Part shown: in pieces, positions 1 through 64,000 of the stretch
Layout: each line of letters opens with the position of its first letter
How positions within the stretch are numbered: the first letter of the stretch is position 1
Assembly: GCA_041665505.1 (NCBI GenBank)
Contig: JBAYIR010000002.1
Location: 75,602 to 139,601, forward strand
Direction: 5' to 3'
DNA length: 64,000 nucleotides
Origin: Patescibacteria group bacterium
GTDB taxonomy: Bacteria; Patescibacteriota; Patescibacteriia; UBA1558; GWA2-36-10
Made by a program: the position numbers and the translations under genes
Notes under the pieces: model-generated
Database searches by the model: none
What the model was told of the DNA's origin: nothing
The model's input: only the letters and a program-made list of their open reading frames with translations

Positions 1-242
1 ATTATGAATATCTTTAGTATTCAAGTCTTTCAAGATTTCTTTGATTTGTTTTTTAACACCCGTAGTAGTAATAAAATAATCATAAGCCTCAGCCGTCACT
101 GCAAAACCATTAGGAATAGGCACACCTTTTTTACTGAGCTTAGAATACATCTCACCTAAAGAAGCATTTTTGCCACCCACACTAGGGACATCTTTAATAC
201 CAATTTCTTTAAACCACAAAATAAATTTTTTCTTTTTTGCCA
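1..242 (-). CDS. ppsA: Phosphoenolpyruvate synthase / PEP-utilising enzyme, N-terminal fragment; the gene continues beyond the window start.
   Basis: The minus-strand translation reads MAKKKKFILWFKEIGIKDVPSVGGKNASLGEMYSKLSKKGVPIPNGFAVTAEAYDYF. The GGKNASLGEM block is characteristic of the PpsA / PPDK N-terminal domain. The ATG lies at 242-240. Confidence 0.6.
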
Positions 243-333
243 TAATATTATTTATATTCTAAACCTCTGCCTAGCACTAGACAAAAAATTATAGAATTAA
301 TTTTAATATTTAATTTTTATATAAAACACGAAA

Positions 334-675
334 CTAAAACTTCATCTTCTTGGCATAGCGACCCAAAAATGGCATTTCCCAAAAATTACCACTAAGAGCA
401 TTTATTATTCCTAGTATAGCCAAAAACATAACTAAAGCCCCTAAGGCCCACCCAATAATTGGTACTGGGAAAAGCCAAGACAATAGTACTTCTGCCACAA
501 ACAATAACAAGCCCTGCTTGGCATGAAACTTTGCTAACTTAGATTTTCTTCTAAAAATTAATGGTACTAGACAAAGCACCCAAATATAGCTAAGAGCGGC
601 CATGGTACCATTTTCTTCTAAATCCTTGTCTGCCTGGCTAGATTCTTGGCCGGCAGATTGTTTATCTACTTCCAT
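334..675 (-). CDS. Small integral membrane protein, DUF4870/TM2-like.
   Basis: 113 aa with an acidic N-terminus followed by 2-3 hydrophobic helices (AALSYIWVLCLVPLIF...; LLLFVAEVLLSWLF...). It resembles DUF4870-type proteins. Confidence 0.4.
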   Translation of the reverse strand: MEVDKQSAGQESSQADKDLEENGTMAALSYIWVLCLVPLIFRRKSKLAKFHAKQGLLLFVAEVLLSWLFPVPIIGWALGALVMFLAILGIINALSGNFWEMPFLGRYAKKMKF

Positions 676-786
676 ATTATTTTTTGTCTCGAGCTAGACC
701 AGTACTGAGTGCGGCCAAAGTGTCGAGAAATTAATTACTTATCTAACTATATTATAAAGCAAAATGCAAAAATTTGATACTCCGCT

Positions 787-2829
787 CTAATTTTTAAATT
801 TTTTCAAGAGAATTAGTAAACAAATATAAAATACTATGGCTAAAATATAAGAAGATATAAAGCCAAAAAGAATAGAAACTAAGTAGAATAAGAAAAATCC
901 CAAAGCTACCCCCAGAGAGTCAATCATATAAGCGAATGGTAAATCTTTGCTTTTTATCTTAGCTATAGCTAGTGGGAAAAATATTCCCAAGACTAAAGCT
1001 GAGGGCACTAACCAGATAATAGTAAATAACAGTTTAATAAAGATATTTGCCCCCCAAGGTATAAACTCAGACAAAAATAAAGCTATTAGCAAAATTACTG
1101 GCGTAATATTGATATATTTTTTTAATTTGGCAAAATAATAATTACCTAGTGCGTAAGCAGTAAAAAATATTAATGAAAAAATTATAAAAGTCAAAATATA
1201 ATTGCCAAAAAAAGACCTCAATTTAGTGATAAAAAACAATTCACTAATTATCATAGCTGTTCCTAACAAGAAAAAGTAAAGTTTGGAACTTTTATTGCTA
1301 GCTGGGAAAATAAGTAGAGCTAAAAAGACGACAATAAATAACAAAAGAGCATAATAAATCCAAGTAGCTATATTGTCTGCCTCTGAAATATATAAAAATG
1401 GCTGATCATCTGTTATTTTTTCCGCCACTTGGAGTTCACCTTCATAAGGACGAAATATTTGCGTATCGGCATTATAAAATTTTCTTAAATCATTAAAACG
1501 AAATATATCTTTACTGACCGTCAGTATCAAACCCTGAAATGGTACCGGTAATTCGGTATAATATTCTCTTAAATCAAGTAAATAATTATCTGGCAGAGCA
1601 TCTATAGTTTTGGCTATGGGCATTTGGCCAGCGGTATGAATCAAAATCAATGCTCCATCTGTCTTCAAGGATTTAAGAGCCAAAGATAAACCCTCTTCGG
1701 TATAAAGATAATTTTCTACTTCAATAAAATCTTTGGCTTTAGCGGCAAAAGTATAATCTGTCCCTTCATAAATAATATAATCATATTTATCCTGAGTGCT
1801 TTCCAAAAATTCTCGACCATCGGCATTTTGAATATTAAATTTATTGTAAGCATTATTGTTATATTCACTAAAACGCCCCTTCATCAAATCAACTACCACT
1901 GGATCAAGCTCAACAGCTGTGACATTATTGTCATCACTAAATTGAGAAACACCCATGCCCCCACCCGCCCCAATCAGTAAAATATCACCCTTTAACTTAG
2001 GATAAAGTCGGCTCCTTAATTCAAAATCTTTATTTCTATCCTGACAAGTCATCCATTGCTGACCGTAGTTATAAACGCCAGCCACACAATCATCAAAAGC
2101 AAAAATATCTATTTTGACATAAGGCGACCAAGCAGAATAAACCCGCTCTGTCCCTTCTGTATTTGGCCAAAGTAGCATGCTTTTATTTCTAAAATTTTCC
2201 AAAGCTAAATCTATTGGCCAAGCAAATAAAATTCCAATCAAAATTGTTAAAAATATTAAAAATATTTTCTTCTTCAAAATAAAAGCTGAAAAAATAAAAA
2301 ATATTATAAAAAATAAAGCATTGGCCCCGATAAATTTTATAAAAAAATAAGCCAACACTTGCCCCAGAGCAAAACCAATAGTGTGATAAAAAACCAAATG
2401 GGCTATTTTACTTTGGGCAGCAATAAAAAATTGATAAATCTTGGCTATCAAAATACCCATTAGTATCATCGGCAGAGAAAGCAAAACAATAATATACAAA
2501 ATAGTTACTGGCCCAGCAAAAGATAATTCTGGTAAAAATCTAAGCAAAAAAACAAACACCAACAAAACACTAAATGCTGACAGAGAGGCTATTAATTTAA
2601 TTCTATTTTGCCTAATAAACTTACTTAAATAAGCCCCTAAACCTAAGGAGAATAAAGTCAGACTAACTATTATATTGACAATTAAAGTAATAGAATAAAA
2701 AGGACTGCCAATTGATAAATGCTTAATAATAGCCACCTGATAAATGGCGTTGGCTAGTCCTAGTATAAATATAAAAAACAAATAGTTTTTAATTTGTTTT
2801 TTATCTATATTTAACTTGTCTAAATCCAT
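787..2829 (-). CDS. Polytopic membrane protein with a central spermidine-synthase-like (class I SAM/dcSAM-binding) domain.
   Basis: 680 aa. Many TM helices flank a soluble domain containing GDILLIGAGGGMG...AVELDPVVVD, which is a spermidine/spermine synthase-like fold. Confidence 0.5.
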   Translation of the reverse strand: MDLDKLNIDKKQIKNYLFFIFILGLANAIYQVAIIKHLSIGSPFYSITLIVNIIVSLTLFSLGLGAYLSKFIRQNRIKLIASLSAFSVLLVFVFLLRFLPELSFAGPVTILYIIVLLSLPMILMGILIAKIYQFFIAAQSKIAHLVFYHTIGFALGQVLAYFFIKFIGANALFFIIFFIFSAFILKKKIFLIFLTILIGILFAWPIDLALENFRNKSMLLWPNTEGTERVYSAWSPYVKIDIFAFDDCVAGVYNYGQQWMTCQDRNKDFELRSRLYPKLKGDILLIGAGGGMGVSQFSDDNNVTAVELDPVVVDLMKGRFSEYNNNAYNKFNIQNADGREFLESTQDKYDYIIYEGTDYTFAAKAKDFIEVENYLYTEEGLSLALKSLKTDGALILIHTAGQMPIAKTIDALPDNYLLDLREYYTELPVPFQGLILTVSKDIFRFNDLRKFYNADTQIFRPYEGELQVAEKITDDQPFLYISEADNIATWIYYALLLFIVVFLALLIFPASNKSSKLYFFLLGTAMIISELFFITKLRSFFGNYILTFIIFSLIFFTAYALGNYYFAKLKKYINITPVILLIALFLSEFIPWGANIFIKLLFTIIWLVPSALVLGIFFPLAIAKIKSKDLPFAYMIDSLGVALGFFLFYLVSILFGFISSYILAIVFYICLLILLKKFKN

Positions 2830-2835
2830 GATTTT

Positions 2836-3420
2836 CTACTGAGTTTTATTTTTGGTCAACCTAATAAACAATATCCCCAAAAGACTAATCAAAAGTACCA
2901 CCCAAATTGGCTCTACCAAAAAATTAAGCCAAGCCCAAGCTGAGCGCACATAGATAATCTTTATTACTCCCAAAATAATTACTGCTGAAACAAAAGATAA
3001 TATTGTGGTAATAAACATCTTGTCAGTAGGCAAAAGCCACTTGAGGCGAGCTAAAACCAACCAGACTACTATTAGTACCAAACGCCAGAGCCAAGTAGAG
3101 AAAAAAATAAATTGTTCTGACCAATACATCTTTAGCCCAATTTGTCTAAGTAGTAATTCAGTCACCACAATAAAAACTAATAGCACAACAGATATTATAG
3201 TCCAAGAAAAATTAGCTTGCGCCTTTGGTTTAAGCTTAGCTATTTCCTGACGCAACTCAGCTTCTATCTCGTGTGAGCCAAAGTCAGCTACCCATATTTC
3301 ACTGGATTCCTGAAACTCCAAAGAGCTATCTTGTTCTACTTTATGTTTGGATTTTTTAAAAATCATAAGCTTTATATTAATGCCTCTATTATAGCAAAAT
3401 TCTAAGTATTTTAAAAACAC
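2836..3420 (-). CDS. Hypothetical membrane protein.
   Basis: 194 aa. A charged N-terminal half is followed by 3-4 hydrophobic helices. Confidence 0.45.
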   Translation of the reverse strand: MFLKYLEFCYNRGINIKLMIFKKSKHKVEQDSSLEFQESSEIWVADFGSHEIEAELRQEIAKLKPKAQANFSWTIISVVLLVFIVVTELLLRQIGLKMYWSEQFIFFSTWLWRLVLIVVWLVLARLKWLLPTDKMFITTILSFVSAVIILGVIKIIYVRSAWAWLNFLVEPIWVVLLISLLGILFIRLTKNKTQ

Positions 3421-3447
3421 CCCGGAATTACCCGGAGTGTTTTTTTA
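3413..3447. terminator. Bidirectional intrinsic terminator.
   Basis: A-run, then hairpin CACCCCGG-AATTAC-CCGGAGTG, then T-run. It sits downstream of the minus-strand secreted-protein gene. Confidence 0.6.
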
Positions 3448-3453
3448 TCTATT

Positions 3454-5391
3454 TTAGGGACGACAGACGAAATCACTGGCACACCAAGTGTTACTCTGAT
3501 AGTTACTAGAGTAAAGAGAGGCATCACTTAAGTCATGCACACCATCATCATTTCCGTCAAAAGTATCGACACACTCAGCAAATAAAGCTACATCTGATAA
3601 ATTTCTTAGCCCGTCGCCGTTATGGTCACAAATAGCTAGAGTACTTGTAGATGTCTGTTGAGTATTTTGGGCTTCTTCTGGCTCACACATAAAGCTATTA
3701 GTACACCAAGTGTTACTTTGATTATTAGCACCGTAAAGACTCAAGTCACTCAAATCATGCACGCCGTCGCCGTTGGCATCAAAAGTGCCAGCACACTCAG
3801 AAAATAAAGACACGTCTGTTAAATTTCTAACGCCGTCGCCGTTATGGTCACAGACTGCTAATAAAACTGGATCTGCTCCAGCGGCTAGCACAGTGACGTA
3901 CTCTGAATAAATATTATTTGTGTTATCTGATTCTTCCAGCTCACCATTGGCATTTACTTCCATTTCCAACCTTTTTTCACCTACTGATGTAAAATGACCT
4001 GTCCAAGTGATATAAGTAGTTTCACCTGGTCTGAGTGGATTGGTCTCTGAGGTGGTTGGTATACGACCTGGTAAAGGAGTAGTGGCAAAATCTTGAAAAT
4101 GTCTGGCACCACTTAAAATACCTTTGGTGTCAGTCAAAGTAACCTGACCGCTATTTTTAACATGAACTTTGATAGTCACTGTAGCATCTTTAGCTGGGTT
4201 ACTTGGTTCTAGTGAAATATCACTAACCATAATATCTGGTAGTAATGGATCATTAGTTCCTCGACATATTTTCATACGATAATTATGATCTTCAAAATAG
4301 GACCAAACTCTTCTGTTGCTTAATTTCCAATCAACATCATCTACTCCTGGTGTATACCATGGTGACCAATAGCCAGAAAACCATTGAATTTGGTATTTAT
4401 AAATTTCTGGATGAGCACTAGTATCTAAACCCAAATCTTGCCAATATTTTGTTCTCAGTGCTACTTTGTCTACTATCCGTGGATTAGAACAAGATGGGAT
4501 ATTATTATCACTATCATCATCTTCTTCGTCGCTAGGACAAGCCCCTTTGACATCGCCATGAGCTAAATGAGCAGCTAGAGCTCTACTAGAAACCTTGATA
4601 GTCTCACCATCTTCTTGATTAGCGACAGTAGGTTTATGACAAATAATCACTTTACTATCATCAGCACCAGGATCAAAAATAGCTATATCTTCTTCTTCAT
4701 TGACTACATCATCGCCGTCATTATAGATAGCCGGCATTTTTTTTACTTTTAAAGCATTTTTTCTATACAAACCATTAGGCCCAAAAGCTTCAATACTTAC
4801 TTTTCTCTTCTGACCATTTTCTATTATATAATAATCATCACTACCTTCTACTTGTACTAAGCTTTCTTCAGGTAAATTATTTTCTGATAATTCTTGCTCA
4901 TCAATTTTGTAGCTAACAGCAAAAACTCCTGGATCAATATCTAACACAATTTTATACCACTCGTCGCCATAGAATTTACGAGCCGTGGCTTCATTGGGAA
5001 TATAAAATACTTCACCATCTTTACCGACAGCGTAAACTTTGGCGGTATTACGATGAGTAATTAATTTGGTGCCTGGTTGAAATGTGACCGAACCACCGTC
5101 ACTATAATTATCTAGCACCTCCAGACTAACTGGCACCACTTTAGAAAAATCGTCATGCCAAGTATTAAAAGTTTTTTGATCTGGAAAAACATATTTTTTG
5201 CCGTCACTACCAATCTGATAGACAGCCGCTCCTTTAGCTCCTGCTTTAAGCAAGGTACCTACTTCGTAATTTGACTGTGAAGAAATAAGCTCTGGTTCTG
5301 GAGCTGCTCCCACATTATTAGAAGTAAAGCCTATTGTCAAAAACAAAACAGCTAAAGACAATAGCTTAATTAAATTCCTTTTCATTTTCAT
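3454..5391 (-). CDS. Secreted CARDB-domain protein with two tandem C-terminal dockerin-like Ca-binding modules.
   Basis: N-terminal signal peptide MKMKRNLIKLLSLAVLFLTIGF...VGA|A. A CARDB-like block reads NPLRPGETTYITW...EESDNTNN. Two ~74-aa repeats of CDHNGDG(V/L)RNL(T/S)DV.LF.EC..TFD.N.DGVHDLSD.SLY carry DxNxDG loops like dockerin type I. Confidence 0.6.
   Translation of the reverse strand: MKMKRNLIKLLSLAVLFLTIGFTSNNVGAAPEPELISSQSNYEVGTLLKAGAKGAAVYQIGSDGKKYVFPDQKTFNTWHDDFSKVVPVSLEVLDNYSDGGSVTFQPGTKLITHRNTAKVYAVGKDGEVFYIPNEATARKFYGDEWYKIVLDIDPGVFAVSYKIDEQELSENNLPEESLVQVEGSDDYYIIENGQKRKVSIEAFGPNGLYRKNALKVKKMPAIYNDGDDVVNEEEDIAIFDPGADDSKVIICHKPTVANQEDGETIKVSSRALAAHLAHGDVKGACPSDEEDDDSDNNIPSCSNPRIVDKVALRTKYWQDLGLDTSAHPEIYKYQIQWFSGYWSPWYTPGVDDVDWKLSNRRVWSYFEDHNYRMKICRGTNDPLLPDIMVSDISLEPSNPAKDATVTIKVHVKNSGQVTLTDTKGILSGARHFQDFATTPLPGRIPTTSETNPLRPGETTYITWTGHFTSVGEKRLEMEVNANGELEESDNTNNIYSEYVTVLAAGADPVLLAVCDHNGDGVRNLTDVSLFSECAGTFDANGDGVHDLSDLSLYGANNQSNTWCTNSFMCEPEEAQNTQQTSTSTLAICDHNGDGLRNLSDVALFAECVDTFDGNDDGVHDLSDASLYSSNYQSNTWCASDFVCRP
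3460..3900 (-). repeat. Intragenic tandem duplication of two ~222-bp units encoding the dockerin-like modules.
   Basis: ACACCAAGTGTTACT recurs at 3481 and 3703, and GCCGTTATGGTCACA recurs. The plus-strand alignment is colinear over roughly 190 bp. Confidence 0.75.
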
Positions 5392-5442
5392 AATGTTTTA
5401 ATTAATTATTTACTATCAATAGTATAGCATTTTTAACTTATT

Positions 5443-5472
5443 AAAAAAACCCCAATAAAATTTGGGGTTTTA
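5443..5472 (-). terminator. Intrinsic terminator of groESL.
   Basis: On the minus strand the hairpin AAAACCCC-N10-GGGGTTTT is followed by a T-run. Confidence 0.75.
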
Positions 5473-5482
5473 ATAAGTATTT

Positions 5483-7129
<1,647 letters not shown>

Positions 7130-7144
7130 TTAAAAATTTAAAAT

Positions 7145-7420
7145 TTATTCTACAATTGCCAATAAGTCATCGTGATTTAATATTTTATACTCCTGGCCAT
7201 CTATTTTTATTTCTGAGCCACCATACTCAGAAAAAACTACTTTTTGTCCAATAATTAATCCTAGTTTGGACACTTTTTCACCACTACCAATGGCCAAAAT
7301 TTTACCTTCCATCCGTGATTCTTTACTAACTGAATCTGGTAAAATAATACCGGCTTTAGTGGTTTCTGCTTTAGGTAGAGCTTGCACAATTACTCTATCT
7401 CCTAATGGTTTTAAGTTCAT
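7145..7420 (-). CDS. groS: Co-chaperonin GroES.
   Basis: 91 aa, MNLKPLGDRVIVQALPKAETTKAGIILPDS..., located immediately upstream of groL. Confidence 0.95.
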   Translation of the reverse strand: MNLKPLGDRVIVQALPKAETTKAGIILPDSVSKESRMEGKILAIGSGEKVSKLGLIIGQKVVFSEYGGSEIKIDGQEYKILNHDDLLAIVE

Positions 7421-7441
7421 ATTTTTTATTAAAAATTAATA

Positions 7442-7468
7442 TTAGCACTCATTACTTATGAGTGCTAA
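7442..7468 (-). promoter_or_regulatory. CIRCE operator (HrcA binding site) in the groESL leader.
   Basis: TTAGCACTC-N9(ATTACTTAT)-GAGTGCTAA matches the CIRCE consensus TTAGCACTC-N9-GAGTGCTAA exactly. Confidence 0.9.
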
Positions 7469-7469
7469 T

Positions 7470-7499
7470 ATCTTACAAAAATTTGTAACTACTGTCAAT
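7470..7499 (-). promoter_or_regulatory. Sigma-70-type promoter of groESL.
   Basis: On the minus strand TTGACA (7499-7494) is followed by a 18-nt spacer and TAAGAT (7475-7470), immediately upstream of CIRCE. Confidence 0.6.
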
Positions 7500-7536
7500 C
7501 CCGCCCTTAGAGAGGGTTTATATCAATAATCCTCTT

Positions 7537-8853
7537 TTAATTATGATGTTTATACATATTGACTAAGCCCACCGACATCAGTATCCAGCCAGTCCAAGAA
7601 GTCCAGAGATAATGATCAAATAAACCAATAATCACTAAGCCCAGCATCAAACTAGTGGACATAGTATCAATCTTATCGGCTGATTTTAAAATCCTTCTCA
7701 CCACATTAAAGACAAAAAAGGCTCCAATCAAACCAATCTCCGCTAGTAATAATATAAAGATGTCATGAATAGGCTGGACATTGTAGACTGGCTGATTAGG
7801 ATATTTATCAAAAGTAGCTAAAGTATTCATGCCTAAACCCTGACCAAAAAATATATTTTTATAATTATTCCAACCCAGCTGGCCCATAGTATCTACCCTT
7901 TCGCTAATAGATTTTTCTTCCAGTCGACCATTCATCTGAACACGAGCTGACCAAGCACCCGGAAACCAAGTATTAAAAGACCAAAAAACCAATATAAATA
8001 TCACCAAATATTTAGTGATAATAGTGACTGTCAGCCAATTTCTCTTGAATAAATTTATCAAAGCCACCGAGAATAAACTGAGTAGTAGAGCCAAAAGAGC
8101 GCTACGAGAAAAACTAGCTAAAAGACCATAAGTGCTAATTATTATTGCCAAAACTACAAAGATTAAATTCCAGAAATCTGGCTTTCTAAAAAATTTATTC
8201 CAAACATGTACTTGGTTCTTTTTATAAACATCAATCCAAAAATAAATACCAAAAAATATTACTACAAACAGAAAGCCGCCCAAAATATTAGGGTGAGGCA
8301 ATGAACCATAAGCCCGTAGTACTCTTTCATCGGCAATTTCTACTACTGAAGTACCCAGAGTAGATGGCAAATGCTCTGACATACCCAACCACTTGTTGGC
8401 TATCACTTTTTGAGTAAATAATTGATAAAGTGACAATGTGCCTTGAATCAAACCACTAAACAAAAAAGCTCGATAAACAAATACCTTAGGTAAAAACTTT
8501 ATCAAATAAGCAAAAAGAGCCGCACTATAAATCAAAAATAAATAGTAAAAAGAAACTAGTGGAGCTGGCGAACGGAAACTAAGGATTATAGAATAAATAA
8601 ATAAAATATAAAAAAACTTGGAACGAGAAAAACGGAGTTCTTTTTTATGAGAAGCAGCAAAAAATAAACCGGAGATAAATAAAACTATCGAGCTAGCATA
8701 AAGGCTCAGTCTACCATACTCCCAAAGCTCAATACCTAAGAGCCAATCATGGAAAAGCCATCTAGTTTGCCAAGGAATAAGCAAAACAAATAAAGCCAAA
8801 AAAAAGTAAAATAGCTGTCTGTAACTTTTTTCTTTTTTAAATTTTTCGAACAT
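7537..8853 (-). CDS. Polytopic membrane protein, O-antigen ligase/polymerase (Wzy_C)-like.
   Basis: 438 aa with at least 10 TM helices and a large periplasmic-type loop near the C-terminal third. The family assignment is tentative. Confidence 0.35.
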   Translation of the reverse strand: MFEKFKKEKSYRQLFYFFLALFVLLIPWQTRWLFHDWLLGIELWEYGRLSLYASSIVLFISGLFFAASHKKELRFSRSKFFYILFIYSIILSFRSPAPLVSFYYLFLIYSAALFAYLIKFLPKVFVYRAFLFSGLIQGTLSLYQLFTQKVIANKWLGMSEHLPSTLGTSVVEIADERVLRAYGSLPHPNILGGFLFVVIFFGIYFWIDVYKKNQVHVWNKFFRKPDFWNLIFVVLAIIISTYGLLASFSRSALLALLLSLFSVALINLFKRNWLTVTIITKYLVIFILVFWSFNTWFPGAWSARVQMNGRLEEKSISERVDTMGQLGWNNYKNIFFGQGLGMNTLATFDKYPNQPVYNVQPIHDIFILLLAEIGLIGAFFVFNVVRRILKSADKIDTMSTSLMLGLVIIGLFDHYLWTSWTGWILMSVGLVNMYKHHN

Positions 8854-8896
8854 AATATTATAATTTACCCTGTTAATATATTTAAAAAACTAAATT

Positions 8897-9865
8897 TTAA
8901 ATTTCTAATTTTTTTGTTAATTTATATACTTGCTCTTTCCATTTTTTGGTAAATAATTCCCGATTGTCATTGGAATAAAATTTGAGCATCCGCTCAGTAA
9001 CTATAACCCGAGTATCAATATTTATCAAAGCCTTGAGATTTTTATCAATAATCTTTATTTGTAAACCACGATAAAAATTATAAGACCAACGCCTGATAAT
9101 TGGTGGATTAAAAATAAAAGCTATTATTATATTTACAAATTTTGAGGCTCTAGTGGCTTTGACTTCTTGAGAAAATTGATTGGGATAAGTATTGGGTAAA
9201 TAATTTTTACACCAAAGATTGGCTTCCAAAAATTTTTCGTACAAAGCATCTGGATTATAAACTGGCATCAAAGTACTAATCCAATATGGATAATAAATAT
9301 CATCACTACCCATCCGACTATGCTCAATATTTAAATGATCTTCATCGACAAAAAAACTAAGACAAAAAGTATCTCCCTTATTACCCTCTTTTGGTCGCCT
9401 ACCCAAAAGTTTCACAATAAAGATAGTAAAAAACCTAGCTAGCCAAATAGTATTGCGCCGAGAAATAATAAACAAATCTATATCACTTTTCTCACTAGCA
9501 TTACTATAAGCCAAAGAATTACAAATCGCCACCAGCCTGACAAAAGGCACAAAACGATAAACCTTGGCCAAATAAACTACTTTACGAAATTTTCGTTCCG
9601 CTAGATTATTGTTTTGTTTACGCCTCAGATAGATATGATCTCTGCCTTTAATATAATAAAAACCCTCCTTAGTAGCTAGTTCTTTTTTTAAAATAAGGCT
9701 AGTCTTCAAAATATCTCTGACATCAGACAAAAGATATTTTTGCTGAGGCTTGTATAGCCACTTCAAAATCTCACTAGCTGTTAAAGGATAAGAAAAAATA
9801 TCAAAAAAAGCTATGGTTTTGAGAATTGATTTTTCTAAATCATTCATATCTATATAATACCTCAA
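8897..9865 (-). CDS. Hypothetical protein with a possible nucleotidyltransferase fold.
   Basis: 322 aa. NSLAYSNASEKSDIDLFII resembles the GS...D.D motif of Pol-beta-type nucleotidyltransferases. Confidence 0.3.
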   Translation of the reverse strand: MRYYIDMNDLEKSILKTIAFFDIFSYPLTASEILKWLYKPQQKYLLSDVRDILKTSLILKKELATKEGFYYIKGRDHIYLRRKQNNNLAERKFRKVVYLAKVYRFVPFVRLVAICNSLAYSNASEKSDIDLFIISRRNTIWLARFFTIFIVKLLGRRPKEGNKGDTFCLSFFVDEDHLNIEHSRMGSDDIYYPYWISTLMPVYNPDALYEKFLEANLWCKNYLPNTYPNQFSQEVKATRASKFVNIIIAFIFNPPIIRRWSYNFYRGLQIKIIDKNLKALINIDTRVIVTERMLKFYSNDNRELFTKKWKEQVYKLTKKLEI

Positions 9866-9919
9866 AAATATTGTTTTTTACAAGAAACAAAATTCCCCCA
9901 AATTAGGGGGAATTGTTTA

Positions 9920-12766
9920 TTATTTATTAATCATTTTGGCTAAATAATTACCAGTGTGAGATTCTTTGACTTTGGCTACCTGAGTTGGTGTGCCTTGAGC
10001 CACTATTTGGCCACCCTTATCTCCTCCTTCTGGTCCCAAATCTATTACCCAGTCAGAACTTTTAATGACATCCAAATTATGTTCAATCACTAGTACAGTA
10101 TTGCCTTTATCTACCAAGCGGTGTAAGACTTCCAACAATCTTTTGACATCATCAAAATGTAAGCCCGTAGTAGGCTCATCCAAAATGTATAAAGTTCGAC
10201 CAGAAGAACGACGGGATAATTCAGTAGCTAGTTTGATACGCTGAGCTTCACCGCCAGACAAAGTAGTAGCTGGTTGTCCAAGTTTTATATAACCTAAACC
10301 CACATCCACTAAAGTTTTTAGTTTATTATGTATATTTGGTACATCATCAAAAAAATTCATAGCCTCATCAGCGGTCATTTGTAAAACTTCTGAAATATCT
10401 TTGGCTTTATAATGTATTTCTAAAGCATCATCATTATATCTTTTGCCGTGGCATTCCTTACATTCTACATAGACATTTGGTAAAAAATTCATTTCTATTT
10501 TGATAGAACCATCGCCCTGACAATTCTCACAACGACCACCTTTAACATTAAAAGAAAATCTACCGGCTTTGTAGCCTCTAATTTGAGCTTCGGATAATTC
10601 CGCAAACAAATCTCTAATATAAGTAAAGGCTCCAGTATAAGTAGCGGGATTGGAGCGAGGGGTGCGACCAATTGGTGATTGATCAATATCAATTACTTTA
10701 TCTATATTTTCCAAGCCTTTGATTTCTCGATGCTCACCAGGATTATCTTTGGAGCGATAAAAATGTCTAGTCAAAGCTTTGGCTAAAATCTCCGTCATTA
10801 GAGTTGATTTACCAGAACCAGATACACCAGTCACGGATATAAATTTACCTAGTGGAAACTCCACATCTATGTCTTTGAGATTAAAAGCTTTGGCCCCCAA
10901 AATAGCTAAAAATTTGCCATTGCCTTTTCTATATTTTTTAGGCAAAGGAATAAATTTTTTGCCAGCTAAATACTGACCAGTCAGAGACTTTGGATTTTTT
11001 TTAATACTTTCTGGCGTGCCACAAGCAACTATCTCACCACCATGCTTACCAGCCCCTGGCCCAATGTCTATCAAATAATCCGCCTCCAGCATTGTTTCTT
11101 CGTCATGTTCAACGACAATGACTGAGTTACCCAAATCTCTCAAATCTTTAAGCGTCTTAATCAGCTTGGCATTATCTATTTGATGCAAACCAATAGATGG
11201 CTCATCCAAAATATAAAGCACTCCCGTCAGTGAAGAGCCAATCTGTGTAGCCAGACGAATACGTTGAGCTTCACCACCAGACAAAGTAGAAGCTGTTCTA
11301 TCTAAAGTCAGATAACTTAGTCCGACATTTTCCAAAAATACCAAACGCTCTCTGATTTCTTTGATTATTTGTTTGGCAATAATATTTTCATTTTCTGATA
11401 ATTCTTTTGACAAATCTCTGAATTCTCTTTGTAAATCATTGATATTTTGGCGAGAGATATCTGAGATGCTCTGGCCAGCTATTTTGATATTTAAAACTTC
11501 TGGTTTTAATCTTTTACCCTGACAATCTTCGCAGATTTCTATCCGCATATATCTTTCAATCTCACTACGGATATACTCAGAGTCAGTCTCTCGATATCTT
11601 CTTTCTAAGTTTGGTATGACTCCTTCAAAAGTATCGTTATTGTGATTATTAAACTTGGAATTATCAAGCTCTAATTTATAAGTTTCATCTCCGGTGCCTT
11701 GAAAAATAATATCTAGCTGCTTTCTGCTCAATTTATTGACGGGGACTCTAGTAGAAAAATTGTGTTTTTTGGCGACCGCCTCAATAATAGCTGTGTACCA
11801 ATTCTGATTGGCTGCGGTCCTAGACCAAGGACGGATAGCCCCCTCTGCCAAAGATAATTTTTTATTTGGTATCACCAAATCTTGATCGACGGTTAGTTTG
11901 GTACCTAAGCCCGTACAACTAGGACAAGCGCCGTGGGGACTATTGAAAGAAAAATTTCTAGACTCAATAGTCAAAAAAACTACCTCCGGATGTTCAAAAC
12001 AACTAAAGTGTTCGGAAAAAAATAAATCTTTTTTTTCTCTGGGCAAATGCACGGTCAAAAAACCATTACCTAAATCTAAAGCAATGTCTACTACCTGATT
12101 CAACCTGTCTTTAGTTTTTTTAGTACCATCCCGTCTAAGGTGATCAATAGCTACCTCAATATCATGCCTCTTATGTTTATCCAGTTCGATATTTAAAACA
12201 TCTTTAAGATTATAAAATTCTCCATCAATTCTAACTTTTTTATAGCCAGAAAGTTTTATCCTAGCGATAGCTTGTTGATGATCGCCTTTTTTATTTTTAA
12301 CAATTGGTGCCAGCACTATAAATTCTGCTTCTTTTGGTAATTGCCAAATTTTATTAGAAATTTCTTTTTGTGTTTGTTTGATCAAAGCTTTAGCACATTT
12401 GTGACAATGCGGCGTGCCGACTTTGGCAAACAAAAGTCTGAGATAATCATATATCTCTGTCACTGTCCCGACAGTGGAGCGAGGATTTCTAGAAGAAGAT
12501 CTCTGATCAATAGAAATAGCTGGTGACAAACCATCAATCTGTTCAACATCTGGCTTATCCATAATATCTAGAAACTGCCGAGCATAGGAAGACAATGATT
12601 CCACGTAACGACGTTGACCTTCGGCATAAATAGTATCAAATGCTAAAGAGGACTTTCCTGATCCAGAAAGTCCCGTAATAACCACAAATTTATTGCGTGG
12701 TATTTTTACATCTATATTTTTGAGGTTGTGCACTTTAGCACCTTTGATTGTAATAAATTGTGGCAT
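9920..12766 (-). CDS. uvrA: Excinuclease ABC subunit A.
   Basis: 948 aa. Two ABC modules are present: Walker [13 protein letters not shown] and [10 protein letters not shown], signature LSGGEAQRI in both halves, and zinc-finger cysteines. Confidence 0.97.
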
Positions 12767-12877
12767 AAAATAAAAAAATTTATGGACCTACGAATAAATC
12801 CGTACTTATTATATCTACTTCCGCCCAGACCTCAGTAGATTGCCCTCTTTATAATCAAATAACAGTCCCCGTAACTA

Positions 12878-12889
12878 TTCAAATTTGAA
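12878..12889. promoter_or_regulatory. Perfect 12-bp palindrome upstream of uvrA; candidate operator.
   Basis: TTCAAATTTGAA lies about 110 nt upstream of the uvrA start. The function is unknown. Confidence 0.2.
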
Positions 12890-12984
12890 CATAGTGAAAA
12901 TGAAGAATAGTGAAGAAGGACAAGACAATATCGTTGACTATGGTAACACGGATTTCATAACAAGTCAATAATTAGAGTATCAAG

Positions 12985-13500
12985 GGCAAAATTAAAGGGA
13001 GCCGGTGAGGGCCCCCTAGATTTCTCGACCACAAAGCCCGCTCTAGTACAGGATATCATCTTCCGATAACTCATTACGGAGCACGGGCACCAGCCGACGT
13101 GGCCGCGTGATCGTGTCACACGAGGGCTTGGGTTGTGATTCAGGTTTGGGTTCAGGCTTGAACTTCGGCGGATTGGCCTTGGCTGGTGGTAAGGCATCCA
13201 AACCCTTGAAGCCACGATTAACAGCATTGCGGATACGCTGAATATGAAACTTCTTCTCCTCCACGGTCCAAGGACCACGACTGTTGAGCTTGATAAACAG
13301 GTCCCGCAAATGCTTGCACTTGCCACGAGACCGACGAGGCTGGCGACGCGAAACACGTTTAGAAGGGTCATAACGACGTTCAGAGTGGGTTATAGGTGCA
13401 AACTTGGACTTGCCACGGCTGCGCCGAAGCGGACGGTAGGTGGCACTCTTAAGAGACATGCTGTTACTCCTTATGGCCTGAGTGAAGAACATCCTGGGAA
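12985..13500. other. GC-rich compositional island 1.
   Basis: High-GC codon usage shifts abruptly against the AT-rich flanks. The island holds one gene with an AAGGAG RBS. Confidence 0.7.
13043..13459 (-). CDS. Highly basic Arg/Lys-rich small protein of unknown function, encoded in a GC-rich island.
   Basis: The ATG at 13459-13457 is preceded by AAGGAG at a 7-nt spacing. The product reads MSLKSATYRPLRRSRGKSKFAPITHSERRYDPSKRVSRRQPRRSRGKCKHL..., with an internal RRSRGK repeat and a PKFKPEPKPESQPKP tract. The longer ORF starting at 13492 lacks an RBS. Confidence 0.5.
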   Translation of the reverse strand: MSLKSATYRPLRRSRGKSKFAPITHSERRYDPSKRVSRRQPRRSRGKCKHLRDLFIKLNSRGPWTVEEKKFHIQRIRNAVNRGFKGLDALPPAKANPPKFKPEPKPESQPKPSCDTITRPRRLVPVLRNELSEDDILY

Positions 13501-13588
13501 AACAAAAATATATTATAATTGCTAAGCCTAATTGTCAATTTTTAAACTAAGCATTAATCTACTAAATATTGCTAAATTAAGCCTAAAG

Positions 13589-13617
13589 TTGACAAAAAGA
13601 GCTTTATCTGTTAGTAT
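13589..13617 (+). promoter_or_regulatory. Sigma-70-type promoter of secG.
   Basis: TTGACA (13589-13594), a 17-nt spacer, then TAGTAT (13612-13617), about 30 nt upstream of the secG ATG. Confidence 0.6.
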
Positions 13618-13647
13618 GGGGTAGTTATTTATTACTTCTCATAAACA

Positions 13648-13866
13648 ATGAAAAACTTAATCTATATTATTCAAATTGTGATTTCCATCCTTTTGATGAT
13701 CAGTATTTTGCTCCAACAAAAAGGATCTGGCCTAGGAGCTGGTTTCGGCGGCGAAGGCACTGTTTACCGTACCAAGAGAGGCGCTGAAAAATTTATTTTC
13801 AAATTTACAATTGTCTTAGCTGTTTTATTTTTGGCCACCTCCTTGGCTAATTTATTTATCGAATAG
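13648..13866 (+). CDS. secG: Preprotein translocase subunit SecG.
   Basis: 72 aa with two TM helices and LLQQKGSGLGAGFGGEG, the SecG glycine-rich signature. Confidence 0.8.
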   Translation: MKNLIYIIQIVISILLMISILLQQKGSGLGAGFGGEGTVYRTKRGAEKFIFKFTIVLAVLFLATSLANLFIE

Positions 13867-13922
13867 CTATTTTTAATAATTAAAACAAAAATATAAAGAT
13901 CCCCTCTAAAATTAAAAGTTTT

Positions 13923-15767
13923 TTGATTTTTACAAAAAATAAAAGTCAAAATATCTTTGGCTATTTTTTGTCTTTGATTAAAATTGGTAAAGATAAGCTG
14001 GCTTTAAATGAAGAAACTGATGTTAATCAGCAACTGATAATACAGCTCAACAAAAAGAAAATTCCTAACTTAGGACAGCTAAAACAATTACCAAAGTTCC
14101 TTAATAAAAAAGAAAAACTCCAATTGACCCTAGCCTTGGCTATATTTATAATATCCAGTTTTGGTGTTGCTTGGCGTTTTTATCTAAAGAGTTCAAATAC
14201 TGTCCCCGACTACGGCGGTACTTATATTGAAGGTATGATTGGTGTACCAAATTTGGTCAATCCTATACTAGCTACCAGTGATGTGGATAGAGACCTGACT
14301 AAATTGATATTTTCAGGTCTGATGAAGCAAGATGGTTCTAATCAACTAGTACCTGATTTGGCTAGTGGCTATAGTATAGACGCCAGTCAAACTACTTATA
14401 CTTTTGAGTTGCGCGATGATTTGCGCTGGCACGATGGAGAGCCTATCACTGCTCAAGATGTCTTATTTACTATCGCCAACATCAAAAATCCCGAATACAA
14501 AAGTCCTTTTAAAAATAGTTTCAATGGCGTCAGTGTCCAAGCTATCAATGATAGTACTATTCAATTTAAGTTAGAAAAACCTTTTAGTCCTTTTCTATCA
14601 ATTTTGACTATTGGTATTTTACCTGAACATCTTTGGTATTCCATTCCTGCTTTTGGTGCTAATTTAGCTGATTTAAATATCAAGCCAATTGGTTCTGGAC
14701 CATACAAATTCAAATCCCTGACTAGAGAAAGTAGTGGCAGTATCAAATCATACGTTCTAGAATCATACGAAGATTATCATCTAGCTAGAGCCTACATCAA
14801 TGAATTAAGTTTTAAATTCTACCCTGATTTTGAAACAGCGGTGACTGCTTTGCAAAACAAAAATGTAGATGGACTTATTTACCTGCCAAAAGAATACAAA
14901 GAACAGCTAAAAAATTCCAAAATCACTTTGCACAACCTACAATTTCCTCAATACACCGCCTTATTTTTCAATCCCAAAAATAATAATCTGCTAAATGATA
15001 ATAGTTTCCGCCAAGCCCTGTCTTTGGCTGTAGATAAACAAAGAATACTTGATGAAGTATTATATGATGATGGACAAATAATACATGGTCCTATTTTACC
15101 TGGCCTGCTAGGTTATAATAGTGAACTTAAAGCTGAGGATTATAACGTTGATAAAGCCAAAGAAATCTTAGATGGTTTAAAATGGCCGATGCCAGCTGAA
15201 GGAAATTTCCGCACCCAAACTAAAGATGATCAAAGCACCGAATTGAGCATCAAAATAAGCACCATTGACCAAGCTGAAAATGTGAAAATAGCTTCCATTA
15301 TTCAAGAAAATTGGCAAAGTATAGGCATCAAAACTGAATTAGATATTGTCTCCAAAGATAAAATAAAAAAAGACAGAATTGATGGACGTGATTATCAAGT
15401 ATTAATCTTTGGCCAAGTAATAAATACTAACTCTGGACCTTACCCCTTTTGGCATTCTAGCCAAAATACCAATCCGGGGCTAAACCTGAGTGTCCTGGCC
15501 AACAAAGATATCGATAGCTACCTAGATACAATACGTAATGCCCCAAATGAAGCAACGGCTTTAGAACCGCTACAAAAATTTCAAGAAAAATTATTGGATT
15601 TAAATTTTGCTATATTTTTATATAATCCTACTTACACTTATCCTATCGCTGATAAATTAAAAGGCTTAGAAGACCTAAAATTTATTAATTTACCAGCTGA
15701 TAGATTCAACAACATCACGTCTTGGTATATAAAAACCAAACGTATGTTATCACGTAATGATTCTTAA
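13923..15767 (+). CDS. ABC transporter substrate-binding protein, family 5 (oligopeptide/nickel type), membrane-anchored.
   Basis: The SBP_bac_5-like core reads GGTYIEGMIGVPNLVNPILATSDVDRDLTKLIFSGLM...LRDDLRWHDGEPITAQDV. An N-terminal TM anchor is present. The annotated start at 13923 is TTG, so the true start is uncertain. Confidence 0.65.
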   Translation: MIFTKNKSQNIFGYFLSLIKIGKDKLALNEETDVNQQLIIQLNKKKIPNLGQLKQLPKFLNKKEKLQLTLALAIFIISSFGVAWRFYLKSSNTVPDYGGTYIEGMIGVPNLVNPILATSDVDRDLTKLIFSGLMKQDGSNQLVPDLASGYSIDASQTTYTFELRDDLRWHDGEPITAQDVLFTIANIKNPEYKSPFKNSFNGVSVQAINDSTIQFKLEKPFSPFLSILTIGILPEHLWYSIPAFGANLADLNIKPIGSGPYKFKSLTRESSGSIKSYVLESYEDYHLARAYINELSFKFYPDFETAVTALQNKNVDGLIYLPKEYKEQLKNSKITLHNLQFPQYTALFFNPKNNNLLNDNSFRQALSLAVDKQRILDEVLYDDGQIIHGPILPGLLGYNSELKAEDYNVDKAKEILDGLKWPMPAEGNFRTQTKDDQSTELSIKISTIDQAENVKIASIIQENWQSIGIKTELDIVSKDKIKKDRIDGRDYQVLIFGQVINTNSGPYPFWHSSQNTNPGLNLSVLANKDIDSYLDTIRNAPNEATALEPLQKFQEKLLDLNFAIFLYNPTYTYPIADKLKGLEDLKFINLPADRFNNITSWYIKTKRMLSRNDS

Positions 15768-15804
15768 ATCTTACGAACTAATTAACTAAAAATTATAAAC
15801 TGTT

Positions 15805-17841
15805 ATGAATGCAATGAAAGATTCGACCGATAATTTATTATCCGGCGCTAATCATGCTAATAAACCTAGTCGCCCAGATGGTGCTACTAGTAAAAGAAAA
15901 TACCCTAAAAAAAGGGTAAATATTAATCGTACTAAACATAAAACAAATCAAAGAACTCATCTAGATACTAGACCAGCTCCTAAAAATGTGAGCCCAGTGG
16001 GTCACGCTAGGCATCAGGAAGTCAAAAATATCAAGGCTCCCACTCAATTAAATCAGACCCCAGTTGGTGCTACTGCTATTAAAGCACCACATCAAACATC
16101 ACACCGAAAAAACAACCGTTCACTCAAACATCAAGATAGTGAAAGAAATAAAACTAGAAATGTTAAGGCTTTGGGTGCTAACAAACTGAGAATTATTCCT
16201 CTGGGTGGTTGTGAAGAAGTCGGTCGCAATATGACTGTCTTTGAATATGGCTCTGACATAATTATTATTGATATGGGTTTGCAGTGGCCAGAAGAAGATA
16301 TGCCAGGTATTGATTATATCATTCCCAATGTTTCCTATCTCAAAGGCAAAGAAAAAAATATCCGCGGTGTGATTATCACCCACGGTCACTATGACCATAT
16401 TGGTGCTATTCCTCATTTGATTCCTAAATTGGGTCATCCCACTATTTATGGTACTCCTCTAACCTTGGGTATTATTGCCAAACGTCAAGAAGATTTCAAA
16501 GGTGAAAAAGCTCTTAAACTAGCTTCTATTACCACAGCCAATAAATTGGTCTTGGGTAAATTTAGAATAAGTTTTTTTGGTGTCAGTCACAATATCCCCG
16601 GATCAGTCGGTGTCATCATTGATACTCCAGTCGGCAAAGTAGTCCATACTGGTGACTTTAAGCTTGATGCCAAAGCTTCTGGAGATGCTCCTACTGAAAT
16701 TGCCAAAATAGAAGCTCTAGGTAAACAAAATGTCATTGCTTTAATGGCTGACTCTACCAATGCTCCTCATACTGGACATCAATTGACTGAAGGCGATATC
16801 CAAAGCAATATTGATGAAATATTGACTCAGGCTCCTGGTCGAACCATAGTCGGCACTTTTGCCTCACTACTTGGTAGAATACAACAAATTATTTGGGCGG
16901 CTGAAAAAATAAATAAAAAAGTAGTGATTGAAGGATTCTCCATGAAAAGAAACGTGGAGTTGGCTCAAGAGTTGGGCTATATGAAAGTCAAAAAAGGCAC
17001 TATCATCCAACTCAAAGACATGAAGAGCTACCCAGACAACAAAATTATTATCATGTGTACTGGTGCTCAAGGTGAAGACAATGCAGTTCTCATGCGTATT
17101 GCTACCAACGAGCATCGTAGCCTCAAAGTAGAAAAAGGAGACACGATAGTATTTTCTTCCTCAGTCATTCCTGGTAATGAAAGATCAGTCCAAAGACTAA
17201 AAGATAATCTCTATAGAAAAGGAGCTGAGGTAATCAACTACAAAATGATGGACGTCCACGCTGGTGGACACGCCAAGCAAGAAGATTTGCTGGAAATGAT
17301 CCAAATGGTCAAACCAAAATATCATATTCCAGTTTATGGTAACCACTCTTTCTTAAAAATTCACGGCAAAGTCGCCCAACGGGCTGGCATTCCTGAAGAA
17401 AGAATCTTTATTCCTGACAACGGCCAGATTATTGAATTTGACGCCCACGGCAACGGTATATTAACCAAAGAAAAAACCAATTCCGAATACATCTTTGTTG
17501 ATGGTCTGGGTGTGGGTGATGTTTCTCATGTTGTCTTGCGTGATCGCCAGATGATGGCTGAAGATGGCATGGTAGTCGTGATTGCTACTATTGGCAAAAA
17601 CGGCAAGTTGATTCATTCACCTGATATTATATCGCGTGGCTTTATCTACATGAGAGAAAACAAAGAAATTGTAGAAACTATTCGCACCAAGGTAAAAAAT
17701 ATCGTCAATGAACACAACAAAACCAACGGTAAAATAAATGATACCTATATCAAAGAATCACTGAGAAATGATCTAGGACAATTTATCTTCCAAAAAACCA
17801 AAAGAAGACCGATGATACTACCGGTAGTAATAGAAGTATAA
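15805..17841 (+). CDS. rnj: Ribonuclease J with a long basic N-terminal extension.
   Basis: A metallo-beta-lactamase, beta-CASP and C-terminal domain follow LRIIPLGGCEEVGRNMTVFEYG...VIITHGHYDHIGAIP. The first ~125 aa are K/R/H/T/N-rich with low complexity. Confidence 0.9.
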   Translation: MNAMKDSTDNLLSGANHANKPSRPDGATSKRKYPKKRVNINRTKHKTNQRTHLDTRPAPKNVSPVGHARHQEVKNIKAPTQLNQTPVGATAIKAPHQTSHRKNNRSLKHQDSERNKTRNVKALGANKLRIIPLGGCEEVGRNMTVFEYGSDIIIIDMGLQWPEEDMPGIDYIIPNVSYLKGKEKNIRGVIITHGHYDHIGAIPHLIPKLGHPTIYGTPLTLGIIAKRQEDFKGEKALKLASITTANKLVLGKFRISFFGVSHNIPGSVGVIIDTPVGKVVHTGDFKLDAKASGDAPTEIAKIEALGKQNVIALMADSTNAPHTGHQLTEGDIQSNIDEILTQAPGRTIVGTFASLLGRIQQIIWAAEKINKKVVIEGFSMKRNVELAQELGYMKVKKGTIIQLKDMKSYPDNKIIIMCTGAQGEDNAVLMRIATNEHRSLKVEKGDTIVFSSSVIPGNERSVQRLKDNLYRKGAEVINYKMMDVHAGGHAKQEDLLEMIQMVKPKYHIPVYGNHSFLKIHGKVAQRAGIPEERIFIPDNGQIIEFDAHGNGILTKEKTNSEYIFVDGLGVGDVSHVVLRDRQMMAEDGMVVVIATIGKNGKLIHSPDIISRGFIYMRENKEIVETIRTKVKNIVNEHNKTNGKINDTYIKESLRNDLGQFIFQKTKRRPMILPVVIEV

Positions 17842-17925
17842 AATAATAAGCCTCAAGTTGACCTTGGGGCTTTATTTAGATAAAATGAAGCTAAGTATAA
17901 AATAAATCTCTGATTAATAAGCAAA

Positions 17926-18909
17926 ATGAATAATAAAAAAATGCCTTTAAGTGGCAAAAAAACATTATTTTCTGGCATTCAACCAACTGGCAATCTCCAT
18001 TTGGGAAATTATCTAGGGGCCATTAAAAATTGGGTGGAACTACAAGAAAAATATCAATGTATTTTTTCCATTGTTGACTTGCATGCACTAAGCTCCAATA
18101 TAGAAGCGCAGAAAATGAGAAGTAATATCTTTGAGCTAGCTGTTGATCTTTTGGCCCTAGGTATTAATCCCAAAAAATCTATTTTATTTCAACAATCAAA
18201 AGTAGCTGAACACACTGAATTGACTTGGATTTTTAATTGCCTGACTCCAGTAGCTGAGTTAGAAAGAATGACTCAATTCAAAGATAAAGCTAAAGAGCAA
18301 ATTAGCAATATCAACGCCGGACTTTTTGATTATCCAGTGCTCATGGCCGCTGATATTTTATTGTACAAAGCTGAGTTTATTCCTGTGGGTGAAGACCAAA
18401 TTCAGCACGTAGAATTGACTAGGATTATTACCAAAAAATTTAATAATCGTTTTGGTCAATATTTTCCTGAAGCTCAAGCCATACTATCTCCAGCCAAAAG
18501 ACTAATGGCTTTAAATAACCCGGCTAAAAAAATGAGCAAATCTTTGGGAGAGGCTAGTTATATTGCTATCAGAGATAGTGAGGAGACTATCAAACAAAAA
18601 ATAAAAAAAGCAGTCACTGATGAAACAGGTGTTAAAAATCTGCTAGAGCTCTATAGTTATTTTGGTGATGAAAGCAAGCATAAAAAAATGCTCAGCCAAC
18701 ATCAAGAAGGAAAATTAATGAATGTTGAATTAAAAGAAGAACTGACTAAAGCTATTATCACTTTCCTTACCCCTGTACAGAAAAAAATCAAAGCCCTAGA
18801 AAAAAATCCTAAACAAGTTGAAAAAATTCTAGCTGATGGAGCAAAGCGAGCCCAAAAAATCGCTAAACAAAATATGACAGCCATTAGAAAAATAGTAGGT
18901 CTAAGATAA
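17926..18909 (+). CDS. trpS: Tryptophan--tRNA ligase.
   Basis: LFSGIQPTGNLHLGNYLGAI carries the class I HIGH-type motif, and KKMSKSLGEAS carries KMSKS. Confidence 0.9.
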   Translation: MNNKKMPLSGKKTLFSGIQPTGNLHLGNYLGAIKNWVELQEKYQCIFSIVDLHALSSNIEAQKMRSNIFELAVDLLALGINPKKSILFQQSKVAEHTELTWIFNCLTPVAELERMTQFKDKAKEQISNINAGLFDYPVLMAADILLYKAEFIPVGEDQIQHVELTRIITKKFNNRFGQYFPEAQAILSPAKRLMALNNPAKKMSKSLGEASYIAIRDSEETIKQKIKKAVTDETGVKNLLELYSYFGDESKHKKMLSQHQEGKLMNVELKEELTKAIITFLTPVQKKIKALEKNPKQVEKILADGAKRAQKIAKQNMTAIRKIVGLR

Positions 18910-18910
18910 A

Positions 18911-18950
18911 CAAAAAATCCCCCAGAACTCTGGGGGATTTTTTTTATTTT
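18911..18950. terminator. Bidirectional intrinsic terminator between trpS and ldh.
   Basis: Hairpin ATCCCCCAGA-ACTC-TGGGGGAT is flanked by an A-run and a T-run. Confidence 0.85.
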
Positions 18951-18960
18951 ACTAAATTAT

Positions 18961-19890
18961 TTATTTTAATTTGGCGATAGACTTAATAGCTTGTTTAATC
19001 ACCTTGGCTGATTTGATAAAATTGGCTTTTTCCAATTTTGACAGTTGCAGTGGCAGTTCTCCGACAATACCACCTTTACCAACTATAACCGGCGTACTCA
19101 AACAAACATCTTTGACTCCATAAATATTGTTTATCAAATGAGAGACTGACAAAACTGTCCGCTTGTCATGCAAAATGGAACTGATAATATAAGCCCCCGC
19201 TGAACCAATACCATAATAAGTAGATTGCTTGCCAGAAATAATAGCATAAGCAGCATTTTTGGCTTTGAAAAATAAATCTTTTTTATCTTGCTCACTCAAA
19301 TGCTTGTAAGTATCTAAACTGACATTTCCTACACTAGCTGTGCTCCAAACCGGAAATTCACTGTCACCATGCTCACCCATGATATAAGCGTGAATACTCT
19401 GAGTATTGATATCTAATTTTTCACTCAAAAGATGCCTCAGGCGAGCAGAATCAAGAGTGGTACCACTACCTATAATCTGTTTCTGCTTCTTGGGAAACAT
19501 AGAAATAGCCACATAAGTCAAAACATCTACCGGATTGGTAATCATTAGTATCACGGCCTGGGGATTGGCTTTAAAAATTTGTGGCACAATCTCTTTGATA
19601 ATTTTGGTATTTTTGCCTATCAAATCTAGACGAGTCTCCCCTGGCTTTTGCGCCGCTCCACAAGTAATCACTACCACATCACTATCTTTACAATCATTAT
19701 AAGTGCCGACTTTGACATTGGTATTTCTAGTAAAAGGCGCGCCGTGCTGTAAATCCATCACCTGAGCCTTGGCTAATTTTTTGTTGACATCTATCAAAGC
19801 CACCTCTTCGGCAATATCTTGGACTACTAGACTATAAGCCAGTGTGGAGCCGACCATGCCTGCTCCAACAATTGAGACTTTATTTTTCAT
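18961..19890 (-). CDS. ldh: L-lactate dehydrogenase.
   Basis: KVSIVGAGMVGSTLAYSL is the Rossmann motif. ITCGAAQKPGETRLDL and IMGEHGDS match L-LDH signatures. Confidence 0.85.
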   Translation of the reverse strand: MKNKVSIVGAGMVGSTLAYSLVVQDIAEEVALIDVNKKLAKAQVMDLQHGAPFTRNTNVKVGTYNDCKDSDVVVITCGAAQKPGETRLDLIGKNTKIIKEIVPQIFKANPQAVILMITNPVDVLTYVAISMFPKKQKQIIGSGTTLDSARLRHLLSEKLDINTQSIHAYIMGEHGDSEFPVWSTASVGNVSLDTYKHLSEQDKKDLFFKAKNAAYAIISGKQSTYYGIGSAGAYIISSILHDKRTVLSVSHLINNIYGVKDVCLSTPVIVGKGGIVGELPLQLSKLEKANFIKSAKVIKQAIKSIAKLK

Positions 19891-19918
19891 ATATATTTTA
19901 TATATTATTTATAAATAA

Positions 19919-20668
19919 TTATTTTTTAATATTGTGATTTTCAAAAGCTCTCAGAATCTCTAGTGGTACTGCAAACACAATAGTGTTGGAAGCATCTGAA
20001 GAAATATCATTGATAGATTGCAATGTTCTTAAGTGTAAAGCACCAGTGGAAGCAGACAACATCTGAGCAGCCTTGGCCATGTTTTCGGCTGCTGCTACTT
20101 CTCCTTCGGCTTTGATAATCACTGCTCTCTTCTCGCGCTCAGCTTCAGCTTGTTTGGCAATAGTTCTCTGCATATCTTTTGGTAGCTCAATGTGCTTCAA
20201 ATCAACTGAAGAAACCTTAATACCCCAAGGATCGGTAGCTTGGTCAACAATCTGTTGAATCTTATCAGACACTTGGTCTCTATTGGCCAAGAGTTCATCC
20301 AAGCTGACTGAACCGACTACATCACGCATAGTAGTTTGAGCCAATTGAGAAACTGCGTAGAAAAAATCCTCTACTTCCAAAAAAGCTTTTTCAGCAGAGA
20401 TAACTTTATAATACAAAACCGCGTTGACATTGACCGAGACATTGTCTTTGGTGATAGCATCTTGATCAGGTACATCTACTGCTTTGACCCTAATATCTAC
20501 TTTGTGCATGCTTTGGAAAATTGGCCAAACAATAGTCCAACCAGGTAGTGACGTCTGATGGTAGCGTCCTCTTAAAAATTTGATGCCTCTTTCATACTGA
20601 TTAACTTGACGCACTGAAATCAAAACAATGAATAAAAATAAAATGATTAGAAAAATAATAAACGGCAT
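19919..20668 (-). CDS. SPFH/band-7 domain protein (stomatin/prohibitin-like).
   Basis: An N-terminal TM helix is followed by an SPFH domain (VRQVNQYERGIKFLRGRY...) and a coiled-coil AEAEREKRA tail. Confidence 0.8.
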   Translation of the reverse strand: MPFIIFLIILFLFIVLISVRQVNQYERGIKFLRGRYHQTSLPGWTIVWPIFQSMHKVDIRVKAVDVPDQDAITKDNVSVNVNAVLYYKVISAEKAFLEVEDFFYAVSQLAQTTMRDVVGSVSLDELLANRDQVSDKIQQIVDQATDPWGIKVSSVDLKHIELPKDMQRTIAKQAEAEREKRAVIIKAEGEVAAAENMAKAAQMLSASTGALHLRTLQSINDISSDASNTIVFAVPLEILRAFENHNIKK

Positions 20669-20690
20669 AATTTTATATTTTAATGATTAA

Positions 20691-22091
20691 TTATTTTCTC
20701 TCCGAGAAATCTATCAAACTCTCCAACTCCTCTACTTTTTCCGCTAATAGTTTTTTGGTCTTGGCTTCAATAGTCAAACGAAGCAAGGGTTCAGTATTTG
20801 ATGGTCGGACATTAAACCACCAGTCTGCAAATTCTACTGTAATACCATCCATTTCATCTAAAATATTTTCATGGTAATTATTCCTGATTTTATCCAATTC
20901 CAAATCAATATTTCCCACTGACAAATTTATTTCCTCACTCTTTTCGTAAATATGGAAATCTGCCATAATTTCTGACAAAGCTCGGCCATCCAAAGATACT
21001 GCCTGTAAGGCCAAAAGCATAGCTATAAAACCAGAGTCGGCGTAATAATTTTTAGCAAAAGCAAAATGAGCTGAAACCTCACCACTCATAATACCAGACT
21101 CTTCTCTCATATGACGAGCCATATTGCGATAACCAACTTCACTTCTAATAGTTCTACCTCCCCACTCTTTGACCAAATCTTTGACAGCATGAGAGCAAAT
21201 CAAATTGTAAACTACTCCTGCACCTGGATTTTTGGCTAAAATTGATTTGGCCAATAATAATAGCACCATATCCCCTTTCACAAAATTTCCCTTTTCATCA
21301 ACCAAAAACATCCTGTCACCATCCACATCAAATATCACTCCCAAATCAGCCTTAAGATCCAAAATCTTTTTGGCCAAAATATCATAAGAACCCTTGGTCA
21401 GTGGATTGGGGGCTCGTCCTTTAAAATCACTATCTAGTTCAGCAAAAATATGTACTAGTTCACAAGGTAATTTGCCAAAAATTTGAGGAATCATAATACC
21501 CGTCATTCCTCCACCAGTATCTACTACTACTTTAAGTGGCTTTATTTTTTTGGTGTCTACAAAAGATAATATATGATTTAAATGATCATCAAAAACATCT
21601 TTGCTATTTATTTGACCAAGTGACTCTTCAGCTTTAATAGGGAAATCCAAATCTTGTAGTACTTGGAGTAATTCTTTGCCGTTAATAAATTCAATACTAT
21701 CTTTGTACTCGGTATTTTTAATAGTCATCTTGAAACCACCATATTGTGGTGGATTATGAGAAGCTGTAGCCATAATACCCCCATCATATTTATAATGCCC
21801 CACGGCAAAATAATAATCATTGATAGAAAGCATACCTAGATCTTGGACCCTGACACCATATTTCAAAAATACTTTGACTACTTCATCCATCAAAGGCTGT
21901 GAAGAATGACGATTGTCCCGACAAACTGCCACCTCCAGATTTTTGATATCTTTGCCCAATTTTTTGGCCAAGACACTAAGATAAGACTGAGCTATCAAAG
22001 AAGTTGTTTGCTCATTTAGTTGCGAGGGATAAATACCCCTAATATCATAAGCCTTAAAAATACTAGTATCTATATTTTCTTTATAAGACAT
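20691..22091 (-). CDS. Phosphomannomutase/phosphoglucomutase (alpha-D-phosphohexomutase).
   Basis: The active-site Ser loop TASHNPPQYGGFK and the metal-binding FDVDGDRM are present. Confidence 0.85.
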   Translation of the reverse strand: MSYKENIDTSIFKAYDIRGIYPSQLNEQTTSLIAQSYLSVLAKKLGKDIKNLEVAVCRDNRHSSQPLMDEVVKVFLKYGVRVQDLGMLSINDYYFAVGHYKYDGGIMATASHNPPQYGGFKMTIKNTEYKDSIEFINGKELLQVLQDLDFPIKAEESLGQINSKDVFDDHLNHILSFVDTKKIKPLKVVVDTGGGMTGIMIPQIFGKLPCELVHIFAELDSDFKGRAPNPLTKGSYDILAKKILDLKADLGVIFDVDGDRMFLVDEKGNFVKGDMVLLLLAKSILAKNPGAGVVYNLICSHAVKDLVKEWGGRTIRSEVGYRNMARHMREESGIMSGEVSAHFAFAKNYYADSGFIAMLLALQAVSLDGRALSEIMADFHIYEKSEEINLSVGNIDLELDKIRNNYHENILDEMDGITVEFADWWFNVRPSNTEPLLRLTIEAKTKKLLAEKVEELESLIDFSERK

Positions 22092-22093
22092 AA

Positions 22094-23260
22094 TTAATTT
22101 TCCTCTTTTTTAAATATAAGTATAAATGTTCCCCAAGCCATTATATACAAAACAGTGATAACTAGTGGACCAACAAAAGGAATATATTTTAAGATAATAA
22201 ATAAAAATATACCTAAAGCTAAAATACTTAAGTGTGGCCAATTTTTTTTGGCAAAAAGTTTGTCTTTGACAAATTTACCTATCATCCAAGCTACTAAGAT
22301 AGTAGCTAAATACAAAAGTATCGCCCACAAAATCATAGTAATGATAGCCAAAGGCAAACCAATGACACTAATAGCTACCAAAATAGCGGCGATAGGCGTA
22401 GCTACTAAAAGTAAAAAACCTTTGAGTAATGTTTGAGCTGGTTTTTTGTAAGCCCAGTAATAAGCACTAGAGAAAAATCTAGGCCAAAGACGAAAAGCAA
22501 TCATACCAATTATCAGCATACCAAAAAATTTGACAATTATACCCAAAGCCTTGTCCCTATCCATAATAGGCTTGGCTTCTTTGATAATTTGATTAAAAGC
22601 TAGACCACCGATTTGGGCCTTGTCATTTATATTTAATTTTTGCAAGGCTTGATAATACAAAGTGCCACCAATTTGAGCTTCATCACTAATATCAATAGCT
22701 ACTGCTGGACCATTGGACAAATAAATATCCAAATCTTTGGCTACTTGGCCACTGACTCTGATACTTTCCATAGCACCTTCCACTCGGCCACTGACTTGGC
22801 CAGCAATATTGGCCATCTGTCCCCAAAAACTCAAATGTCCAGCTAGCTTTGTCTCTGGTTCTAATTTTAGATTTTGACCAGCCACCATAGCATTGCCACT
22901 GACCTCAGCACTAATATTTATTTTTTCACCAGCCAAGCGCAGTGAGCCATTTATTTTACCTTTGATGTTGATGTTACTGCCAGCGGCAAAAACATCACCA
23001 TTAATATTTTCCGAATCAATAGTAATCATATCGCCAGCCACAAAAATATCGCCATTGACTGTGCCGTAAATTTCTACCACATTGCCAGCCACATAATAAT
23101 TGCCTTCTTGGATTTCTCCTTTTTCCAAAATAACCATATCGCCACTATGACCAGTCAAAGCCAAAGCTGCCATAGGCACGCTGAAAAATAGAGAAAAAAT
23201 CATTACTTTTATTACATTTTTCATAATCAAAAACTTAATAATTATTATATATAATAACAT
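22094..23260 (-). CDS. Membrane-anchored beta-helix repeat protein (bactofilin/polymer-forming-like repeats).
   Basis: A signal/TM N-terminus is followed by a run of (G/A)x(V/I)xGx(V/I) repeats such as GNVVEIYGTVNGDIFVAGDMITIDSENINGDVFAAG. A C-terminal polytopic membrane domain follows. Confidence 0.4.
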   Translation of the reverse strand: MLLYIIIIKFLIMKNVIKVMIFSLFFSVPMAALALTGHSGDMVILEKGEIQEGNYYVAGNVVEIYGTVNGDIFVAGDMITIDSENINGDVFAAGSNINIKGKINGSLRLAGEKINISAEVSGNAMVAGQNLKLEPETKLAGHLSFWGQMANIAGQVSGRVEGAMESIRVSGQVAKDLDIYLSNGPAVAIDISDEAQIGGTLYYQALQKLNINDKAQIGGLAFNQIIKEAKPIMDRDKALGIIVKFFGMLIIGMIAFRLWPRFFSSAYYWAYKKPAQTLLKGFLLLVATPIAAILVAISVIGLPLAIITMILWAILLYLATILVAWMIGKFVKDKLFAKKNWPHLSILALGIFLFIILKYIPFVGPLVITVLYIMAWGTFILIFKKEEN

Positions 23261-23339
23261 AAAAAGCCGTAAAAATACAACAAAAACCCCGCCACCAACT
23301 AAAGCCGACTGTGCCAGAAAATTAGCTCTTTTAAGCTGC

Positions 23340-23378
23340 TTTTCTGCAAATTGCCCCTTCGTAGCTATGGTGATATAA
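23340..23378 (+). promoter_or_regulatory. Candidate promoter for the small-ORF block.
   Basis: TTGCCC, a 17-nt spacer, then TATAAT, with an extended -10 TGATATAAT. It lies about 80 nt upstream of the ORF starting at 23457. Confidence 0.45.
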
Positions 23379-23456
23379 TTTTATTATAGTTAAATGGTCA
23401 ACTTCTTATACGCTGTCCTGTTATGACGAAATTATTAAACTTTTAATTATAATTTT

Positions 23457-23741
23457 ATGTTAAAGTCAGAAGAAATTTACAAAAATCTTACCCGCAAAGA
23501 AGCAATGTTGGCGTATACATTTTGGCAGTTTTTAATTCCTAAACTATGGATTTTACTGATAGTTATAGCAAAAATATCATATTCTTTTGGAGATGGCACA
23601 ATTAACACATTATTATTTGTAATTGTTATTGCTGGTCTATATTTTTGGTATTTTATGACTGTAAGATCTCATGTAGCAATAAAAATTGCCAAAAAATTAG
23701 AGGAAGAGGAAAACAACAAAAAGTTTAATAACATCGCCTAA
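23457..23741 (+). CDS. Small two-TM membrane protein, hypothetical.
   Basis: 94 aa with two hydrophobic helices (WILLIVIAKISY; LLFVIVIAGLYFWYFM). Confidence 0.4.
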   Translation: MLKSEEIYKNLTRKEAMLAYTFWQFLIPKLWILLIVIAKISYSFGDGTINTLLFVIVIAGLYFWYFMTVRSHVAIKIAKKLEEEENNKKFNNIA

Positions 23742-23768
23742 CACCGGATATCCGAGGAGCGAGCTAGA
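23742..23768. repeat. GC-rich palindromic spacer element E1 (inverted-repeat arm A).
   Basis: Sequence CACCGGATATCCGAGGAGCGAGCTA. It contains the 10-nt palindrome CGGATATCCG and is inverted relative to 24410-24431. Confidence 0.7.
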
Positions 23769-23791
23769 ATAGATTTAATAAAATAATATAA

Positions 23792-24403
23792 ATGAAACAA
23801 AAAACTACAACAACTAAAGATGCTGTAGAATTAATGAATGAAATAAAGCAATCTTTGCATGACGATATTCTTACTGCATTAGACATATATAGTAAAACTG
23901 GAACTGGATTTTTTGCCATACCAAGACTTATATTTCCAGAGATAGATAACCTTGGGGCATATATGGCTGGAACAACAAAAAATAGCCCCAAAAATGCCAT
24001 CGCCTTTATAAAAAAATATTACGCGATAATTAATCCTGAATATACTAAAAAGGGAGCACTAATTTACTTTATTTATAGACACGGATTAATGCATCAACAC
24101 GTGCCTAAATTTGTTTCATATCGCAAAAAAAATATTGGCTGGCAAATATCTCTAACGATGGAAAATACTAAATCTACCCATTTAATGCTGATGGATAAAA
24201 CTATAATATTAGAAGGCAGACAACTATATACTGACACTATTTTTGCAATAGATGAATATATTAAAGATTTGCAATCTGATAAAAAAGTTTTGAATAATTT
24301 AATTATTGCGCATCAAATGATGATGTCTCCAATAAATAAAACTGCACTACTAAAAAATTATAAAAATTACATAAAACAAGCTGATCTAAATTTCTTAAAA
24401 TAA
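23792..24403 (+). CDS. Hypothetical protein with a candidate HEPN-like Rx4H motif.
   Basis: 203 aa with no confident family. RHGLMH is an R-x4-H pattern like the HEPN catalytic motif, but this is weak. The ORF is bracketed by inverted repeats A/A'. Confidence 0.4.
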   Translation: MKQKTTTTKDAVELMNEIKQSLHDDILTALDIYSKTGTGFFAIPRLIFPEIDNLGAYMAGTTKNSPKNAIAFIKKYYAIINPEYTKKGALIYFIYRHGLMHQHVPKFVSYRKKNIGWQISLTMENTKSTHLMLMDKTIILEGRQLYTDTIFAIDEYIKDLQSDKKVLNNLIIAHQMMMSPINKTALLKNYKNYIKQADLNFLK

Positions 24404-24409
24404 CTTTCT

Positions 24410-24458
24410 TAGCTCGGGACGTCGGATATCCCCGTCTGTTGTACGCAATTACGATAAT
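24410..24458. repeat. Spacer element E2 carrying IR arm A' and IR arm B.
   Basis: TAGCTCGGGACGTCGGATATCC (24410-24431) is the inverted arm of E1. GTTGTACGCAATTACGATAAT (24438-24458) is inverted relative to 24752-24772 at 18 of 21 positions. Confidence 0.7.
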
Positions 24459-24475
24459 CAATAATAGTATAAATT

Positions 24476-24739
24476 ATGTCATCAATAAAAGATATTTTAG
24501 GTCCATGGGAAGATCCAAATTTTGATAGTAGCCTAATAGAGAGATGTAGAAATGCTTGGGAAAAAGAACTTGATTTACTTACTAATGAAGAAATGGCTAC
24601 TTTTTTAAGACAAAATATTGCGGCTTCAAATATATTACCTCTCGCTAAAAAGAGAATCGCTGAAAAATATGATGACAATACAGAAATGTATGACGGAGAA
24701 CTACAAGAAGCTATTGAAAAATATAAAGAAAACAGATAA
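24476..24739 (+). CDS. Small acidic hypothetical protein.
   Basis: 87 aa, bracketed by inverted repeats B/B'. Composition is immunity/adaptor-like but no family could be assigned. Confidence 0.4.
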   Translation: MSSIKDILGPWEDPNFDSSLIERCRNAWEKELDLLTNEEMATFLRQNIAASNILPLAKKRIAEKYDDNTEMYDGELQEAIEKYKENR

Positions 24740-24751
24740 CCAAATACATTA

Positions 24752-24786
24752 ATTATCGTAACTACGCACAACACCGCGTATGCGGT
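24752..24786. repeat. Spacer element E3 carrying IR arm B' plus a palindrome.
   Basis: ATTATCGTAACTACGCACAAC is followed by the near-perfect palindrome ACCGCGTATGCGGT. Confidence 0.65.
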
Positions 24787-24812
24787 TCATGAGTTAAATT
24801 AAATTATTTTTT

Positions 24813-25259
24813 ATGAGTTATTACACAGCAACTGCCGAAAAATTTGAAGAGGCTAAAAAAATAGAGAATTATTACGTCACTATGAGTGGAGATTATGGTG
24901 GTGATCATTACTTATGCTGTCCAACTAAAAATATCAAATGTGATTTTAAAACATTACAAAATTTATTACTTGAAATTGATATTTGGGATAAAGAGGGTGT
25001 AGAGCTAAATTTTATTGAGATAAAACCTAGTAATTCTTGGCTAACTACTGGTGAAGGTGGCGGAGATTGCCTTTGGTTAGGAAGAAGGCTTGAGAAAAAA
25101 CGTAAAAGAATACAGGGAATCTTAAATGGTAAACGTAAAAATATTGGAACAAATTTAACAGATGTTTTAAAATTTATAGTAAAACTACCTATATTTATTA
25201 TAATGTTTTTACGCATACTTAATGCTTTAAACAAAAGAGATAAGGAAGAAAAAAAATAA
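24813..25259 (+). CDS. Hypothetical protein with a C-terminal TM helix.
   Basis: 148 aa with a Cys-containing N-terminal domain, a GEGGGD loop, and a basic tract followed by a hydrophobic helix. Confidence 0.4.
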   Translation: MSYYTATAEKFEEAKKIENYYVTMSGDYGGDHYLCCPTKNIKCDFKTLQNLLLEIDIWDKEGVELNFIEIKPSNSWLTTGEGGGDCLWLGRRLEKKRKRIQGILNGKRKNIGTNLTDVLKFIVKLPIFIIMFLRILNALNKRDKEEKK

Positions 25260-25370
25260 TTTAATTTTACACTCGCTCACCCAAACCCTTTCGACTCCCC
25301 TTCGGCTTCGCTCAGGGTCGCTCAGACTCGAGGAGCAGGCCGGCAACACTGGATATGAGGCAAAATTATG
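25260..25370. repeat. Large GC-rich modular spacer element E4.
   Basis: It contains CGACTCC, CTTCGCTCAGG (whose reverse complement occurs at 36494-36504), a triple CGCTCA, CTCGAGGAGC, and ACACTGGATATGAGG, which resembles E1. Confidence 0.7.
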
Positions 25371-25398
25371 ATAATTAATAACAATATAAATAAACAAT

Positions 25399-25932
25399 AT
25401 GAAAAATAAAACATTTATTCCCATATTTATTTTAGTGGCTATTGTCTTAGCTAATCAGATTGTTCATGCTGTTCCTGCTGTACCTGGACCTACGTGTGAA
25501 ATAACTGCAATAATTTCTAGTCTCGAAAAAAATATAGCAAACACAGAAGAACAAGGACAAAACTCCAGAACAAATTTTGATTATTACAAAATAAATTTAG
25601 ATATTCTTAGTATTTCCACATACCAACAGCGAGATGGTCTTTCTTGTGATAGTTTTGATATAGAACAAATTGAACAATCTGGCCAAAAACTTAGTTTAGA
25701 AGAGTACAACAACAATCCAATCTTAATTGGACAAAAAATCAAAGCAAAAATGAGTTTCGGTGGAGATGAACGGTTCAACGGTTATTTTTTATCAGAAATA
25801 CAAATCTTAGAAAATACGACTACCACACAAAATCCAAAAGACAACGAATCAAGCTATTGGTATTTTGTCATCCCTGTAATTACACTTTCATTGAGTATCA
25901 TTTTATACATATTATTTAGAAAAAAAAATTAA
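25399..25932 (+). CDS. Secreted protein with a C-terminal membrane anchor.
   Basis: The N-terminal signal peptide is MKNKTFIPIFILVAIVLANQIVHA and the C-terminal TM is YWYFVIPVITLSLSIILYILF. Confidence 0.45.
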   Translation: MKNKTFIPIFILVAIVLANQIVHAVPAVPGPTCEITAIISSLEKNIANTEEQGQNSRTNFDYYKINLDILSISTYQQRDGLSCDSFDIEQIEQSGQKLSLEEYNNNPILIGQKIKAKMSFGGDERFNGYFLSEIQILENTTTTQNPKDNESSYWYFVIPVITLSLSIILYILFRKKN

Positions 25933-25941
25933 AAAAACATT

Positions 25942-26754
25942 ATGCCAAAACTTAAAATATTATTACTCTTTAGTTTTATCTTCATTCTATCTGCTTGCAC
26001 ATTACCAGGATTCAAAAAAACTCCAGACCAAAATACCAATCAAAATACCAACCAAGTTGTAAATACCAATGACTCAGATGACAATGAATATAATCAAGAT
26101 AGCTGGCAATCTTTAATTGCCAAAAACTGCTTGAGTTTCAATGATGGCTGCAATGACTGTTTTCGTAGCGAAGCGGGAGCTACTGCTGCTTGTACCAAAA
26201 AAGCTTGTGCTGTTTACCAAAAGCCATATTGTCTAGACAATGAAGATGATGAAGTAGGGGCTAATCAGCTAGAACAGCTAGTTGAGCTAGGAACTGAATT
26301 TACTCTACACAAAAATGAATCAGCTATAGTCCAAAATATCGGCTACAAAATAACTATCACTAATTTTTTTAACTCCCCTTGTCCTGAAGGTGCTCAATGT
26401 TTGTGGTCCGGAATAGGTATAGCGCTACAACATAGCTTGAAAGGTGAAATCAAAGAAGGTATTGATATGACCGAAGCTTTTGGCTACAGCACAACTATCA
26501 TTGATACTGACTACCAAACTTTTGCCAAGCTCAAAATCCAAGTATCAACAAATACCAACGACTTGAGTGCTTGTCAAACTGCTAGTGACTGCGTAGCTGC
26601 TACTTGCTGTCACCCGACTAGCCTAGTCAACAAAAAATACGCTCCTGACTGCGCGGCTATATCTTGTGATATGAGCTGCCAAGTACCACTAGATTGTGGA
26701 GCTGCCAAAATAGCTTGTGAAAATAATAAATGTACAATAGTATCGGCTGAATAA
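25942..26754 (+). CDS. Lipoprotein with a Cys-rich C-terminal domain.
   Basis: The lipobox is FILSA|C. An NQNTNQNTNQ low-complexity linker is followed by more than 14 cysteines in the mature domain. Confidence 0.5.
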   Translation: MPKLKILLLFSFIFILSACTLPGFKKTPDQNTNQNTNQVVNTNDSDDNEYNQDSWQSLIAKNCLSFNDGCNDCFRSEAGATAACTKKACAVYQKPYCLDNEDDEVGANQLEQLVELGTEFTLHKNESAIVQNIGYKITITNFFNSPCPEGAQCLWSGIGIALQHSLKGEIKEGIDMTEAFGYSTTIIDTDYQTFAKLKIQVSTNTNDLSACQTASDCVAATCCHPTSLVNKKYAPDCAAISCDMSCQVPLDCGAAKIACENNKCTIVSAE

Positions 26755-26769
26755 ATATATGGAATACAT

Positions 26770-27411
26770 ATGATAAAAGGAATTATATTTGATATGGATG
26801 GAGTAATTTCAGACACTCAAAAATTACATTCACAAGTAGAAACGGAATTGCTGAGTAGATATGGAATTAAAATAACTCCATCAGAGATTACAGCAAAATA
26901 TGCTGGAGTTAGGACAAGAGAATTTTTTGATGATTTATTAAAAAAACAAAAACGAGAATATGATTTGGATTTGTTGATGGAAGAAAAATGGTCACAAATG
27001 GCAAAGTTTGCTTCAGAATCAGTTGATGCTATTGAAGGTTCTGTTGATCTAATTAAGAGATTATCTATAGCCAATTATCCTTTAGCAGTTGCCTCTGCCT
27101 CAAATTTAAACTATGTCCGCACTGTTTTAAAAACACTGGGTGTTATGGACCATTTTGCATATATTGTTAGCGGAGATATGGTTTCAAAAGGCAAACCAAA
27201 TCCAGAAAGCTTTTTGTTGGCATCATCAAAAATTGGAGTTCCTCCCGAATATTGCCTAGTTATTGAAGATGGAGTTAGTGGAATGCAAGCAGCAAAGACT
27301 GGTGGAATGAAATGTGTTGGATTAGTAAAAGATCTCAATAAAACATACCCCACAAAAAGTTTAGTAACTTCACTATCTGAAATTACTCAAGATTATATAA
27401 ATCAAATATAA
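26770..27411 (+). CDS. HAD-superfamily hydrolase, beta-phosphoglucomutase-like subfamily.
   Basis: HAD motif I is IIFDMDGVISDT. Downstream motifs include K...EDGVSG. Confidence 0.8.
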   Translation: MIKGIIFDMDGVISDTQKLHSQVETELLSRYGIKITPSEITAKYAGVRTREFFDDLLKKQKREYDLDLLMEEKWSQMAKFASESVDAIEGSVDLIKRLSIANYPLAVASASNLNYVRTVLKTLGVMDHFAYIVSGDMVSKGKPNPESFLLASSKIGVPPEYCLVIEDGVSGMQAAKTGGMKCVGLVKDLNKTYPTKSLVTSLSEITQDYINQI

Positions 27412-27443
27412 TTAAGAACGGTCAAAAAATAACATAAATATCT

Positions 27444-28832
27444 ATGAATGAATTAGAAACAATCAGCCCTCTAGATGGTAGATATGGCCAACAAACTAAA
27501 GCTTTGGCAAATATTTTTAGTGAACAAGCTTTGATGAAATATAGGCTAATAGTAGAAGTAGAATATCTAATAGCCTTGTCAGAAAATTCTGCTACTGATT
27601 GTCGAAAATTTTCTAAAGAGGAAATAGTTTTATTAAAAAAACTCTGCCAACTCTCTTTAGAAGACGCTAAAATTATTAAAGCCATTGAAACTGATGGCTA
27701 CGAAAATATACCCGCCACCAATCATGATCTTAAAGCTATTGAATATTTTATCAAAATCCAGCTAAAAAATAACTCCTTAAAAGATTCATTGGAGTGGGTG
27801 CATTTTGCTCTGACCTCTGAAGATACAAACAATATAGCCTATAGTCTGATGCTCGCAGATAGTATAGAAAATATTATCTTGCCGACCATAGAAAAATTAC
27901 AACAAGTATTAGAAGAGCTAGCTCAAAAATATAAGTCTACCCCAATGCTAGCTAGAACTCATGGCCAAGCAGCTTCACCAACTACTTTGGGCAAGGAATT
28001 TAAAGTCTTTAGCCAAAGACTAGATAGACAATTAGTACAACTAAGAAACACTGTCATTCTGGCTAAACTAAATGGAGCTACAGGTAATTATAATGCTCAT
28101 TATTTGGCCTATCCAAAAATCAACTGGCCAGAATTTACAAAAGAATTTATAGAAAAATTTAACAAAGAAAGAAAAATCAAATTAAAGCCAAATCTTATCA
28201 CTACTCAAATTGAATCGCATGATTCCTATATTGAGCTCTTTGATAATTTGCGTAGAATAAATACTATACTACTTGATACTAATCAAGATATGTGGAGATA
28301 TATCAGTGATGGATATCTCAGCCAAAAAATTGTCAGTGGAGAAGTCGGCTCTTCCACTATGCCACACAAAATAAATCCAATAGACTTTGAAAACAGTGAA
28401 GGAAATCTGGGTCTAGCCAATGCTCTTTTTACTTATTTTGCCACTAAGTTGCCTATCTCTAGACTGCAGAGAGATTTGTCAGATTCCACAGTAGAGAGAA
28501 ATTTTGGTGTGGCTTTTTCTCATAGCTTGATTGGCTATAAATCACTACTCAAAGGTCTAGGTAAAATAACTGTCAATGAAAAAATAATTATTGAAGAACT
28601 AGAAAGACATCCAGAAGTTATTTCTGAAGCCACTCAGACCATACTAAGACGTGAAGGGATAAATATGCCTTATGAAAAATTGAAAGAACTAAGCCGAGGA
28701 AATAAAACTACTATGGATGATTTTAGAAAATTTATTGACGACTTGGATATCTCTGATGAAATTAAAAAAGAATTGCATGAGCTCAGTCCAAAAAACTATC
28801 TAGGTATTGCCGAGCTCTTGGCTGATTACTAA
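27444..28832 (+). CDS. purB: Adenylosuccinate lyase.
   Basis: SPLDGRYGQQTKAL is the typical N-terminus. The fumarate-lyase signature region GSSTMPHKINPIDFEN is present. Confidence 0.9.
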   Translation: MNELETISPLDGRYGQQTKALANIFSEQALMKYRLIVEVEYLIALSENSATDCRKFSKEEIVLLKKLCQLSLEDAKIIKAIETDGYENIPATNHDLKAIEYFIKIQLKNNSLKDSLEWVHFALTSEDTNNIAYSLMLADSIENIILPTIEKLQQVLEELAQKYKSTPMLARTHGQAASPTTLGKEFKVFSQRLDRQLVQLRNTVILAKLNGATGNYNAHYLAYPKINWPEFTKEFIEKFNKERKIKLKPNLITTQIESHDSYIELFDNLRRINTILLDTNQDMWRYISDGYLSQKIVSGEVGSSTMPHKINPIDFENSEGNLGLANALFTYFATKLPISRLQRDLSDSTVERNFGVAFSHSLIGYKSLLKGLGKITVNEKIIIEELERHPEVISEATQTILRREGINMPYEKLKELSRGNKTTMDDFRKFIDDLDISDEIKKELHELSPKNYLGIAELLADY

Positions 28833-28901
28833 AATTTTCCTTTCCCCGTAAAAATAAGGTATAATTTAGCTAATAATTGACAATTAGCTAAATTTTAAAT
28901 T

Positions 28902-29831
28902 ATGACTGAAAACTTATTAATTCTATCATTCTCATTATTTCTAGTAATCAAAGGAGCTATTTTGTCCACCAAATATGCTGTCCGTTTAGCCAATAATTTT
29001 AAACTTTCCAAATATGTAGTGGGCTTTATTATTGTAGCTGTTATCTCTGTCCTACCAGAAACTTTTATTTCCATAAATTCTGCTTTGGAGGGTATACCAG
29101 CTTTTGGTCTAGGTACACTCTTTGGCTCCAATGTAGCTGATTTGACTTTGGTTTTTGTACTAATTATTGCCTTCTCCAAAAAAGATATTAAAATTGAAAG
29201 TAAAATACTAAAAAATAATATTATCTATCCTTTTTTATTTTTAATGCCCATAATTTTAGGCTTGGACGGTCACTATTCTCGCCTAGAAGGTACTGTTCTT
29301 ATCATCACTGGAGCTATATTTTATTATTTTGCTTTCAAAAATAACAATGATGAAGTGCCTGATATAGCCAAAGAAAAAAGCCGTCTGAAAAACTCCAGCT
29401 TATTACTACTTAGTATGGCCATGCTACTTATCGGTGCGCATTTTACAGTCACTTCAGCCACTAATTTAGCCCACTCTTTGGGTGTCTCACCAATACTAAT
29501 TGGCATGTTGATAGTGGGCTTAGGTACTACTATCCCTGAGCTTTTATTTTCTATCCAAGCTGTCAAAAAAAATGATGACTCTATGGCTATTGGTGACATT
29601 TTGGGCACTGTCTTAGCTGATGCTACTGTGGTGGTAGGTATTATTGCTATATTTAGTCCTTTTGACTTTCCCCAAAAAATTATTTATGTGACTGGTATCT
29701 TTATGCTCTTAGCGGCTTTTATTCTTTCCTATTTTATGCGCACTGGCAAAACTATTTCCAGAAAAGAAAGTGTTTTCTTATTTATATTTTGGCTTATTTT
29801 TGTCTTGACTGAATATTTTATCAATAGATAA
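28902..29831 (+). CDS. Ca2+/Na+ antiporter (CaCA family, YrbG-like).
   Basis: Two alpha-repeat motifs are present: GLGTLFGSNVADLTLV and GTTIPELLFSIQA.../GDILGTVLADATVVVG. Confidence 0.75.
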   Translation: MTENLLILSFSLFLVIKGAILSTKYAVRLANNFKLSKYVVGFIIVAVISVLPETFISINSALEGIPAFGLGTLFGSNVADLTLVFVLIIAFSKKDIKIESKILKNNIIYPFLFLMPIILGLDGHYSRLEGTVLIITGAIFYYFAFKNNNDEVPDIAKEKSRLKNSSLLLLSMAMLLIGAHFTVTSATNLAHSLGVSPILIGMLIVGLGTTIPELLFSIQAVKKNDDSMAIGDILGTVLADATVVVGIIAIFSPFDFPQKIIYVTGIFMLLAAFILSYFMRTGKTISRKESVFLFIFWLIFVLTEYFINR

Positions 29832-29875
29832 AATATTAAAAGAACTTATTTTTTAAGAGAAAAAAAATAAAATTT

Positions 29876-30460
29876 ATGAAAAAATGGAAAATAATAAACA
29901 CCAAAGATGTCTCCCCTAGCAAATGGTTTCCTGTTAGCCAGCAGACAGTCAAATTGGGAAATGGAACTATCCTTGATGATTATTTTATTTCTCCTTTGGG
30001 AAATGTGGCTATGATTTTACCATTTACTAAAGATAATTATATTGTCTTAGTCAAACAATACAAACATGCTATAGCTAAAATCATGATTGAGCTACCAGCT
30101 GGCTATCAACAAAAAGGAAAAACCATCAAACAAAGTGCTATAAATGAGCTAGAAGAGGAAACTGGTATCAAAACAAAAATCAGCAATTTAATTCCTCTAG
30201 GTAAAATTGCCAATAATCCTACTAAAACCACTCAAATTAGCTATGGTTTTATGGCCAAAAATCTTGAATTTAATTCCCAGCAAAATACAGATACAACTGA
30301 GGAAATAGAAATAATAAAAGCCAGGCCCCAACAAGTAATTGACATGCTAATGAAGGGCGAAATATGGGGTGCAGATTCAGTGGCTTTTATTTTAAAAGCT
30401 TACTACCAATATCCAAAATTATTTAATATAAAAAATGAACAAGCTAATTTTAGAATTTAA
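29876..30460 (+). CDS. NUDIX hydrolase.
   Basis: The Nudix box is [19 protein letters not shown] (Gx5Ex7REuxEExGu-like). Confidence 0.75.
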
Positions 30461-31025
30461 AAATCAAGTTATCAAAGCCTCTAGAAAATCTACTTTTATC
30501 CATCATAAATGGTTTATTAAATATCATTTAGAAATAGTAGAAAAAATTGCTCTAGAACTTTGCCAAAAATATAAAAAAGCCGATAAAGATTTGGTACTAC
30601 TTTTGGTTTGGCTTCATGACTATGGTAAAATATTAAATTTTAACAAACAATATGAGCTAACTTTAAGCAAAGGCAAAGAAAAATTGGAAACTCTAGGATT
30701 TCCAAAAGCATTTATAGCTAAAGCTATTGACTATGTGGAAATAATGGATAAAAAAGAAAAAATAAATCTTAAAACAACAGCAATTGAAATAAAAATTGTC
30801 TCTTCTGCCGATGGAGCTGCCCATCTAGTAGGCCCATTTTTCTCCCTGTGGTGGCATGAAAATTCTAATAAACATTTTGAAGAGTTGATGGAAGATAATA
30901 TCCAAAAACATCTAAAAGACTGGAACAAAAAAATTGTTTTAAAAGAAGTAAAACAAGCCTTCAAAAATAGACATAATTTTTTATTGGAACAGTGTGGCCA
31001 ATTTCCTGATAAATTTTTAAAATAA
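30435..31025 (+). CDS. HD-domain phosphohydrolase.
   Basis: [10 protein letters not shown] contains the H...HD metal-binding motif. Confidence 0.55.
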
Positions 31026-31036
31026 TTTTTAAATAC

Positions 31037-31408
31037 ATGCAAAAAAATCAAAAAATATATAAAACTATTGATGAGTATATTTCTTCCTTTCCTAAAGATG
31101 TTCAAAAAAAACTAAAAGAAATAAGAAGACTGGTCAAAAAACAAAGCCCTCTAGCACAAGAAAAGATAAGCTATCAAATGCCGACTTTTGTTTTAAACGG
31201 TAATCTATTACACTTTGCCGCATATAGCAAACATATTGGTTTTTATCCCACCCCTAGTGGCATTAAAGCCTTTAGCAAAGAATTGAGTAAATACAAAAAT
31301 TCCAAAGGAGCGGTACAATTTCCTATCACTGAAGAGCTACCTATCAAACTAATAGAAAAAATAATAAAATATCGAGTAAAAGAAAATAGTAAAAAAACTG
31401 CCCTCTAG
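31037..31408 (+). CDS. DUF1801/YdhG-like domain protein.
   Basis: 123 aa. ISYQMPTFVLNGNLLHFAAYSKHIGFYP resembles the DUF1801 core. Confidence 0.45.
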   Translation: MQKNQKIYKTIDEYISSFPKDVQKKLKEIRRLVKKQSPLAQEKISYQMPTFVLNGNLLHFAAYSKHIGFYPTPSGIKAFSKELSKYKNSKGAVQFPITEELPIKLIEKIIKYRVKENSKKTAL

Positions 31409-31415
31409 GCAGTTT

Positions 31416-32111
31416 TTATTGTTTTGATTTTCTGACAAAAGCATTTATATTCCAATTGGTTTTATAGACTCCTTCCGGTTCCAAATCAAAATGGGTAGTC
31501 TTTAGTAAGTAAACTAATTCTCCGGTAGTGAAAGAATGATAATATCGCCAGACAGTGCCACCTTCATCAGTAGTCCAAGGAATAAAAAAATCATTCCAAG
31601 AACGCTTTGACCAAAACTTTTCCAAGGCATAACGCATATATTTTTTTTGCCAAAGATTCCAATTGGTCATAAAAAGCAAACCACCTGGTTTGAGCCAACG
31701 ATTGGCCTTGAAAAGTAAATCAAGTCTTTCTGCTCTAGTTGGTAAATGATGAAAAGAAGCTACCATAAAGACCATATCAAAAGTAGCTGGCTCAAAAGAT
31801 AAATCCGACATATCGGCTACTACAAATTTGGCTTGCGGATGACTAGTTCTAGCTTGGGCTATCAGCTGTTCACTGAAATCTACTCCCAGATAATTGAGCT
31901 TTTTGTCTGACTGCTCCAAAGATTTAAGCAGACGACCATTACCACAGCCCAAGTCTAGTATCTTGAAGTTGTTTTTAATATGTGGTATAAAGACTTGTAA
32001 CTCTTTCCAAGGATAAGCCCGAGTAGCTGAAAACTCTTTGGCGATATCATTGTAGAGTAAACGCAAATCATTTTTTACTTTTTCACTTTTCATGGATAGA
32101 AAACAAAACAA
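31416..32111 (-). CDS. Class I SAM-dependent methyltransferase, Trm9-like candidate.
   Basis: Motif I is ILDLGCGNGRLL. It also has DMVFMVASFHHL and a 231-aa size. It is divergently overlapped with the elp3 homolog. Confidence 0.7.
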   Translation of the reverse strand: MFCFLSMKSEKVKNDLRLLYNDIAKEFSATRAYPWKELQVFIPHIKNNFKILDLGCGNGRLLKSLEQSDKKLNYLGVDFSEQLIAQARTSHPQAKFVVADMSDLSFEPATFDMVFMVASFHHLPTRAERLDLLFKANRWLKPGGLLFMTNWNLWQKKYMRYALEKFWSKRSWNDFFIPWTTDEGGTVWRYYHSFTTGELVYLLKTTHFDLEPEGVYKTNWNINAFVRKSKQ

Positions 32112-33702
32112 AATTTTAGATAAAATAGTACTAGATCTTTATGAGTATAAAGATTCTAGCGAACTTGAGTTTGTCAAAGCTTTGCGTCAAGTATTTTCTC
32201 GCTACAAAATGACCCCAACTGCTAAAGCTAATATTATTGTAGCATATAAAAATTTGATTAAAAAGGGAAAGTTGAAGGCCAATAAAAACTTTGCCGATCG
32301 CCTGGTTAAAAGAGCCGTGCGGACTATGAGTGGTGTTTCGGTCATTACTGTCTTGTCCAAGCCCTTTGTCTGCCCTGGTAAATGCGTTTATTGCCCAACT
32401 GAACCAGGCATGCCCAAAAGCTACTTGTCCAATGAACCAGCCGCTGCTAGAGCTAAGATGAATCTTTTTGACCCAATCAGACAGGTGACTATGCGTATTC
32501 AGGCTTTGGAAAATAACGGCCACCAAGTAGATAAACTAGAACTACTTATCCTAGGCGGCACCTGGTCTGTTTATCCAGAAAAATACCAAATAGAATTTGT
32601 GCGTGATCTTTTTTATGCTGCCAATACCTTTGGACAAAAACGCAAGAGAGCTGCTCTATCTCTAGAAAAAGAGCAAAAAATAAATGAAAACACCAGATAC
32701 AAAATTATTGGTTTGACTCTGGAAACTAGACCAGATTATATAAGCCCTACTGAGCTCAAAAGAATGAGGACTCTGGGTACTACTCGCGTCCAATTGGGTG
32801 TCCAGCATACTGACAACAAAATTCTTGATTTGATAGTGCGTGGACATAGTATTGAGCAGTCTATCCAAGCTACTAGGCTGCTCAAAGAAGTGGGCTTAAA
32901 AGTAGATCATCATTATATGCCAGATTTACCCGGTTCCAGTCCCGCCAAAGATTTGAAAATGATGAAATATGTTTATAGCTCCCCTGATTTGCAACCAGAC
33001 CAAATAAAAATATACCCTTGTGTGGTCAATGAATATGCTGAGCTAAACAAATGGTATCAAGCCGGCAAATACAAACCCTACTCTGCTAAACAATTATTGG
33101 ATTTACTTTTAAAAATAAAAGAAATTACTCCGCCTTGGATAAGAATCAACCGTTTGATTAGAGATATACCAGAAGAAAGTATTATTGCTGGTAATAAAAT
33201 CACCAACCTCCGTCAATACTTACAAACAGAATTAAAAAAACAGGGCAAATTTTGTCAGTGTCTCAGATGTCGAGAAGTTAGAAATGATAGTGAAAATAGT
33301 GCTAAGGCTATACTAGTCAAAAGAGAATACCGTGCTTCTTTGGGTGATGAAATATTTATTAGTTTTGAATCTGAAGATAAAAAAATACTCTATGCCTTTT
33401 TGAGATTAAGATTCAATGACCAAAAAGATGAAAATATTTTTGCGGAATTAAAAAATGCTTCACTAGTCAGAGAGCTACATGTCTACGGCAAAATGATTCC
33501 AATTTATAATGAAGATCAAGATGACGAGCTGTCACAAACTCAACACCTAGGCTTTGGCAAAAGACTAATGGCTGAAGCAGAGAAAATAACTAAAGATAGA
33601 GGTCTAGCTAAAGTAGCAGTTATTTCTGGCATTGGGGTAAGGAACTACTACCAAAAACTGGGCTATCAGCTAGAAGGCACTTATATGACCAAAAAACTCT
33701 AA
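32092..33702 (+). CDS. elp3: Elp3-family radical SAM plus GNAT protein (tRNA uridine-34 carboxymethyl synthase homolog).
   Basis: The radical SAM cluster motif is CPGKCVYCP. The SAM domain runs through VQLGVQHTDNKIL, and a C-terminal GNAT acetyltransferase domain follows. At 536 aa it matches archaeal/bacterial Elp3. Confidence 0.85.
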   Translation: MDRKQNKILDKIVLDLYEYKDSSELEFVKALRQVFSRYKMTPTAKANIIVAYKNLIKKGKLKANKNFADRLVKRAVRTMSGVSVITVLSKPFVCPGKCVYCPTEPGMPKSYLSNEPAAARAKMNLFDPIRQVTMRIQALENNGHQVDKLELLILGGTWSVYPEKYQIEFVRDLFYAANTFGQKRKRAALSLEKEQKINENTRYKIIGLTLETRPDYISPTELKRMRTLGTTRVQLGVQHTDNKILDLIVRGHSIEQSIQATRLLKEVGLKVDHHYMPDLPGSSPAKDLKMMKYVYSSPDLQPDQIKIYPCVVNEYAELNKWYQAGKYKPYSAKQLLDLLLKIKEITPPWIRINRLIRDIPEESIIAGNKITNLRQYLQTELKKQGKFCQCLRCREVRNDSENSAKAILVKREYRASLGDEIFISFESEDKKILYAFLRLRFNDQKDENIFAELKNASLVRELHVYGKMIPIYNEDQDDELSQTQHLGFGKRLMAEAEKITKDRGLAKVAVISGIGVRNYYQKLGYQLEGTYMTKKL

Positions 33703-33808
33703 ACAAAAGAGTGCCTCTATTTCGTTGACACAAATTACAAAATATACTTAAATATAGACGAAATGACCTTTCCACCAACCATCCACCCTTTCCCTAAGGA
33801 GGAAAAAG

Positions 33809-34261
33809 ATGAACCTGAACCTGAGTTGGTTTGAAGTCCAGAGCTACACCGAGCAGGATTTCTTCATCCGTCACCTCAAGCTTGGCTGCCACAGGCAGTA
33901 CTTTCTTCCCAGCAAACGTCGACTCATTCTTGATGTCTGCATCCCCATACTACAAGCCATCCGTGAGGGTAAAGGCATAACCCAGGAGAGCTGGGACCTG
34001 GTCAGGCTGGCTGAGAGTCGTCAGTTCCGACGTTCCGAGATCGAACCAACTATCTGGGACATCTACCAGGAGTTCAGTTCGCCTATGAACAGTCTCAAGG
34101 CTGCCAGATATCTCGGGCTGTCCCAGCGCCACTGCCTTCGCATCATCGCTGGTCTGGCTCGCCTCAACGACAATGTGCACAAGTCCAAGAAGAAGGGCTG
34201 GCAGGTGCCGGTCGTCGCTCTTGATGATTGGTTGATCAAGTATCGTCCGGCCACAAATTGA
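33809..34261 (+). CDS. Excisionase/AlpA-type helix-turn-helix protein of mobile-element origin.
   Basis: The C-terminal NSLKAARYLGLSQRHCLRIIAGL...KKKGWQVPVVALDDWL fits the Xis-family HTH (HTH_17) pattern. The first ~80 aa are unassigned. Confidence 0.5.
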   Translation: MNLNLSWFEVQSYTEQDFFIRHLKLGCHRQYFLPSKRRLILDVCIPILQAIREGKGITQESWDLVRLAESRQFRRSEIEPTIWDIYQEFSSPMNSLKAARYLGLSQRHCLRIIAGLARLNDNVHKSKKKGWQVPVVALDDWLIKYRPATN

Positions 34262-34275
34262 CCAACAACGATGAA

Positions 34276-34306
34276 GCCGGTCGCGCGCAGCGCGCGACCG
34301 GCTTTA
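34276..34306 (+). terminator. Strong GC hairpin terminator.
   Basis: GCCGGTCGCGCG-CAG-CGCGCGACCGGC forms a perfect 12-bp stem followed by TTT. Confidence 0.7.
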
Positions 34307-34376
34307 AAATTAATATACAATATTGCATATACGAGACAATATGCTAAACTAAATAGCGTAATTATTATCTACCAAT

Positions 34377-35639
34377 ATGATAAAACTAGATAAAATAGAT
34401 TCACAAATTGCCAAAATATTAACTCAGGAATTGGAGCGCCAAAGAAATGGAGCGGAAATGATTGCTTCAGAAAATTTTGTCTCCGAGGCAGTATTACAAG
34501 TAGCTGGCTCAGTTCTGACCAATAAATATGCTGAAGGCTACCCCAACAAAAGATACTATGGTGGCAATGAATTTATAGACCAAGCTGAACAACTAGCTAT
34601 TGATAGAGCCAAAAAACTATTTGGAGCTGAGCATGCCAATGTTCAGCCTCACGCTGGTTCACAGGCCAACATGGAAGCTTATTTTGCCTTGGCTGAACTA
34701 GGTGATACTATTTTGGGATTTTCTCTAGCTCATGGCGGACATTTGACACACGGGCACCCAGTCAATTTTTCTGGCAAATTTTATAATTTTGTCAGCTACG
34801 GTGTAGATAAAGAGACCGAAAGAATAGATATGGAAGAAGTCCGCTCTCAAGCTATTAAACACCGCCCAAAAATAATCTTAGCTGGGGCTAGCGCCTATTC
34901 TCGCCAAATAGATTTTAAAGCTTTTAAAGAAATAGCTGATGAAGTCAAAGCTTATCTAATGGTAGATATGGCTCATATTGCAGGACTAGTAGCTGCTGGT
35001 CTTCATCCTGATCCAATTCCTTATGCTGATGTAGTCACTACTACTACTCATAAAACTTTGCGCGGTCCAAGAGGAGCAATGATACTATGTAAAACTAAAG
35101 ATAGACTAGATCCTAATGGTAGGAAAACTCTCGCCCAAAAAATAGACAGTGCTGTTTTTCCAGGTATGCAAGGTGGACCACTGGAGCATATCATTCTAGC
35201 TAAAGCTGTGGCTTTTGGCGAAGCCCTAGAACCAGCCTTTAAAGACTACCAAAAACAAGTTATTAAAAATTGTAAAACTCTGGAAAATAAATTCCGCCAA
35301 GCTGGAGTGCGAATGGTTTCAGATGGTACTGATAATCATCTCTTGATGATAGATGTTACACCACTAGGTTTATCGGGTAAAGAAGCGGAGAATTTACTAG
35401 ACAAGGTTAATATTTTTACCAACAAAAATATGATTCCTTATGATAAGCGGACTCCTTTTGACCCCTCAGGTATTAGACTGGGTACAGCTGCACTTACTAC
35501 TCGCGGTCTGAAAGAAAAAGAAATTGAAATTGTAGCTGATATATTGATAGAAACTTTAAAAACCAAACAAGCTAGTAAAAAAAATAAGCTCGCTATTATT
35601 GATTTAATGAAGCAATTTAAACTATACCCAAAACTATAA
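34377..35639 (+). CDS. glyA: Serine hydroxymethyltransferase.
   Basis: The N-terminus reads [39 protein letters not shown]. The PLP-lysine loop [15 protein letters not shown] is present. Confidence 0.95.
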
Positions 35640-36475
35640 TGGACAAAATACTAGATGGCCTAAAATTAGCCACCACCATACAACAAGAAATAAAAGAAGA
35701 TTTGGCCAAAAAAAATATTAGACCAGGTTTGGCTGTTATTTTGGTTGGCGATGACTCGGCTAGTCGACTTTATGTCAGTAAAAAGAAAAAGGCTTGTTTG
35801 GATGTTGGTATTGAATTTCATGAATATTTACTAAAAGCTGATAGTAGCCAAGAGAATATCTTAGAGACTATAGATTTTTTAAATCAAGACGAACAAGTCA
35901 ATGCTATTTTAGTTCAATTGCCCTTACCAAAAAAATTTGACACTGACAAAATAATCAAAGCTATTGATCCCAAAAAAGATGTTGATGGCTTTCATCCAGC
36001 TAATATTGAAAACTTCTTAAAAAACAAAGCTTTGATTACCCCTGGTCTGCCACTGGGTATACTTAGGCTGCTAGAAGAAACTAAAGAAAATCTATCTGGC
36101 AAAACAGCGGTGATAGTATCAAGAAGTAAAGTTTTTTCTAAGCCGATGATAAAAATATTAGAGGATAGAAATATACCAGTATCTTTGGTAAATCCCGATG
36201 ATAAAAATCTAAACGAAAAAACAAAACAGGCTGATGTCTTAATAGTATCCTGTGGCCAAGCCTTCCTCATTAAAAAAGATATGGTCAAAACTGACGCTAT
36301 TATTATAGATGTGGGCACAAATAAAATAGACAAAAACTATGTAGTCGGCGATGTTGACTACACTAGTGTCTTTCCTAAAGTAAAATTCATTACTCCGGTG
36401 CCAGGCGGAGTAGGACCAATGACCGTAGCAATGCTGCTATATAACACTGTTAAGCTACATCAGGCTGGAAAATAA
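35639..36475 (+). CDS. folD: Bifunctional 5,10-methylene-THF dehydrogenase/cyclohydrolase.
   Basis: ILDGLKLATTIQQEIKE...GLAVILVGDDSASRLYV and the C-terminal PVPGGVGPMTVAMLL are present. The start overlaps the glyA stop. Confidence 0.93.
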   Translation: MDKILDGLKLATTIQQEIKEDLAKKNIRPGLAVILVGDDSASRLYVSKKKKACLDVGIEFHEYLLKADSSQENILETIDFLNQDEQVNAILVQLPLPKKFDTDKIIKAIDPKKDVDGFHPANIENFLKNKALITPGLPLGILRLLEETKENLSGKTAVIVSRSKVFSKPMIKILEDRNIPVSLVNPDDKNLNEKTKQADVLIVSCGQAFLIKKDMVKTDAIIIDVGTNKIDKNYVVGDVDYTSVFPKVKFITPVPGGVGPMTVAMLLYNTVKLHQAGK

Positions 36476-36596
36476 ACACACAGTCCACGTCCTGAGCGAA
36501 GACGAGCTAAGCTCGTCGGAGTCGAAGGACGGAGTAGGACCAATGACCGTAGCAATGCTGCTATATAACACCGTTAAATTGAGCTTAGCTAAATAA
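36413..36596 (+). repeat. Direct duplication of the folD 3' end flanking a 51-bp GC-rich repeat-element insert.
   Basis: Copy 1 is 36413-36475 and copy 2 is 36527-36596. They share GGAGTAGGACCAATGACCGTAGCAATGCTGCTATATAACAC exactly. The insert 36476-36527 contains the hairpin GACGAGCTAAGCTCGTC flanked by CGAAG direct repeats. Confidence 0.85.
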
Positions 36597-36602
36597 AAAA
36601 AT

Positions 36603-36637
36603 AATCCAGCCCTTCGCGAAGGGCTGGATTATTTTTT
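36603..36637. terminator. Perfect 28-bp palindrome (REP-like copy 1) acting as a bidirectional terminator.
   Basis: AATCCAGCCCTTCGCGAAGGGCTGGATT is an exact palindrome flanked by an A-run and a T-run. It lies between folD (+) and the exonuclease gene (-). Confidence 0.8.
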
Positions 36638-36642
36638 AATAT

Positions 36643-37434
36643 CTAGAGTAATGTATTTTGCCAAGAGCCCATCTTGCCCAATACCTTCATAGTTTTTATT
36701 CTATCTAATTCAAAAACCCGTAAAGAATCCCGTAAGTGACAAAAAGCTTTTATCTTTTGCCCATTGATATTTTGAATATCAATTTTCCTAAATGTAGTTT
36801 GCCCTTTTTCGTCTATATATTCTATTTCCACCTGATCTCCATTGGCTAAAGCTTTTTTTATTTTATCTTCTATAGTGTCACCCTGAGCGTTCCCCCAACG
36901 AGCTACTATTTTTTCTTTTTGTCCAGAATTTTGATACCAAATATTACCGTGAGCTAAACCATATTCATAAACTTCTCGAGTTACTTTGACATCATCTAAA
37001 CAATACCTAATCAAACTATCCCAATCATTACTTCTATAATAAGCAATGGCATCTAAACCTGAACCAGACTTACCATAACCAAGAGTACTTTGAGCCACAC
37101 TTTCCAATTTTAACCTGTGACCTAAAGCATGAACTATTTCTTCCAAAATATCTAAATGCGGAATAGTAAACAAATCAAAATCTTTATAATAAGGTTGAAG
37201 CACAGTCAAATCAAAACTCTTACTATTAAAACCAATAAGTAACTTGGTATTTTTTAATAGCTCCAAAAGCTCACCAAACTCCTCTTCTTTAAAACCACGA
37301 TATTTATCTTTATTGTAAGAATAAATACCAACCAAAGACACACCTAATTTATAACTATTATGATGTCCTCCGACTTCCTCAAAAGTCTTTTTGGTTTCTA
37401 AATCTAATACAATTATATCTTTTTCTTCTTCCAT
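36643..37434 (-). CDS. DEDDy-type 3'-5' exonuclease (RNase H-like, YprB/PolB-exo-like) fused to a C-terminal WYL-like domain.
   Basis: Exo I is IIVLDLETK, Exo II is LIGFNSKSFDLTVL and Exo III is YCLDDVKVTREVY. The C-terminal ~80 aa (VEIEYIDEKGQTTFRKIDIQNINGQKIKAFCHLRDSLRVFELDRIKTMKVL) match the WYL-domain R.F.LDRI pattern. Confidence 0.55.
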   Translation of the reverse strand: MEEEKDIIVLDLETKKTFEEVGGHHNSYKLGVSLVGIYSYNKDKYRGFKEEEFGELLELLKNTKLLIGFNSKSFDLTVLQPYYKDFDLFTIPHLDILEEIVHALGHRLKLESVAQSTLGYGKSGSGLDAIAYYRSNDWDSLIRYCLDDVKVTREVYEYGLAHGNIWYQNSGQKEKIVARWGNAQGDTIEDKIKKALANGDQVEIEYIDEKGQTTFRKIDIQNINGQKIKAFCHLRDSLRVFELDRIKTMKVLGKMGSWQNTLL

Positions 37435-37463
37435 TTTTTTATTATAACAAATCTAATTACTCC

Positions 37464-39461
37464 TTACCAATCCGATACATCTGGTAAAAAACCATCTGGA
37501 TCAACCACATATTCTATGCCATCTCCTGAAGCATAAGTAGCGCTACGAGCCATAGCATTATAATTTAAAAGTTTAGCATCAATGTCAGCCAAAAATGGTG
37601 ACGGTTTCAAGTCCTTATAACCATCATATCTAAACATAGACATAGGATAGGTCAAATAAAGATAACGGCGAGCTCTAGTTGAGGCCACATAAAACAAACG
37701 CCGTTCTTCTTCTCTTTCTGCTTCACCCACACAAAGAGGATGAGGAAAAGCCATGTCTGTCATATTGATTATAAAAACCGCCTCCCACTCCAGACCTTTA
37801 GCCTGATGGACAGTGCTTAGTATGATATTATCTTCTTTTTTTTCAGACTCCCGACCAGAAAAACTTTCTTGCAAACTTATCTCACTCAAAAATAAATCTA
37901 AATCTTTATAGCCAGCTGAAAAAATTGCCAATTGTTCCAAATCATCCTGGCGTTGACGATAGTCTGTAAATTTTTCTTTCAGCTGCGGATAATAAAATTC
38001 AATAACAATGTTTATCAATTTACTGACATTGTCTTTTTGATTTTTAACTAAATCATCTATGAGCATTAATATTTTCCCCCAGCTCGTACCGGCTTTATCC
38101 GCCATGTTTAGACCCGAATCTCTAAGTTTGGCTAAATCACCCACTTCAACAATCTGCTGATAAATCCGATAAGCTGTGACTGGTCCAATACCTTCTTGCA
38201 TTTGTAAAATTCTTAGCCAGGCTACCTCATCTCTAAAATTTCCTAATATTTTTATATAAGCTAGTAGATCTTTGATATGAGCTCTTTCAAAAAAACGCAG
38301 GCCCCCTCTAATCTCGTAATCTATGCCTCGACGATTCAATTCCATTTCCAAATTTTGACTGTATGAAGCGGCTCGAAAAAGAATAGCTATTTGATCTGGT
38401 TTTAAACCTTTTTCAAAGTGTTGTTCTATTTTATCTACTATAAAACTAGCTTCTTGAATAGGACTAAGTAAAGCTGTTAGTTCTGGCCTGACGTGAGATT
38501 CTCTGACGGCTTTAAGATTTTTGGCAAACTGCTTGGTATTGGCCGCTATAATTTGATTGGCCACATCCAATATTTCTGGAGTGGAGCGATAATTGGTTTC
38601 CAATTTATGAACAGTAGTTTTGGGAAATTTATCAGGAAATTCCAAAATATTTCTAATATCTGCTGCCCGAAAAGAATAAATACTCTGGGCATCATCACCA
38701 ACTGCCAAAACATTATGGTGTAACTTAGATAAATTAAAAATAATTTCCGCTTGAATAGTATTGGTATCCTGATACTCATCAACCAAAATATAGTCCCATT
38801 TTTTTTGTAATATTGGTCCAGCAACTGGATGTTCAGTCAAGGCTTTCCAAAAAACTAAAAGATCATCAAAATCCAAAACATTAGAGGCTCTTTTACGTCT
38901 TTTATATTCACTGGCAATATGTTCTATATTCTCCAAAAGAACCATCCACTCAGAAAATTTTATTTCTAAGCTTTGCTTAATATCAATTCCCGAATTAGTA
39001 GCAAAACTAATAGTCTCTCGAAGCATCCCTGGAGTGGGACGATGCTTGGCTGGTAGAGAACTCAGATAATCTTTGGAAATTAATTTTAGTAAATTATCAC
39101 TATCATCACTATCTAAAATTGTAAAATCAGATTTAATATCAATATATTTACCATAGATTCTTAGTAAGCGATTGGCCAAAGAATGAAAAGTGCCACCCCA
39201 CAAAGGCAGTTTGTCTTCAAGTTTGAGACCTAATAAATTCTTAACCCGATTCATCATCTCCGCTGCTGCTTTGTTGGTAAAAGTCACTAGTAATATTTTA
39301 TCTGGCCTTACTCCTTGATCTAAAAGCCAAGCGGCTCGATAAATTAAAGTACGAGTCTTACCAGAGCCAGCTCCAGCCAAGACTAAATGAGGCCCCTTAC
39401 CAGATGTAACGACCTCATATTGTTCTTTATTTAATTCTTGTTTAAAATCTATAGACTTCAT
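37464..39461 (-). CDS. uvrD: ATP-dependent DNA helicase, UvrD/PcrA family.
   Basis: Walker A is LVLAGAGSGKTRTL. Helicase motifs VDEYQDTN and LAVGDDAQSIYSFRAA are present. Length is 665 aa. Confidence 0.9.
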   Translation of the reverse strand: MKSIDFKQELNKEQYEVVTSGKGPHLVLAGAGSGKTRTLIYRAAWLLDQGVRPDKILLVTFTNKAAAEMMNRVKNLLGLKLEDKLPLWGGTFHSLANRLLRIYGKYIDIKSDFTILDSDDSDNLLKLISKDYLSSLPAKHRPTPGMLRETISFATNSGIDIKQSLEIKFSEWMVLLENIEHIASEYKRRKRASNVLDFDDLLVFWKALTEHPVAGPILQKKWDYILVDEYQDTNTIQAEIIFNLSKLHHNVLAVGDDAQSIYSFRAADIRNILEFPDKFPKTTVHKLETNYRSTPEILDVANQIIAANTKQFAKNLKAVRESHVRPELTALLSPIQEASFIVDKIEQHFEKGLKPDQIAILFRAASYSQNLEMELNRRGIDYEIRGGLRFFERAHIKDLLAYIKILGNFRDEVAWLRILQMQEGIGPVTAYRIYQQIVEVGDLAKLRDSGLNMADKAGTSWGKILMLIDDLVKNQKDNVSKLINIVIEFYYPQLKEKFTDYRQRQDDLEQLAIFSAGYKDLDLFLSEISLQESFSGRESEKKEDNIILSTVHQAKGLEWEAVFIINMTDMAFPHPLCVGEAEREEERRLFYVASTRARRYLYLTYPMSMFRYDGYKDLKPSPFLADIDAKLLNYNAMARSATYASGDGIEYVVDPDGFLPDVSDW

Positions 39462-39526
39462 AATCAGGACTATTATAACCCAAATAAAAAAATAAATCCA
39501 ACTAAAAAATTGGACAAAATAAAGGA

Positions 39527-39593
39527 CCGGGCTCCCTGGTGAGAGAGCCCGGTCGAATTCCGTGACCGCTAGTCGCTAGTTAGCGACGACTGG
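39527..39593 (-). terminator. Terminator hairpins of the pilin pair.
   Basis: CCGGGCTCCCTGGTGAGAGAGCCCGG, read on the minus strand, is followed by a T-rich tract. A second imperfect 15-bp stem spans the pilin stop codon. Confidence 0.55.
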
Positions 39594-39996
39594 TCAAGGT
39601 CAGAGCAACGGTATCAGTACCGTAACCCTTGACGACGTAGTCAGTCGGCCGACCTTCGGGGTCAGGCAGAACTTTGACACTGACCTGACCAGGAGAGGTG
39701 GCCTCACCACCGAAACGCGGCTCTGTAGCCTTGCCGGTGTAGGGGTTCTCCAACAGCTTGCCGCCCGGCAGGAAAGGCAGGAGGTCAGCCGCCGCGTCCG
39801 AGTAGAGGCCGTCGTGCCGGACGGCGAAATCCTCCATGGCCAGCTGCACGGTGTGCACCGCACCCTTGACATTGGCCTCCTTGGCCCGGTCCTGCATACT
39901 CATGTAGTTGGGGATGGCGATGGCCGCCAGAATGCCGACGATGACCACGACGATCATGAGCTCGATCAGGGTGAAACCTCTGCGCTTCTGCGACAT
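39580..39996 (-). CDS. Type IV pilin / pseudopilin (prepilin with an N-terminal methylation motif), copy 1.
   Basis: MSQKRRGFTLIELMIVVVIVGILAAIAIPNY has the class III signal (G|FTLIELM) and the hydrophobic alpha1 helix. The RBS is CAGGAGGAAAAGGAC-ATG. Confidence 0.8.
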   Translation of the reverse strand: MSQKRRGFTLIELMIVVVIVGILAAIAIPNYMSMQDRAKEANVKGAVHTVQLAMEDFAVRHDGLYSDAAADLLPFLPGGKLLENPYTGKATEPRFGGEATSPGQVSVKVLPDPEGRPTDYVVKGYGTDTVALTLTSRR

Positions 39997-40066
39997 GTCC
40001 TTTTCCTCCTGTGGAACGTCTGAAGTTTGAGATGCTTAGCCAAAGGCTAGCATCCCGCGAAGATGA

Positions 40067-40480
40067 TCAGTTGCCGCCGTGCCAGGTGAGGATATTGATC
40101 GCCTCACCAAAAGCTGTGATGATGTATCTCTGCCTCCCCCCATCGGAAATCAGCTGCACGCCGACCTCCCCCGGAGTCTTGGCACTAGCCCCGAACTGGG
40201 GCTCGGAAAACTGGCCAGTGAAGCCATTCTCCAACATCTTGCCACCCGGCAAAAGAGGCAGGAGATCCTCAGCTCGGTCGGAGTAGACTCCGTCGTGGCG
40301 CACGGCGTAGTCCTCGACCGCCAACTGCAGCGTGTGTGCCGCGGTCTTGGTCTTGTCCGTCTTGGCCGTGCGGTCCTCCATACTGATGAAGTTGGGGATG
40401 GCGACGGCCGCCAGAATGCCGATGACCACGACGACGATCATGAGCTCGATCAGAGTGAAACCTCTGCGCTTCTGCGACAT
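40067..40480 (-). CDS. Type IV pilin / pseudopilin, copy 2; a diverged tandem paralog.
   Basis: MSQKRRGFTLIELMIVVVVIGILAAVAIPNF. The first ~30 codons and a 22-nt 5'-UTR (GTCCTTTTCCTCCTGTGGAACG) are shared with copy 1. The C-terminal halves diverge. Confidence 0.8.
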   Translation of the reverse strand: MSQKRRGFTLIELMIVVVVIGILAAVAIPNFISMEDRTAKTDKTKTAAHTLQLAVEDYAVRHDGVYSDRAEDLLPLLPGGKMLENGFTGQFSEPQFGASAKTPGEVGVQLISDGGRQRYIITAFGEAINILTWHGGN

Positions 40481-40602
40481 GTCCTTTTCCTCCTGTGGAA
40501 CGAAGCTTAATCAGAAAATTTGAGGATTTTAATCCTCGTGACTCTTTAAGCTAGATTACCTTTCTGTTTCAGGTTGTTGTGAAGAACGGGACATTAACAT
40601 AG

Positions 40603-40632
40603 TATTATATCATATCTAATGCTTTTTGTCAA
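40603..40632 (-). promoter_or_regulatory. Candidate promoter of the pilin pair.
   Basis: On the minus strand TTGACA (40632-40627) is followed by an 18-nt spacer and TATAAT (40608-40603). Confidence 0.4.
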
Positions 40633-40775
40633 TTAAAACATCCTCAAAAAGCTGATTTTACAAGAAATACTAATAGCCTCATAAATATTGCCTTTTTACT
40701 ATCTTTATGCTTTAATTTGTCTTGTTATTATTAAATATATTTCTGCTTAGGCAGGAATGACAGGAAAATATTTTT

Positions 40776-41837
40776 ATGTCATTTTCTCTAGGAATTGTTG
40801 GTCTACCAAATGTCGGTAAGTCCACTTTATTTCAAGCCCTAACTAAAAATAAGGTAGAAGCCTCCAACTACCCCTTTTGTACTATTGACCCCAATGTCGG
40901 CGTAGTAGCTGTACCAGATAGTAGATTGGATGACTTAGCTATGATGTCCAAATCGGCCAAAATTATTCCGACTGTCATTGAATTTGTAGATATTGCCGGT
41001 TTGGTCAAAGGAGCATCACTAGGAGAAGGCTTGGGTAATAAATTTTTATCAAACATTAGAGATGTAGATGCTATAGTGCAAGTCATTAGAAGTTTTACTG
41101 ATAAAAATGTTACACACGTTCATGGTAATATTTCTCCTGAGTATGATAAAGAAATTATCAATCTGGAATTGATTATGGCCGACTTAGAGGTAGCGACTAA
41201 ACATTTAGACAAAGTAATTTCTAAAATGAAAGGTCCTTATGACAAAATTTTGGACCAAGAAAAAGCTCTAATGGAAAAAGCCAAAGCTCATTTGGAAGCT
41301 AATCAGCTTTTAAATAGTCTAGAATTAAATGACGAAGAACAAAAATTAATCAAACAAATAAATTTACTGAGCATCAAGCCGATTATTTATCTATACAATA
41401 TAGATGAAGCTGATTTAGCTAAAGACCTTGGCTTGCCAGCTGGATCAATTTCAATTTGTGCTAAAACTGAAGCTGAATTAGCTGAGTTAGAGCCAGCAGA
41501 AGCCAAAGAATATATGAAAGAGCTTGGCATTACTACTAGTGGCTTAGATAATTTGATTAGTGCTAGCTACAAATTACTCAACCTAATTACTTTTATCACT
41601 ACTGGGCCAGAAGAAACCAGAGCTTGGACTATTACCAGCGGCACCAAAGCTCCTCAAGCGGCTGGAGTGATACACACTGACTTTGAAAAAGGTTTTATCC
41701 GTGCCGAAGTCATCAATTGGCAAACTCTTTTAGATGATGGGGCTTGGAATGAGAGCAAAGTGGCCGGTCATATGCGTATGGAAGGCAAAGAATATATTAT
41801 GAAAGATGGTGATACAGTCCATTTTCATTTCAATTAA
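40776..41837 (+). CDS. ychF: Ribosome-binding ATPase YchF.
   Basis: LGIVGLPNVGKSTLFQALT (G1), NYPFCTIDPN and a C-terminal TGS domain are present. Confidence 0.92.
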   Translation: MSFSLGIVGLPNVGKSTLFQALTKNKVEASNYPFCTIDPNVGVVAVPDSRLDDLAMMSKSAKIIPTVIEFVDIAGLVKGASLGEGLGNKFLSNIRDVDAIVQVIRSFTDKNVTHVHGNISPEYDKEIINLELIMADLEVATKHLDKVISKMKGPYDKILDQEKALMEKAKAHLEANQLLNSLELNDEEQKLIKQINLLSIKPIIYLYNIDEADLAKDLGLPAGSISICAKTEAELAELEPAEAKEYMKELGITTSGLDNLISASYKLLNLITFITTGPEETRAWTITSGTKAPQAAGVIHTDFEKGFIRAEVINWQTLLDDGAWNESKVAGHMRMEGKEYIMKDGDTVHFHFN

Positions 41838-41877
41838 GATCTCATAAAAAAATAAATTTTTTACTGTTTAGCAAATG

Positions 41878-41886
41878 TGCTATAAT
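41878..41886 (+). promoter_or_regulatory. Extended -10 promoter element (TGcTATAAT) of an orphan transcript.
   Basis: TGCTATAAT is a perfect extended -10. No CDS lies downstream on the plus strand before the terminator at 42052. Confidence 0.5.
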
Positions 41887-41892
41887 ATAAAT

Positions 41893-42086
41893 GTCCTAGT
41901 CCTTTGTTGTAACATCTTTGTCAAAAATACTAGCCCAAGTAAAACGTGCTCTATAAAAAGCACCAGAAAATAAAAATAAATTACTTGTCTAATATCTGGA
42001 ACAAAGATAAACATTAACACAACTGAATATGGACATGGAAGTTTTATAGAATTCCACCTACATTGGGGCAGGTGGGATTCTTTTTT
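41893..42086 (+). ncRNA. Candidate small RNA of about 190 nt with its own promoter and terminator (6S-like?).
   Basis: The extended -10 at 41878-41886, a terminator hairpin CCACCT-N10-AGGTGG plus T9 (42052-42086), and long-range complementarity (ATGTCC 41891 with GGACAT 42030; CATCTTTGT 41914-41922 with ACAAAGATA 42001-42009) are consistent with an extended hairpin. No ORF or RBS is present. Confidence 0.4.
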
Positions 42087-42097
42087 TAAAAAAATAA

Positions 42098-42128
42098 AAA
42101 GACCTAAAGCAAAAACTATGGGTCTTTC
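42098..42128 (-). terminator. Intrinsic terminator of queA.
   Basis: On the minus strand AAAGACC-N16-GGTCTTT is followed by a T-run. Confidence 0.6.
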
Positions 42129-42137
42129 AATTTTAAA

Positions 42138-43175
42138 TTATAATCTATTTTTAGTAATCAACATGCCGTCACCAAAAGAAAAAAATCTATACTTTAGCTT
42201 GATAGCCTTTTGATAAGCTTTTAATATTTGCTCCCGGCTAGCTAAAGCAGCTACCATAAAAAGTAGAGAACTTTTCGGCAAATGAAAATTGGTTATTAAA
42301 TCATCTACAAATTTATATTTATAGCCTGGATAAATATAAATGTCTACCCATTTAGAGCCTGAGCTTAAATGCCCAGCCTTAGTAGCAAAGGCCTCTAAGG
42401 TGCGGGCACTAGTGGTGCCAACAGCTATAATATTTTTACCTTGTTTTTTTAATTTATTCAAAGACTCTACAGTGTTTTTATCAATACTAGCCCACTCATG
42501 GTGAATTTTATGCTTAGTAATATCCTCTACTTCTACTGGCGCAAAAGTACCTAGACCAACATGTAGAGTTACTTTAAAAATTTTGACGCCTTTTTTATTA
42601 AGTTGTTGTAAAACTTTGTTAGTAAAATGAAGACCAGCGGTTGGCGCCGCTGCCGAACCAAGAGAACGAGCATAAATAGTCTGATAATCTTTTTTGATTT
42701 TTGAACTATCTTTAATTTTTATATAAGGCGGCAGCGGCGTATGCCCAATACTATCTATAATAGCTTCCAATTTTTTGCCGACTTGATTAAATTTTATTTG
42801 TTTAATTTTACCATCAATGTCTTTGATAATTTTGGCCACTAGTTTATCAGCCAAATAAATACTATCGCCGACTTTAAGATTACGAGCACCAATCATAGCT
42901 AGCCAAGTGGAATTATTGATTTTTTCAGTCAATAAAATTTCTACTTGCCCGCCAGTAGATTTGTGACCATAGAGCCTAGCTGGAAAAACTTTTGTTTCAT
43001 TAACTACCAAGACATCATTGGCCGAGAGATATTCTGGCAAATTATAAAAATGCTGATGGCTTATTTTTTCTTTAGCTCTATCTAATATCAAAAGGCGTGA
43101 ATGATCCCGTGGTTTTATTTGACTTTGGGCTATCAAAGCACGAGGTAAATTATAATCAAATAAACTTATTTTCAT
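42138..43175 (-). CDS. queA: S-adenosylmethionine:tRNA ribosyltransferase-isomerase.
   Basis: MKISLFDYNLPRALIAQSQIKPRDHSRLLIL is the QueA N-terminal signature. Length is 345 aa. Confidence 0.93.
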   Translation of the reverse strand: MKISLFDYNLPRALIAQSQIKPRDHSRLLILDRAKEKISHQHFYNLPEYLSANDVLVVNETKVFPARLYGHKSTGGQVEILLTEKINNSTWLAMIGARNLKVGDSIYLADKLVAKIIKDIDGKIKQIKFNQVGKKLEAIIDSIGHTPLPPYIKIKDSSKIKKDYQTIYARSLGSAAAPTAGLHFTNKVLQQLNKKGVKIFKVTLHVGLGTFAPVEVEDITKHKIHHEWASIDKNTVESLNKLKKQGKNIIAVGTTSARTLEAFATKAGHLSSGSKWVDIYIYPGYKYKFVDDLITNFHLPKSSLLFMVAALASREQILKAYQKAIKLKYRFFSFGDGMLITKNRL

Positions 43176-43189
43176 AAATATTATAATAA

Positions 43190-43560
43190 AGTAGCTGCCG
43201 GGTCCGTCTAAGACGGACCCGGCGCCAAAGGGTTTAACGAATCCGATGCCCGTTGAGGCGAAGATGGTGGGGATTGGTATAAGACATTATACCATTTCCT
43301 ATACAGATAAGCGGCCAGAAGATAAGCATGGCTACAAATACACCCAGACCAGCGCTGACAATACAAAATTGATCACTGGGTGGACCATATTCATGCCTAG
43401 CGCGCCTGAGCAAAGACACAATGTCGCTGCTATAGAGCAGACCAAAGAAAAAGCCTAGCAGAGCGTAGGCAATCGCCAAGACAAGCCACCAATTCATGAG
43501 CTTCCTCCCTTTCCAGTTTGACTCGCTACGAAGTGACAGAGAACAAAAAGCAGCTAAACA
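43190..43560. other. GC-enriched island 4, between queA and queH.
   Basis: GC content is elevated. It has a GGAGGAAGCTC-ATG RBS and a perfect 11-bp GC hairpin (CCGGGTCCGTC-TAA-GACGGACCCGG) downstream of the gene. Confidence 0.6.
43234..43497 (-). CDS. Small two-TM membrane protein, hypothetical, in a GC-enriched island.
   Basis: 87 aa. MNWWLVLAIAYALLGFFFGLLY... and ...GLGVFVAMLIFWPLICIG are the hydrophobic helices. It has a strong RBS and its own terminator. Confidence 0.45.
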   Translation of the reverse strand: MNWWLVLAIAYALLGFFFGLLYSSDIVSLLRRARHEYGPPSDQFCIVSAGLGVFVAMLIFWPLICIGNGIMSYTNPHHLRLNGHRIR

Positions 43561-43583
43561 TTAGCTTAATTATCAGCTAGCTG

Positions 43584-44120
43584 TCAAATTTTTTTAGAAT
43601 AAAGGCAGCCACAATAGTCTTGGCGATAAAAACCTTCTTTTTTGCTCATCTCAGACGCTATTTTAAAACCATTATTTTTCTTCCAATCCGCTTCTAGAAA
43701 TTTAACTCCGTATTCTTTAACCAATTTATTAGCTACACAATTGATTTGAGAAACATCTTTGTGAGGAGAAATACTCATCACTGTAGCCCAAAGGTCATAG
43801 TTTTCTTCCTTAGCTTTTTTAGCTGTTTGACCTAGACGAATATCAAAACAAACTTCACAGCGCTGACCTTTTTCTGGTTCAGCTTCTAGACCCTTGGTCT
43901 TAGTAAACCACTCGGCTGTATTATATGGTCCTTCTTCAAAATTAATAGCTATTTTTTTGGCATATTTTTGCATTTCATCTCGGCGCAAATTGTATTCTTT
44001 CCTAGGATGAATATTGGGGTCATAGAAAAAAATACTTAGCTGATAATCTTTAGCTAACTGCTCTAAAACATAAATAGAGCATGGTGCACAACAAGAATGT
44101 AATAATAATCTTTGTTTCAT
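43584..44120 (-). CDS. queH: Epoxyqueuosine reductase QueH (DUF208).
   Basis: MKQRLLLHSCCAPCS and additional Cys (CEVCF; CGC) are characteristic of QueH. It is separated from queA only by the island. Confidence 0.8.
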   Translation of the reverse strand: MKQRLLLHSCCAPCSIYVLEQLAKDYQLSIFFYDPNIHPRKEYNLRRDEMQKYAKKIAINFEEGPYNTAEWFTKTKGLEAEPEKGQRCEVCFDIRLGQTAKKAKEENYDLWATVMSISPHKDVSQINCVANKLVKEYGVKFLEADWKKNNGFKIASEMSKKEGFYRQDYCGCLYSKKI

Positions 44121-45424
44121 AAATCCATTAATACTTTGATCGGAGCTTTATAAAGCTCACCATAAGAAGTAAATCCATTGAGTGGAATAATGCCTCTAGC
44201 ATAAGATATCATAAGTAAAACATTAAAAATAATTCCTGTAAACACCAACAAAATAAAAATAATTAGGACTATTTTTCTTTTGCAGACTGCCTTTATAAAA
44301 TAACTCAGGCCAAGAGTAAAAATAAAAAAACTACTAATCATACGACGAGCTCCAAAAGAGCCACCGCCATACCAATCATAGATAGCACAATTGATATAAA
44401 TCTGTATTAGCATAGCCAAAAATAAAAGCCTAGCCAAAAATTTATCTTGTTTATAAAAAAAGCCTAACCCCACTAAAGAAAACATCAGTAAAGGATGGAC
44501 CGTAAACATACCATGATGACTAGAAAATAAAAATTGCCAAATATGAGGATGAGCCAGATGAAAAAATGAAGTTCCTTGTGGTATTACAATCCAAGATCCA
44601 AACAAATGTCGCCACATCAAAAATTGTAGCGAACTTAATAAAACAAACCCTACTAAAGCCAAGCTAATTGGCTTTATATATTTTTTATAATTTTTTTCAG
44701 CATAAATTTTTTTAAAAATTATAAATAAAGCTATAACAGCAAATACTATATCCTGCCATCTAAGCAAAAATAATAAAGCCATACTCACTCCTAGTAGTAA
44801 GTAATCTAAATAATATATAATATCGGATTTATAAATTTTATAAATCACATAAAAAAATAAAGAGCTAGAGAAAACTGTCAATCCGTGCGCCATACTAGGC
44901 TCATAAATCAGATAAAAAGGCACCGGTGATACAGCTATAGAAATTAATATAGCCCACCAAGCATATTTTTCACCTATAATTTTCCTCAGGGTATTAAAGA
45001 GTAAGGCTAAACCCAATAAAAAATAAGTCCAAGTGCCCATAGCCACTGCCACTTGATAAGGAAAATTAAAACCCCTAATAAAATAAGGATCAGCAAAATC
45101 AAAAACATAGCTAACTATAAAAGCTATTAACACAAAAGGACTCCATAATACAGCTGCCCCCACTGCGAAAGGATTGGCTATTTGATTGACACTAGTTTGC
45201 CAAGCCACCACAGTATCATAATTATTTAAAGCATCAAATAAAGCAAACTCATTTTGCAAATTAAAATCCCTATCAAAAATAAAAGACCTAATATATGAAT
45301 AATAACCAAAACCATCACCACCTATCTGCCAGCTTGCTTGCCATAGAGTAGTCAAAAAACACAAAATAAAAAATACCAACAATAAAAGGCTGGTAGTATT
45401 AAATTGTAAATTAATTTTTCTCAC
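44117..45424 (-). CDS. Polytopic membrane protein, possibly a GT-C-fold glycosyltransferase (PMT/ArnT-like).
   Basis: 435 aa with more than 10 TM helices. The family call is weak. Confidence 0.3.
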   Translation of the reverse strand: MRKINLQFNTTSLLLLVFFILCFLTTLWQASWQIGGDGFGYYSYIRSFIFDRDFNLQNEFALFDALNNYDTVVAWQTSVNQIANPFAVGAAVLWSPFVLIAFIVSYVFDFADPYFIRGFNFPYQVAVAMGTWTYFLLGLALLFNTLRKIIGEKYAWWAILISIAVSPVPFYLIYEPSMAHGLTVFSSSLFFYVIYKIYKSDIIYYLDYLLLGVSMALLFLLRWQDIVFAVIALFIIFKKIYAEKNYKKYIKPISLALVGFVLLSSLQFLMWRHLFGSWIVIPQGTSFFHLAHPHIWQFLFSSHHGMFTVHPLLMFSLVGLGFFYKQDKFLARLLFLAMLIQIYINCAIYDWYGGGSFGARRMISSFFIFTLGLSYFIKAVCKRKIVLIIFILLVFTGIIFNVLLMISYARGIIPLNGFTSYGELYKAPIKVLMDL

Positions 45425-45430
45425 CGTGTA

Positions 45431-46444
45431 CTAAAATAACTTATTATTTTTATTCCTATCTATACCTAAATACTCATAGGTTTTATCTGTAGCTACTCGA
45501 CCCTGAGAAGTACGAGAAAGCAAACCTAATTGCATCAGGTATGGTTCAAATATTTCTTCAATTGTGCCAGCTTCTTCTTGGACAGAAGCCGCTAAAGTGC
45601 TCAGTCCGACTGGACCGCCACTAAAATTTTCTACAATTATTTGTAAAAGTTTTCTATCCAAATCATCTAGACCATAGGTATCTATAGCCATCATATCTAG
45701 AGCTTGTTTGGTCAAATCATAAGAAATCTGGCCATTGCCTTTGACCTGAGCATAATCTCTGACTCTTTTTAATATTCTATTGGCAATACGAGGAGTAGCC
45801 CGAGAACGGCTAGCTATTTCTGCTGTGGCTTGATCATCAATGGTAATAGCCAAAATATCAGCGGCTCGTTTAACAATTTGAGCTAGCTCTTCTTTATTAT
45901 AAAAATCCAATCTAAAAGTCACCCCAAATCTATCTCGCAGTGGAGAAGAAATCAAATTATATCTAGTGGTGGCACCAATTAAAGTAAATTTTGGTAAATC
46001 CAAACGAAGTATTTGAGCAGAAGGTCCTTTACCCAAGATAATATCTAAAGCAAAATCCTCCATAGCCGGATAAAGAATTTCTTCTATAGTTTTATTTAGC
46101 CGATGAATCTCATCAATAAATAAAATATCTCCTTCTTGCAAATTGGTAATAATAGCGGCCAAATCTCCCGCTTTAGAAATAGCTGGACCAGAAGTTACTT
46201 TTACTCCCACTCCCATTTCTTTGGCTATAATATGAGCCAAAGTGGTCTTACCTAATCCTGGTGGACCATAAAGCAAAGTATGATCAATCGGCTCTTGCCT
46301 ATTTTTAGCCGCTTGAAGCACAATATCAAGATTTTTTTTTACTTGCTCCTGACCAATATAATCTGCTAATTTTTGGGGACGCAAAGTCAAATCCCAAGTG
46401 CGATCTGTTTTCTGTTCTTTAGCTGATATGACTCGCTCTTCCAT
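45431..46444 (-). CDS. ruvB: Holliday junction branch-migration ATPase RuvB.
   Basis: [19 protein letters not shown]...[18 protein letters not shown], followed by an AAA+ domain and a winged-helix C-terminus. Confidence 0.95.
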
Positions 46445-46445
46445 G

Positions 46446-46718
46446 TTATAAATTATTTTTTTCTAAAGTCACCTTTTCTTCTTCTAATAAAGCCCCCCAT
46501 TTATCATGATCAAAATTTGTAGCTAGCTGTTTCTTTTTTTGATAATTTTCAAAAATAATTTCTGCCTGAGAAACATCTTCTTCCAAAATTTCTAACAAAC
46601 CAGCTAAACTATTATCTGGAATTCTTGATAATTGTACCAAAAGCTTATCTATTTTATTTTTATCAAGCTTAGATTTTTCTAATAGTATTTTAATTTTAGG
46701 AAAAATTAATTGACTCAT
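46446..46718 (-). CDS. Hypothetical small protein.
   Basis: 90 aa, acidic, predicted helical. Confidence 0.35.
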
Positions 46719-46723
46719 ATTTT

Positions 46724-47305
46724 TTATTTATATTGTTCCCACATTTGATAAAATTCTTGTAAACCGACACTGGTTTTTAAAGCTTCTCTAAATCCAGTAA
46801 TATCTTCTGGATTAGCTGTCCCATCTGGGCTAGAATCAAAATGCTGATCAACATACTCAGGTAAATGAGTCATAACAGTATCAATGGCTGCTTTCAATTC
46901 TACAGTCGTAAGCTTCCCATCGTCACCTTTTAAATCAGCCGCAAAAAAATAAACTAAATCACGGGCTTGCGTTCTATTAAATTCCTCATCCATTGATACT
47001 TTTATTTCCTGTAGCTGTTTTAATAAATCAAAAACTCTCTGTTTTGATTGTTCGGCTTGTTGTTCTGTATTTGGTTTTTCTTTTACATCTAGCTCCCCCG
47101 CTTCGACAAGTGCTGGACTAGCAAATGATAAAGTGGTAAGTAAAGCAAAAACCTTGGCAAATGATCTAGCTTTACCACGAAAACTATTCATTATAGTATC
47201 TTCTTGTTCTCTCAACTCATCTAACTGGGGTTTTTCTTTAGGTGTTTCTATTTTAGGGGCTTCTCCAAATCTCATAAATTTAAAATAATAATTAAATTTA
47301 AACAA
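46724..47305 (-). CDS. Hypothetical protein, possibly secreted.
   Basis: 193 aa with an internal hydrophobic segment [21 protein letters not shown]. Confidence 0.35.
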
Positions 47306-49814
47306 GGGTTACCGATGATACTCTATCGTCACTATCTTTAAAGCGCATCAACCTGACACCTTGAGTAGCGCGTCCTAAGACATTGACTGACTTGATAGGC
47401 AACCTAATCACTTGGCCTTTTTTGGAAATAATAATCATATCTTCATCTTCGGCCTTGCCAGAAACTATTTTGGCAGAAGCAATGTTACCAGTTTTGTCAG
47501 TCACTTGAGCAGTCTTGATACCACTACCGCCACGGCCTTGTACTTTATAAGAAGCCACCGCTGTCCGCTTGCCAAAACCATGAGACATCACTACCATCAG
47601 TTGCTCATCAGAAATTGATTTTCCGTCAGTGATTAAATCTACACCAACTATTACATCATCTTTTTTAAGACGAATAGCTCTGACCCCAGAAGCTGAGCGA
47701 CCCATGGCTCTGACATCTTTTTCTCTAAATCTAATGGCTTGACCTTTAGCAGTAGCTAAAATAATATCATCTTTGCCTGATGAAGTTCTAATCCAATTAA
47801 GGACATCATCGCCTTTTAATTTCATAGCTATTAGTCCACTATGGCGAACATTATAGAATTGAGATACTTCTACTCTTTTAATCACTCCGTATTTAGTCAA
47901 CATGACAAAATATTTAAAGACTTTGAAATCTTCACTTTGAATAATGGAAGATACTTTTTCTTCTGGAGATAATTGCAAGAAATTAACAATATTTTGACCT
48001 TTAGAAGTACGAGACTGTTGAGGTACCTCATAAGCTTTGAGTTGAAATACTCTGCCTCTGGTGGTGAAAAACATTAAATCAGCATGGGTGCTAGTAGACA
48101 TAAATGTCTGCACCTCATCTTGCTCTTTGGTAGTTAGGCCCATAACACCTTTGCCACCGCGACTTTGGGTACGGAAATTTTCTGGAGAAAGCCTCTTGAT
48201 GTAGCCATCGTGAGTCATAGTGATAACAGTTGCTTCATTTGGTATCAAATCTTTGGTCTCCATCTTACCAATGGCGGACTTAATCACTTTAGTCTTTCTT
48301 TCATCAGCAAATTTGTCTCTTATCTCTTTAAGCTCAGTTTTGATTATATTTAATATCTTTGTTTTATTTTTCAAAATAGCTTCTAATTCTCTGATCAATT
48401 GTAATTTTTCTTTGAGTTCATTTTCAATCTTCATTCTCTCTAGATTGGCCAAAGATTGTAATTTCATTTCCAAGATAGCCACGGCTTGTCTCTCACTTAA
48501 TTTGAATTGCTTCATCAAATTTACTTTGGCAATATCTTTATCTTTAGAAGCTCTAATTGTTTTGATAACCGCATCAATTTTATCCAAAGCTTTTTTCAAA
48601 CCTTCCAAGATATGAGCTCTGTCTTTGGCTTTTTCCAAATCAAATTGAGTCCGACGAGCAATTACTACTTGACGATGCTTAATATATTCTTCCAAAATAC
48701 CTTGTAGAGTCAAAACTCGTGGCTGAATACCATCAATTAAAGCCAACATGTTGACGTGAAATTTCTCTTGCAGTTGAGTATGTTTGTAGAGATTGTTTAA
48801 AATTTTATTTGGGTAAGCTTCTTTTTTTAGATCAATTACTACCCTGACACCGTCTCTATCTGATTCGTCACGCAAATCTTTTATCCCTTCTAATTTTTTA
48901 TCTTTGACTAGTTGCGCAATTTTTTCTAGTAGATTGGCTTTGTTGACCTGAAAAGGCACAGAAGAAATAATAATCTGATATTGGCCAGCCTTGCTTTCTA
49001 TAATATCGGCTTCCCCACGCATGACAATACCCCCACGACCAGTAGCATAGGCGGTTCTAATATCTTCTATATTATAAATCATACCGCCAGTTGGAAAATC
49101 TGGTCCTTTAACTATATTCATCAAATCTTCGATAGTCGCTTGTGGTTTATCTATTAGTAAAGTAATAGCATCTATCAATTCTCCGAGGTTATGAGGTGGA
49201 ATATTTGTAGCCATACCGACCGCAATACCAGTAGTACCATTTAAAAGTAAATTTGGCAGTTTAGCTGGTAACACTCGAGGCTCTTTGTGTGAACCATCAT
49301 AATTTGGGATAAAATCAACAGTGTCTTTTTCTATATCAAACATTAGCTCCTCAGCTAAAGCTTGTAATTTAGCCTCCGTATAACGCATAGCAGCAGCACC
49401 ATCACCATCCATAGAACCAAAATTTCCCTGACCATTAACCAAGGTATAGCGCATAGAAAAATCCTGAGCCATTCTGACCATAGAATCATAAACAGCCACG
49501 TCACCGTGTGGATGATATTTACCAAGCACTTCACCGACTACGGTGGCTGATTTTCTAAATTTAGCAGTATGCCTCAAACCAATGGTCCACATCGCATACA
49601 ATATTCGACGATGGACTGGTTTTAAACCATCTCTGACATCAGGTAATGCTCGAGAAACAATAACACTCATGGCATAATCAATATATGAGCTCTGCATCTC
49701 TTCCACAATAGATAAAGGTTCTACATGACCACGATTATCTATCAAGACATCTTGTTTTGGTTTTTTTTCTTCCTTTTTTTCAGACTCTGAAATAGAATTT
49801 TTCTTTGTTGGCAT
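47298..49814 (-). CDS. gyrA: DNA gyrase subunit A.
   Basis: [17 protein letters not shown], active-site AAMRYTEA, and C-terminal beta-pinwheel repeats are present. Confidence 0.96.
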
Positions 49815-49837
49815 ATTATTTTAAAATTTTTGATATT

Positions 49838-50449
49838 TTATTTAACTGCAGAATCTACACAAGCTATTTGATTAACAAAACCCTCCTCCACTATAGCCAA
49901 GCAACCGTATTTAAAAATATTTTCGGAACAGATGCCGCTTGTTTTGACTGGTCGTCCTTCGGAGATAAACCTTGAATAAATTTCTGGCCCTTGTGATAAA
50001 TCTACTGCACAATATCCCTGACACTCACTACTATCATTACATTCTTTTCCTCCATCAGTAGTAGCTAAAAAACATTTTAAATCTGTTTCATTCCACTTGG
50101 CACTAATGGCCTCACAATCTACTTGATTCTGTGGTGTTTCTAACAAAGCATTCTTCTCTTTATCAGCTAAATATTTTTTAGTTTCTTCAATTAGTTGTTC
50201 TTGCTTAGTCTGCTTAATAAGCTCATCACTGAGACCAGCTAAATCTTCTTGTCCGACTTCAATAGAGCCCTTAATATTTCCTACTTCATCACTAGTATTA
50301 TTTTGGATTTGATCCAAAAAATAATTTTCTTTCCCCACATCAGCAAAAGGCTTACTAGCTAGCCATTGCCAAGTAATAATCCCCATAAAAAATACTACTA
50401 ATATTACCAAAATTAAATTTTTGCTCCCACCTGGCTCAAATATAATCAT
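49838..50449 (-). CDS. Membrane-anchored Cys-rich hypothetical protein.
   Basis: 203 aa with an N-terminal TM helix and at least 9 cysteines in the C-terminal domain. Confidence 0.4.
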   Translation of the reverse strand: MIIFEPGGSKNLILVILVVFFMGIITWQWLASKPFADVGKENYFLDQIQNNTSDEVGNIKGSIEVGQEDLAGLSDELIKQTKQEQLIEETKKYLADKEKNALLETPQNQVDCEAISAKWNETDLKCFLATTDGGKECNDSSECQGYCAVDLSQGPEIYSRFISEGRPVKTSGICSENIFKYGCLAIVEEGFVNQIACVDSAVK

Positions 50450-51096
50450 TTTTGTAATTTAAGTATAATTAATTTGATATCTTCCACCGGAAGATCTGCT
50501 TTTTTTATTTTATATTTTTCTTCTTCCTCTGGTTTAACACCAAATTCTTTTATAAAAACCGTCAAATCATCTACTGCCAATTTACCAGAACCAGATTTAT
50601 AACAACTAGGAATGACTATCCGTGGTTCTACTTGCTGGATAAGTCGGCTAGCTTCTTTGGCTGTGGTCAAATCTCCGCCACCGACAGGTAAAATTAACAT
50701 GTCAGCACCCTCAATCAACTCTAAATCGTCATTTGATAAATCACCATGCCCAAATTCTCCCAAAAAAGCAATTTTAATTCCTTCAAAAACTACATAATAG
50801 ATAATATTGCCTTTGACCTCACGGCCATAAACAAAAACGTCACCCACTTCATACTCGCCTGGCGAATCAACCACAAAACTATCTTTGTTTAATTTAACTT
50901 TGGCTATCTGACTAGGGTCTGAAAAAAGAATAATATCAGCACTAGCTGCTGGTAATTTAGTGACCTTATCCAAAGTATAAGGATTGAATATTAGGGAATG
51001 TGAAGTGTTTTTTAACTTAAAGTAATTAAAGCCATGCCATGAAATTATCATATTTTTATCTATTTTTATGCCTTTTAATACTAAATATTTTATCAT
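50446..51096 (-). CDS. MBL-fold metallo-hydrolase-like protein.
   Basis: MIISWHGFNYFKLK...SLIFNPYT and ...LILPVGGGD resemble UPF0173-type Zn-hydrolases. Confidence 0.45.
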   Translation of the reverse strand: MIKYLVLKGIKIDKNMIISWHGFNYFKLKNTSHSLIFNPYTLDKVTKLPAASADIILFSDPSQIAKVKLNKDSFVVDSPGEYEVGDVFVYGREVKGNIIYYVVFEGIKIAFLGEFGHGDLSNDDLELIEGADMLILPVGGGDLTTAKEASRLIQQVEPRIVIPSCYKSGSGKLAVDDLTVFIKEFGVKPEEEEKYKIKKADLPVEDIKLIILKLQK

Positions 51097-51306
51097 AAAT
51101 TAGGCTAAAAGTAAAGACAAAAATAAGGGGTTTTTCACGATATTTATGGCCTTTTAAGCGCCAAAAACAGACTATGACTAGAGACTTGATTTTTTCTAAC
51201 ATTTATGTTAATGTAAGTCAGCTTATAAATAATAAATCATCTTCAAATATGACAAATTTGAAGGCTCAATCCCATCTTGGGAGGGGGATAATTAATAATA
51301 ATTAAT

Positions 51307-52545
51307 ATGTCAGAAGAAAAAACACTTAGCCAACATCCAATGGATATTCTGCTTGCAAATGAAAAAGCAGTTAATATTCCCAAGGAGGGCGATCTAGTGA
51401 CTGGTGCTATTATCAGTCTTTCAAAAAATGAGATTTATCTTGATATAGATGGTATCACCACTGGTATTATCCGTGGTAGAGAAATTTATGATGAATCAGA
51501 TGAAACTTCAAATCTAAAAATTGGTGATATTGTTACTGCTACCGTCATTGGTCTAGATAATGAAAACGGTTACATGGAGCTGTCACTACGTGAAGCTGGT
51601 CACAAAAAAGCTTGGGACAATTTAGAAACTCTTTATAAAGAAGGATCTATTGTGGATAGCAAGGTGATTGATGCTAATAAAGGTGGTCTCATGATCAAAA
51701 TTGGTAATGTCGTAGGTTTTCTACCTGTTTCTCAATTAACTATTGAGCACTATCCTCGTATTGAAGGTGGTGACAAAAACAAAATCCTTGGTCACTTAAA
51801 AAGTTTTGTAAACCAATACCTGAAAACTAAAGTCCTTGATCTCAACGAAAAAGAAGAAAAACTAATTGTTTCCGAAAAAGCTGCTTGGGATGATAAACAA
51901 AAAAAAGTTATTTCCAAATTTACAGTTGGTGATAAAATAGAAGGCAAAGTTACTGGCGTAGTAGATTTTGGAGCTTTTGTAGAATTTGGTGATGGCCTAG
52001 AAGGTCTGGTTCATATCTCAGAATTAGCTTGGCAGAGAATTGATAATCCTCGAGATATCATCAAAGTTGGTGATAATGTCAAAGCAGAAATTATTGATAT
52101 TGAAAACACCAAAATTTCCCTATCTATCAAAAAACTACAAAGAGATCCTTGGGTGGAAGTAGCTGCTAAATATCAAATCGGCCAAAAAGTAAAAGGTAAG
52201 GTCTTAAAAGTAAATCCCTTTGGTGCTTTCATTGAACTAGATGACGATATTCACGGCTTGGTCCATATATCCGAACTAAGTAATAAAAAAGTTTCCAATC
52301 CGGAAGATTTGGTAGCAGTTGGTAAAGATTATGAGTTTACTATTCTCACTATCGAACCAAAACACCATCGTCTAGGACTTTCTCTAAAAGGAATAGACAA
52401 AAAGCCAAAAACTCCTAGCGAAGTAAGCGAAAAAGACGAGACTAAAAAAGAAGATAAAGAGTTAGAGGCTAAGCCCGAAGAAAAAGTTGAAGAACTAAAA
52501 GATATACCATCTGAAGCTTTAGCCAAGGATGAAGACAAAAAATAA
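51307..52545 (+). CDS. rpsA: 30S ribosomal protein S1 (4 S1 domains).
   Basis: Repeated S1 OB-fold motifs include GDLVTGAIIS and VGDKIEGKVTGVVDFGAFVEFGDGLEGLVHISEL. An acidic/lysine-rich tail is present. Confidence 0.8.
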   Translation: MSEEKTLSQHPMDILLANEKAVNIPKEGDLVTGAIISLSKNEIYLDIDGITTGIIRGREIYDESDETSNLKIGDIVTATVIGLDNENGYMELSLREAGHKKAWDNLETLYKEGSIVDSKVIDANKGGLMIKIGNVVGFLPVSQLTIEHYPRIEGGDKNKILGHLKSFVNQYLKTKVLDLNEKEEKLIVSEKAAWDDKQKKVISKFTVGDKIEGKVTGVVDFGAFVEFGDGLEGLVHISELAWQRIDNPRDIIKVGDNVKAEIIDIENTKISLSIKKLQRDPWVEVAAKYQIGQKVKGKVLKVNPFGAFIELDDDIHGLVHISELSNKKVSNPEDLVAVGKDYEFTILTIEPKHHRLGLSLKGIDKKPKTPSEVSEKDETKKEDKELEAKPEEKVEELKDIPSEALAKDEDKK

Positions 52546-52641
52546 ACCTATAAATTTTGCCCCGTTAGAAATATCCTCTGATATTTGATATACTACATAT
52601 TAATAACAGACTTCTAACGGGGTTAAAAAATAATAAATTTT

Positions 52642-54447
52642 ATGAAAAATATTTTCAAAAATTTCCTAATATTCTTCTTGATATTTGCAGCTATCATGAC
52701 TATTTTTAGTCTATTCGACAAAAATAGCCAAAGTATTGAAAAAATATCAATAGCCAAATTAGTTCAAGAAATAAATAATGAGGAAGTACAAGACATTACT
52801 GTCAAAGGTAGTGAACTTGATATATTGCTAAAAAACGAGAGCAAACAGTCTAGTAGGAAAGAAACAACCGAGTCTTTAAGTGAAGTACTTAAAAACTACG
52901 ATGTCTCAACTGAAAAAATCGCTAGCGTAAATATCAGCATTGGTGAAGAAGCAAATTCTGGATTCTTACTAACTGTCATTTTACCATTTGTCATTCCTGC
53001 TCTATTTATTATCGGCCTAATTTGGTTTATGATGCGCCAAGTCCAAGGGGTCAATAGTAAGGCTATGACCTTTGGTCAATCTGGTGCTAAAATTGACAAC
53101 CAAAAACAAAAAGTTAGTTTTAAAGATGTAGCTGGGGCTAAAGAAGCTAAAGAAGATTTAGAAGAAATAGTAGAATTTCTTAAACACCCTCAAAAATTTA
53201 TTGCCATGGGAGCTAAAATCCCCAAAGGAGTATTGCTCTTGGGCTCTCCTGGTACTGGTAAAACACTTTTAGCCAGAGCCACTTCTGGTGAAGCCAATGT
53301 CCCATTTTTCCATATCTCTGGTTCTGAGTTTGTGGAGATGTTTGTCGGTGTTGGTGCTTCCAGAGTCAGAGACTTATTTAAAAAAGCCAAAAAAGCCTCT
53401 CCTTGTATTGTCTTTATAGATGAAATAGATGCCGTCGGACGTCAACGTGGTGCGGGCTTGGGTGGTAGTCATGACGAAAGAGAACAAACCCTCAACCAAA
53501 TTTTGGTAGAGATGGATGGTTTTGATAATCAAACAAATATTATTGTCTTAGCCGCTACCAATCGACCTGATGTCTTAGATCCAGCTCTACTTCGCCCTGG
53601 TCGTTTTGATAGACAGGTAGTAATTGATTTGCCAGACATCAAAGACCGAGAGGCTATTTTGGAAATTCATGCCCACAAAAAACCATTAGCTAAAGATGTT
53701 GATTTAAAAATGGTCGCTCAACGCACCCCAGGATTTTCTGGAGCTGATTTGGCCAATCTACTAAACGAAGCAGCTATTGTGGCCGCTCGAGCTGACAAAA
53801 AAACTATTGACGGTCAGACAGTACTTGATTCAATTGAAAGAGTATTACTAGGTCGTGAGAGAAAAAGCCATATTTTATCTACCAAAGAAAAAAAGATAAC
53901 AGCTTATCACGAAGCTGGACATGCTTTGATAGCTCATATCTTACCTAACGCTGATCCCGTACATAAGGTTTCTATTATTTCTCGTGGTCGAGCCGCTGGC
54001 TATACCATCAATCTTCCTAAAGAAGACAAGAAGATGCTATCTTATTCTGATTTTATAGATGATATGGCCGTACTCTTAGGTGGTTTTGCGGCTGAAAAGA
54101 TATTTTTTGGTGAAGTAACCACTGGAGCCTCAAACGATTTACAGAAAGTGACTGCGATGGCCAGAAAAATTGTTACCCAGTTTGGTATGGATGAAAAACT
54201 TGGCCCTCGCACCTTTGGTCAAAAAGATGAAATGATTTTCTTGGGAAAAGAAATTCATGAACGCCGAGACTATAGTGAAAAAACTGCCGAGACTATTGAT
54301 ACTGAAATATCCAACTACATAAATAATGCTCTAAAAACTGCCGAAAAAACTATCAATGATAATAAAGATAAAATAGAAAAAATAGTAGCCGTTTTAGTAG
54401 ATAAAGAAACTATAGAAAAAGCTGAGTTTGAAAATTTATTAGCCTAA
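52642..54447 (+). CDS. ftsH: ATP-dependent zinc metalloprotease FtsH.
   Basis: Two N-terminal TM helices are followed by an AAA domain ([18 protein letters not shown], second region of homology) and the zinc-binding HEAGHAL. Confidence 0.96.
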
Positions 54448-54449
54448 TT

Positions 54450-54477
54450 AAAACCCGGCACTGGCCGGGTTTTTTAT
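54450..54477 (+). terminator. Intrinsic terminator of ftsH.
   Basis: AAAACCCGGC-ACTG-GCCGGGTTTTTT. Confidence 0.85.
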
Positions 54478-54536
54478 TTAAACAAAAACATATTTTACTA
54501 CTAGATTTATTTATAAATATTAGCTAAACTATTTAT

Positions 54537-55241
54537 ATGAAAATAGAACTTCATCCTAGCTCTGAGAGAGGGGCAAATAAGCTAAGCTGGTTGGACAGTA
54601 AGTTCAGTTTTAGTTTTGCCAATTATTATAACCCAGCTAGAATGGGTTTTGGTGCCCTACGGGTATTAAATGATGATATTATTGCCCCTAATCAAGGTTT
54701 TGATTTACACCCACATGATAATATGGAAATTATCACTATAGTAATAGAAGGCCAATTGGAACACAAAGACTCTATGGGTGGACATGGTATTATCAATAAT
54801 AATGAAATACAAGTAATGTCTGCTGGAACTGGCATAATGCATTCTGAATATAATGCTTCTACTACTAGCCCCTTAAAGCTTTTCCAAATTTGGATTGAAA
54901 GTAAAGAGCATGATATCAAACCACGTTATGAACAAAAAAACTTATTAGAAAAAATACCAGTAAATAAAATCATTAGCTTGGTATCTGGAGATAAAGATTC
55001 TGAAACTCTATATATACATCAAGACGCTAAAATATCTATGGGTTATTTTGATACTAAACAGGAAGTTGAATACTCACTAGCTAATAAACATGGATTATTT
55101 ATTATGAACATAGCTGGCCAAATATCATTAGGCAAACATAAGCTAAATAAACGTGATGCTATAGCTATTAGTCAAACTAATCAAGTAAAAATAAACGTCC
55201 AGGAGCCTTCAAAAATTTTACTCATAGAAATTCCTATTTAA
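54537..55241 (+). CDS. Pirin-family (cupin) protein.
   Basis: FDLHPHDNMEIITIVIEG...GIMHSEYN are the pirin N-terminal cupin motifs. Confidence 0.85.
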   Translation: MKIELHPSSERGANKLSWLDSKFSFSFANYYNPARMGFGALRVLNDDIIAPNQGFDLHPHDNMEIITIVIEGQLEHKDSMGGHGIINNNEIQVMSAGTGIMHSEYNASTTSPLKLFQIWIESKEHDIKPRYEQKNLLEKIPVNKIISLVSGDKDSETLYIHQDAKISMGYFDTKQEVEYSLANKHGLFIMNIAGQISLGKHKLNKRDAIAISQTNQVKINVQEPSKILLIEIPI

Positions 55242-55265
55242 AAAAATAAGTATTATAAAAATAAG

Positions 55266-55922
55266 ATGAAAGAGATAATCCGACAACTAGAAATAGCTGT
55301 AGCTGAAATGTTTAATGCCCAAAGTTGTGGGCATGACCTCAAGCATCTAAAAAGGGTTCTGAATTTGGCTTTGACTATTCAAAAAAAAGAAGGTGGTGAT
55401 AAGATAATTATTGGAGTAGCGGCTTTTTTACATGATATACATAGAGTAATGCAAAAAGATCATGGTCGCTATATATCTCCCCTAGACTCTCTACCTAAAA
55501 TTAAAGAGCTTTTAGCACCATTAAAATTATCTGAGGGGCAAAAAGAAAAAATATTACACTGCATTGAATTTCATGAAGAATATAATTTTGCAAAAAGTGG
55601 AAAAACTGTCCATGACCTAGAAACATTAATAGTCCAAGATGCTGATAACTTAGATGCGATAGGCGCAATTGGAATAGCTCGTTGTTTTGCTTATGGAGGA
55701 GCTCATCAAATAGCTATGTGGCTGCCTGAAATAAGTCTCAAACAAAAATCTTATAGTGCTGAAAAACATGATCCTTCTAGCATCCACCATTTTTATAACA
55801 AATTACTAAAATTGCAGGATGATATGAATACAGCCACCGCCAAAAAAATGGCGGCCAGTAGGCATAAATATATGAAAAAATTCCTTCAAGAATTTTTTGC
55901 TGAATGGCAAGGTGAAAAATAA
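55266..55922 (+). CDS. HD-domain phosphohydrolase.
   Basis: The GHDLKHLKRV...AAFLHDIHR H..HD pattern is present. Confidence 0.55.
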   Translation: MKEIIRQLEIAVAEMFNAQSCGHDLKHLKRVLNLALTIQKKEGGDKIIIGVAAFLHDIHRVMQKDHGRYISPLDSLPKIKELLAPLKLSEGQKEKILHCIEFHEEYNFAKSGKTVHDLETLIVQDADNLDAIGAIGIARCFAYGGAHQIAMWLPEISLKQKSYSAEKHDPSSIHHFYNKLLKLQDDMNTATAKKMAASRHKYMKKFLQEFFAEWQGEK

Positions 55923-56045
55923 ATTATCAGCTAGCCTTAGCTGACTATAAACACTTTTGTTTTTTTATCAGTTTTATTGTATAATATAGATAGCTAAAAA
56001 AATAAAAAGCTTCCGTCTATCAAACGGAATAAATAAAATAAAAAT

Positions 56046-57005
56046 ATGTTTTACAGAAAAGTTTATCCTAAAGCTTGGCAATTAGTTAAAAGCAACCCAA
56101 TTATTTGGTTCTTTGGATTATTTGCCTCATTATTAGGCTTCTATGAAATACAAATCATCTTTAATCTCTCTGATAGTTTCCCAGATTTTATCAGCTCCAA
56201 CATTAAATCTTGGATGGACATCTTTGTTACTTTTTCTACCATTACTATTAGTTGGGCTAATTTACCAGACGTCTTAGCACTACTGGGCTTATTTATTTTA
56301 TTCTCTGCCGTTACTATCTTAGCTGTATCCTCACAAGCCTCTTTGACTTATTCTGCCGGTCTGCAAGGTAAAAAATATATCAAGGAAACCCTAGGTGAGC
56401 AATTAAAAAATGGTGTTGATAAATTTTGGCCAGTTTTTGGTCTTAATATTATCAATTCACTTATCGGATACTTCTTTGTATCTTTAGTTCTAACACCAAT
56501 TATATATTTCTTATCCAATACTAATAACTGGCCGATTTATATTATACTAGGTCTATTCACCTTCTTTATACTTATTCCTTTAGTGATTACTATCTCCTTT
56601 GTCACTAGATACGGCATAGCTTATATTATGCTAAAAAATCAAAAATTTACTGATGCTTTTGTAAATAGTTGGCTTTTATTTAAAGTTAATTGGATTATTA
56701 CTATAGAGAATGCTTTCTTATTACTAGGTTTAACCATTCTGGCTCTCGTAGCTATTATTAGCTCCATGGTTTTTGTCTTTGTACCTTTCCTAATTATGGC
56801 CAGCCTTATACCCTTTTTAACCTTAATGATTGTGATTATTGGACTATTTCTAGTGGCTGTAGTATTAATACTAGGTAGTTCTATATATAGTGCTTTTTAT
56901 AATGTAGTTTGGGCTAGTATTTTCTTAGAATTAATAGCCCCTGGTAAAAGCCATAGTAAAATACACCGTATAGCTCATAAACATTTACCTATATTGACCA
57001 GATAA
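56046..57005 (+). CDS. Polytopic membrane protein, hypothetical.
   Basis: 319 aa with about 6 TM helices. Confidence 0.4.
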   Translation: MFYRKVYPKAWQLVKSNPIIWFFGLFASLLGFYEIQIIFNLSDSFPDFISSNIKSWMDIFVTFSTITISWANLPDVLALLGLFILFSAVTILAVSSQASLTYSAGLQGKKYIKETLGEQLKNGVDKFWPVFGLNIINSLIGYFFVSLVLTPIIYFLSNTNNWPIYIILGLFTFFILIPLVITISFVTRYGIAYIMLKNQKFTDAFVNSWLLFKVNWIITIENAFLLLGLTILALVAIISSMVFVFVPFLIMASLIPFLTLMIVIIGLFLVAVVLILGSSIYSAFYNVVWASIFLELIAPGKSHSKIHRIAHKHLPILTR

Positions 57006-57020
57006 AAAAATTTAATACAT

Positions 57021-57065
57021 AAAAAATCATCCAGTTGCTGTGAGCAGCTAGATGATTTTTTATTT
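57021..57065 (+). terminator. Intrinsic terminator.
   Basis: The imperfect hairpin ATCATCCAGTTGCTG-TGA-GCAGCTAGATGAT is followed by a T-run. Confidence 0.6.
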
Positions 57066-57142
57066 TCCGACAGTTGGCAGATACAAAATTGACTTAGAGA
57101 GTATCAATAAAGTATAATTATCATAGTTATTAAAAGAAAAAT

Positions 57143-58858
57143 ATGGCTGATTCATCAAGTGACGATAAAAATAAAAAACTGAGTGACAAGCTATCTGAAA
57201 TAGAGCTCAAAGAAAAAGAAAAACGGGTGCAAACACAAGCCGACGCCATGGGTATTTCTTATATAAATTTAGAAAAGTTCCCACTCTCCCAAGAAGCCCT
57301 AAAAATTATCGAGCCTGAACAAGCCGAAGCCTTGCAGACTGTCTGTTTTTTGTATACTGGAGAAGAAATGCGCCTTGGTTCTCTTAATCCTAGTAATCCT
57401 CAAGTAACTAATTTAGCTAAAGAACTGTCCGAAAAATATCATACTAGGATAAAAATCTACCTACTTTCTGAAGCTAGTTTTAATTTTGCTTTTGCTGTCT
57501 ACAAAAAAATTCCAAAAATTATCCAAATAGAAGGTGTAGCTATTTCGGCTGAGGATATAGATAAATTTGATAAAAAACTGACTACTATTAAAGATCTTAA
57601 TCAGCTAATCCAAGCAACCGATCTAACTGAAACAATTAATATAGTTATAGCTGCTAGTCTCAAATTTGGTGCTTCTGATATTCATATTGAAACGGAAGAA
57701 GCAGTTATTAATGTGCGTATCCGTATAGACGGTATCCTACACGAAGTGGCCACTCTAAAAAAAGACGCTTGGCCAAAATTAAGCTCCCGTTTAAAATTAT
57801 TAGCTGGCCTCAAATTAAATATAGGTAATAAACCTCAAGATGGTAGATTTACTATCCACCTGACCAAAGACCAAATAGAGGTCAGAGTCTCCTCTATTCC
57901 TTCTGCCTATGGCGAAAGTATCGTTATGAGGTTACTTAAAGCATCAGCTGTTGGTTTAGAATTTGAACAACTTGGTTTTAGAGGAAAATCATTTAATATT
58001 TTAAATGAAGAGATGAAAAAACCAAATGGTATGATTATCACTACTGGTCCAACTGGTTCTGGTAAAACTACTACTCTCTACGCCATATTAAACAAACTCA
58101 ACAAACCTGATACTAAAATTATTACCCTAGAAGATCCAATTGAATATAAATTACTTGGTATAGTACAAAGCCAAATAGACAACACTGATGCTAGTGATCA
58201 AGAAGATGTCCAAACTGGAGAAATAAAAAAGAAATCCACCTATACTTTTGCCAGAGGACTAAGAGCTATACTTCGTCAGGATCCAGACATAGTAATGGTT
58301 GGTGAAATCCGTGATTTAGAAACAGCTGAAACTGCGGTTAATGCTGCTTTGACTGGCCACTTGATGCTCTCTACTATTCATACCAACTCAGCTGCTGGTA
58401 CTATCCCTAGACTTTTATCTATGGGCGTCCAAGCTTTTTTATTAGCTCCATCTCTCAATGCTATTATTGGGCAAAGATTAACTAGAAAATTATGTCAAAA
58501 TTGTAAAACAGAAGATACTAGCCTAGATAATGCTACCATGACTGTAATTTTAAATACCTTAAATGAAATTAGTCCTCAGTCTGGCTATAAACCAGATCTA
58601 AATAATTTAAAATTTTACACTGCTAAAGGCTGCGATAAATGCCAAGGTATAGGCTATAAAGGACGAATTGGTATTTATGAAGTAATGTTAATGAGTCCAG
58701 AAATAGAAAAAATTATACTGTCTGACAAAGCCTCTGAATACGAAATAGAAAAAATAGCAGTTAAAGATGGTATGATAACTATGTTCCAAGATGGACTACT
58801 GAAAGCTCTAGATGGCCTCACTTCTATAGAAGAAATTTTTGATCACGTCAAAGATTAA
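57143..58858 (+). CDS. pilB: Type IV pilus assembly / type II secretion ATPase (GspE/PilB family).
   Basis: Walker A is ITTGPTGSGKTTTL. The Asp/His boxes are MVGEIRDLETAE and LMLSTIHTNSAAG. The tetracysteine is CQNCK...CDKCQG. An N-terminal T2SSE_N-like domain is present. Confidence 0.9.
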   Translation: MADSSSDDKNKKLSDKLSEIELKEKEKRVQTQADAMGISYINLEKFPLSQEALKIIEPEQAEALQTVCFLYTGEEMRLGSLNPSNPQVTNLAKELSEKYHTRIKIYLLSEASFNFAFAVYKKIPKIIQIEGVAISAEDIDKFDKKLTTIKDLNQLIQATDLTETINIVIAASLKFGASDIHIETEEAVINVRIRIDGILHEVATLKKDAWPKLSSRLKLLAGLKLNIGNKPQDGRFTIHLTKDQIEVRVSSIPSAYGESIVMRLLKASAVGLEFEQLGFRGKSFNILNEEMKKPNGMIITTGPTGSGKTTTLYAILNKLNKPDTKIITLEDPIEYKLLGIVQSQIDNTDASDQEDVQTGEIKKKSTYTFARGLRAILRQDPDIVMVGEIRDLETAETAVNAALTGHLMLSTIHTNSAAGTIPRLLSMGVQAFLLAPSLNAIIGQRLTRKLCQNCKTEDTSLDNATMTVILNTLNEISPQSGYKPDLNNLKFYTAKGCDKCQGIGYKGRIGIYEVMLMSPEIEKIILSDKASEYEIEKIAVKDGMITMFQDGLLKALDGLTSIEEIFDHVKD

Positions 58859-58865
58859 ATTATAT

Positions 58866-58895
58866 AAAAACCACGGGTCTACGCCCGTGGTTTTG
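58866..58895 (+). terminator. Intrinsic terminator of pilB.
   Basis: AAAACCACGGG-TCTACG-CCCGTGGTTTT. Confidence 0.8.
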
Positions 58896-58919
58896 CCTAA
58901 GGTATTGAAGATATATAAA

Positions 58920-58955
58920 AATCCATCCAGCTCTTCGCGAAGAGCTGGATGGATT
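58920..58955. repeat. Perfect 36-bp palindrome (REP-like copy 2).
   Basis: AATCCATCCAGCTCTTCGCGAAGAGCTGGATGGATT is an exact palindrome. It is related to 36603-36630 through the shared AATCCA...CAGC.CTTCGCGAAG.GCTG...TGGATT. Confidence 0.8.
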
Positions 58956-58972
58956 AAATTTATTAATTATAA

Positions 58973-59464
58973 TTAAGCTATACTTATTTTTCTTTTATCC
59001 TCCCCCAACAACTCCATATGAATTTTAATAGCCGTAGCTGGTAAATTAACTAGCTTATCAGCCCATTCTATAGCTACTATTATATTATTGTAATTCAAAT
59101 AATCGCCTAGTCCGATTTCAAACAAATCTTCTTGCCCTGACAAGCGATAGCAATCAATATGTACAAATTTATCTACTTTTCCCCCGTCTAGCTTACTAAA
59201 TTTCCCCTCGGCCTTAGTTTTTTGACGGGATTTAAGAGGAGAAATATCATAAACTTTCATTAGTACAAAAGTAGGGCTAGTAATATTTTCTTTAACCCCC
59301 AAAGCTTTAGCTAAAGCTTTGACAAAAACTGTTTTACCAGCCCCTAGATTACCACTTAAAGCTAAAAACTCTCCACCTTTCAATTCTTTGGCCAGCTCAG
59401 TAGCTATTTTTTCTGTAGCTGCTTGATTGTTAGCTTGATATTCTCTCATTTTATTATTATACAA
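58973..59464 (-). CDS. tsaE: tRNA threonylcarbamoyladenosine biosynthesis ATPase TsaE.
   Basis: P-loop LALSGNLGAGKTVFVKALAK, plus ITSPTFVLM and HIDCYRL. Confidence 0.85.
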   Translation of the reverse strand: MYNNKMREYQANNQAATEKIATELAKELKGGEFLALSGNLGAGKTVFVKALAKALGVKENITSPTFVLMKVYDISPLKSRQKTKAEGKFSKLDGGKVDKFVHIDCYRLSGQEDLFEIGLGDYLNYNNIIVAIEWADKLVNLPATAIKIHMELLGEDKRKISIA

Positions 59465-59507
59465 TAGCTATTAAAATATCTCAAAAAAAACCAATTTCTA
59501 AGTTAAA

Positions 59508-60569
59508 TTATATTTTGGATTTATTTTGACCCAATCTCCAATTAGCCTGAGGCTCTAAATCAAAAATATTTTTGTCTTTTAAGATATAATTATTATTTTT
59601 AAACCTTACATTATAATAAGCAGCCACGGCTATCATAGCCGCATTGTCTCCGGTGTATTTTAAATCTGGATAAAAAAATGGCAAGCCAATTTCTCGACTC
59701 TGCTTTAACAAAGTATTTTTAAGAACCTGATTAGCTGCTACGCCACCAGCCAACATAATAGATTTTACCTTATATACTTTAGCCGCTTTGATGGTTTTTT
59801 TTACTAAAACTTCTATCAGCGCTGCTTGAAATGAGGCACAAATATCTTTGATATCTTTTTTACTTATTTTTTTCTTTTTTTCTAAAGTATAAAGCACAGC
59901 TGTTTTAAGACCAGAAAAAGAAAAATCATAATTCTCTTTATCTATCATTGGTCGAGGGAAATTATAAGCTTGAGTATTACCCTCTGTAGCTAAAGAGCTC
60001 ACTATTGGTCCGCCTGGATAGCCAAGATGCAAAAGTTTAGCTACTTTATCATAAGCTTCGCCAGCAGCATCATCTAAAGTTTGCCCTAATATTTGATACT
60101 GACCATGACTGGTCATTAATATCAATTCGCTATGTCCACCAGAAACCAGCAATATCAAAGCTGGTAAATATTTCTGACTATTTCTAGCCAAGCTACTATT
60201 ACTCAGCCAATTAGAATAAATATGCCCTTCCAGATGATTGACAGACACTAGTGGCAAATGATTGGCAAAAGCCAAGGCTTTAGCTGTGGCCATACCTAGA
60301 ATGAGAGAAGTAACTAGTCCTGGCCCACTAGTAACCGCTACATAATCTATGTTTTTTAATTTACTTTTACCTAAAGTATTATCTATTAAGGGTATAATAG
60401 TCTCGGTGTGTTTGCGAGCGGCTACTTCTGGTATGACCCCACCATATTTTTTATGAATATCAATTTGAGAATAGATGGCATTTTTCTTTAACTGCAAAAT
60501 CTGCCCATGGCCCTCTAAAAGAGCAATAGCTGTTTCGTCACAAGATGATTCTATGGCTAATATTTTCAT
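59508..60569 (-). CDS. tsaD: tRNA N6-adenosine threonylcarbamoyltransferase TsaD (Kae1/Gcp).
   Basis: MKILAIESSCDETAIAL, the metal-binding H...H (NHLEGH) and VSGGHSEL are present. Confidence 0.93.
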   Translation of the reverse strand: MKILAIESSCDETAIALLEGHGQILQLKKNAIYSQIDIHKKYGGVIPEVAARKHTETIIPLIDNTLGKSKLKNIDYVAVTSGPGLVTSLILGMATAKALAFANHLPLVSVNHLEGHIYSNWLSNSSLARNSQKYLPALILLVSGGHSELILMTSHGQYQILGQTLDDAAGEAYDKVAKLLHLGYPGGPIVSSLATEGNTQAYNFPRPMIDKENYDFSFSGLKTAVLYTLEKKKKISKKDIKDICASFQAALIEVLVKKTIKAAKVYKVKSIMLAGGVAANQVLKNTLLKQSREIGLPFFYPDLKYTGDNAAMIAVAAYYNVRFKNNNYILKDKNIFDLEPQANWRLGQNKSKI

Positions 60570-60705
60570 ACCAGTATTATAGCAAATTTATTCCCTACTA
60601 TTAAGCCTCTGGAATTTAATAATTCTATGGTTATAATAAACTATTGTCAACTATCTCTAGCTAAAACTTTTATTTTATAGTAAGCTCTAAATATAAGCTA
60701 AATAT

Positions 60706-61350
60706 ATGCCTAAAAAAAAATTAGAACGTTTTACTGAACTGGCTAAACTAAAAAATGTAGCCCAAATAAATCAAGTTGACCTCAAAGAAAAATTAAATAA
60801 ATTTTTACTAGGTGAACAAAATATAGTTTTAGAATTGGCCTGTGGCAAGGGAGATTATTCTTTAGCTTTGGCTCAAAAATTTCCCCACCATAAAATAATT
60901 GGTATAGATATCCAAGGAGAAAGACTGTGGTCTGGAGCTACTAAAGCCCAAGAAAAAAAATTAGATAATATATTTTGGTTAAGAATACAAATAGAAAATC
61001 TACTGGAATATTTTACCAAACAATCTATTGCTGAAATTTGGATTACTTTCCCCGATCCATTTCCAAAAGATAAACAAATTAAGAAAAGATTGACTTCCCC
61101 TAGATTTTTAGAAATCTACAAAAAAATTTTAATACCCAATGCTTTGATCCATCTTAAAACCGATGATCTTAATTTGTTTGACTATTCTATTGAGACAATA
61201 AAAAACCAGGCTGGAGAGATACTAGAAGAAATAAAAGATATATATAACCAAGGAGACATTCCCGACTTACTTAAAATAAAGACTGATTTTGAGAAAAAAC
61301 ACTTACAAGCTGGCAAAAGCATACATTATTTAAAATTTAAACTATCATAA
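60706..61350 (+). CDS. trmB: tRNA (guanine46-N7)-methyltransferase.
   Basis: LELACGKGDYSL is the SAM motif. ITFPDPFPKDKQIKKRL matches the TrmB DPWpKkrh signature. Confidence 0.85.
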   Translation: MPKKKLERFTELAKLKNVAQINQVDLKEKLNKFLLGEQNIVLELACGKGDYSLALAQKFPHHKIIGIDIQGERLWSGATKAQEKKLDNIFWLRIQIENLLEYFTKQSIAEIWITFPDPFPKDKQIKKRLTSPRFLEIYKKILIPNALIHLKTDDLNLFDYSIETIKNQAGEILEEIKDIYNQGDIPDLLKIKTDFEKKHLQAGKSIHYLKFKLS

Positions 61351-61440
61351 TTAATATAAAAAACTTAGCTACAACTTGGATTGACAGTTTATATAGAATA
61401 TGTTATAATTCTATATTAACCAAAAATATTAGTTAAATTT

Positions 61441-62847
61441 ATGAACAATTGGCTAAAAACATTAATAATTATCACTATTCTAATAAGCTCATTTTCTTAT
61501 GGATTTAAGGCTAATGCCCAAATCTCTCTTTATGATATAGAAATAGTAGATATGAAAAATGGCCACGCCACTATCAAATGGCGCACTAATGATAATGTCA
61601 AAAGTATAGTTTATTATGGTTCTACAGCTGATAATCTTGATAAAAAATCTTCAAATAATAATTATACTAGAAGCCATCAAACTATTTTATACAATTTAGA
61701 AGAGGATAAAACATATTATTATAAAATAGAGCTAAGAGCCTATGATGGTGAAAGATTAGAAGTCTATACTCGCTCTTTTTCTACCAATGACATGATAGAC
61801 ACTGTCGCCCCAAAATTTTTGGAATCAAATGTAGTACAAACACTAGGTAATACAGTGGCTCTATCTTGGAAAGCTAATGAAAAAGTCTACACCGAAATAC
61901 ACTATTGGAAACAAGGTACTAATGAAAATAAAATTATTGTTGGTGTCGGAGGTTACGCAGAATATAACGAAACTTTTGTTTATAATTTAGACTCTTATTC
62001 CCAATATTATGTAAAAATAGTTATCAAAGATAATTCTGGCAATAAAGAAAGTAAAACTTTTAGTGTCAATATTTATGAAAAATTTGATATAAATTCTGAA
62101 CTAAAGCTAAGAAATATTGAACCATTAAATTCCAACAATAATTTAATATCCAATAATAAAGTAACTATCAAATATACTTCTAACCTAGCCGCGCGGTCTT
62201 ATATCCAATATGGTACTAGTCCTGATAGATTAGGCAGCTTTATTTATGTTAATGATCAAAAAATAACCACCGATCACCAAGTTACTATCAAAGACTTAGA
62301 AGCAAATACTACTTATTATTATAATATATATGTTTATAATGCTATTTATGGTAAAAATATTGTTGTCCAAGGTCTTAGTTTTACCACTAAATCAAAAGTC
62401 TTGGGAGTTAAAGAAGACGCTGCTAATTTAGACAGCGACCATGACCAATTGAATAATGCTTATGAAATGGCTATTGGTACCAACCCTAGTGATCCGGATA
62501 CAGATAATGACGGCTATCGTGATGGTCTGGAAATTCAAAATGGATTTAATCCTCTAGGTCCAGGCAAGTGGCACAAAAAAGTTGATTTTATATATAACCA
62601 AGCCCGCTTAGATTTAGCAACTGAAAATGCTAAAGCTCAAGAACTAAAAAATATTATAAAGAAAAAATTAAAATACCTACCAATTAAAGAATCTCTTTGG
62701 CCCAAGTTAGTCAATGCCTATATTTATGGTGATTACCCAATTGAAGCTATTATTATGTATATCAAACTAGAAGGCAAAACTATCAACCCTGATATTAGCT
62801 GGTCCACTTGGCAATATAGCTCTGACTATATAAAATACATGAAATAA
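61441..62847 (+). CDS. Secreted protein with FN3/PAP-N-like beta-sandwich repeats and a thrombospondin-3/dockerin-like Ca-binding segment.
   Basis: The signal peptide is MNNWLKTLIIITILISSFSYGFKANA. Repeats of the W..N....IvyYG......l......t.H...l..L...T.YYY type occur. The Ca-binding segment is DSDHDQLNNAYEMAIGTNPSDPDTDNDGYRDGLE. Confidence 0.5.
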   Translation: MNNWLKTLIIITILISSFSYGFKANAQISLYDIEIVDMKNGHATIKWRTNDNVKSIVYYGSTADNLDKKSSNNNYTRSHQTILYNLEEDKTYYYKIELRAYDGERLEVYTRSFSTNDMIDTVAPKFLESNVVQTLGNTVALSWKANEKVYTEIHYWKQGTNENKIIVGVGGYAEYNETFVYNLDSYSQYYVKIVIKDNSGNKESKTFSVNIYEKFDINSELKLRNIEPLNSNNNLISNNKVTIKYTSNLAARSYIQYGTSPDRLGSFIYVNDQKITTDHQVTIKDLEANTTYYYNIYVYNAIYGKNIVVQGLSFTTKSKVLGVKEDAANLDSDHDQLNNAYEMAIGTNPSDPDTDNDGYRDGLEIQNGFNPLGPGKWHKKVDFIYNQARLDLATENAKAQELKNIIKKKLKYLPIKESLWPKLVNAYIYGDYPIEAIIMYIKLEGKTINPDISWSTWQYSSDYIKYMK

Positions 62848-62931
62848 TCAAAATTAAAACATCGCTACCCTTTGGTGGTGATGTTTTTTATTTAAATCAA
62901 GTTGTGTTAAAATAATAATAATCATTAAATA

Positions 62932-63564
62932 ATGAGCTATATGTCATTTTTAGATAATCTTACTTGGCGCCAAGCTACCAAAGAATTTGATACTAATAAA
63001 CCAGTGTCTGCCAAAAATCTAAATCAAATATTAAACGCCATTCGTATGGCGCCGACTTCCTATGGCCTACAACCTTTCCATATTTATGTTATAAAAAACT
63101 TGGCCTTGAGAAAAAAAATGAAGAACTATGTTTTTTTACAAAAACAAATTGATACTTGCTCACACTTAATAGTTTTTTGTGCTATAAATAGTCACAAAAA
63201 AATATACCAACGAGTCGATGATTATACTCAACTGCTTAAATCGCGAGATAAAACTACTGACCTCAAACTACAAGCTATTAAATTGGCTAGAAAAAAATCT
63301 CTCCAAAATAAAACGCCAGCTGATTTTGAAGCTTGGGCTACTAGACAATGCTATATTGCTCTAGGTTTTGCTCTGGCTGGAGCAGCTGAATTAAAAATTG
63401 ATTCCTGCCCCATGGAGGGTTATGATAAAGTAGCTATAGATAAAATTCTTAAACTACCAGCTTATTTGCAATCAAGTGTTTTATTACCCATTGGCTATAG
63501 AAAAGAAGAACAAAAAAAAGCTAAGATTAGATTTCCTAACAATGATTTATTTACTCACTTATAA
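62932..63564 (+). CDS. Nitroreductase-family NAD(P)H-flavin oxidoreductase.
   Basis: LNAIRMAPTSYGLQPF is the nitroreductase N-terminal motif. The C-terminal region is CYIALGFALAGAAELKIDSCPMEG. Confidence 0.7.
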   Translation: MSYMSFLDNLTWRQATKEFDTNKPVSAKNLNQILNAIRMAPTSYGLQPFHIYVIKNLALRKKMKNYVFLQKQIDTCSHLIVFCAINSHKKIYQRVDDYTQLLKSRDKTTDLKLQAIKLARKKSLQNKTPADFEAWATRQCYIALGFALAGAAELKIDSCPMEGYDKVAIDKILKLPAYLQSSVLLPIGYRKEEQKKAKIRFPNNDLFTHL

Positions 63565-63577
63565 TAAAGCCTAAAAA

Positions 63578-63611
63578 CAAAAACCGCCGCGTTAGACGCG
63601 ACGGTTTTTTG
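63578..63611. terminator. Bidirectional intrinsic terminator.
   Basis: AAAACCGCCGCG-TTA-GACGCGACGGTTTTTT has a one-mismatch stem. Confidence 0.8.
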
Positions 63612-63631
63612 ATTTTCAAATTTAAAGAAAA

Positions 63632-63829
63632 TTAAACTCTTTTTACTTGAGTAGCAGCTGGTCCTTTTGGAGTGTCAGACACTTCAAAACTCACAGCATC
63701 ACCTTCTCTAAGTTCTTCGAAAGTTGTATCAACTAACTCATTGGCGTGAAAGAAAAGATCTTTATCACCTTGTTCTGGACTAATAAATCCAAAATTTTTG
63801 TCAGTCAATTTTTTTATTGTTCCTTGCAT
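63632..63829 (-). CDS. cspA: Cold-shock protein (CspA family).
   Basis: 65 aa. MQGTIKKLTDKNFGFISPEQGDKDLFFH carries the RNP1-type motif KGFGFI (here NFGFIS). Confidence 0.9.
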   Translation of the reverse strand: MQGTIKKLTDKNFGFISPEQGDKDLFFHANELVDTTFEELREGDAVSFEVSDTPKGPAATQVKRV

Positions 63830-64000
63830 GTGTGTAGAAATAAAAAACGAATTAACTAATAGTAACTTCGAAATTCGACTCTATTTCTACTCTTACTATA
63901 CTTTGAATAATTGATAACAATTACTCGACATTATATTAACACTAATAATAGAAAATGTCAATACCGCCTTAATATATTTTCAAAACAAAAAAATACTCCC

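Follow-up and report, generated by a model that had tools for sequence, protein, structure and literature searches.

A GC-rich transcription unit between secG and uvrA encodes an undescribed basic protein family of Parcubacteria

The 64-kb stretch of AT-rich patescibacterial DNA analysed here (the window) carries between secG and uvrA a small GC-rich gene, hereafter X, and the segment 13538-12986 on the minus strand is a self-contained X transcription unit. With modest confidence, we favour an account in which this unit encodes a basic, mostly disordered and clade-restricted protein, probably nucleic-acid-binding, and in which its GC content is actively maintained.

Results

Extent of the GC-rich island

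The original prediction had reported an abrupt GC shift at this locus, and the composition profile bears it out. Against a background of 35% GC (0.351), values of 51-57% are reached in 12990-13500; 200-nt windows across 13000-13500 range from 0.51 to 0.575 and those in both flanks from 0.24 to 0.38, a profile that is far from uniform. The 500-nt window 12990-13489 (GC 0.536) stands at z = +3.9 relative to all 500-nt windows, 1.2% of which are equally high. A 150-nt scan of the whole window confined the strongest GC-rich stretches to a few islands, and the four GC-rich islands of the window, compared with one another, showed zero similarity. The island at 12990-13500 holds X as its only gene (13043..13459, minus strand; GC 0.537, GC3 0.547), which the ORF list runs from an ATG at 13459-13457 to a TAG at 13045-13043. 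The product is 138 aa long rather than the 139 aa first given. At both ends GC changes over about 100 nt or less, and these sharp limits coincide with the ends of the X transcript, from start site to terminator.

Expression signals and neighbouring promoters

The X promoter (13510..13538, minus strand) reads TTGACA-17-TAATAT, with 10/12 matches to the consensus, and the layout TTGACA-17-TAnnAT recurs upstream of the X homologs in L087, L088, L089, L095 and L098. The 5' UTR of about 40 nt (13460..13503, minus strand) holds an AAGGAG ribosome-binding site (13472-13467), which lies exactly 7 nt before the ATG, as had been predicted, and a conserved motif, GTTCTTCAC (13490-13482, minus strand), also written GTTCTTAC. 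This motif, GTTCTT(C)AC, is kept across lineages whose third codon positions are saturated; a conserved hairpin in the 5' UTR was not found (consensus fold -0.46 kcal/mol). The homologs P0001 and P0002 begin at the Met equivalent to the X start. A further ATG upstream, at 13492, lacks a ribosome-binding site, and L087 has no ATG at that place. An intrinsic terminator (12986..13017, minus strand), formed by an 8-bp GC-rich stem and then TTTAATTTTG, closes the unit, and comparable hairpins with T-runs follow the X homologs in L087, L089, L092 and L098. All three signals, the ribosome-binding site included, are conserved. From the consensus promoter and ribosome-binding site, we predict that X is well expressed.

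Divergent from X, the secG promoter (13589..13617, plus strand; TTGACA-17-TAGTAT) is conserved in sequence in L006, a relative without X. The upstream region of X had been described as overlapping the secG promoter region; the two promoters do stand back to back within one common spacer, but their -35 boxes are 50 nt apart and the promoters themselves are separate. The imperfect repeats noted in this region (ATTGCTAA..GCCTAA..TTG(T/A)CAA) are present, and their TTGNCAA portions correspond to the -35 boxes of the two promoters. Located downstream of the terminator, the uvrA promoter (12940..12968, minus strand; TTGACT-17-TACCAT), homologous to the uvrA promoters of L006, L087 and L089, sets the low-coordinate limit of the X unit.

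Coding status of X

X is a genuine protein-coding gene under purifying selection. In two comparisons with L003, differences at codon positions 1/2/3 number 14/11/28 and 13/6/27, dN/dS for X is 0.23-0.63, and the three 138-aa orthologs show zero indels and zero stops. Distant lineages retain an identity of 0.56-0.76 at the first two codon positions but of 0.32-0.50 at position 3, where substitutions are saturated. Overlapping or antisense coding was considered as a cause of the high GC and rejected: the other frames are inconsistently open, and the third positions of X are its least conserved. Complementarity over 12 nt, which would pair the start region with 13216-13227, is missing from L003 and was therefore treated as chance.

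Distribution and inheritance of the X family

The family to which X belongs is undescribed and essentially confined to a single clade of Parcubacteria (Patescibacteria). With 1.84 billion cluster representatives scanned in full by HMMER, and a profile word search in addition, it proved tiny: 9 homologous clusters, or about 10 in all out of billions of proteins, located almost only at the secG-X-uvrA position in related Patescibacteria. Wherever the flanks of a homolog are readable, on Parcubacteria/Patescibacteria contigs throughout, the order is secG <- -> X -> uvrA, and one member is annotated 'hypothetical protein' of Candidatus Parcubacteria. A scan of metagenome contigs added two further loci only, each 41% identical to X. 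X is absent from 80 other uvrA loci, among them L006, a relative at similar distance in which secG adjoins uvrA across a 184-bp spacer. Searches of Pfam, NCBIfam, PHROGs and PADLOC with X and all its homologs gave no family match, the PDB held no significant match to X, and we found nothing in the literature on the X family or on GC-rich genes in Patescibacteria.

That X occupies one and the same secG/uvrA site even where lineages share only about 74% identity in UvrA indicates that it is ancestral to the clade and has been inherited within it rather than newly imported, an argument that draws on about four independent lineages. Between lineages in which the N-terminal part of UvrA is about 74% identical, the X core is 40-58% identical, and its tree roughly matches that of UvrA. 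The exception is the X of L087, which branches nearer to the window clade than to the lineages that are its sisters by UvrA.

Architecture and putative function of protein X

Protein X has a pI of 11.2 and contains 21 Arg and 15 Lys, that is 26% Arg+Lys instead of the predicted figure of about 30%. Its proposed RRSRGK(S/C)K duplication is real at the DNA level, as a 33-nt in-frame repeat whose copies are 73% identical and spaced by 90 nt. Copy 1 (13403..13435, minus strand; encoding ..RPLRRSRGKSK..) belongs to the N-terminal extension of the long-form homologs, and short-form homologs (83-88 aa) lack this arm. Copy 2 (13313..13345, minus strand; ..QPRRSRGKCK..) runs into the conserved core and, judging from the aligned homologs, is the ancestral basic arm of the family. 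The core (residues 41-91; 13187..13339, minus strand) follows the pattern RxRGKxKH(L/A)RxxFIE(L/F)NRRGPWTxEE...I...V..G......LP in the homolog alignment, with helices predicted at 45-61, 66-82 and 86-89. AlphaFold2 (10 sequences) gives pLDDT of 79-91 over residues 41-90, and the remainder of the protein is predicted to be disordered. The Pro/Lys/Glu-rich tract that had been pointed out, PKFKPEPKPESQPKP (residues 98-112; 13124..13168, minus strand), is indeed present and forms a KP/EP spacer in all homologs; their C-terminal residue is always Y or W.

Composition and predicted disorder suggest nucleic-acid binding, to RNA or DNA, as the most likely function of X. The short helical-hairpin core would then sit between disordered arms rich in Arg and Lys, and the KP/EP spacer with its Tyr/Trp-ending tail may serve as a docking peptide. 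A histone-like, viral-core or ribosomal identity found no homology or fold match in Pfam, PHROGs, NCBIfam, the PDB or a fold search; the last retrieved generic helical bundles only (E > 0.8), and profiles of bS21, HU/IHF and other ribosomal or nucleoid proteins did not match X at E <= 1-10.

Three resemblances can be traced in the protein. First, X recalls the small basic ribosomal proteins of the bS21 type: it falls in a similar size class, its pI exceeds 11, its two long helices are joined to unstructured arms of Arg and Lys, and it ends in an aromatic residue (..RLY in E. coli bS21, Y or W in X homologs). It differs from them in lacking sequence or profile similarity to any Pfam or NCBIfam ribosomal family, in its restriction to one clade and in its fast evolution. 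Second, the only sequences retrieved by a PDB profile search were Myb repeats (E = 0.5-2.3). As in Myb/SANT domains (c-Myb R2/R3; PDB 1h8a, 1gv2, 1mse), a (R/K)GPWTxEE segment starts a helix and an LP follows about 25 residues later; unlike them, X has neither a third (recognition) helix nor a spaced Trp triad. We rejected a Myb/SANT assignment, as hhalign against the Myb R1-R3 repeats gave 32% probability over 14 columns and Pfam returned no Myb match. Lastly, the PKPEPKPEP tract that follows the core in all X homologs recalls the (Glu-Pro)n/(Lys-Pro)n spacers of TonB-type proteins, although this is a low-complexity resemblance only, X having neither the TonB C-terminal domain nor a membrane anchor. 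A weak TonB match in NCBIfam (E = 0.4, one family member) probably comes from this tract.

Persistence of GC-rich codon usage

The GC3 of X lies 7.8 SD above that of the background genes (0.264 +/- 0.036). High GC had been expected to follow from amino-acid composition should the protein prove ancestral, but this is a minor part of the effect: with background codon usage, the protein would give a GC of 0.406, as opposed to the observed 0.537, which leaves only about 30% of the excess to amino-acid composition. High GC is seen at each of the three codon positions and extends into the 5' and 3' UTRs.

The same holds across the family. In all AT-rich lineages, X has a GC3 of 0.44-0.69 versus 0.27-0.42 for uvrA, and relative to neighbouring genes its GC3 reaches z = +8.0 in L087 and +4.0 in L089. 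Shifts toward AAG, CGN, NNC, ATC and ACC recur in every one of these lineages. Polarised third-position changes lean towards GC-to-AT over AT-to-GC by about 2:1, which at so few sites is also compatible with slow decay, for which about 3.3:1 would be expected, and contigs that encode identical X proteins carry zero synonymous polymorphism. The GC-rich codon choice of X appears to have outlasted by far the time in which neutral decay should have erased it.

Since raised GC3 recurs in all lineages, we read it as actively maintained and not as the fading relic of a transfer; and since the GC-rich stretch matches the extent of the transcript, a constraint or bias on the X transcript or locus would be what keeps GC above the genome level. 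A more specific proposal, which we put forward tentatively and consider possible at best, is that selection acts on the GC-richness of the entire transcript together with its UTRs, transcript composition controlling the fate of the molecule. Throughout family-level divergence, one small gene of a reduced 35% GC genome would then have kept a GC3 13-30 points higher than the genomic value. A GC-rich transcript could resist AU-directed RNases and so give X mRNA a long life; the other option is that rare codons throttle X translation.

Recombination at the X locus

For the three closest strains, X and its flanking genes give discordant trees, which indicates that X alleles move between strains. 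The window and L001 are separated by a dS of 0.08 in X and 0.50 in secG, and their identity is 93-98% in X and about 81-88% in the flanks. Between L001 and L003 the pattern reverses, with dS of 0.305 for X and 0.108 for secG, and identities of 86-91% and about 93-96%, respectively. This incongruence would suit an ancient acquisition whose GC is upheld through recurrent replacement of alleles or through GC-biased gene conversion instead of selection on the product, at a locus that recombines unusually often between strains and with GC-richer relatives. The grouping of the L087 X with the window clade and the elevation of GC at every codon position and in both UTRs fit such a history as well. 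We nevertheless consider it unlikely: the sharp GC edges agree with transcript ends and not with a kilobase-scale conversion tract, secG and the 5' part of uvrA, which should have been co-converted, are at most slightly raised in GC, and the only known GC-rich relative is a single 1.5-kb contig.

Translational selection

ATC, ACC, AAC, TTC, GGT and CGT form the classical optimal codon set in bacteria, and X prefers these. Together with its consensus promoter and ribosome-binding site, this could be due to ordinary translational selection, X being among the most highly expressed genes, with C-ending codons, CGN and GGT as optimal codons. As the window holds no ribosomal-protein and no tRNA genes, the proposal was tested only on GroEL, GroES and an S1-like ORF, all three recognised by their N-terminal sequences. 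Their GC3 is only 0.26, 0.21 and 0.23, respectively, and C-ending codons make up 10/77 of the two-fold NNY codons in GroEL compared to 10/24 in X. The preference for AAG (13/15 Lys codons in X) is not predicted by tRNA-based optimality, and the UTRs are GC-rich too. Translational selection of this kind is therefore an improbable source of the bias.

Recent transfer from a high-GC donor

The original prediction had favoured horizontal acquisition, with an actinobacterial host or its phage as conceivable donor, in which case the GC content would be an unameliorated donor signature. Composition and codon usage are strongly atypical (GC 0.537 versus 0.351; GC3 +7.8 SD), L006 lacks X at the corresponding junction, and a pilin-gene island at 39.5-40.5 kb of the window does resemble such an import. 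Yet clade relatives carry X at the same site and with similarly raised GC, L006 being the exception, and the third positions of these lineages are saturated at about 74% UvrA identity. No donor-side homologs were found among the 1.84 billion cluster representatives, collections of phages, viral contigs and plasmids were without X homologs, and PHROGs, PADLOC, BFVD and phage genomes gave no match that would support a phage or defence identity. One homolog does lie on a high-GC contig (L086; 1.5 kb, 63% GC), the sole such contig found, but its neighbours, a weak T2SS-G-like protein and a lamin-tail-domain protein, are both common in CPR. The island and its surroundings showed no integrase, transposase or other mobility hallmark, no tRNA, and no target duplication at the flanks. 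The conserved position largely refutes a recent transfer, which we regard as very unlikely.

GC-rich islands of AT-rich genomes are usually RNA genes and several other frames are open in this one, but a structured non-coding or dual-function RNA as the real product, with the ORF a by-product of GC-rich sequence, is already disfavoured and scarcely credible, given no Rfam match to 12700-13700 even at E <= 1, folding energies equal to those of dinucleotide shuffles (z = 0.00 in the window, -1.13 in L087), codon-patterned substitutions, protein homology at E = 1e-11 to 1e-24 in spite of saturated DNA, and the closure of the other frames in some lineages. Across the entire window, Rfam at gathering threshold gave zero matches, and ARAGORN found neither tRNA nor tmRNA.

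Discussion

The X island invites comparison with the transfer islets of the Lawrence-Ochman amelioration framework. It shares with them a sharp departure in GC and codon usage, confinement to one small gene that has a promoter and a terminator to itself, and absence from one relative at similar distance. It differs in that X is fixed at one site: we saw neither patchy presence nor varied insertion sites, only the L006 lineage being without X. Synonymous sites are saturated and GC3 is still far from that of the host, so the expected amelioration has not happened, and X comes without donor homologs or mobility genes. A GC-atypical gene in CPR bacteria should hence not automatically be taken for a recent transfer from a host; within one window, the pilin island fits that reading and the X island does not.

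With X, a basic protein family that is uncharacterised and probably well expressed joins those of the Parcubacteria, whose nucleoid and ribosome composition is, to our knowledge, still poorly known. If its codon bias were ordinary expression bias or slow decay, X would be just another lineage-specific hypothetical protein. If the GC-rich usage is truly maintained, the X locus would be a compact, phylogenetically replicated test case for the question of whether selection or biased gene conversion favours synonymous G+C against AT-biased mutation in bacteria. Should transcript GC be what is selected, the locus would provide a natural, replicated case of gene-specific selection on bacterial synonymous GC, carried by a new Parcubacteria-specific family of nucleic-acid-binding proteins.

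GC-rich island 1 and its transcription unit

Against a mean GC of 35.0% for the window, the 200-nt profile rises to 0.51–0.575 over ~12990–13500 and drops within ~100 nt on each side to flanks of 0.24–0.38 (12990–13489: GC 0.536, z = +3.9; 1.2% of 500-nt windows are equally high), as sharp a shift as the original prediction had described. The strongest GC-rich stretches of the window resolve in a 150-nt scan into a few islands, and this one (island 1) contains a single minus-strand gene, hereafter X. Its start codon (ATG, 13459–13457, minus) and the AAGGAG ribosome-binding site 7 nt 5′ of it (13472–13467, minus) were both located where predicted, and the gene ends with TAG at 13045–13043 (minus). 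The ATG at 13492, where the ORF list places the start, was rejected: no ribosome-binding site precedes it, L087 (a contig with an X homolog) reads ACG there, and the gene calls of orthologs do not use it. A consensus-like promoter (TTGACA-17-TAATAT, 13538–13510, minus) and an intrinsic terminator (8-bp stem at 13017–12996 plus T-run, minus) complete the unit.

The secG promoter (13589–13617, plus) stands back to back with that of X, their −35 boxes 50 nt apart, which bears out the divergent arrangement proposed earlier. In the spacer (13519–13596), the window and the close-strain loci L001 and L003 (together the window clade) carry two copies of ATTGCTAA..GCCTAA, each beside a −35 box and corresponding to the CCTAA direct repeats first noticed by eye; in L087, L088 and L089, all contigs with X homologs, the −35 boxes of secG and X lie only ~6–14 nt apart. 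From the two repeat copies and this shorter spacing, the window-clade spacer appears to have been lengthened through local duplication. The motif GTTCTT(C)AC, at 13482–13490 (minus) and ~22–30 nt 5′ of the X start codon, is also kept in the 5′ UTRs of X in L087, L088, L089, L095 and L098 despite synonymous saturation between lineages, and may be a candidate operator or binding site; no conserved hairpin or secondary structure was found in the X 5′ UTR. Together, the conserved consensus promoter, strong ribosome-binding site and 5′ UTR motif suggest that X expression is good and possibly regulated.

On the other side of X, the uvrA leader (12767–12939, minus) spans ~170 nt from promoter to ATG in the window clade, where its sequence is strongly conserved across all three close strains; it is far shorter, a few tens of nt, in L087, L089 and L006 (a relative without X). 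It harbours the palindrome TTCAAATTTGAA at 12889–12878, inside a 5-codon mini-ORF (ATG TTC AAA TTT GAA TAG, 12892–12875, minus), and a weak hairpin with a T-run immediately 5′ of the uvrA start. In the window clade it may act as a regulatory leader.

The X protein and its candidate function

Two orthologs of X (identities of 92% and 85%) match its length of 138 aa exactly, with zero indels or stops. Differences at codon positions 1/2/3 number 14/11/28 and 13/6/27 in the two more distant pairs, and core identity across distant lineages is 0.56–0.76 at positions 1 and 2 but 0.32–0.50 at position 3. This integrity and third-position excess, along with a dN/dS of 0.23–0.63 (secG, 0.02–0.06), show directly that X is a protein-coding gene, evolving fast under moderate purifying selection.

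The product (138 aa, 21 Arg and 15 Lys, pI 11.2) is very basic as predicted, although the 139 aa and ~30% Arg+Lys first given are corrected to 138 aa and 26%. The expected RRSRGK repeat corresponds to a 33-nt stretch of DNA duplicated in frame with 90-nt spacing, and the Pro/Lys/Glu tract is present. A ten-member alignment defines the core RxRGKxKH(L/A)RxxFIE(L/F)NRRGPWTxEE(K/R)...I...V..G......LP, followed by a KP/EP tract and a variable tail, which is Arg/Tyr-rich except in the window clade, where it is acidic (..NELSEDDILY), and which terminates in Tyr or Trp in every aligned member. Short forms have 83–88 aa; an extra N-terminal basic arm is found in the window clade and in the homolog P0003, and that of the window clade arose via the 33-nt duplication. 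AlphaFold2, run with ten sequences, predicts residues 41–90 at pLDDT 79–91, with helices at 45–61, 66–82 and 86–89, and the rest as disordered.

No database searched assigned X to a family. The only PDB sequences retrieved were Myb repeats, which X resembles in its GPWTxEE...LP pattern (E = 0.5–2.3). We rejected a Myb/SANT domain, as X has neither a third helix nor the tryptophan triad and the profile–profile match to Myb is weak (14 columns aligned, 32% probability). Foldseek searches of PDB and BFVD returned only generic small helical bundles (E > 0.8). From its charge, disorder and short helical core, we infer that X is probably a nucleic-acid-binding protein, for which small ribosomal proteins such as bS21 and protamine-like nucleoid proteins serve as functional analogies, without homology support. 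More speculatively, its terminal aromatic residue resembles a docking peptide.

Distribution and history of the X family

Word-indexed searching across 5.8 billion clusters retrieved two X homologs, a full HMMER scan that ran a three-sequence profile against 1.84 billion representatives four more (E = 3.5e-24 to 6.7e-11), and a profile search three further; scanning metagenome contigs contributed only two loci, each 41% identical to X. One member, PLX25651.1, is annotated as a hypothetical protein of Candidatus Parcubacteria bacterium. All homologs with readable flanks have secG divergent upstream and uvrA in tandem downstream, with the exception of the one on contig L086. In the longer loci the block runs PGM, Band7, dehydrogenase, aminoacyl-tRNA synthetase (tRNA-synt_1b), RNase J, SBP_bac_5, secG, X, uvrA, an unnamed gene, Wzy_C, GroES and GroEL, in agreement with the gene order read from the window ORFs. 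L086 (Logan SRR22388054 contig, 1478 nt, 63% GC) thus holds the sole member outside the secG–uvrA context, P0006, which has 138 aa and a different, longer C-terminal half; 3′ of it lie a weak T2SS-G-like ORF and then a lamin-tail-domain ORF. Both protein types are common in Patescibacteria-type (CPR) lineages, so the source of L086 may be a GC-rich lineage within that phylum.

Of the 80 uvrA loci taken from GTDB species representatives, none encodes a relative of X, and secG adjoins uvrA only in L006, a Patescibacteria MAG (UvrA 76% identical). Its secG–uvrA spacer is 184 bp and lacks X; when aligned, the secG and uvrA promoters of L006 and the window are homologous, with the X unit in between. 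The proposed survey of relatives finds X at the secG–uvrA site of related loci, L006 excepted. X represents a new, narrowly distributed and uncharacterised family, whose position between secG and uvrA is fixed within a single Parcubacteria clade; taken simply as a gene, it encodes an ordinary hypothetical protein specific to its lineage.

UvrA N-terminal identity is 96% between L089 and L098, 90% between L095 and that pair, 87–88% between L087 and these three, 72–75% between the window clade and all four, and 69–72% between L006 and all others. X core identities rank as UvrA (92%, 68–72% and so on) with one exception: X of L087 is 58–62% identical to the window clade but 48–52% to its UvrA sisters. 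The simplest reading is that X was gained once before the X-bearing lineages split, or lost in L006, and then descended vertically, its protein evolving fast and unevenly. The horizontal acquisition suggested in the original prediction, possibly from an actinobacterial host or phage, is not supported as a recent event, because relatives carry equally GC-rich homologs, and searches of viral contigs, phage genomes and plasmids found none. A much older acquisition, before the clade diversified, is conceivable.

Within the window clade, L001 and L003 share 93–96% DNA identity in the flanks, each being ~81–88% identical to the window, while X is 93–98% identical between window and L001 and 86–91% between L001 and L003. 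Correspondingly, dS is 0.08 in X and 0.50 in secG for window–L001, and 0.305 and 0.108 for L001–L003. Over 12400–14040, the closest pair is window and L001 in X, but L001 and L003 in SBP, secG and uvrA. This conflict between the X allele and its flanking genes indicates that the locus recombines among related strains.

A persistent compositional bias

GC at codon positions 1/2/3 is 0.568/0.489/0.547 in X and 0.456/0.328/0.268 in 41 long window ORFs, whose GC3 has a mean of 0.264, an SD of 0.036 and a maximum of 0.355; the proposed codon-usage check thus upholds the anomaly. X favours AAG for Lys (13/15, against 216/1480 in the 41 ORFs), avoids AGA for Arg (0/21 against 248/585) and uses C-ending Phe/Tyr/His/Asn/Asp/Cys codons in 10/24 cases (uvrA, 29/209). 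In all AT-rich lineages X has a higher GC3 than uvrA (0.44–0.69 versus 0.27–0.42; z against neighbouring genes +8.0 in L087 and +4.0 in L089), and the AAG, CGN and NNC shifts recur. Some codons are shared by almost all seven X sequences compared, that of L086 among them: GGT (Gly) and ATC (Ile) by 7/7 and ACC (Thr) by 6/7. Since third positions of X are saturated between lineages, a donor signature should have decayed; the GC-rich codon usage has persisted long and has probably been maintained, judging from ~4 independent lineages of this short gene. When third-position changes in the close trio are polarised, they run GC-to-AT at ~2:1 (13–15 versus 6–8; short branches 4 versus 2), a ratio that at so few sites agrees decisively with neither the 1:1 of equilibrium nor the ~3.3:1 of neutral decay.

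The UTRs of X are likewise GC-rich (5′, 49%; 3′, 57%), and the extent of the raised GC matches that of the transcription unit, which suggests that the transcript is constrained or that a locus-local process is at work, such as biased gene conversion with frequent recombination. Amino-acid composition, raised as a driver in the original prediction, accounts for ~30% of the excess (GC 0.406 with background codon usage, 0.537 observed) and leaves the remainder unexplained. A general expression effect is contradicted by GroEL, GroES and an S1-like ORF of the window, identified by N-terminal sequences and conserved gene order, which have GC3 of 0.26, 0.21 and 0.23 and do not favour C-ending codons. 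Nor does RNA structure account for the bias: at gathering scores Rfam matched nothing in the window, at E ≤ 1 nothing in 12700–13700, no tRNA or tmRNA gene was found in the window, and the X transcript is no more stable than its dinucleotide-shuffled controls (z = 0.00; L087 ortholog, −1.13). Dual coding fails, as alternative frames across X are not consistently open.

Comparison with other GC-rich islands

The window also shows the appearance of a real recent import. A stronger island at 39487–40554 (57–62% GC) contains a tandem pair of type IV pilin-like genes with the N_methyl motif (39580–39996 and 40067–40480, minus; GC3 0.76–0.80). They have thousands of homologs at 57–67% identity, several on megabase contigs and four in named Krumholzibacteria MAGs, and unlike island 1 the pair does appear to have been acquired horizontally in recent times. 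Elsewhere, an island at 33752–34349 (52% GC) carries a 150-aa ORF (33809–34261, plus; GC3 0.68) that matches nothing in Pfam or PHROG and does not resemble island 1, and a smaller patch at 43182–43554 (48% GC) an 87-aa hydrophobic ORF (43234–43497, minus; GC3 0.48) with sub-threshold family matches only.

X is best described as a compositionally atypical gene for a small basic protein that behaves unlike a transferred island, and its interest lies in an anomaly that, as known from ~4 independent lineages of this short gene, has probably been maintained.

Follow-up and report, generated by a model that had tools for sequence, protein, structure and literature searches.

What is the nature of a block of six small open reading frames (ORFs), several of them enclosed by inverted repeats, in a Patescibacteria (CPR) genome? 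The window, i.e. the whole 64-kb stretch of DNA analysed here, carries this block at 23270-26760, and the original prediction had left the choice between invertible segments and recombination-site-delimited cassettes that are relics or depend on an enzyme encoded elsewhere. With a probability of roughly 0.68, the block is read here as a decayed, recombinase-less array of CPR-specific gene cassettes of a site-specific recombination system, each site being a split hairpin. The six ORFs, P1 to P6, are all co-oriented on the plus strand, as had been claimed and as the ORF list confirms, and alternate with putative site parts in the following order.

23330-23432, + strand: tentative degenerate 3' half of an upstream hairpin site, no 5' partner present
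23420-23444, + strand: 5' arm of the P1 bracket, cassette 5' boundary from the GTT core, pairs with 23719-23742
23457-23741, + strand: P1, 94 aa, two transmembrane (TM) segments, ORF of a 'between-hairpins' cassette (ORF list)
23731-23766, + strand: 5' half-site 1, arm 1 of IR1
23792-24403, + strand: P2, 203 aa, HEPN-like, embedded in hairpin 1
24410-24449, + strand: 3' half-site 1, short form, arm 2 of IR1
24438-24462, + strand: 5' arm of IR2 and 5' boundary of the P3 cassette, starts at the GTT core, pairs with 24748-24772
24476-24739, + strand: P3, 87 aa, ORF of a 'between-hairpins' cassette, CdiI_3-family immunity protein
24761-24812, + strand: 5' half-site 2
24813-25259, + strand: P4, 148 aa, C-tail-anchored, embedded in hairpin 2 (ORF list)
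25251-25285, + strand: remnant of 3' half-site 2 (IR3), H1' and R' parts missing
25286-25340, + strand: GC-rich (~62%) non-coding filler in place of the cassette 2 hairpin and site end
25341-25359, + strand: incomplete third 5' half-site, CGGCAAC-AC-TGGATATGAGG, which motif search identifies as a decayed version of half-site 1
25399-26754, + strand: P5 (177 aa, signal peptide and C-terminal TM segment) and P6 (270 aa, Cys-rich lipoprotein)

The inverted repeats in the window are real and not due to chance. As described before, P2 is bracketed by IR1 (23745-23766/24410-24431) and P3 by IR2, the latter being longer than originally given (24437-24462/24748-24773; 26 nt, 85% complementary). Newly found were IR3 around P4 (24793-24812/25251-25270; 20 nt, 95% complementary, AT only) and a weaker bracket around P1 (23427-23444/23719-23736; 18 nt, 89% complementary). 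In a flank folding test, in which the ORF was swapped for a short loop and the result compared with dinucleotide shuffles, z-scores of -4.0 (0/300 shuffles as good), -4.2 (1/300) and -5.6 were obtained for IR1, IR2 and IR3, respectively; the immediate flanks of P1, whose downstream arm lies outside the tested stretch, gave -0.98. Ranked by duplex energy between 5' and 3' flank, P3 and P2 come first and second among 62 genes of the window. The pairing spans the ORFs, whereas the spacers, formerly regarded as palindromic structured elements, are not palindromic themselves and folded alone no better than shuffles (z -0.6, +0.8, -1.6 and -0.8). Their supposed GC-richness holds for 24407-24447 and 25267-25364 but not elsewhere. 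The recurring AACACYGGATAT motif upstream of ORFs, in turn, was recovered in exactly two copies in 64 kb, at 23740 and 25345, besides one match with a single mismatch at 14151, where 0.5 matches are expected.

The arms belong to a conserved element that occurs in ~50 CPR-like metagenome loci. A 20-nt pattern taken from the 3' arm of P4 retrieved 94 metagenome stretches, among which ~55 low-GC contigs share a whole 3' half of ~110 nt directly after an ORF; 37 distinct ORFs additionally possess a conserved 5' half. The latter has the layout ATC-RYYYAAC-AC-H1-GGTTC-H2-H3, ends 14-35 nt ahead of the ATG and is followed by one ORF, while the 3' half begins 7-26 nt past the stop codon and reads H3'-H2'-TCACCCAAA-hairpin-CTTC-H1'-GAAAC-GTTRRRY-GAAAT. 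Hence, the ORF is tightly packed between both halves. In 25 aligned, ORF-deleted elements the helices pair in 90% of cells compared to 24-43% with partners slid, 19/37 pairs change on both sides (0/500 shuffles reach any measure), and AAC and GTT are invariant. H3 is cassette-specific, with the cognate partner being the best match in 22/25 cassettes (p 6e-11), and in H2 two positions lack pairing in 8-10 elements of this set. Among helix mismatches, G·T is as rare as A·C (20 vs 25), which is expected for DNA complementarity and not for RNA structure; one G·T pair is conserved in 24/25 elements. Points against the cassette reading are the incomplete H2 pairing and an H1 that bears no likeness to the core arm in inverted form, which sets it apart from the attC L box and from a dif arm. 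Compact versions of ~70-135 nt devoid of an ORF exist as well, and no Rfam family matches the element.

Judged by their sequence, the repeat arms of the window are assigned to this conserved, recombination-site-like hairpin as its halves, with integron-type AAC/GTT cores. Two models, R1 and R2, were built without the window and run on both strands of the 64 kb. R1 matches only the flanks of P2 (23731-23754, 20.1 bits, E 3.6e-5) and P4 (5' half-site 2, its best match with 24.2 bits, E 1.9e-6), and the two best R2 matches are likewise found at the flanks of P4 (25266-25366, 22.3 bits, E 0.021, only the first 20 positions being well matched) and P2 (24371-24449, 16.3 bits, non-significant with E 0.26). 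In 5' half-site 1, the R'' core GCCTAAC (23736-23742), within which the TAA stop of P1 falls, precedes AC, H1 CGGATATCCG (23745-23754) and H2 GCGAGCTA (23759-23766). The corresponding 3' half-site consists of H2' TAGCTCG (24410-24416), H1' CGGATATCC (24423-24431), the spacer CCGTCT, the R' core GTTGTAC (24438-24444) and GCAAT, an end type also present in loci L128 and L098. The second 5' half-site comprises the R'' core GCACAAC (24766-24772), AC, H1 CGCGTATGCGG (24775-24785), TTC, H2 ATGAGT (24789-24794) and H3 (24795-24812); it gives a BLAST match to the bracket of L089 and is near-identical to the 5' halves of L098 and L122. Judged against the intact L098 copy, its 3' partner retains H3' (25251-25270), H2' ACTCGC (25271-25276) and the junction TCACCCAAA (25277-25285), and the subsequent filler resembles GC-rich stretches without an ORF that separate sites in L138/L163, L102 and L177. 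The leader after the third half-site is 86% identical to that of P3 (direct repeat 24447-24474/25364-25391), and no matching 3' half was found after P5 or P6 in the flank test. At the opposite end of the block, the stretch 23330-23432 ends with AACTTC-TTATACGCTG-TCCT-GTTATGA-CGAAAT (GTT core at 23420-23422) and is similar both to the ends of cassettes in L098/L122 and, in L138/L163, to the dif-like site's right arm; R2 matches it weakly (8.1 bits, E 8.3), and no complement to its H1' stretch exists elsewhere in the window. Tentatively, this half-site is regarded as the array start.

Neighbouring sites are moreover connected by pairing of their own, as the stretch that follows GTT in one site is reverse-complementary to the stretch preceding AAC in the next site. 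Eight such junctions in L110, L114, L144 and L147 score 15-20, compared to 9 for the 99th percentile of the null. ORFs between hairpins are each bracketed by repeats of 15-28 nt centred on the AAC/GTT cores, and arrays alternate ORFs inside hairpins with ORFs between them. IR2 exhibits the same GTT/AAC pairing and has the architecture of all well-defined junctions in related arrays where the distance between adjacent sites is 0.3-0.7 kb; the P1 bracket follows the 'between-ORF' pattern of the four loci just named.

In eight loci selected by motif, a divergent, conserved tyrosine recombinase of ~270 aa, Xer/IntI-like and without the IntI-specific insertion, is encoded 0.5-2.8 kb from the first detected element. 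Seven of them carry a dif-like 11-7-11 site (ATTTCGCATAG-AAACGAG-TTAGGCAAAAT) ~40-140 nt upstream of the recombinase start (closest in L164 with ~39 nt), and no clear one was found in the eighth. Overall, nine related loci are counted in which such a site opens the array, ~100 nt from the recombinase. The right arm of this site is already part of the first cassette, and all ORFs and elements of the related arrays point away from the recombinase. Reciprocally, a 1.18-Mb contig for which the recombinase was the sole selection criterion revealed the same dif-like site, followed by a first cassette with bracketing repeats as well as an ORF-in-hairpin detected by both R1 and R2; a second recombinase-selected genome group (L195-L199) gave no matches to these models. 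Given the great size of the recombinase family and its resemblance to housekeeping Xer, its position beside the arrays could be due in part to integration at dif by another route. The 64-kb window itself contains neither a recombinase of the Xer-like family, in line with the earlier claim, nor a dif-like 11-7-11 site.

Cassette content differs between genomes. A P4 homologue (75% identity) resides in L098 inside an intact copy of the P4 hairpin, while a P1 homologue (90% identity) in L138/L163 also runs into ATCGCCTAAC and precedes a different embedded ORF. P2 homologues with the same bracket type occupy other chromosomal places in L086/L089, and these loci share a two-gene module with sharp borders, again at different chromosomal places. 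The window block, by comparison, has identical order and orientation in four independent samples, which counts against the cassette reading as well as against invertons. Without a recombinase, the array appears as a partly decayed orphan, and with the third site and part of the second decayed and both recombinase and dif-like site missing, nothing shows that it is active here. Overall, the original observation is partly confirmed and its interpretation partly supported: conserved half-sites, recombinase and dif-like neighbours as well as turnover favour cassettes, whereas the inverton reading receives no support.

From this anatomy, a mechanism may be proposed in which the recombination site would be a long imperfect hairpin with its two strands up to ~1 kb apart. 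The outer helix carries the integron-like cores RYYYAAC and GTTRRRY with their invariant AAC and GTT, followed inwards by an asymmetric spacer (2 nt vs 5 nt), the H1 helix of 9-11 bp and a three-way junction with the conserved single strands GGTTC, TCACCCAAA and CTTC. One junction arm is short in compact sites and elsewhere opened for a whole ORF, closed by the cassette-specific H2 and H3, so that arrays alternate ORFs inside and between sites and every ORF is bracketed by inverted repeats. We infer that the site folds in its single-stranded form, as do integron attC and the attP hairpin of CTX phage. Details of the CTX-phage hairpin and Xer work were reportedly provided by Val et al. in 2005. 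A Xer-type tyrosine recombinase, probably the host's own and encoded beside the dif-like site in related genomes, would then swap a single strand at the GTT/AAC core, the partner being either the dif-like site or another cassette site, and cassettes would thereby stack beside dif and shuffle between genomes.

Alternatively, both halves could act as RNA, namely as leader and trailer of each cistron, forming a panhandle that controls processing (e.g. by RNase III), stability or translation, with cassette mobility being secondary or absent. This is in agreement with the short distances from ATG and stop codon, an H3 that would cover the translation-initiation region, the one conserved G·T pair and the strong conservation of the three-way-junction strands, which could point to an RNA or protein-binding role. 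Yet, that one pair aside, G·U-type pairs and A·C mismatches are equally rare, an uncommon pattern for RNA helices under selection; compact versions lack an ORF, the 'between' brackets centre on AAC/GTT cores shared with the dif-like site beside the recombinase, the same cassette is found in different arrays and Rfam holds no counterpart. An RNA element is therefore considered rather unlikely as the explanation, although an RNA role could coexist with mobility.

Transposon-type units, i.e. passenger genes flanked by terminal inverted repeats (resembling MITEs or mobile insertion cassettes, or of REP/RAYT type) and served by a transposase in trans, are suggested by an IS200/RAYT-like gene in L015 with hairpin-containing arms, a 163-aa ORF with a perfect 21-nt repeat in L013 and the sharply bordered module of L086/L089. 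They are nevertheless improbable, given that target-site duplications are absent, no transposase occurs in the window or beside the arrays, and the units, which have a tyrosine recombinase and a dif-like site beside them, follow one another head to tail and face the same way, with Xer/integron-like cores in their arms and AAC/GTT boundaries shared between neighbours. Even less probable are invertons, in which an invertase would flip each ORF between its repeats as gene-level phase variation. Inverted repeats of 20-28 nt do flank single ORFs, and Acinetobacter dif modules of comparable topology invert experimentally (PMC13141974), but the single arrangement in all four samples, the uniform orientation of related arrays, the lack of an invertase in the window and a cassette-specific covariation beyond the conserved site, which inversion does not need, argue against them. 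Finally, complementarity that arises by chance in an AT-rich genome, together with ordinary terminator hairpins, could draw on the many weak inverted repeats of the region (174 pairs), the AT-only IR3 and the non-significant folding of single spacers; considering bracket z-scores of -4 to -5.6, the strong covariation and the homology of the arms to a conserved element that recurs in dozens of loci, this explanation counts as already refuted.

The preferred reading as cassettes of a site-specific recombination system invites comparison with integrons. Shared are a tyrosine recombinase divergent from an array in which the small ORFs, mostly promoter-less, run in one direction, a primary site beside it that loses its right side to each incoming cassette, a cassette 5' boundary complementary to its own inverse core, and imperfect-hairpin sites with cores RYYYAAC/GTTRRRY and their invariant AAC/GTT triplet, an unpaired, asymmetric spacer and a terminal structure that varies (features defined in PMC5027507). 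In contrast, the CPR recombinase (~270 aa) is Xer-like and lacks the insertion defined as IntI-specific in PMC4792948, a symmetric dif-like 11-7-11 site serves as primary site, and the cassette site is highly conserved in sequence, has a three-way junction and often an ORF inside; boundary complementarity extends over 15-28 nt instead of 7, and the inner helix is no copy of the core box. In IMEX (integrative mobile elements exploiting Xer) of the CTX-phage type, a single strand carries two dif-like halves in inverse orientation, which fold up as a hairpin with mismatched centre; this hairpin serves as substrate of host Xer at dif, where elements stack in tandem (PMC4792948). Inversely oriented halves folding to a hairpin and tandem stacking at dif would be common to the CPR sites, as predicted from sequence, but the CPR units are single-gene cassettes without phage or replication genes, their halves are separable by an ORF and their arrays hold many different cassettes.

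Acinetobacter pdif modules are small, often encode toxin-antitoxin systems and bear inversely oriented Xer-type sites at each end; two module types must alternate, a pair forms an excisable unit, some are empty, and host Xer is presumed to act (PMC13141974, PMC6449649). Small accessory modules, alternation, empty forms and putative Xer-type sites recur in CPR. However, pdif sites are plain 28-bp duplexes at which the repeats stop, whereas the CPR complementarity is cassette-specific, covarying and 15-40 bp long; CPR arrays are chromosomal, lie beside xer and a dif-like site with ORFs in one orientation, and apparently use a single Xer-like enzyme. The rAID-1 clusters (recombinase-associated acquired interbacterial defence) of Bacteroidales are long arrays of small orphan immunity genes behind a XerD-family tyrosine recombinase, with intergenic repeats called 'reminiscent of integrons' (10.1101/471110). 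The orphan CdiI_3 immunity gene of the window is a parallel, a likeness set by description and not by repeat anatomy, but only 1/6 of the window ORFs is a recognisable immunity gene and the phylum differs.

Contrary to the original view that none of the six ORFs belongs to a recognisable family, P3 matches Pfam PF18616 (CdiI_3) with E 2.1e-7 and 31.3 bits (curated cut-off 28), its best, albeit weak, PDB match being CdiI 5j5v_C; its toxin gene is absent beside it. P2 carries a HEPN-like fold and motif and is probably an RNase of this type; its family is small, and members elsewhere sit within restriction-modification operons. For P5 and P6, neither bracketing repeats in the flank-folding test nor homologues in any fetched locus were found; they may be resident genes or else the final cargo of the decayed array. 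The original prediction could not match the organisation to a described system, and no description of hairpin-bracketed CPR cassettes was found here either. A widespread, integron-like and apparently undescribed cassette system of the ultra-small CPR/Patescibacteria is the probable origin of the block, and the cargo in the window, with the HEPN-like P2, the orphan CdiI_3 protein P3 and membrane proteins, fits a store of conflict and surface genes.

The block under study lies in a Patescibacteria (CPR) genome of 35% G+C, between a minus-strand bactofilin/DUF8173 membrane-protein gene on one side and a HAD hydrolase-purB pair on the other, and comprises six small ORFs:

23457-23741, plus strand: P1, small ORF
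23792-24403, plus strand: P2, HEPN-like ORF
24476-24739, plus strand: P3, CdiI_3 ORF
24813-25259, plus strand: P4, small ORF
25399-25932, plus strand: P5, small ORF
25942-26754, plus strand: P6, small ORF

The closest purB relatives belong to Paceibacteria/Nomurabacteria-type MAGs, with an identity of 68% or less. The comparison of syntenic loci suggested in the original prediction found no counterpart among reference CPR genomes, as 80 of their purB loci (1.4 Mb) share no synteny with the window and lack all six ORFs; GTDB representatives contain no relative of the DUF8173 neighbour. The population check of orientation gave a single answer, the assembled block being 99.6-100% identical in four independent samples, with the same order and orientation, and no substitution was found in any repeat arm when compensatory changes were sought among these samples.

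The six ORFs had been regarded as lacking any recognisable family, which no longer applies to P2 and P3. Residues 11-84 of P3 match Pfam PF18616 (CdiI_3) with 31.3 bits against a curated cut-off of 28 (E 2.1e-7); a structural echo of PDB CdiI 5j5v is weak, and no toxin gene partner was recognised adjoining P3. P2 displays the features of HEPN RNases, namely a four-helix up-down core bearing the Rx4-6H catalytic motif. Since its homologues elsewhere occur in type I restriction-modification operons or beside other methyltransferases and lack the bracket of inverted repeats, P2 is considered cargo and not the agent of the repeats. A role of P2 as mobility enzyme was rejected on these grounds and because the same bracket type surrounds unrelated ORFs. 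In two comparison loci (L090 4535-6984 and L096 1313-3921), type I restriction-modification operons carry P2-family HEPN-like genes between hsdM and hsdS, accompanied by further uncharacterised small ORFs or by a DUF3800 gene; this is a typical site of abortive-infection genes.

Both inverted repeats described originally, one around P2 (23745-23766 / 24410-24431) and one around P3 (24437-24462 / 24748-24773; 26 nt, 85% complementary), are indeed present, and two further brackets accompany them, one around P4 (24793-24812 / 25251-25270; 20 nt, 95% complementary) and a weaker one around P1 (23427-23444 / 23719-23736; 18 nt, 89% complementary). When each ORF was swapped for a five-base loop, with dinucleotide shuffles of each arm as reference, folding z-scores of -4.0, -4.2 and -5.6 were obtained for the flanks of P2, P3 and P4, respectively, with at most 1 in 300 shuffles as good. 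Nothing exceptional was obtained in this test for the flanks of P5, of P5-P6 jointly or of the entire block, nor for the immediate flanks of P1, a stretch that did not include the downstream arm of the P1 bracket. Among 62 window genes ranked by the duplex energy of their cognate flanks, P3 comes first and P2 second. The recurring motif AACACYGGATAT was likewise recovered, with exact copies at 23740 and 25345 only. What did not hold up is the description of the spacers as GC-rich palindromes: folded alone, they perform no better than shuffles, and hence they are not local palindromes; rather, the complementarity spans the ORFs. Local hairpins or terminators within the spacers were rejected for the same shuffle-level folding.

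Outside the window, homologues of P2 in two other metagenomes (L086 and L089) are likewise bracketed, by a repeat homologous to the window bracket of P4 and not to that of P2; the ORF preceding them carries its own repeat of about 57 nt, and the resulting two-gene module is found with sharp homology borders at two different chromosomal places. Searching with 20 nt of the 3' arm common to these brackets (TTNACRCTCGCTCACNCAAA) yielded 94 metagenome stretches; in about 55 of them, which are low-GC contigs, a conserved sequence directly follows an ORF stop. The consensus of this 3' half is AAAATnATTTTATTT-TTAAC-GCTCGC-TCACCCAAA-(variable hairpin)-CTTC-GGCTATGCC-GAAAC-GTTAGGC-GAAAT, and the same ORFs are preceded by a 5' half with the consensus ACATC-GCCTAAC-AC-GGCATAGCC-GGTTC-GCGAGC-TAAATAAAATnATTTT. 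The 37 distinct embedded ORFs encode 53-252 aa, start 14-35 nt after the 5' half and end 7-26 nt before the 3' half; TM-like stretches occur in 26 of them, and deaminase-, acetyltransferase-, protease- and cupin-like types are represented, together with one homologue each of P2 and P4.

The two halves pair through four helices, H0 to H3, and the local variable hairpin forms a branch on the 3' half. H0 joins ..RYYYAAC to GTTRRRY.., H2 joins GCGAGC to GCTCGC, and the AT-rich H3 closes the ORF loop. H1, which is unrelated to the core box, pairs for example GGCATAGCC with GGCTATGCC and occurs in the variants GGCGTATCTG/CAGATACGCC, GGGCTAGCC/GGCTAGCCC and CGCGTATGCG/CGCATACGC, and as CGGATATCCG/CGGATATCC in the window. 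In 25 elements aligned after deletion of the ORF, standard pairs fill 90.3% of the cells, compared to 24-43% with partners slid by 1-3 columns, and both sides change in 19/37 pairs; none of 500 shuffles reached any of the five measures. The AAC and GTT triplets are invariant, or present in 24/25, in the aligned elements. H3 is specific to the cassette, the cognate 3' strand being the best partner in 22/25 cassettes (Mann-Whitney p 6e-11). Mismatches of the G·T (20) and A·C (25) types are equally rare, one conserved G·T aside, a pattern which is expected of DNA complementarity and unusual for selected RNA helices; no asymmetry in the wobble statistics indicates a choice of strand.

Two peculiarities of the alignment were also recorded. 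In 8-10 of the 25 elements, the 5' strand of H2 (alignment A2, columns 32-37) reads GCTCGC, the reverse complement of the usual GCGAGC, and mispairs at two central positions, which may reflect a small inversion or recognition of H2 as sequence and not as helix. In the subfamily of L113, L116, L118, L138, L144, L163, L165 and L173, a stretch of about 200-300 nt takes the place of the variable hairpin in the 3' half, with an apparent reverse-oriented tRNA gene (..TGGAGCTAAGGGGTATTGAACCCC..) between TCACGCAAA and the CTTCAGATACGCC-GAAAC-GTT end.

Models of the 5' half (R1, a sequence model) and the 3' half (R2, a covariance model), both built without the window, were run over both strands of the 64 kb with filters off. 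R1 matches only at 24761-24800 (E 1.9e-6) and 23731-23754 (E 3.6e-5), and the two best matches of R2 lie at 25266-25366 (E 0.021) and 24371-24449 (E 0.26). These are exactly the flanks of P4 and P2, and the window thus holds members of the family; across the 1.4 Mb of CPR purB loci, the 5' half model found no copy. Window cores are GCCTAAC (23736-23742), GTTGTAC (24438-24444) and GCACAAC (24766-24772), the last two each off the consensus at one position. The P2 hairpin is a short form without the TCACCCAAA junction and the side hairpin, and the P4 hairpin has lost the 3' strand of H1 and the core end, an intact version of it surrounding a 75%-identical P4 homologue in another locus (L098). Two incomplete sites complete the block:

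25341-25359: partial third 5' half, followed by P5-P6, without a 3' half
23400-23432: site end without partner

The window copy is an array that is partly eroded and carries no recombinase of the kind found beside related arrays. GC-rich non-coding stretches of 50-150 nt (e.g., TCGCTCGCTCCCCCTCGCCTTCCTGCGG..) lie between the site cores of several AT-rich arrays (L138 and L163, after the dif-like site described below; L102; L177; window 25286-25340) and may be ORF-less cassettes or decayed sites. Elsewhere in the window, a GC-rich imperfect palindrome (ACACACAGTCCACGTCCTGAGCGAAGACGAGCTAAGCTCGTCGGAGTCGAAGGAC; 36476-36600, folding z -3.4) directly follows the folD stop; it is succeeded by a 70-nt duplicate of the folD 3' end, with the alternative C-terminus ..KLSLAK*, and then by a terminator. 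This site looks like an insertion bringing its own copy of the gene end, and the palindrome core CGAGCTA/AGCTCG resembles H2 of the P2 hairpin. Islands with a G+C content of about 55-65% were noted at 39511-40457, 12977-13463 and 33955-34316; in the largest, two ORFs of about 138 aa lie in tandem on the minus strand and have hydrophobic, pilin-like N-termini, suggesting recent foreign origin.

In five related arrays (L110, L114, L144, L147 and L192), elements follow each other head to tail, and ORFs enclosed by one split site alternate with ORFs located between adjacent sites. Alternating units with half-sites in alternating orientation are seen in L110, L114, L192 and the window, and cassettes are co-oriented in all arrays. 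Between neighbouring sites, the sequence starting at the GTT of one is reverse-complementary to that ending at the AAC of the next, with complementarity scores of 15-20 at eight junctions (null mean 5, 99th percentile 9); in the window, this is what brackets P3 and P1. In the window, as in 37 other cassettes, the hairpin encloses an ORF, and compact sites of about 70-135 nt without internal ORF occur in the same arrays, with about 70-130 nt between the two cores, an asymmetric spacer (AC vs GAAAC) and a variable hairpin. Therefore, the ORF-containing form is regarded as a site with one arm opened for a gene. Among the cargo, the L110 array contains an HEPN_AbiU2 ORF. One small protein family (MKIVICGSMSSA..), which by eye resembles nucleoside 2-deoxyribosyltransferase, forms a cassette ORF in two arrays (L171 about 6380-6850; L192 7974-7558, minus strand).

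In eight loci fetched through the DNA motif alone, a conserved tyrosine recombinase is encoded, about 270 aa in length and 54-68% identical among the six full-length copies; its gene is divergent from the elements and ends 0.5-2.8 kb from the first one detected. For all five recombinases compared, NF040815 ("site-specific tyrosine recombinase/integron integrase"; XerA/integron integrase) ranks at or near the top of the models, its cut-off (220 bits) being reached by L110 only (233 bits); scores of 184-215 bits against the integron-integrase model TIGR02249 stay under its cut-off of 265. Alignments to IntI models fall into two pieces, skipping about 60 model positions (PRK15417 188-248), which is read as absence of the IntI-specific insertion. 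The family is ubiquitous in Patescibacteria and very large (>6,750 clusters at E <= 1e-30), and MAGs of Patescibacteria list its members under the names XerC, XerD or integron integrase; given this size and these names, the array-linked recombinase is probably the host's housekeeping Xer.

A site of 11-7-11 architecture with inverted arms (e.g., ATTTCGCATAG-AAACGAG-TTAGGCAAAAT) lies upstream of the recombinase start, at 95-140 nt in six motif-selected loci and at about 40 nt in L164. Arrays begin at this dif-like site, about 40-140 nt from the Xer-like gene, in eight loci (seven motif-selected plus L192). The right arm of this site takes the form of a cassette end (GTTRRRY-GAAAT) and complements the sequence flanking the inverse core of the first cassette, which would place the crossover at the border of the central region, G|TT. 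The site is a candidate for the true dif, and Xer would be the enzyme acting on the cassettes. In a reciprocal test, a 1.18-Mb contig (L192) chosen through its recombinase homologue alone displayed the dif-like site and two cassettes, the first (1.3 kb) having a bracketing repeat of about 22 nt and the second an ORF whose family is also a cassette in L171; both models matched an ORF-in-hairpin on this contig (E 2e-4 and 4e-4). A second recombinase-selected group (L195-L199) gave no match to either model. Between strains sharing one recombinase protein (L192 versus L193; L195-L199, downstream of xer), the small ORFs called right beside xer vary; ORFs of 115-119 aa, for instance, are found in some strains and missing from others, or are predicted on the opposite strand, which hints at variation in gene content on both sides of xer.

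Neither the dif-like site nor the Xer-like gene is present in the window. The original claim that no recombinase is encoded there stands for the array-linked tyrosine recombinase family, which is what the tblastn search covered. GC skew at the array tracks gene orientation only, with no replication-terminus signal.

Three known systems share features with these arrays, integrons among them. Array cores match attC (RYYYAAC/GTTRRRY, with the AAC/GTT triplet at the crossover), and the cassette 5' boundary after G|TT complements the inverse core of its own site. A divergent recombinase and a primary site donating its right side are further parallels, and the folded imperfect hairpin with its asymmetric spacer and variable terminal part may be another (PMC5027507). 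In integrons, attC follows the cassette ORF on the 3' side as one imperfect hairpin of about 57-141 nt, in which R and L boxes, extrahelical bases, an unpaired central spacer and a variable terminal structure are distinguished (PMC5027507); the compact sites may correspond to this form, from which the enclosed ORF of the other cassettes and the unrelated helix H1 depart. Boundary complementarity, however, extends over 15-28 nt here and over 7 in integrons, and the array-linked recombinase appears to lack the IntI-specific domain. As this insertion (the I2 helix, an additional domain) is the defining feature of integron integrases (PMC4792948), the system is filed as a new variant of site-specific-recombination cassette arrays and not as a member of the integron family.

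The dif modules of Acinetobacter also show inversely oriented Xer-type sites and two alternating module types, with the module pair as excisable unit and frequent toxin-antitoxin cargo there (PMC13141974). While pdif sites are 28-bp duplexes of XerC arm, 6-bp spacer and XerD arm with repeats confined to the site, only the xer-adjacent site is symmetric (11-7-11) in CPR arrays; cassette ends share the right arm and differ in left arm and spacer, and complementarity runs past the site and covaries per cassette. Because a duplex-only dif-module model leaves this cassette-specific, covarying complementarity unexplained, a folded strand is favoured as the putative recombination substrate. In this respect, the arrays may resemble CTX-phage attP and other Xer-exploiting elements (IMEX), in which two inverted dif-like halves fold in single-stranded DNA and integrate at the chromosomal dif through the host Xer (PMC4792948); here, pairing of the halves is backed by covariation, the centre is asymmetric and the mismatch statistics are DNA-like. 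We infer the strand exchanged, the enzyme and its activity. A functional parallel is rAID-1 of Bacteroidales, which combines a XerD-family recombinase, orphan immunity gene arrays and integron-like repeats (10.1101/471110) and fits the orphan CdiI_3 gene as well as the HEPN and Abi genes in the window and related arrays.

Of the two mechanisms originally offered for ORFs flanked by inverted repeats, recombination-site-delimited cassettes, with the enzyme encoded elsewhere or the array a relic, agree with the conserved split sites, with related arrays beside a recombinase and with the absence of that family from the window. Site-specific inversion of ORF segments would also account for paired repeats; it is disfavoured by the single orientation in the assemblies of four samples and by the co-orientation of all arrays. 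Conserved leaders and trailers could act at the RNA level, which could coexist with mobility, but the mismatch pattern is DNA-like and no Rfam family matches: searches at gathering and permissive thresholds over the window and 20 loci with intact elements returned nothing relevant, and neither did ARAGORN on the window. A structured RNA accommodating the ORFs in loops, such as a group I/II intron or a ribozyme, was rejected on the same two points and for want of a host gene. Transposon origin, which could likewise place repeats around an ORF, is disfavoured, as transposase and target duplications are absent and the arrays are ordered. An origin from REP/RAYT elements was dismissed, because a RAYT-like gene with repeat arms occurs in L015 but has no homologue in the window. 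That ORF (L015 9468-9881; IS200/RAYT-like, 137 aa, hairpin-containing arms, adjoining purB) is one of several CPR small ORFs with a different bracket type, along with a tail-anchored one (L013 15487-15978; 163 aa, perfect 21-nt repeat) and a PD-(D/E)xK-like one (L029 6849-7253; 134 aa); flank-repeat scores of at least 16 were found in 16/1561 ORFs, about 1 being expected.

Taken as a cassette system, the arrays may represent an undescribed integron analogue of CPR, with an Xer-type recombinase without IntI insertion, a dif-like primary site and single-gene cassettes with folded hairpins that can enclose the gene, a reading to which we assign slightly less than even odds (about 0.45). In the literature, the coverage of which was incomplete, no account was found of CPR cassette arrays that are integron-like or linked to Xer or dif, and a prior description is possible. 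Current integron finders would miss these sites, because an ORF can split the site. The origin of integrons and the formation of their cassettes are open questions. According to a published proposal, an Xer-like recombinase acting on folded single-stranded IMEX-type elements preceded integrons (PMC4792948). CPR arrays hold exactly the ingredients of this proposal, i.e. an Xer-like enzyme without IntI insertion, a dif-like primary site and AAC/GTT hairpin sites, in a deep-branching, uncultivated bacterial radiation. If the reading is true, the Xer-plus-IMEX stage put forward as integron ancestor (PMC4792948) would survive in these arrays as a living example. With such arrays, the proposal becomes testable by means of a small oligonucleotide set and one purified protein. 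For the organisms themselves, in which, to our knowledge, little is known of horizontal transfer, such arrays would serve as a dedicated platform for capturing genes of defence, immunity and surface proteins and would be a main route of accessory-gene exchange in their reduced genomes.

What the first reader, a model, noticed from the sequence alone, without database searches (positions are those of the whole stretch)
23742..36527. Dispersed family of modular GC-rich palindromic repeat elements (shared modules CGAGCTA/TAGCTCG, GGATATCC, CTTCGCTCAGG, CGACTCC)
At least four intergenic GC-rich elements are built from shared sequence modules: E1 (23742-23768), E2 (24410-24436), E4 (25260-25370) and the folD insert F (36476-36527).
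- rc(F) CCTTCGACTCC...CTTCGCTCAGG aligns with E4 CCTTTCGACTCC...CTTCGCTCAGG, an 11-nt exact block plus a 7-nt block in the same order.
- E2 AGCTCG-ggacg-TCGGA parallels F AGCTCG-TCGGA.
- E1 and E2 share GGATATCC plus CGAGCTA in inverse order.
- A possible fifth copy lies at 690-730 (GTCTCGAGCTAGACC...GGCC...GTCGAG).

Each element contains internal hairpins, for example CGGATATCCG and GACGAGCTAAGCTCGTC. These look like a MITE/REP-like mobile repeat family that is GC-rich relative to its host. I cannot assign it to a named family.
Basis: seen in the sequence. Interest (0 to 1): 0.55.

Follow-up and report, generated by a model that had tools for sequence, protein, structure and literature searches.

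The report
Hairpin-tipped replacement cassette on folD
The GC-rich patches are real repeats of two kinds, and one caps a 124-base foreign copy of the folD gene's end that displaced the original end, a structure joined at the same codon in at least six species of these tiny bacteria.

Summary
The window is a 35% GC Patescibacteria chromosome. Its GC-rich intergenic patches share motifs far beyond chance, but they form two families, not one.

**Family A** is a short stem-loop, G(Y)CCTGAGCG(W)AG..variable loop..YCGAAGG(R)C. It makes up F (36482-36530) and the left half of E4.

**Family B** is AACAC plus a small hairpin plus GAGG. It makes up E1, E2, an unlisted copy at 24751-24812, and the right end of E4.

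- The 690 copy is weak.
- Only F folds better than shuffled sequence.

**F** is the 3' tip of a 124-nt insertion that is absent from a relative with 97% identical folD. The insertion is a second copy of folD's last 16 codons, a new tail with its own stop, 6 nt of spacer, and the hairpin. It is joined to the resident gene at GGC|GGNGTNGG. The old end now lies untranslated downstream.

The same architecture, with periods of 102-130 nt, occurs in five other Patescibacteria species. One of them carries five tandem units. In four species the two copies differ at 31 nucleotides and at no amino acid.

No recombinase, cargo gene or Rfam family is attached. The element behaves as a mobile gene-end replacement cassette, but its enzyme is unknown. 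It is not a classic MITE or REP.

The parts
36406..36453 (+). folD core copy 1. These are the translated last codons, GVGPMTVAMLLYNTV(K), and form the left arm of the 48-nt direct repeat.
   Evidence: the repeat finder D12/D2; translation.
36452..36475 (+). Tail 1 with its stop codon (KLHQAGK*). This is the incoming C-terminus. It is 20/24 identical to the KLHKARK* tail of the cassette in distant species L145.
36476..36481 (+). AT-rich spacer between the stop codon and the hairpin arm.
   Evidence: Read directly from the sequence. The other five species have 3-9 nt here.
36482..36530 (+). Family-A hairpin arm (finding element F). Sequence: AGTCCAC-GTCCT-GAGCGAAG-[ACGAGCT A AGCTCGT]-CGGAGTCGA-AGGAC. 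The outer stem pairs 36489-36493 with 36526-36530. The inner hairpin is 36502-36516.
   Evidence: DNA fold -11.5 kcal/mol, z=-1.9. 44/49 identical to the L145 arm. No Rfam match.
36530..36577 (+). folD core copy 2. This is the displaced resident end, untranslated, and forms the right arm of the direct repeat.
   Evidence: It is contiguous with the tail and terminator that are orthologous to the empty site in L002.
36576..36596 (+). Tail 2 with its stop codon (KLSLAK*), the resident former C-terminus.
36604..36638 (.). Resident terminator-like hairpin ATCCAGCCCTTCGCGAAGGGCTGGAT followed by a T run. L002 also has it, and an inverted near-copy lies at 58916-58950.
   Evidence: (I4)
25286..25329 (-). 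E4 left half: nested family-A hairpins. The inner unit at 25297-25318 reads ACCCTGAGCGAAGCCGAAGGGG on the - strand. It sits in the loop of an outer copy, TCTGAGCGA..GAGTCGAAAGGG.
25272..25285 (+). CTCGCTCACCCAAA motif preceding the E4 hairpins. The same 14-mer plus a hairpin follows a homologue of the 203-aa ORF in unrelated contig L008.
25343..25398 (+). Family-B element IG4 (E4 right end), AACACTGGATAT-GAGG.., 54 nt upstream of ORF 25399.
   Evidence: IG1 vs IG4, 0/2000 shuffles reach the score
23728..23791 (+). Family-B element IG1 (E1), AACAC-CGGATATCCG-AGGAGCGAGCTAGA.., 52 nt upstream of ORF 23792.
24408..24470 (-). Family-B element IG2 (E2 plus the adjacent TGTTGTACGCAATTACGATAAT) in inverted orientation. 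It is the left inverted repeat flanking the CdiI_3-like ORF.
   Evidence: IG2 vs rc IG3, 0/2000 shuffles reach the score
24751..24812 (+). Family-B element IG3, not in the finding. Sequence: ATTATCGTAACTACGCACAACAC-CGCGTATGCGG-TTCATGAG. It is the right inverted repeat flanking the CdiI_3-like ORF and lies 43 nt upstream of ORF 24813.
686..731 (+).
   Evidence: Folds no better than shuffles. Its only supported similarity is to the L002 95-nt insert, CAAAGT(GGA)GTCGAGAAAT(C)TAA.

Best explanation
The window holds two families of short GC-rich non-coding elements.

**Family A** is a stem-loop with conserved halves, CCTGAGCG(W)AG and (GAG)YCGAAGG, closed by a 5-bp stem. Its loop is variable and can hold another hairpin or another copy of the element.

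**What F is.** At folD this hairpin is the 3' tip of a 124-nt gene-end replacement cassette. The cassette carries, in order:
1. a copy of folD's last 16 codons;
2. a different C-terminal tail with its own stop;
3. a few AT bases;
4. the hairpin.

It is joined to the resident gene exactly at GGC|GGNGTNGG, the codons for G|GVG of the conserved PGGVGPMT motif. folD therefore stays intact, and the resident end is pushed downstream, where it decays.

**Shown:**
- the insertion is polymorphic between strains;
- the displaced copy has the quality of a recently translated sequence;
- tail 1 and the arm are of foreign type;
- the junction is the same in six species;
- one species carries a tandem array.

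**Inferred:**
- The cassette is moved in trans by an enzyme that acts on the hairpin.
- That enzyme also acts on the look-alike folD site. The arm's 3' end, CGGAGT-CGA-AGGAC, mimics folD's CGGAGTAGGAC.
- The topology would then resemble an integron cassette or an att site. Each insertion regenerates the target, which allows arrays and allows loss by recombination between the repeats.

**Family B** (E1, E2, IG3 and the E4 right end) is a separate repeated intergenic unit. It bounds the small accessory ORFs at 23792-25259. Its role is unresolved; it may be a cassette boundary or a shared 5' region.
For: **F is an insertion.**
- Relative L002 (folD 97% aa, 89% nt overall) has neither the insert nor the duplication.

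**The architecture recurs with an identical junction.**
- L004/L005, from two independent assemblies.
- L133/L158, L138/L156 and L139, from the GTDB and JGI scans.
- L145.
- Periods are 124, 124, 130, 103, 103 and 102 nt. Host folD is only 55-71% identical to the window's.

**The displaced copy was recently functional.**
- Copy 1 and copy 2 differ at 8, 5, 11 and 7 nt in four species, with 0 amino-acid changes. P is at most 3e-4 for each species under random substitution.
- The tails of copy 2 carry a nonsense mutation in L133 and a frameshift in L004.

**The cassette looks horizontally transferred.**
- Window versus L145: arm 44/49, tail 1 20/24, core 37/45. Their hosts' folD proteins are 63% identical.

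**Other support.**
- L156 carries five tandem units.
- The hairpin also occurs away from any folD duplication: E4; inside folD tails as in-frame GPERSRKAE or LSEAEG*; at another gene's 5' end; and in the SHMT-folD spacer.
- The stem is 95.8% paired across 8 copies.
Against: - No recombinase, transposase or HUH gene lies in the 64-kb window or next to any cassette.
- No cassette has cargo, and no autonomous version was found. The arm is absent from IMG/VR.
- Covariation in the stem is weak: one compensatory pair, and 25/500 shuffles reach the observed score.
- In the window, copy 1 is 44/45 identical to copy 2. This needs either a left crossover inside the core or later gene conversion, which a simple single-site integration does not predict.
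- A single ancestral event spread by ordinary recombination would also explain the constant junction.
- The five-unit array could be an assembly loop, because the 102-nt unit is shorter than a read. Contig L138 breaks at this point.
- Hairpin density is low: two copies in 64 kb.
Confidence: 0.4

Rival explanations
1. There is no dedicated mobility. The structure arose once by illegitimate recombination at a GC-rich microhomology, GGGCGG or GGAGT..AGGAC, between a hairpin downstream of folD and the folD coding sequence. It has since spread between species by natural transformation and homologous or homology-facilitated recombination. The conserved folD codons on both sides serve as anchors. The hairpin is only a stable 3' structure.
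For: - The junction is constant, and the identity block runs from GGC|GG to the end of the core.
- The arm's 3' end matches the core start apart from a 3-nt gap, in both the window and L145.
- The window's copy 1 is resident-like except for its last codon position, as expected for a left crossover inside the core.
- No enzyme was found.
- Type IV pilus and competence-type genes are present in the window.
- Homology-facilitated illegitimate recombination is an established route (PMC6382021, and my own knowledge of de Vries and Wackernagel 2002).
Against: - A neutral 100-nt insert that direct repeats readily delete is unlikely to reach six lineages whose folD is only 55-71% identical to the window's.
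- Core identity between species is 75-85% with no long perfect run, which makes it a poor substrate for recombination.
- The hairpin unit also appears at other positions, with its own short flanking repeats. This suggests the hairpin itself moves.
Confidence: 0.27
2. One reading: a classic MITE/REP-like repeat moved by a transposase encoded elsewhere (RAYT/IS200-IS605-like or another type). The folD repeat is its target-site duplication.
For: - The elements are strain-polymorphic small GC-rich insertions.
- The L002 95-nt insert has 13-14-nt terminal inverted repeats (TGTCATTTCGAGCG / CGGTCGAGATGACA), at most a 2-nt AT duplication, and a strong fold with z=-5.3.
- Hairpins with conserved flanks are what HUH transposases recognise (my own knowledge).
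Against: - A repeat of 48-70 nt with diverged tails is far outside any known target-site duplication.
- All 31 differences between the copies are synonymous, so the copies were not made identical at insertion.
- The junction is the same in six species.
- F has no terminal inverted repeat beyond 5 bp and no GTAG.
- Copy number is low.
- No transposase lies in the window.
Confidence: 0.1
3. F is the scar of a larger integrative element (phage or island with a tyrosine integrase). Its attP carried a replacement folD 3' end. The attL and attR sites remain and the body was deleted, or F is a CIME-like non-autonomous derivative.
For: - The layout is attL/attR-like: gene restored, old end displaced, and 6-20 nt identical across both junctions.
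- In L003 a 2.9-kb island lies directly downstream of folD.
- Integration into the 3' ends of protein-coding genes is well known, for example trmE and dusA (PMC8409611, PMC4482086).
Against: - All six species have only 102-130-nt units with nothing between tail 1 and the arm. Six independent complete deletions are implausible.
- No integrase lies nearby.
- The arm and the arm/folD junction are absent from 2.9 million viral contigs.
- The L003 island lies beyond the resident tail, not inside the cassette.
Confidence: 0.1
4. The shared motifs are chance or compositional, and the folD duplication is an assembly artefact.
For: - The short 6-7-mers taken alone are not rare.
- The sequence is a metagenome assembly.
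- The five-unit array in L156 may be an assembly loop.
Against: - The 11-mer expectation is 0.01.
- The motifs are enriched in intergenic DNA, P=8e-4 to 0.01.
- The alignments beat shuffles.
- The same architecture appears in independent assemblies made with different assemblers and from different samples.
Confidence: 0.02

Closest known systems
Integrative elements that target the 3' end of a gene and carry a replacement end (tRNA, tmRNA, trmE or dusA-type islands; CIME-like non-autonomous derivatives)
   Same: The target gene is restored by element-borne sequence. The old end is displaced downstream. An identity block starts at the crossover point and runs to the gene's end. Tandem accretion is possible.
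   Different: The unit is only 102-130 nt. It has no integrase, no cargo and no arm-type binding regions. One end is a conserved hairpin. No autonomous partner is known.
Integron gene cassettes with attC sites
   Same: A cassette ends in an imperfect hairpin with conserved ends and a variable centre. It is inserted at a fixed site that is regenerated, so arrays can form. The cassette encodes no recombinase.
   Different: There is no GTTRRRY/RYYYAAC core at the hairpin foot, and no IntI, attI or Pc nearby. The cassette holds a gene fragment, not an ORF. The target lies inside a housekeeping gene.
REP/REPIN elements with RAYT, and bacterial MITEs such as Correia, RUP and Nezha
   Same: Short GC-rich extragenic stem-loops that are polymorphic between strains and lie at gene ends.
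   Different: There is no GTAG head, no doublet organisation and low copy number. No RAYT or transposase was seen. There is no short identical target duplication. F is tied to one codon of one gene across species.
Rickettsia palindromic elements (RPE)
   Same: A palindromic selfish element in a small AT-rich genome that can sit in-frame inside protein-coding genes. Here 27 nt add GPERSRKAE to folD in L004 and L006 (PMC1779305, PMC10969869).
   Different: RPEs are 100-150 nt and lineage-specific to Rickettsia. They do not duplicate the host gene's end. No sequence relationship was tested.
Yeast mitochondrial GC clusters and 'byp' elements
   Same: GC-rich hairpin insertions in a very AT-rich genome. 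They are modular, nested, and found in both intergenic and coding DNA (my own knowledge: Weiller 1989; Lang 2014).
   Different: They occur in a different domain of life. byp elements are bypassed by ribosomes, and nothing here requires bypassing.
C-terminal displacement in polymorphic toxin loci (CDI/Rhs orphan modules)
   Same: An incoming module replaces the 3' end of a gene by recombination at a conserved coding motif. The former end is left as a downstream orphan, and arrays of orphans build up.
   Different: Those modules carry a toxin tip plus an immunity gene and are under diversifying selection. Here the replaced part is 23 codons of a housekeeping enzyme, with no obvious payoff.

Membership tests
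REP/REPIN-RAYT | Imperfect palindrome headed by a conserved GTAG/GTGG tetranucleotide | tested here: not met
   The arm starts AGTCYAC-GYCCT. None of 12 aligned copies has GTAG.
REP/REPIN-RAYT | Tens to hundreds of extragenic copies, often as inverted doublets | tested here: not met
   There are two family-A copies in 64 kb and one or two per 13-21-kb related locus. The whole genome was not available.
REP/REPIN-RAYT | A RAYT (Y1 HUH) gene flanked by the repeats | tested here: inconclusive
   No Y1_Tnp hit was found among about 60 window ORFs, or in the precomputed annotation for the remaining genes. The rest of the genome was not seen.
MITE | Terminal inverted repeats matching an IS family | tested here: not met
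   F has only a 5-bp closing stem. The L002 95-nt insert does have 13-14-nt TIRs, but no parent IS was identified.
MITE | Short identical target-site duplication | tested here: not met
   The flanking repeat is 48 nt plus diverged tails. Across species the copies differ only synonymously.
Integron cassette / attC | R''/R' core sites RYYYAAC ... GTTRRRY at the hairpin foot | tested here: not met
   The junction reads ..AAGGRC|GGNGT. No GTT is present at the arm's end.
Integron cassette / attC | IntI integrase with attI next to the array | tested here: not met
   No tyrosine recombinase lies in the window. The only one seen is XerA-like, in relative L162 at another locus.
Integrase-borne island at a gene 3' end | Direct repeats (attL/attR) that include the target gene's 3' end, with the gene restored | tested here: met
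Integrase-borne island at a gene 3' end | Integrase gene and cargo between the att sites | tested here: not met
   Only 55-80 nt of non-folD DNA lies between the repeats in all six species.
Diversity-generating retroelement (VR/TR pair) | Mismatches confined to template adenines, with a reverse transcriptase nearby | tested here: not met
   The differences are of all types and are all synonymous. There is no RT in the window. L003 has a DGR 9 kb away that is unrelated to folD.
Intrinsic terminator | GC-rich hairpin followed directly by a T run | tested here: not met
   The scan calls none of E1, E2, E4 or F. A hairpin followed by a T run lies further downstream, at 36604-36638, and is conserved in L002.
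Known structured RNA (Rfam), including hammerhead and other ribozymes | Covariance-model match | tested here: not met
   No hit at gathering score in the window. No relevant hit at E<=10 over F, E<=1 over the island or E<=5 over a viral look-alike.
TIGR-Tas array | Tandem ~36-nt dual-spacer units next to a Nop-domain Tas gene | tested here: not met
   The units here are single, or 102-nt repeats of folD sequence. No Nop-domain gene was found.
Rickettsia palindromic elements | 100-150-nt palindrome of a defined RPE family | not testable with these tools
   No RPE library was available. Only the behaviour (in-frame insertion) is comparable.

The most novel reading that the evidence does not exclude
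The folD cassette may be a new class of minimal mobile element. It would be a roughly 100-nt, protein-less, hairpin-tipped unit that homes to one conserved codon stretch of an essential gene. It carries its own replacement gene end so that the insertion is harmless. It would be driven in trans by an unidentified structure-specific recombinase, possibly a Xer-like enzyme, the only recombinase type seen in these loci. The family-B sites around the small accessory ORFs could be a second cassette system of the same logic.
Probability: 0.2. Interest if true: 0.8.

Novelty: new variant of a known kind. Interest (0 to 1): 0.62.

Why it matters
Patescibacteria have tiny genomes with few recognised mobile elements. 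Little is known about how their DNA is exchanged.

This cassette replaces the end of an essential gene at the same codon in lineages whose folD proteins are only 55-71% identical to the window's. It carries no gene of its own, and its non-coding tip is more conserved than the coding sequence beside it.

That points to one of two things. Either an unrecognised site-specific recombination activity exists in these bacteria, or recombination between species is unusually effective.

It also has practical consequences:
- Gene callers produce folD proteins with odd C-termini (GPERSRRAE, LSEAEG) that are translated repeat.
- Assemblies break or loop at this locus.

If an enzyme is found, the hairpin plus its target would form a very small, self-contained insertion module.

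Tried and rejected
- **Rfam.** Run at gathering score on the whole window, and at permissive E-values on the island, on F and on a viral look-alike. Nothing relevant was found.
- **tRNA or tmRNA fragments as att cores.** ARAGORN found none. The TTCGACTCC in E4 lacks a matching T-stem.
- **Hammerhead or K-turn reading of CUGA..GAA.** The core does not fit and there is no Rfam hit.
- **DGR.** The mismatch pattern is wrong.
- **Terminator.** There is no T run.
- **TIGR-Tas.** I read PMC12045711. The architecture differs.
- **Phage attP.** Three IMG/VR scans were run. They gave only chance or coding hits. One subset of high-GC contigs carries tgtcatCCTGAGCGAAG..AGTCGAAGGAtc, which hints that the hairpin halves are more widespread. 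I did not follow this up.
- **Literature string searches.** Searches for the motif and for its translated peptides found only primers.
- **A Patescibacteria repeat search and a folD/attB search.** Neither returned a paper describing such an element.
- **Extending the contig beyond the window.** Two exact-protein look-ups failed, so genome-wide copy number is unknown.
- **blastn-short of the elements against the window.** The output was swamped by AT-rich noise.
- **Integron-like or Xer/dif-module reading of the island 23457-25400.** The four family-B sites occur in mixed orientation, and a XerA-like/integron-integrase-like gene sits at the orthologous spot in relative L162. However, there is no dif-like 11-6-11 site and no GTTRRRY, so this stays a lead only.

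Full report
**Context**

The window is 35% GC and has no tRNA genes and no Rfam hits. It is part of a 188.5-kb metagenome contig, ENA ERZ27249449 k141_1380258. One of its proteins is also recorded at NCBI as a hypothetical protein from a 'Patescibacteria group bacterium' MAG, locus tag WCV71_02050. The best named folD relatives are Candidatus Komeilibacteria and Parcubacteria. Genes are tightly packed. Only 8.8% of the window is intergenic, at 32% GC.

**Checking the observation**

- *E4 and F.* CTTCGCTCAGG occurs twice only, at 25306(+) and 36491(-), against a composition-based expectation of 0.01. TTCGACTCC occurs twice only, at 25290(+) and 36518(-), against 0.26. The two blocks lie in the same order.
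- *E1 and E2.* GGATATCCGA plus CGAGCTA align in inverted orientation, with P=0.006 against shuffles.
- *The 7-mers.* CGAGCTA alone is not rare, at 9 copies against 4.3 expected. It is, however, concentrated in intergenic DNA: CGAGCTA[AG] has 4 of 6 copies there (P=8e-4) and TGAGCGA has 4 of 7 (P=0.002).
- *Folding.* As single strands, only F folds better than shuffled sequence, and only modestly (-11.5 kcal/mol, z=-1.9). E1, E2, E4 and the 690 element do not.

**Two families, not one**

*Family B* is an element of about 30-60 nt. It consists of AACAC, a small hairpin (CGGATATCCG or ACCGCGTATGCGGT), GAG(G), and an AT-rich run.

- The motif AACAC[CT]G[GC][AG]TAT occurs three times in 64 kb, at 23740, 24770 and 25345. 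Each copy lies 43-54 nt upstream of a + strand ORF start.
- A fourth, inverted copy is E2 plus the adjacent TGTTGTACGCAATTACGATAAT.
- The four pairwise alignments tested beat shuffles. IG2 vs rc(IG3) and IG1 vs IG4 were reached by 0/2000 shuffles, and the other two gave P about 0.006.
- The 87-aa ORF at 24476-24739 matches Pfam CdiI_3 (CDI immunity proteins) at 2e-7. It therefore sits between inverted copies of about 45-60 nt.

*Family A* is the stem-loop G(Y)CCTGAGCG(W)AG .. YCGAAGG(R)C.

- It forms F and the left half of E4.
- In E4 an inner unit (ACCCTGAGCGAAGCCGAAGGGG on the - strand) sits in the loop of an outer copy (TCTGAGCGA..GAGTCGAAAGGG).
- In F the loop holds the palindrome ACGAGCT-A-AGCTCGT.
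- E4 is thus a composite of both families.

The 690 element has no supported partner in the window. It does align with a palindromic insert found in a related strain, as CAAAGT(GGA)GTCGAGAAAT(C)TAA.

**What F really is**

F is bracketed by a 48-nt direct repeat, 36406-36453 and 36530-36577, 98% identical. This is the only gene-end duplication in the window. Both copies encode the folD C-terminal core GVGPMTVAMLLYNTV.

- Copy 1 continues as KLHQAGK* and is the translated end.
- Then come 6 nt of spacer and the 49-nt hairpin arm.
- Copy 2 continues as KLSLAK*, followed by a terminator-like hairpin.

A Logan contig from a close relative, L002, has folD 97% identical at the protein level and is 89% identical in nucleotides over 5.9 kb. 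It carries a single end (KLAQVK*) and the same terminator-like hairpin, with no insert. The alignment shows a 124-nt window-specific insertion.

Conversely, L002 has its own 95-nt palindromic insert between the SHMT stop and the folD start. That insert has 13-14-nt inverted ends and folds with z=-5.3. The window lacks it. Small GC-rich insertions are therefore gained and lost between strains.

**The same architecture in other species**

Several folD homologues have C-terminal extensions (LSEAEG, GPERSRKAE, GPEQSRRAE, ILSKRSEPKG). These are translations of the family-A hairpin.

Fetching their DNA, and scanning GTDB representative genomes and JGI metagenomes for the arm/copy-2 junction, gave five more species with the window's layout:

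- L004/L005, from two independent assemblies;
- L133/L158;
- L138/L156;
- L139;
- L145.

In every one, copy 1 with its tail and stop is followed by 3-9 AT-rich bases. Next comes AGTCYRC-GYCCTGAGC..TCGAAGGRC. Copy 2 then starts at exactly GGNGTNGGNCC. Periods are 124, 130, 103, 103, 102 and 124 nt. Host folD is 55-71% identical to the window's. No case has genes between tail 1 and the arm. L156 has five identical tandem 102-nt units before the last copy. L138, from the same species, breaks there, so the copy number is uncertain.

**Copy 2 is a recently displaced functional end, not a decayed duplication**

In L004, L133, L139 and L145 the two cores differ at 8, 5, 11 and 7 nucleotides and at no amino acid. 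For each species P is at most 3e-4 if the substitutions were random. Each copy has therefore spent its history as translated folD sequence. The tails of copy 2 are starting to decay, with a nonsense codon in L133 and a frameshift in L004.

In the window, tail 1 (KLHQAGK) is 20/24 identical to the L145 cassette's tail (KLHKARK), and the arms are 44/49 identical. The cores are only 37/45 identical, and the hosts' folD proteins are 63% identical. The non-coding tip is thus better conserved than the synonymous sites beside it. That points to horizontal transfer or strong constraint.

The window's copy 1 is resident-like (44/45 to copy 2) except for one base near its 3' end. At that base the window's copy 1 and L145's copy 1 both have T, while the window's copy 2 and L002 have C. 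The left crossover was therefore inside the core, or the copies were later homogenised.

**The hairpin outside the cassette**

The unit also occurs:

- in-frame inside folD tails, as 27 nt flanked by GCCGAAG and GCTGAGG in L004 and L006;
- as the end of a VELAKT-LSEAEG* tail that itself displaced an older KLAEAK* tail in L003;
- at the 5' end of the neighbouring RNase H-like gene in L003;
- in the SHMT-folD spacer in L156;
- in E4.

Its orientation relative to transcription is not fixed. This argues for a DNA-level role rather than an RNA role. Across eight short copies the stem is 95.8% paired, but covariation is thin: one compensatory pair plus C-G/U-G alternation, and 25/500 shuffles reach the score.

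**Mechanism**

*Shown:* an insertion that is polymorphic between strains; an incoming foreign-type tail and arm; a displaced resident end; one junction shared by six species.

*Inferred:* how the join is made.

- Both junctions share GGC|GGNGT, with 6-20 identical nt.
- In the window and in L145 the arm's 3' end (CGGAGT-CGA-AGGAC or AGGGC) mimics the core start (CGGAGTAGGAC or AGGGC).
- The folD site itself lies in a small hairpin, TACTCCG-N8-CGGAGTA.

I favour a trans-acting enzyme that works on the hairpin foot and on the look-alike folD site. The topology would resemble an integron cassette or an att site. It would regenerate its target and so allow arrays, and allow loss through the repeats (confidence 0.4).

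The main rival is a single illegitimate event followed by spread through transformation and homologous recombination, anchored on the conserved folD codons (0.27).

- A classic MITE with a target-site duplication is contradicted.
- A deleted integrase island is contradicted by six cargo-free cassettes and by the absence of the arm from IMG/VR.
- No recombinase, transposase or HUH protein is encoded in the window.

**Comparison with known systems**

- It works most like an element that integrates into a gene's 3' end, or like an integron cassette. It fails the defining tests for both: no integrase or cargo, and no GTTRRRY or IntI.
- It resembles REP, MITE and RPE elements in being a small GC-rich palindrome in an AT-rich reduced genome. 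It lacks their heads, their terminal repeats, their short duplications and their copy number.
- It is not a DGR, a terminator, a TIGR array or any Rfam family.
- The searches I ran for the motif, its peptides and Patescibacteria repeats found no description of such an element.

I rate it a new variant of a known kind, with a 0.2 chance that it represents a new class of minimal, protein-less homing cassette.

**Limits**

- Only 64 kb of the genome was available, and two attempts to extend it failed.
- All comparison loci were chosen through folD or its neighbours, so the apparent folD hot spot is partly an ascertainment effect.
- The junction pattern used in the scans was strict, so prevalence is a lower bound.

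Noticed in passing
window 39580-40510 (and L002 5650-6055): Two adjacent pilin-like genes with an N_methyl domain are 46-48% GC over 39-41 kb, with long stretches at or above 67%, in a 35% GC genome. They share segments that are 70-93% similar. They are heavily rearranged relative to the close relative L002, which also carries an extra GC-rich stretch of about 400 nt with an 81-aa ORF. GC-rich hairpins lie beside them at 39524-39555 and 43197-43227.
   Followed up: partly
window 12955-13460 (- strand): A GC-rich island lies between uvrA and secG. It encodes a very basic protein of about 149 aa (MSLKSATYRPLRRSRGKSKF...) with no Pfam match, and it contains an internal 33-nt repeat at 13313 and 13403.
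   Followed up: partly
window 33809-34307: A GC-rich 150-aa ORF with no Pfam hit is followed by a perfect 14-bp-stem hairpin (34274-34304, z=-6.3). A 145-aa ORF with a weak HTH_17 hit lies at a similar position, just after the radical-SAM gene, in L006/L007. The hairpin aligns as a window-specific 29-nt insertion against L002, but that alignment lies at the contig end.
   Followed up: partly
window 23261-31415: This 8-kb block holds the small-ORF island, a HAD hydrolase gene, purB, a Na/Ca exchanger gene, a NUDIX gene and others. In relatives L163/L164 and L006 it is absent from between the bactofilin-like gene and the methyltransferase gene. Relative L162 instead has a XerA-like/integron-integrase-like tyrosine recombinase directly next to the bactofilin gene.
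   Followed up: partly
L156 13207-13818 (JGI Ga0210044_10000169); L138: Five identical 102-nt tandem units (folD core, tail KLSRVKNK*, hairpin) are followed by a final copy with an ILSKRSEPKG* tail. The NCBI contig of the same species ends inside the array. This is either real amplification or an assembly loop.
   Followed up: partly
L002 1356-1450: A 95-nt palindromic insert with TGTCATTTCGAGCG / CGGTCGAGATGACA ends lies between the SHMT stop and the folD start. The window lacks it, and there the two genes overlap. At most 2 nt (AT) are duplicated. A related element occupies the same spacer in L156 (12330-12425).
   Followed up: partly
window 36604-36638 and 58916-58950: The folD terminator-like hairpin ATCCAGCCCTTCGCGAAGGGCTGGAT has an inverted near-copy, 86% complementary over 35 nt, downstream of the type IV pilus ATPase gene. 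The GC-rich hairpin therefore recurs at a second gene end, and its CCCTTCG/CGAAGGG core echoes the family-A stem.
   Followed up: no
window 23792-24403; L008 5897-6734; L011 5729-6367: The 203-aa ORF has no Pfam domain and contains an HGLMHQH motif. It has about 18 homologues at around 50% identity in unrelated contexts, one of them inside a type I restriction-modification operon. In L008 the homologue is also flanked by short inverted blocks (CGTATCTG, TTCGCGA) of different sequence, which I noticed by eye.
   Followed up: partly
L003 10850-13730 and 19414-20810: In the species of P0005, a 2.9-kb island lies between folD and the RNase H/WYL gene. It holds a TrmB-like regulator gene and three ORFs without Pfam hits. 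A diversity-generating retroelement (RVT_1 plus bAvd) lies about 9 kb downstream.
   Followed up: no
IMG/VR loci L050, L053, L055, L064, L097, L119: High-GC viral or prophage contigs carry tgtcatCCTGAGCGAAG-[variable]-AGTCGAAGGAtc. These are the same two conserved halves as family A. The hairpin type may therefore be far more widespread than Patescibacteria, and it may be the source of recurrent spurious peptides such as HPERSEG in gene calls; that last point rests on my memory and was not tested.
   Followed up: partly
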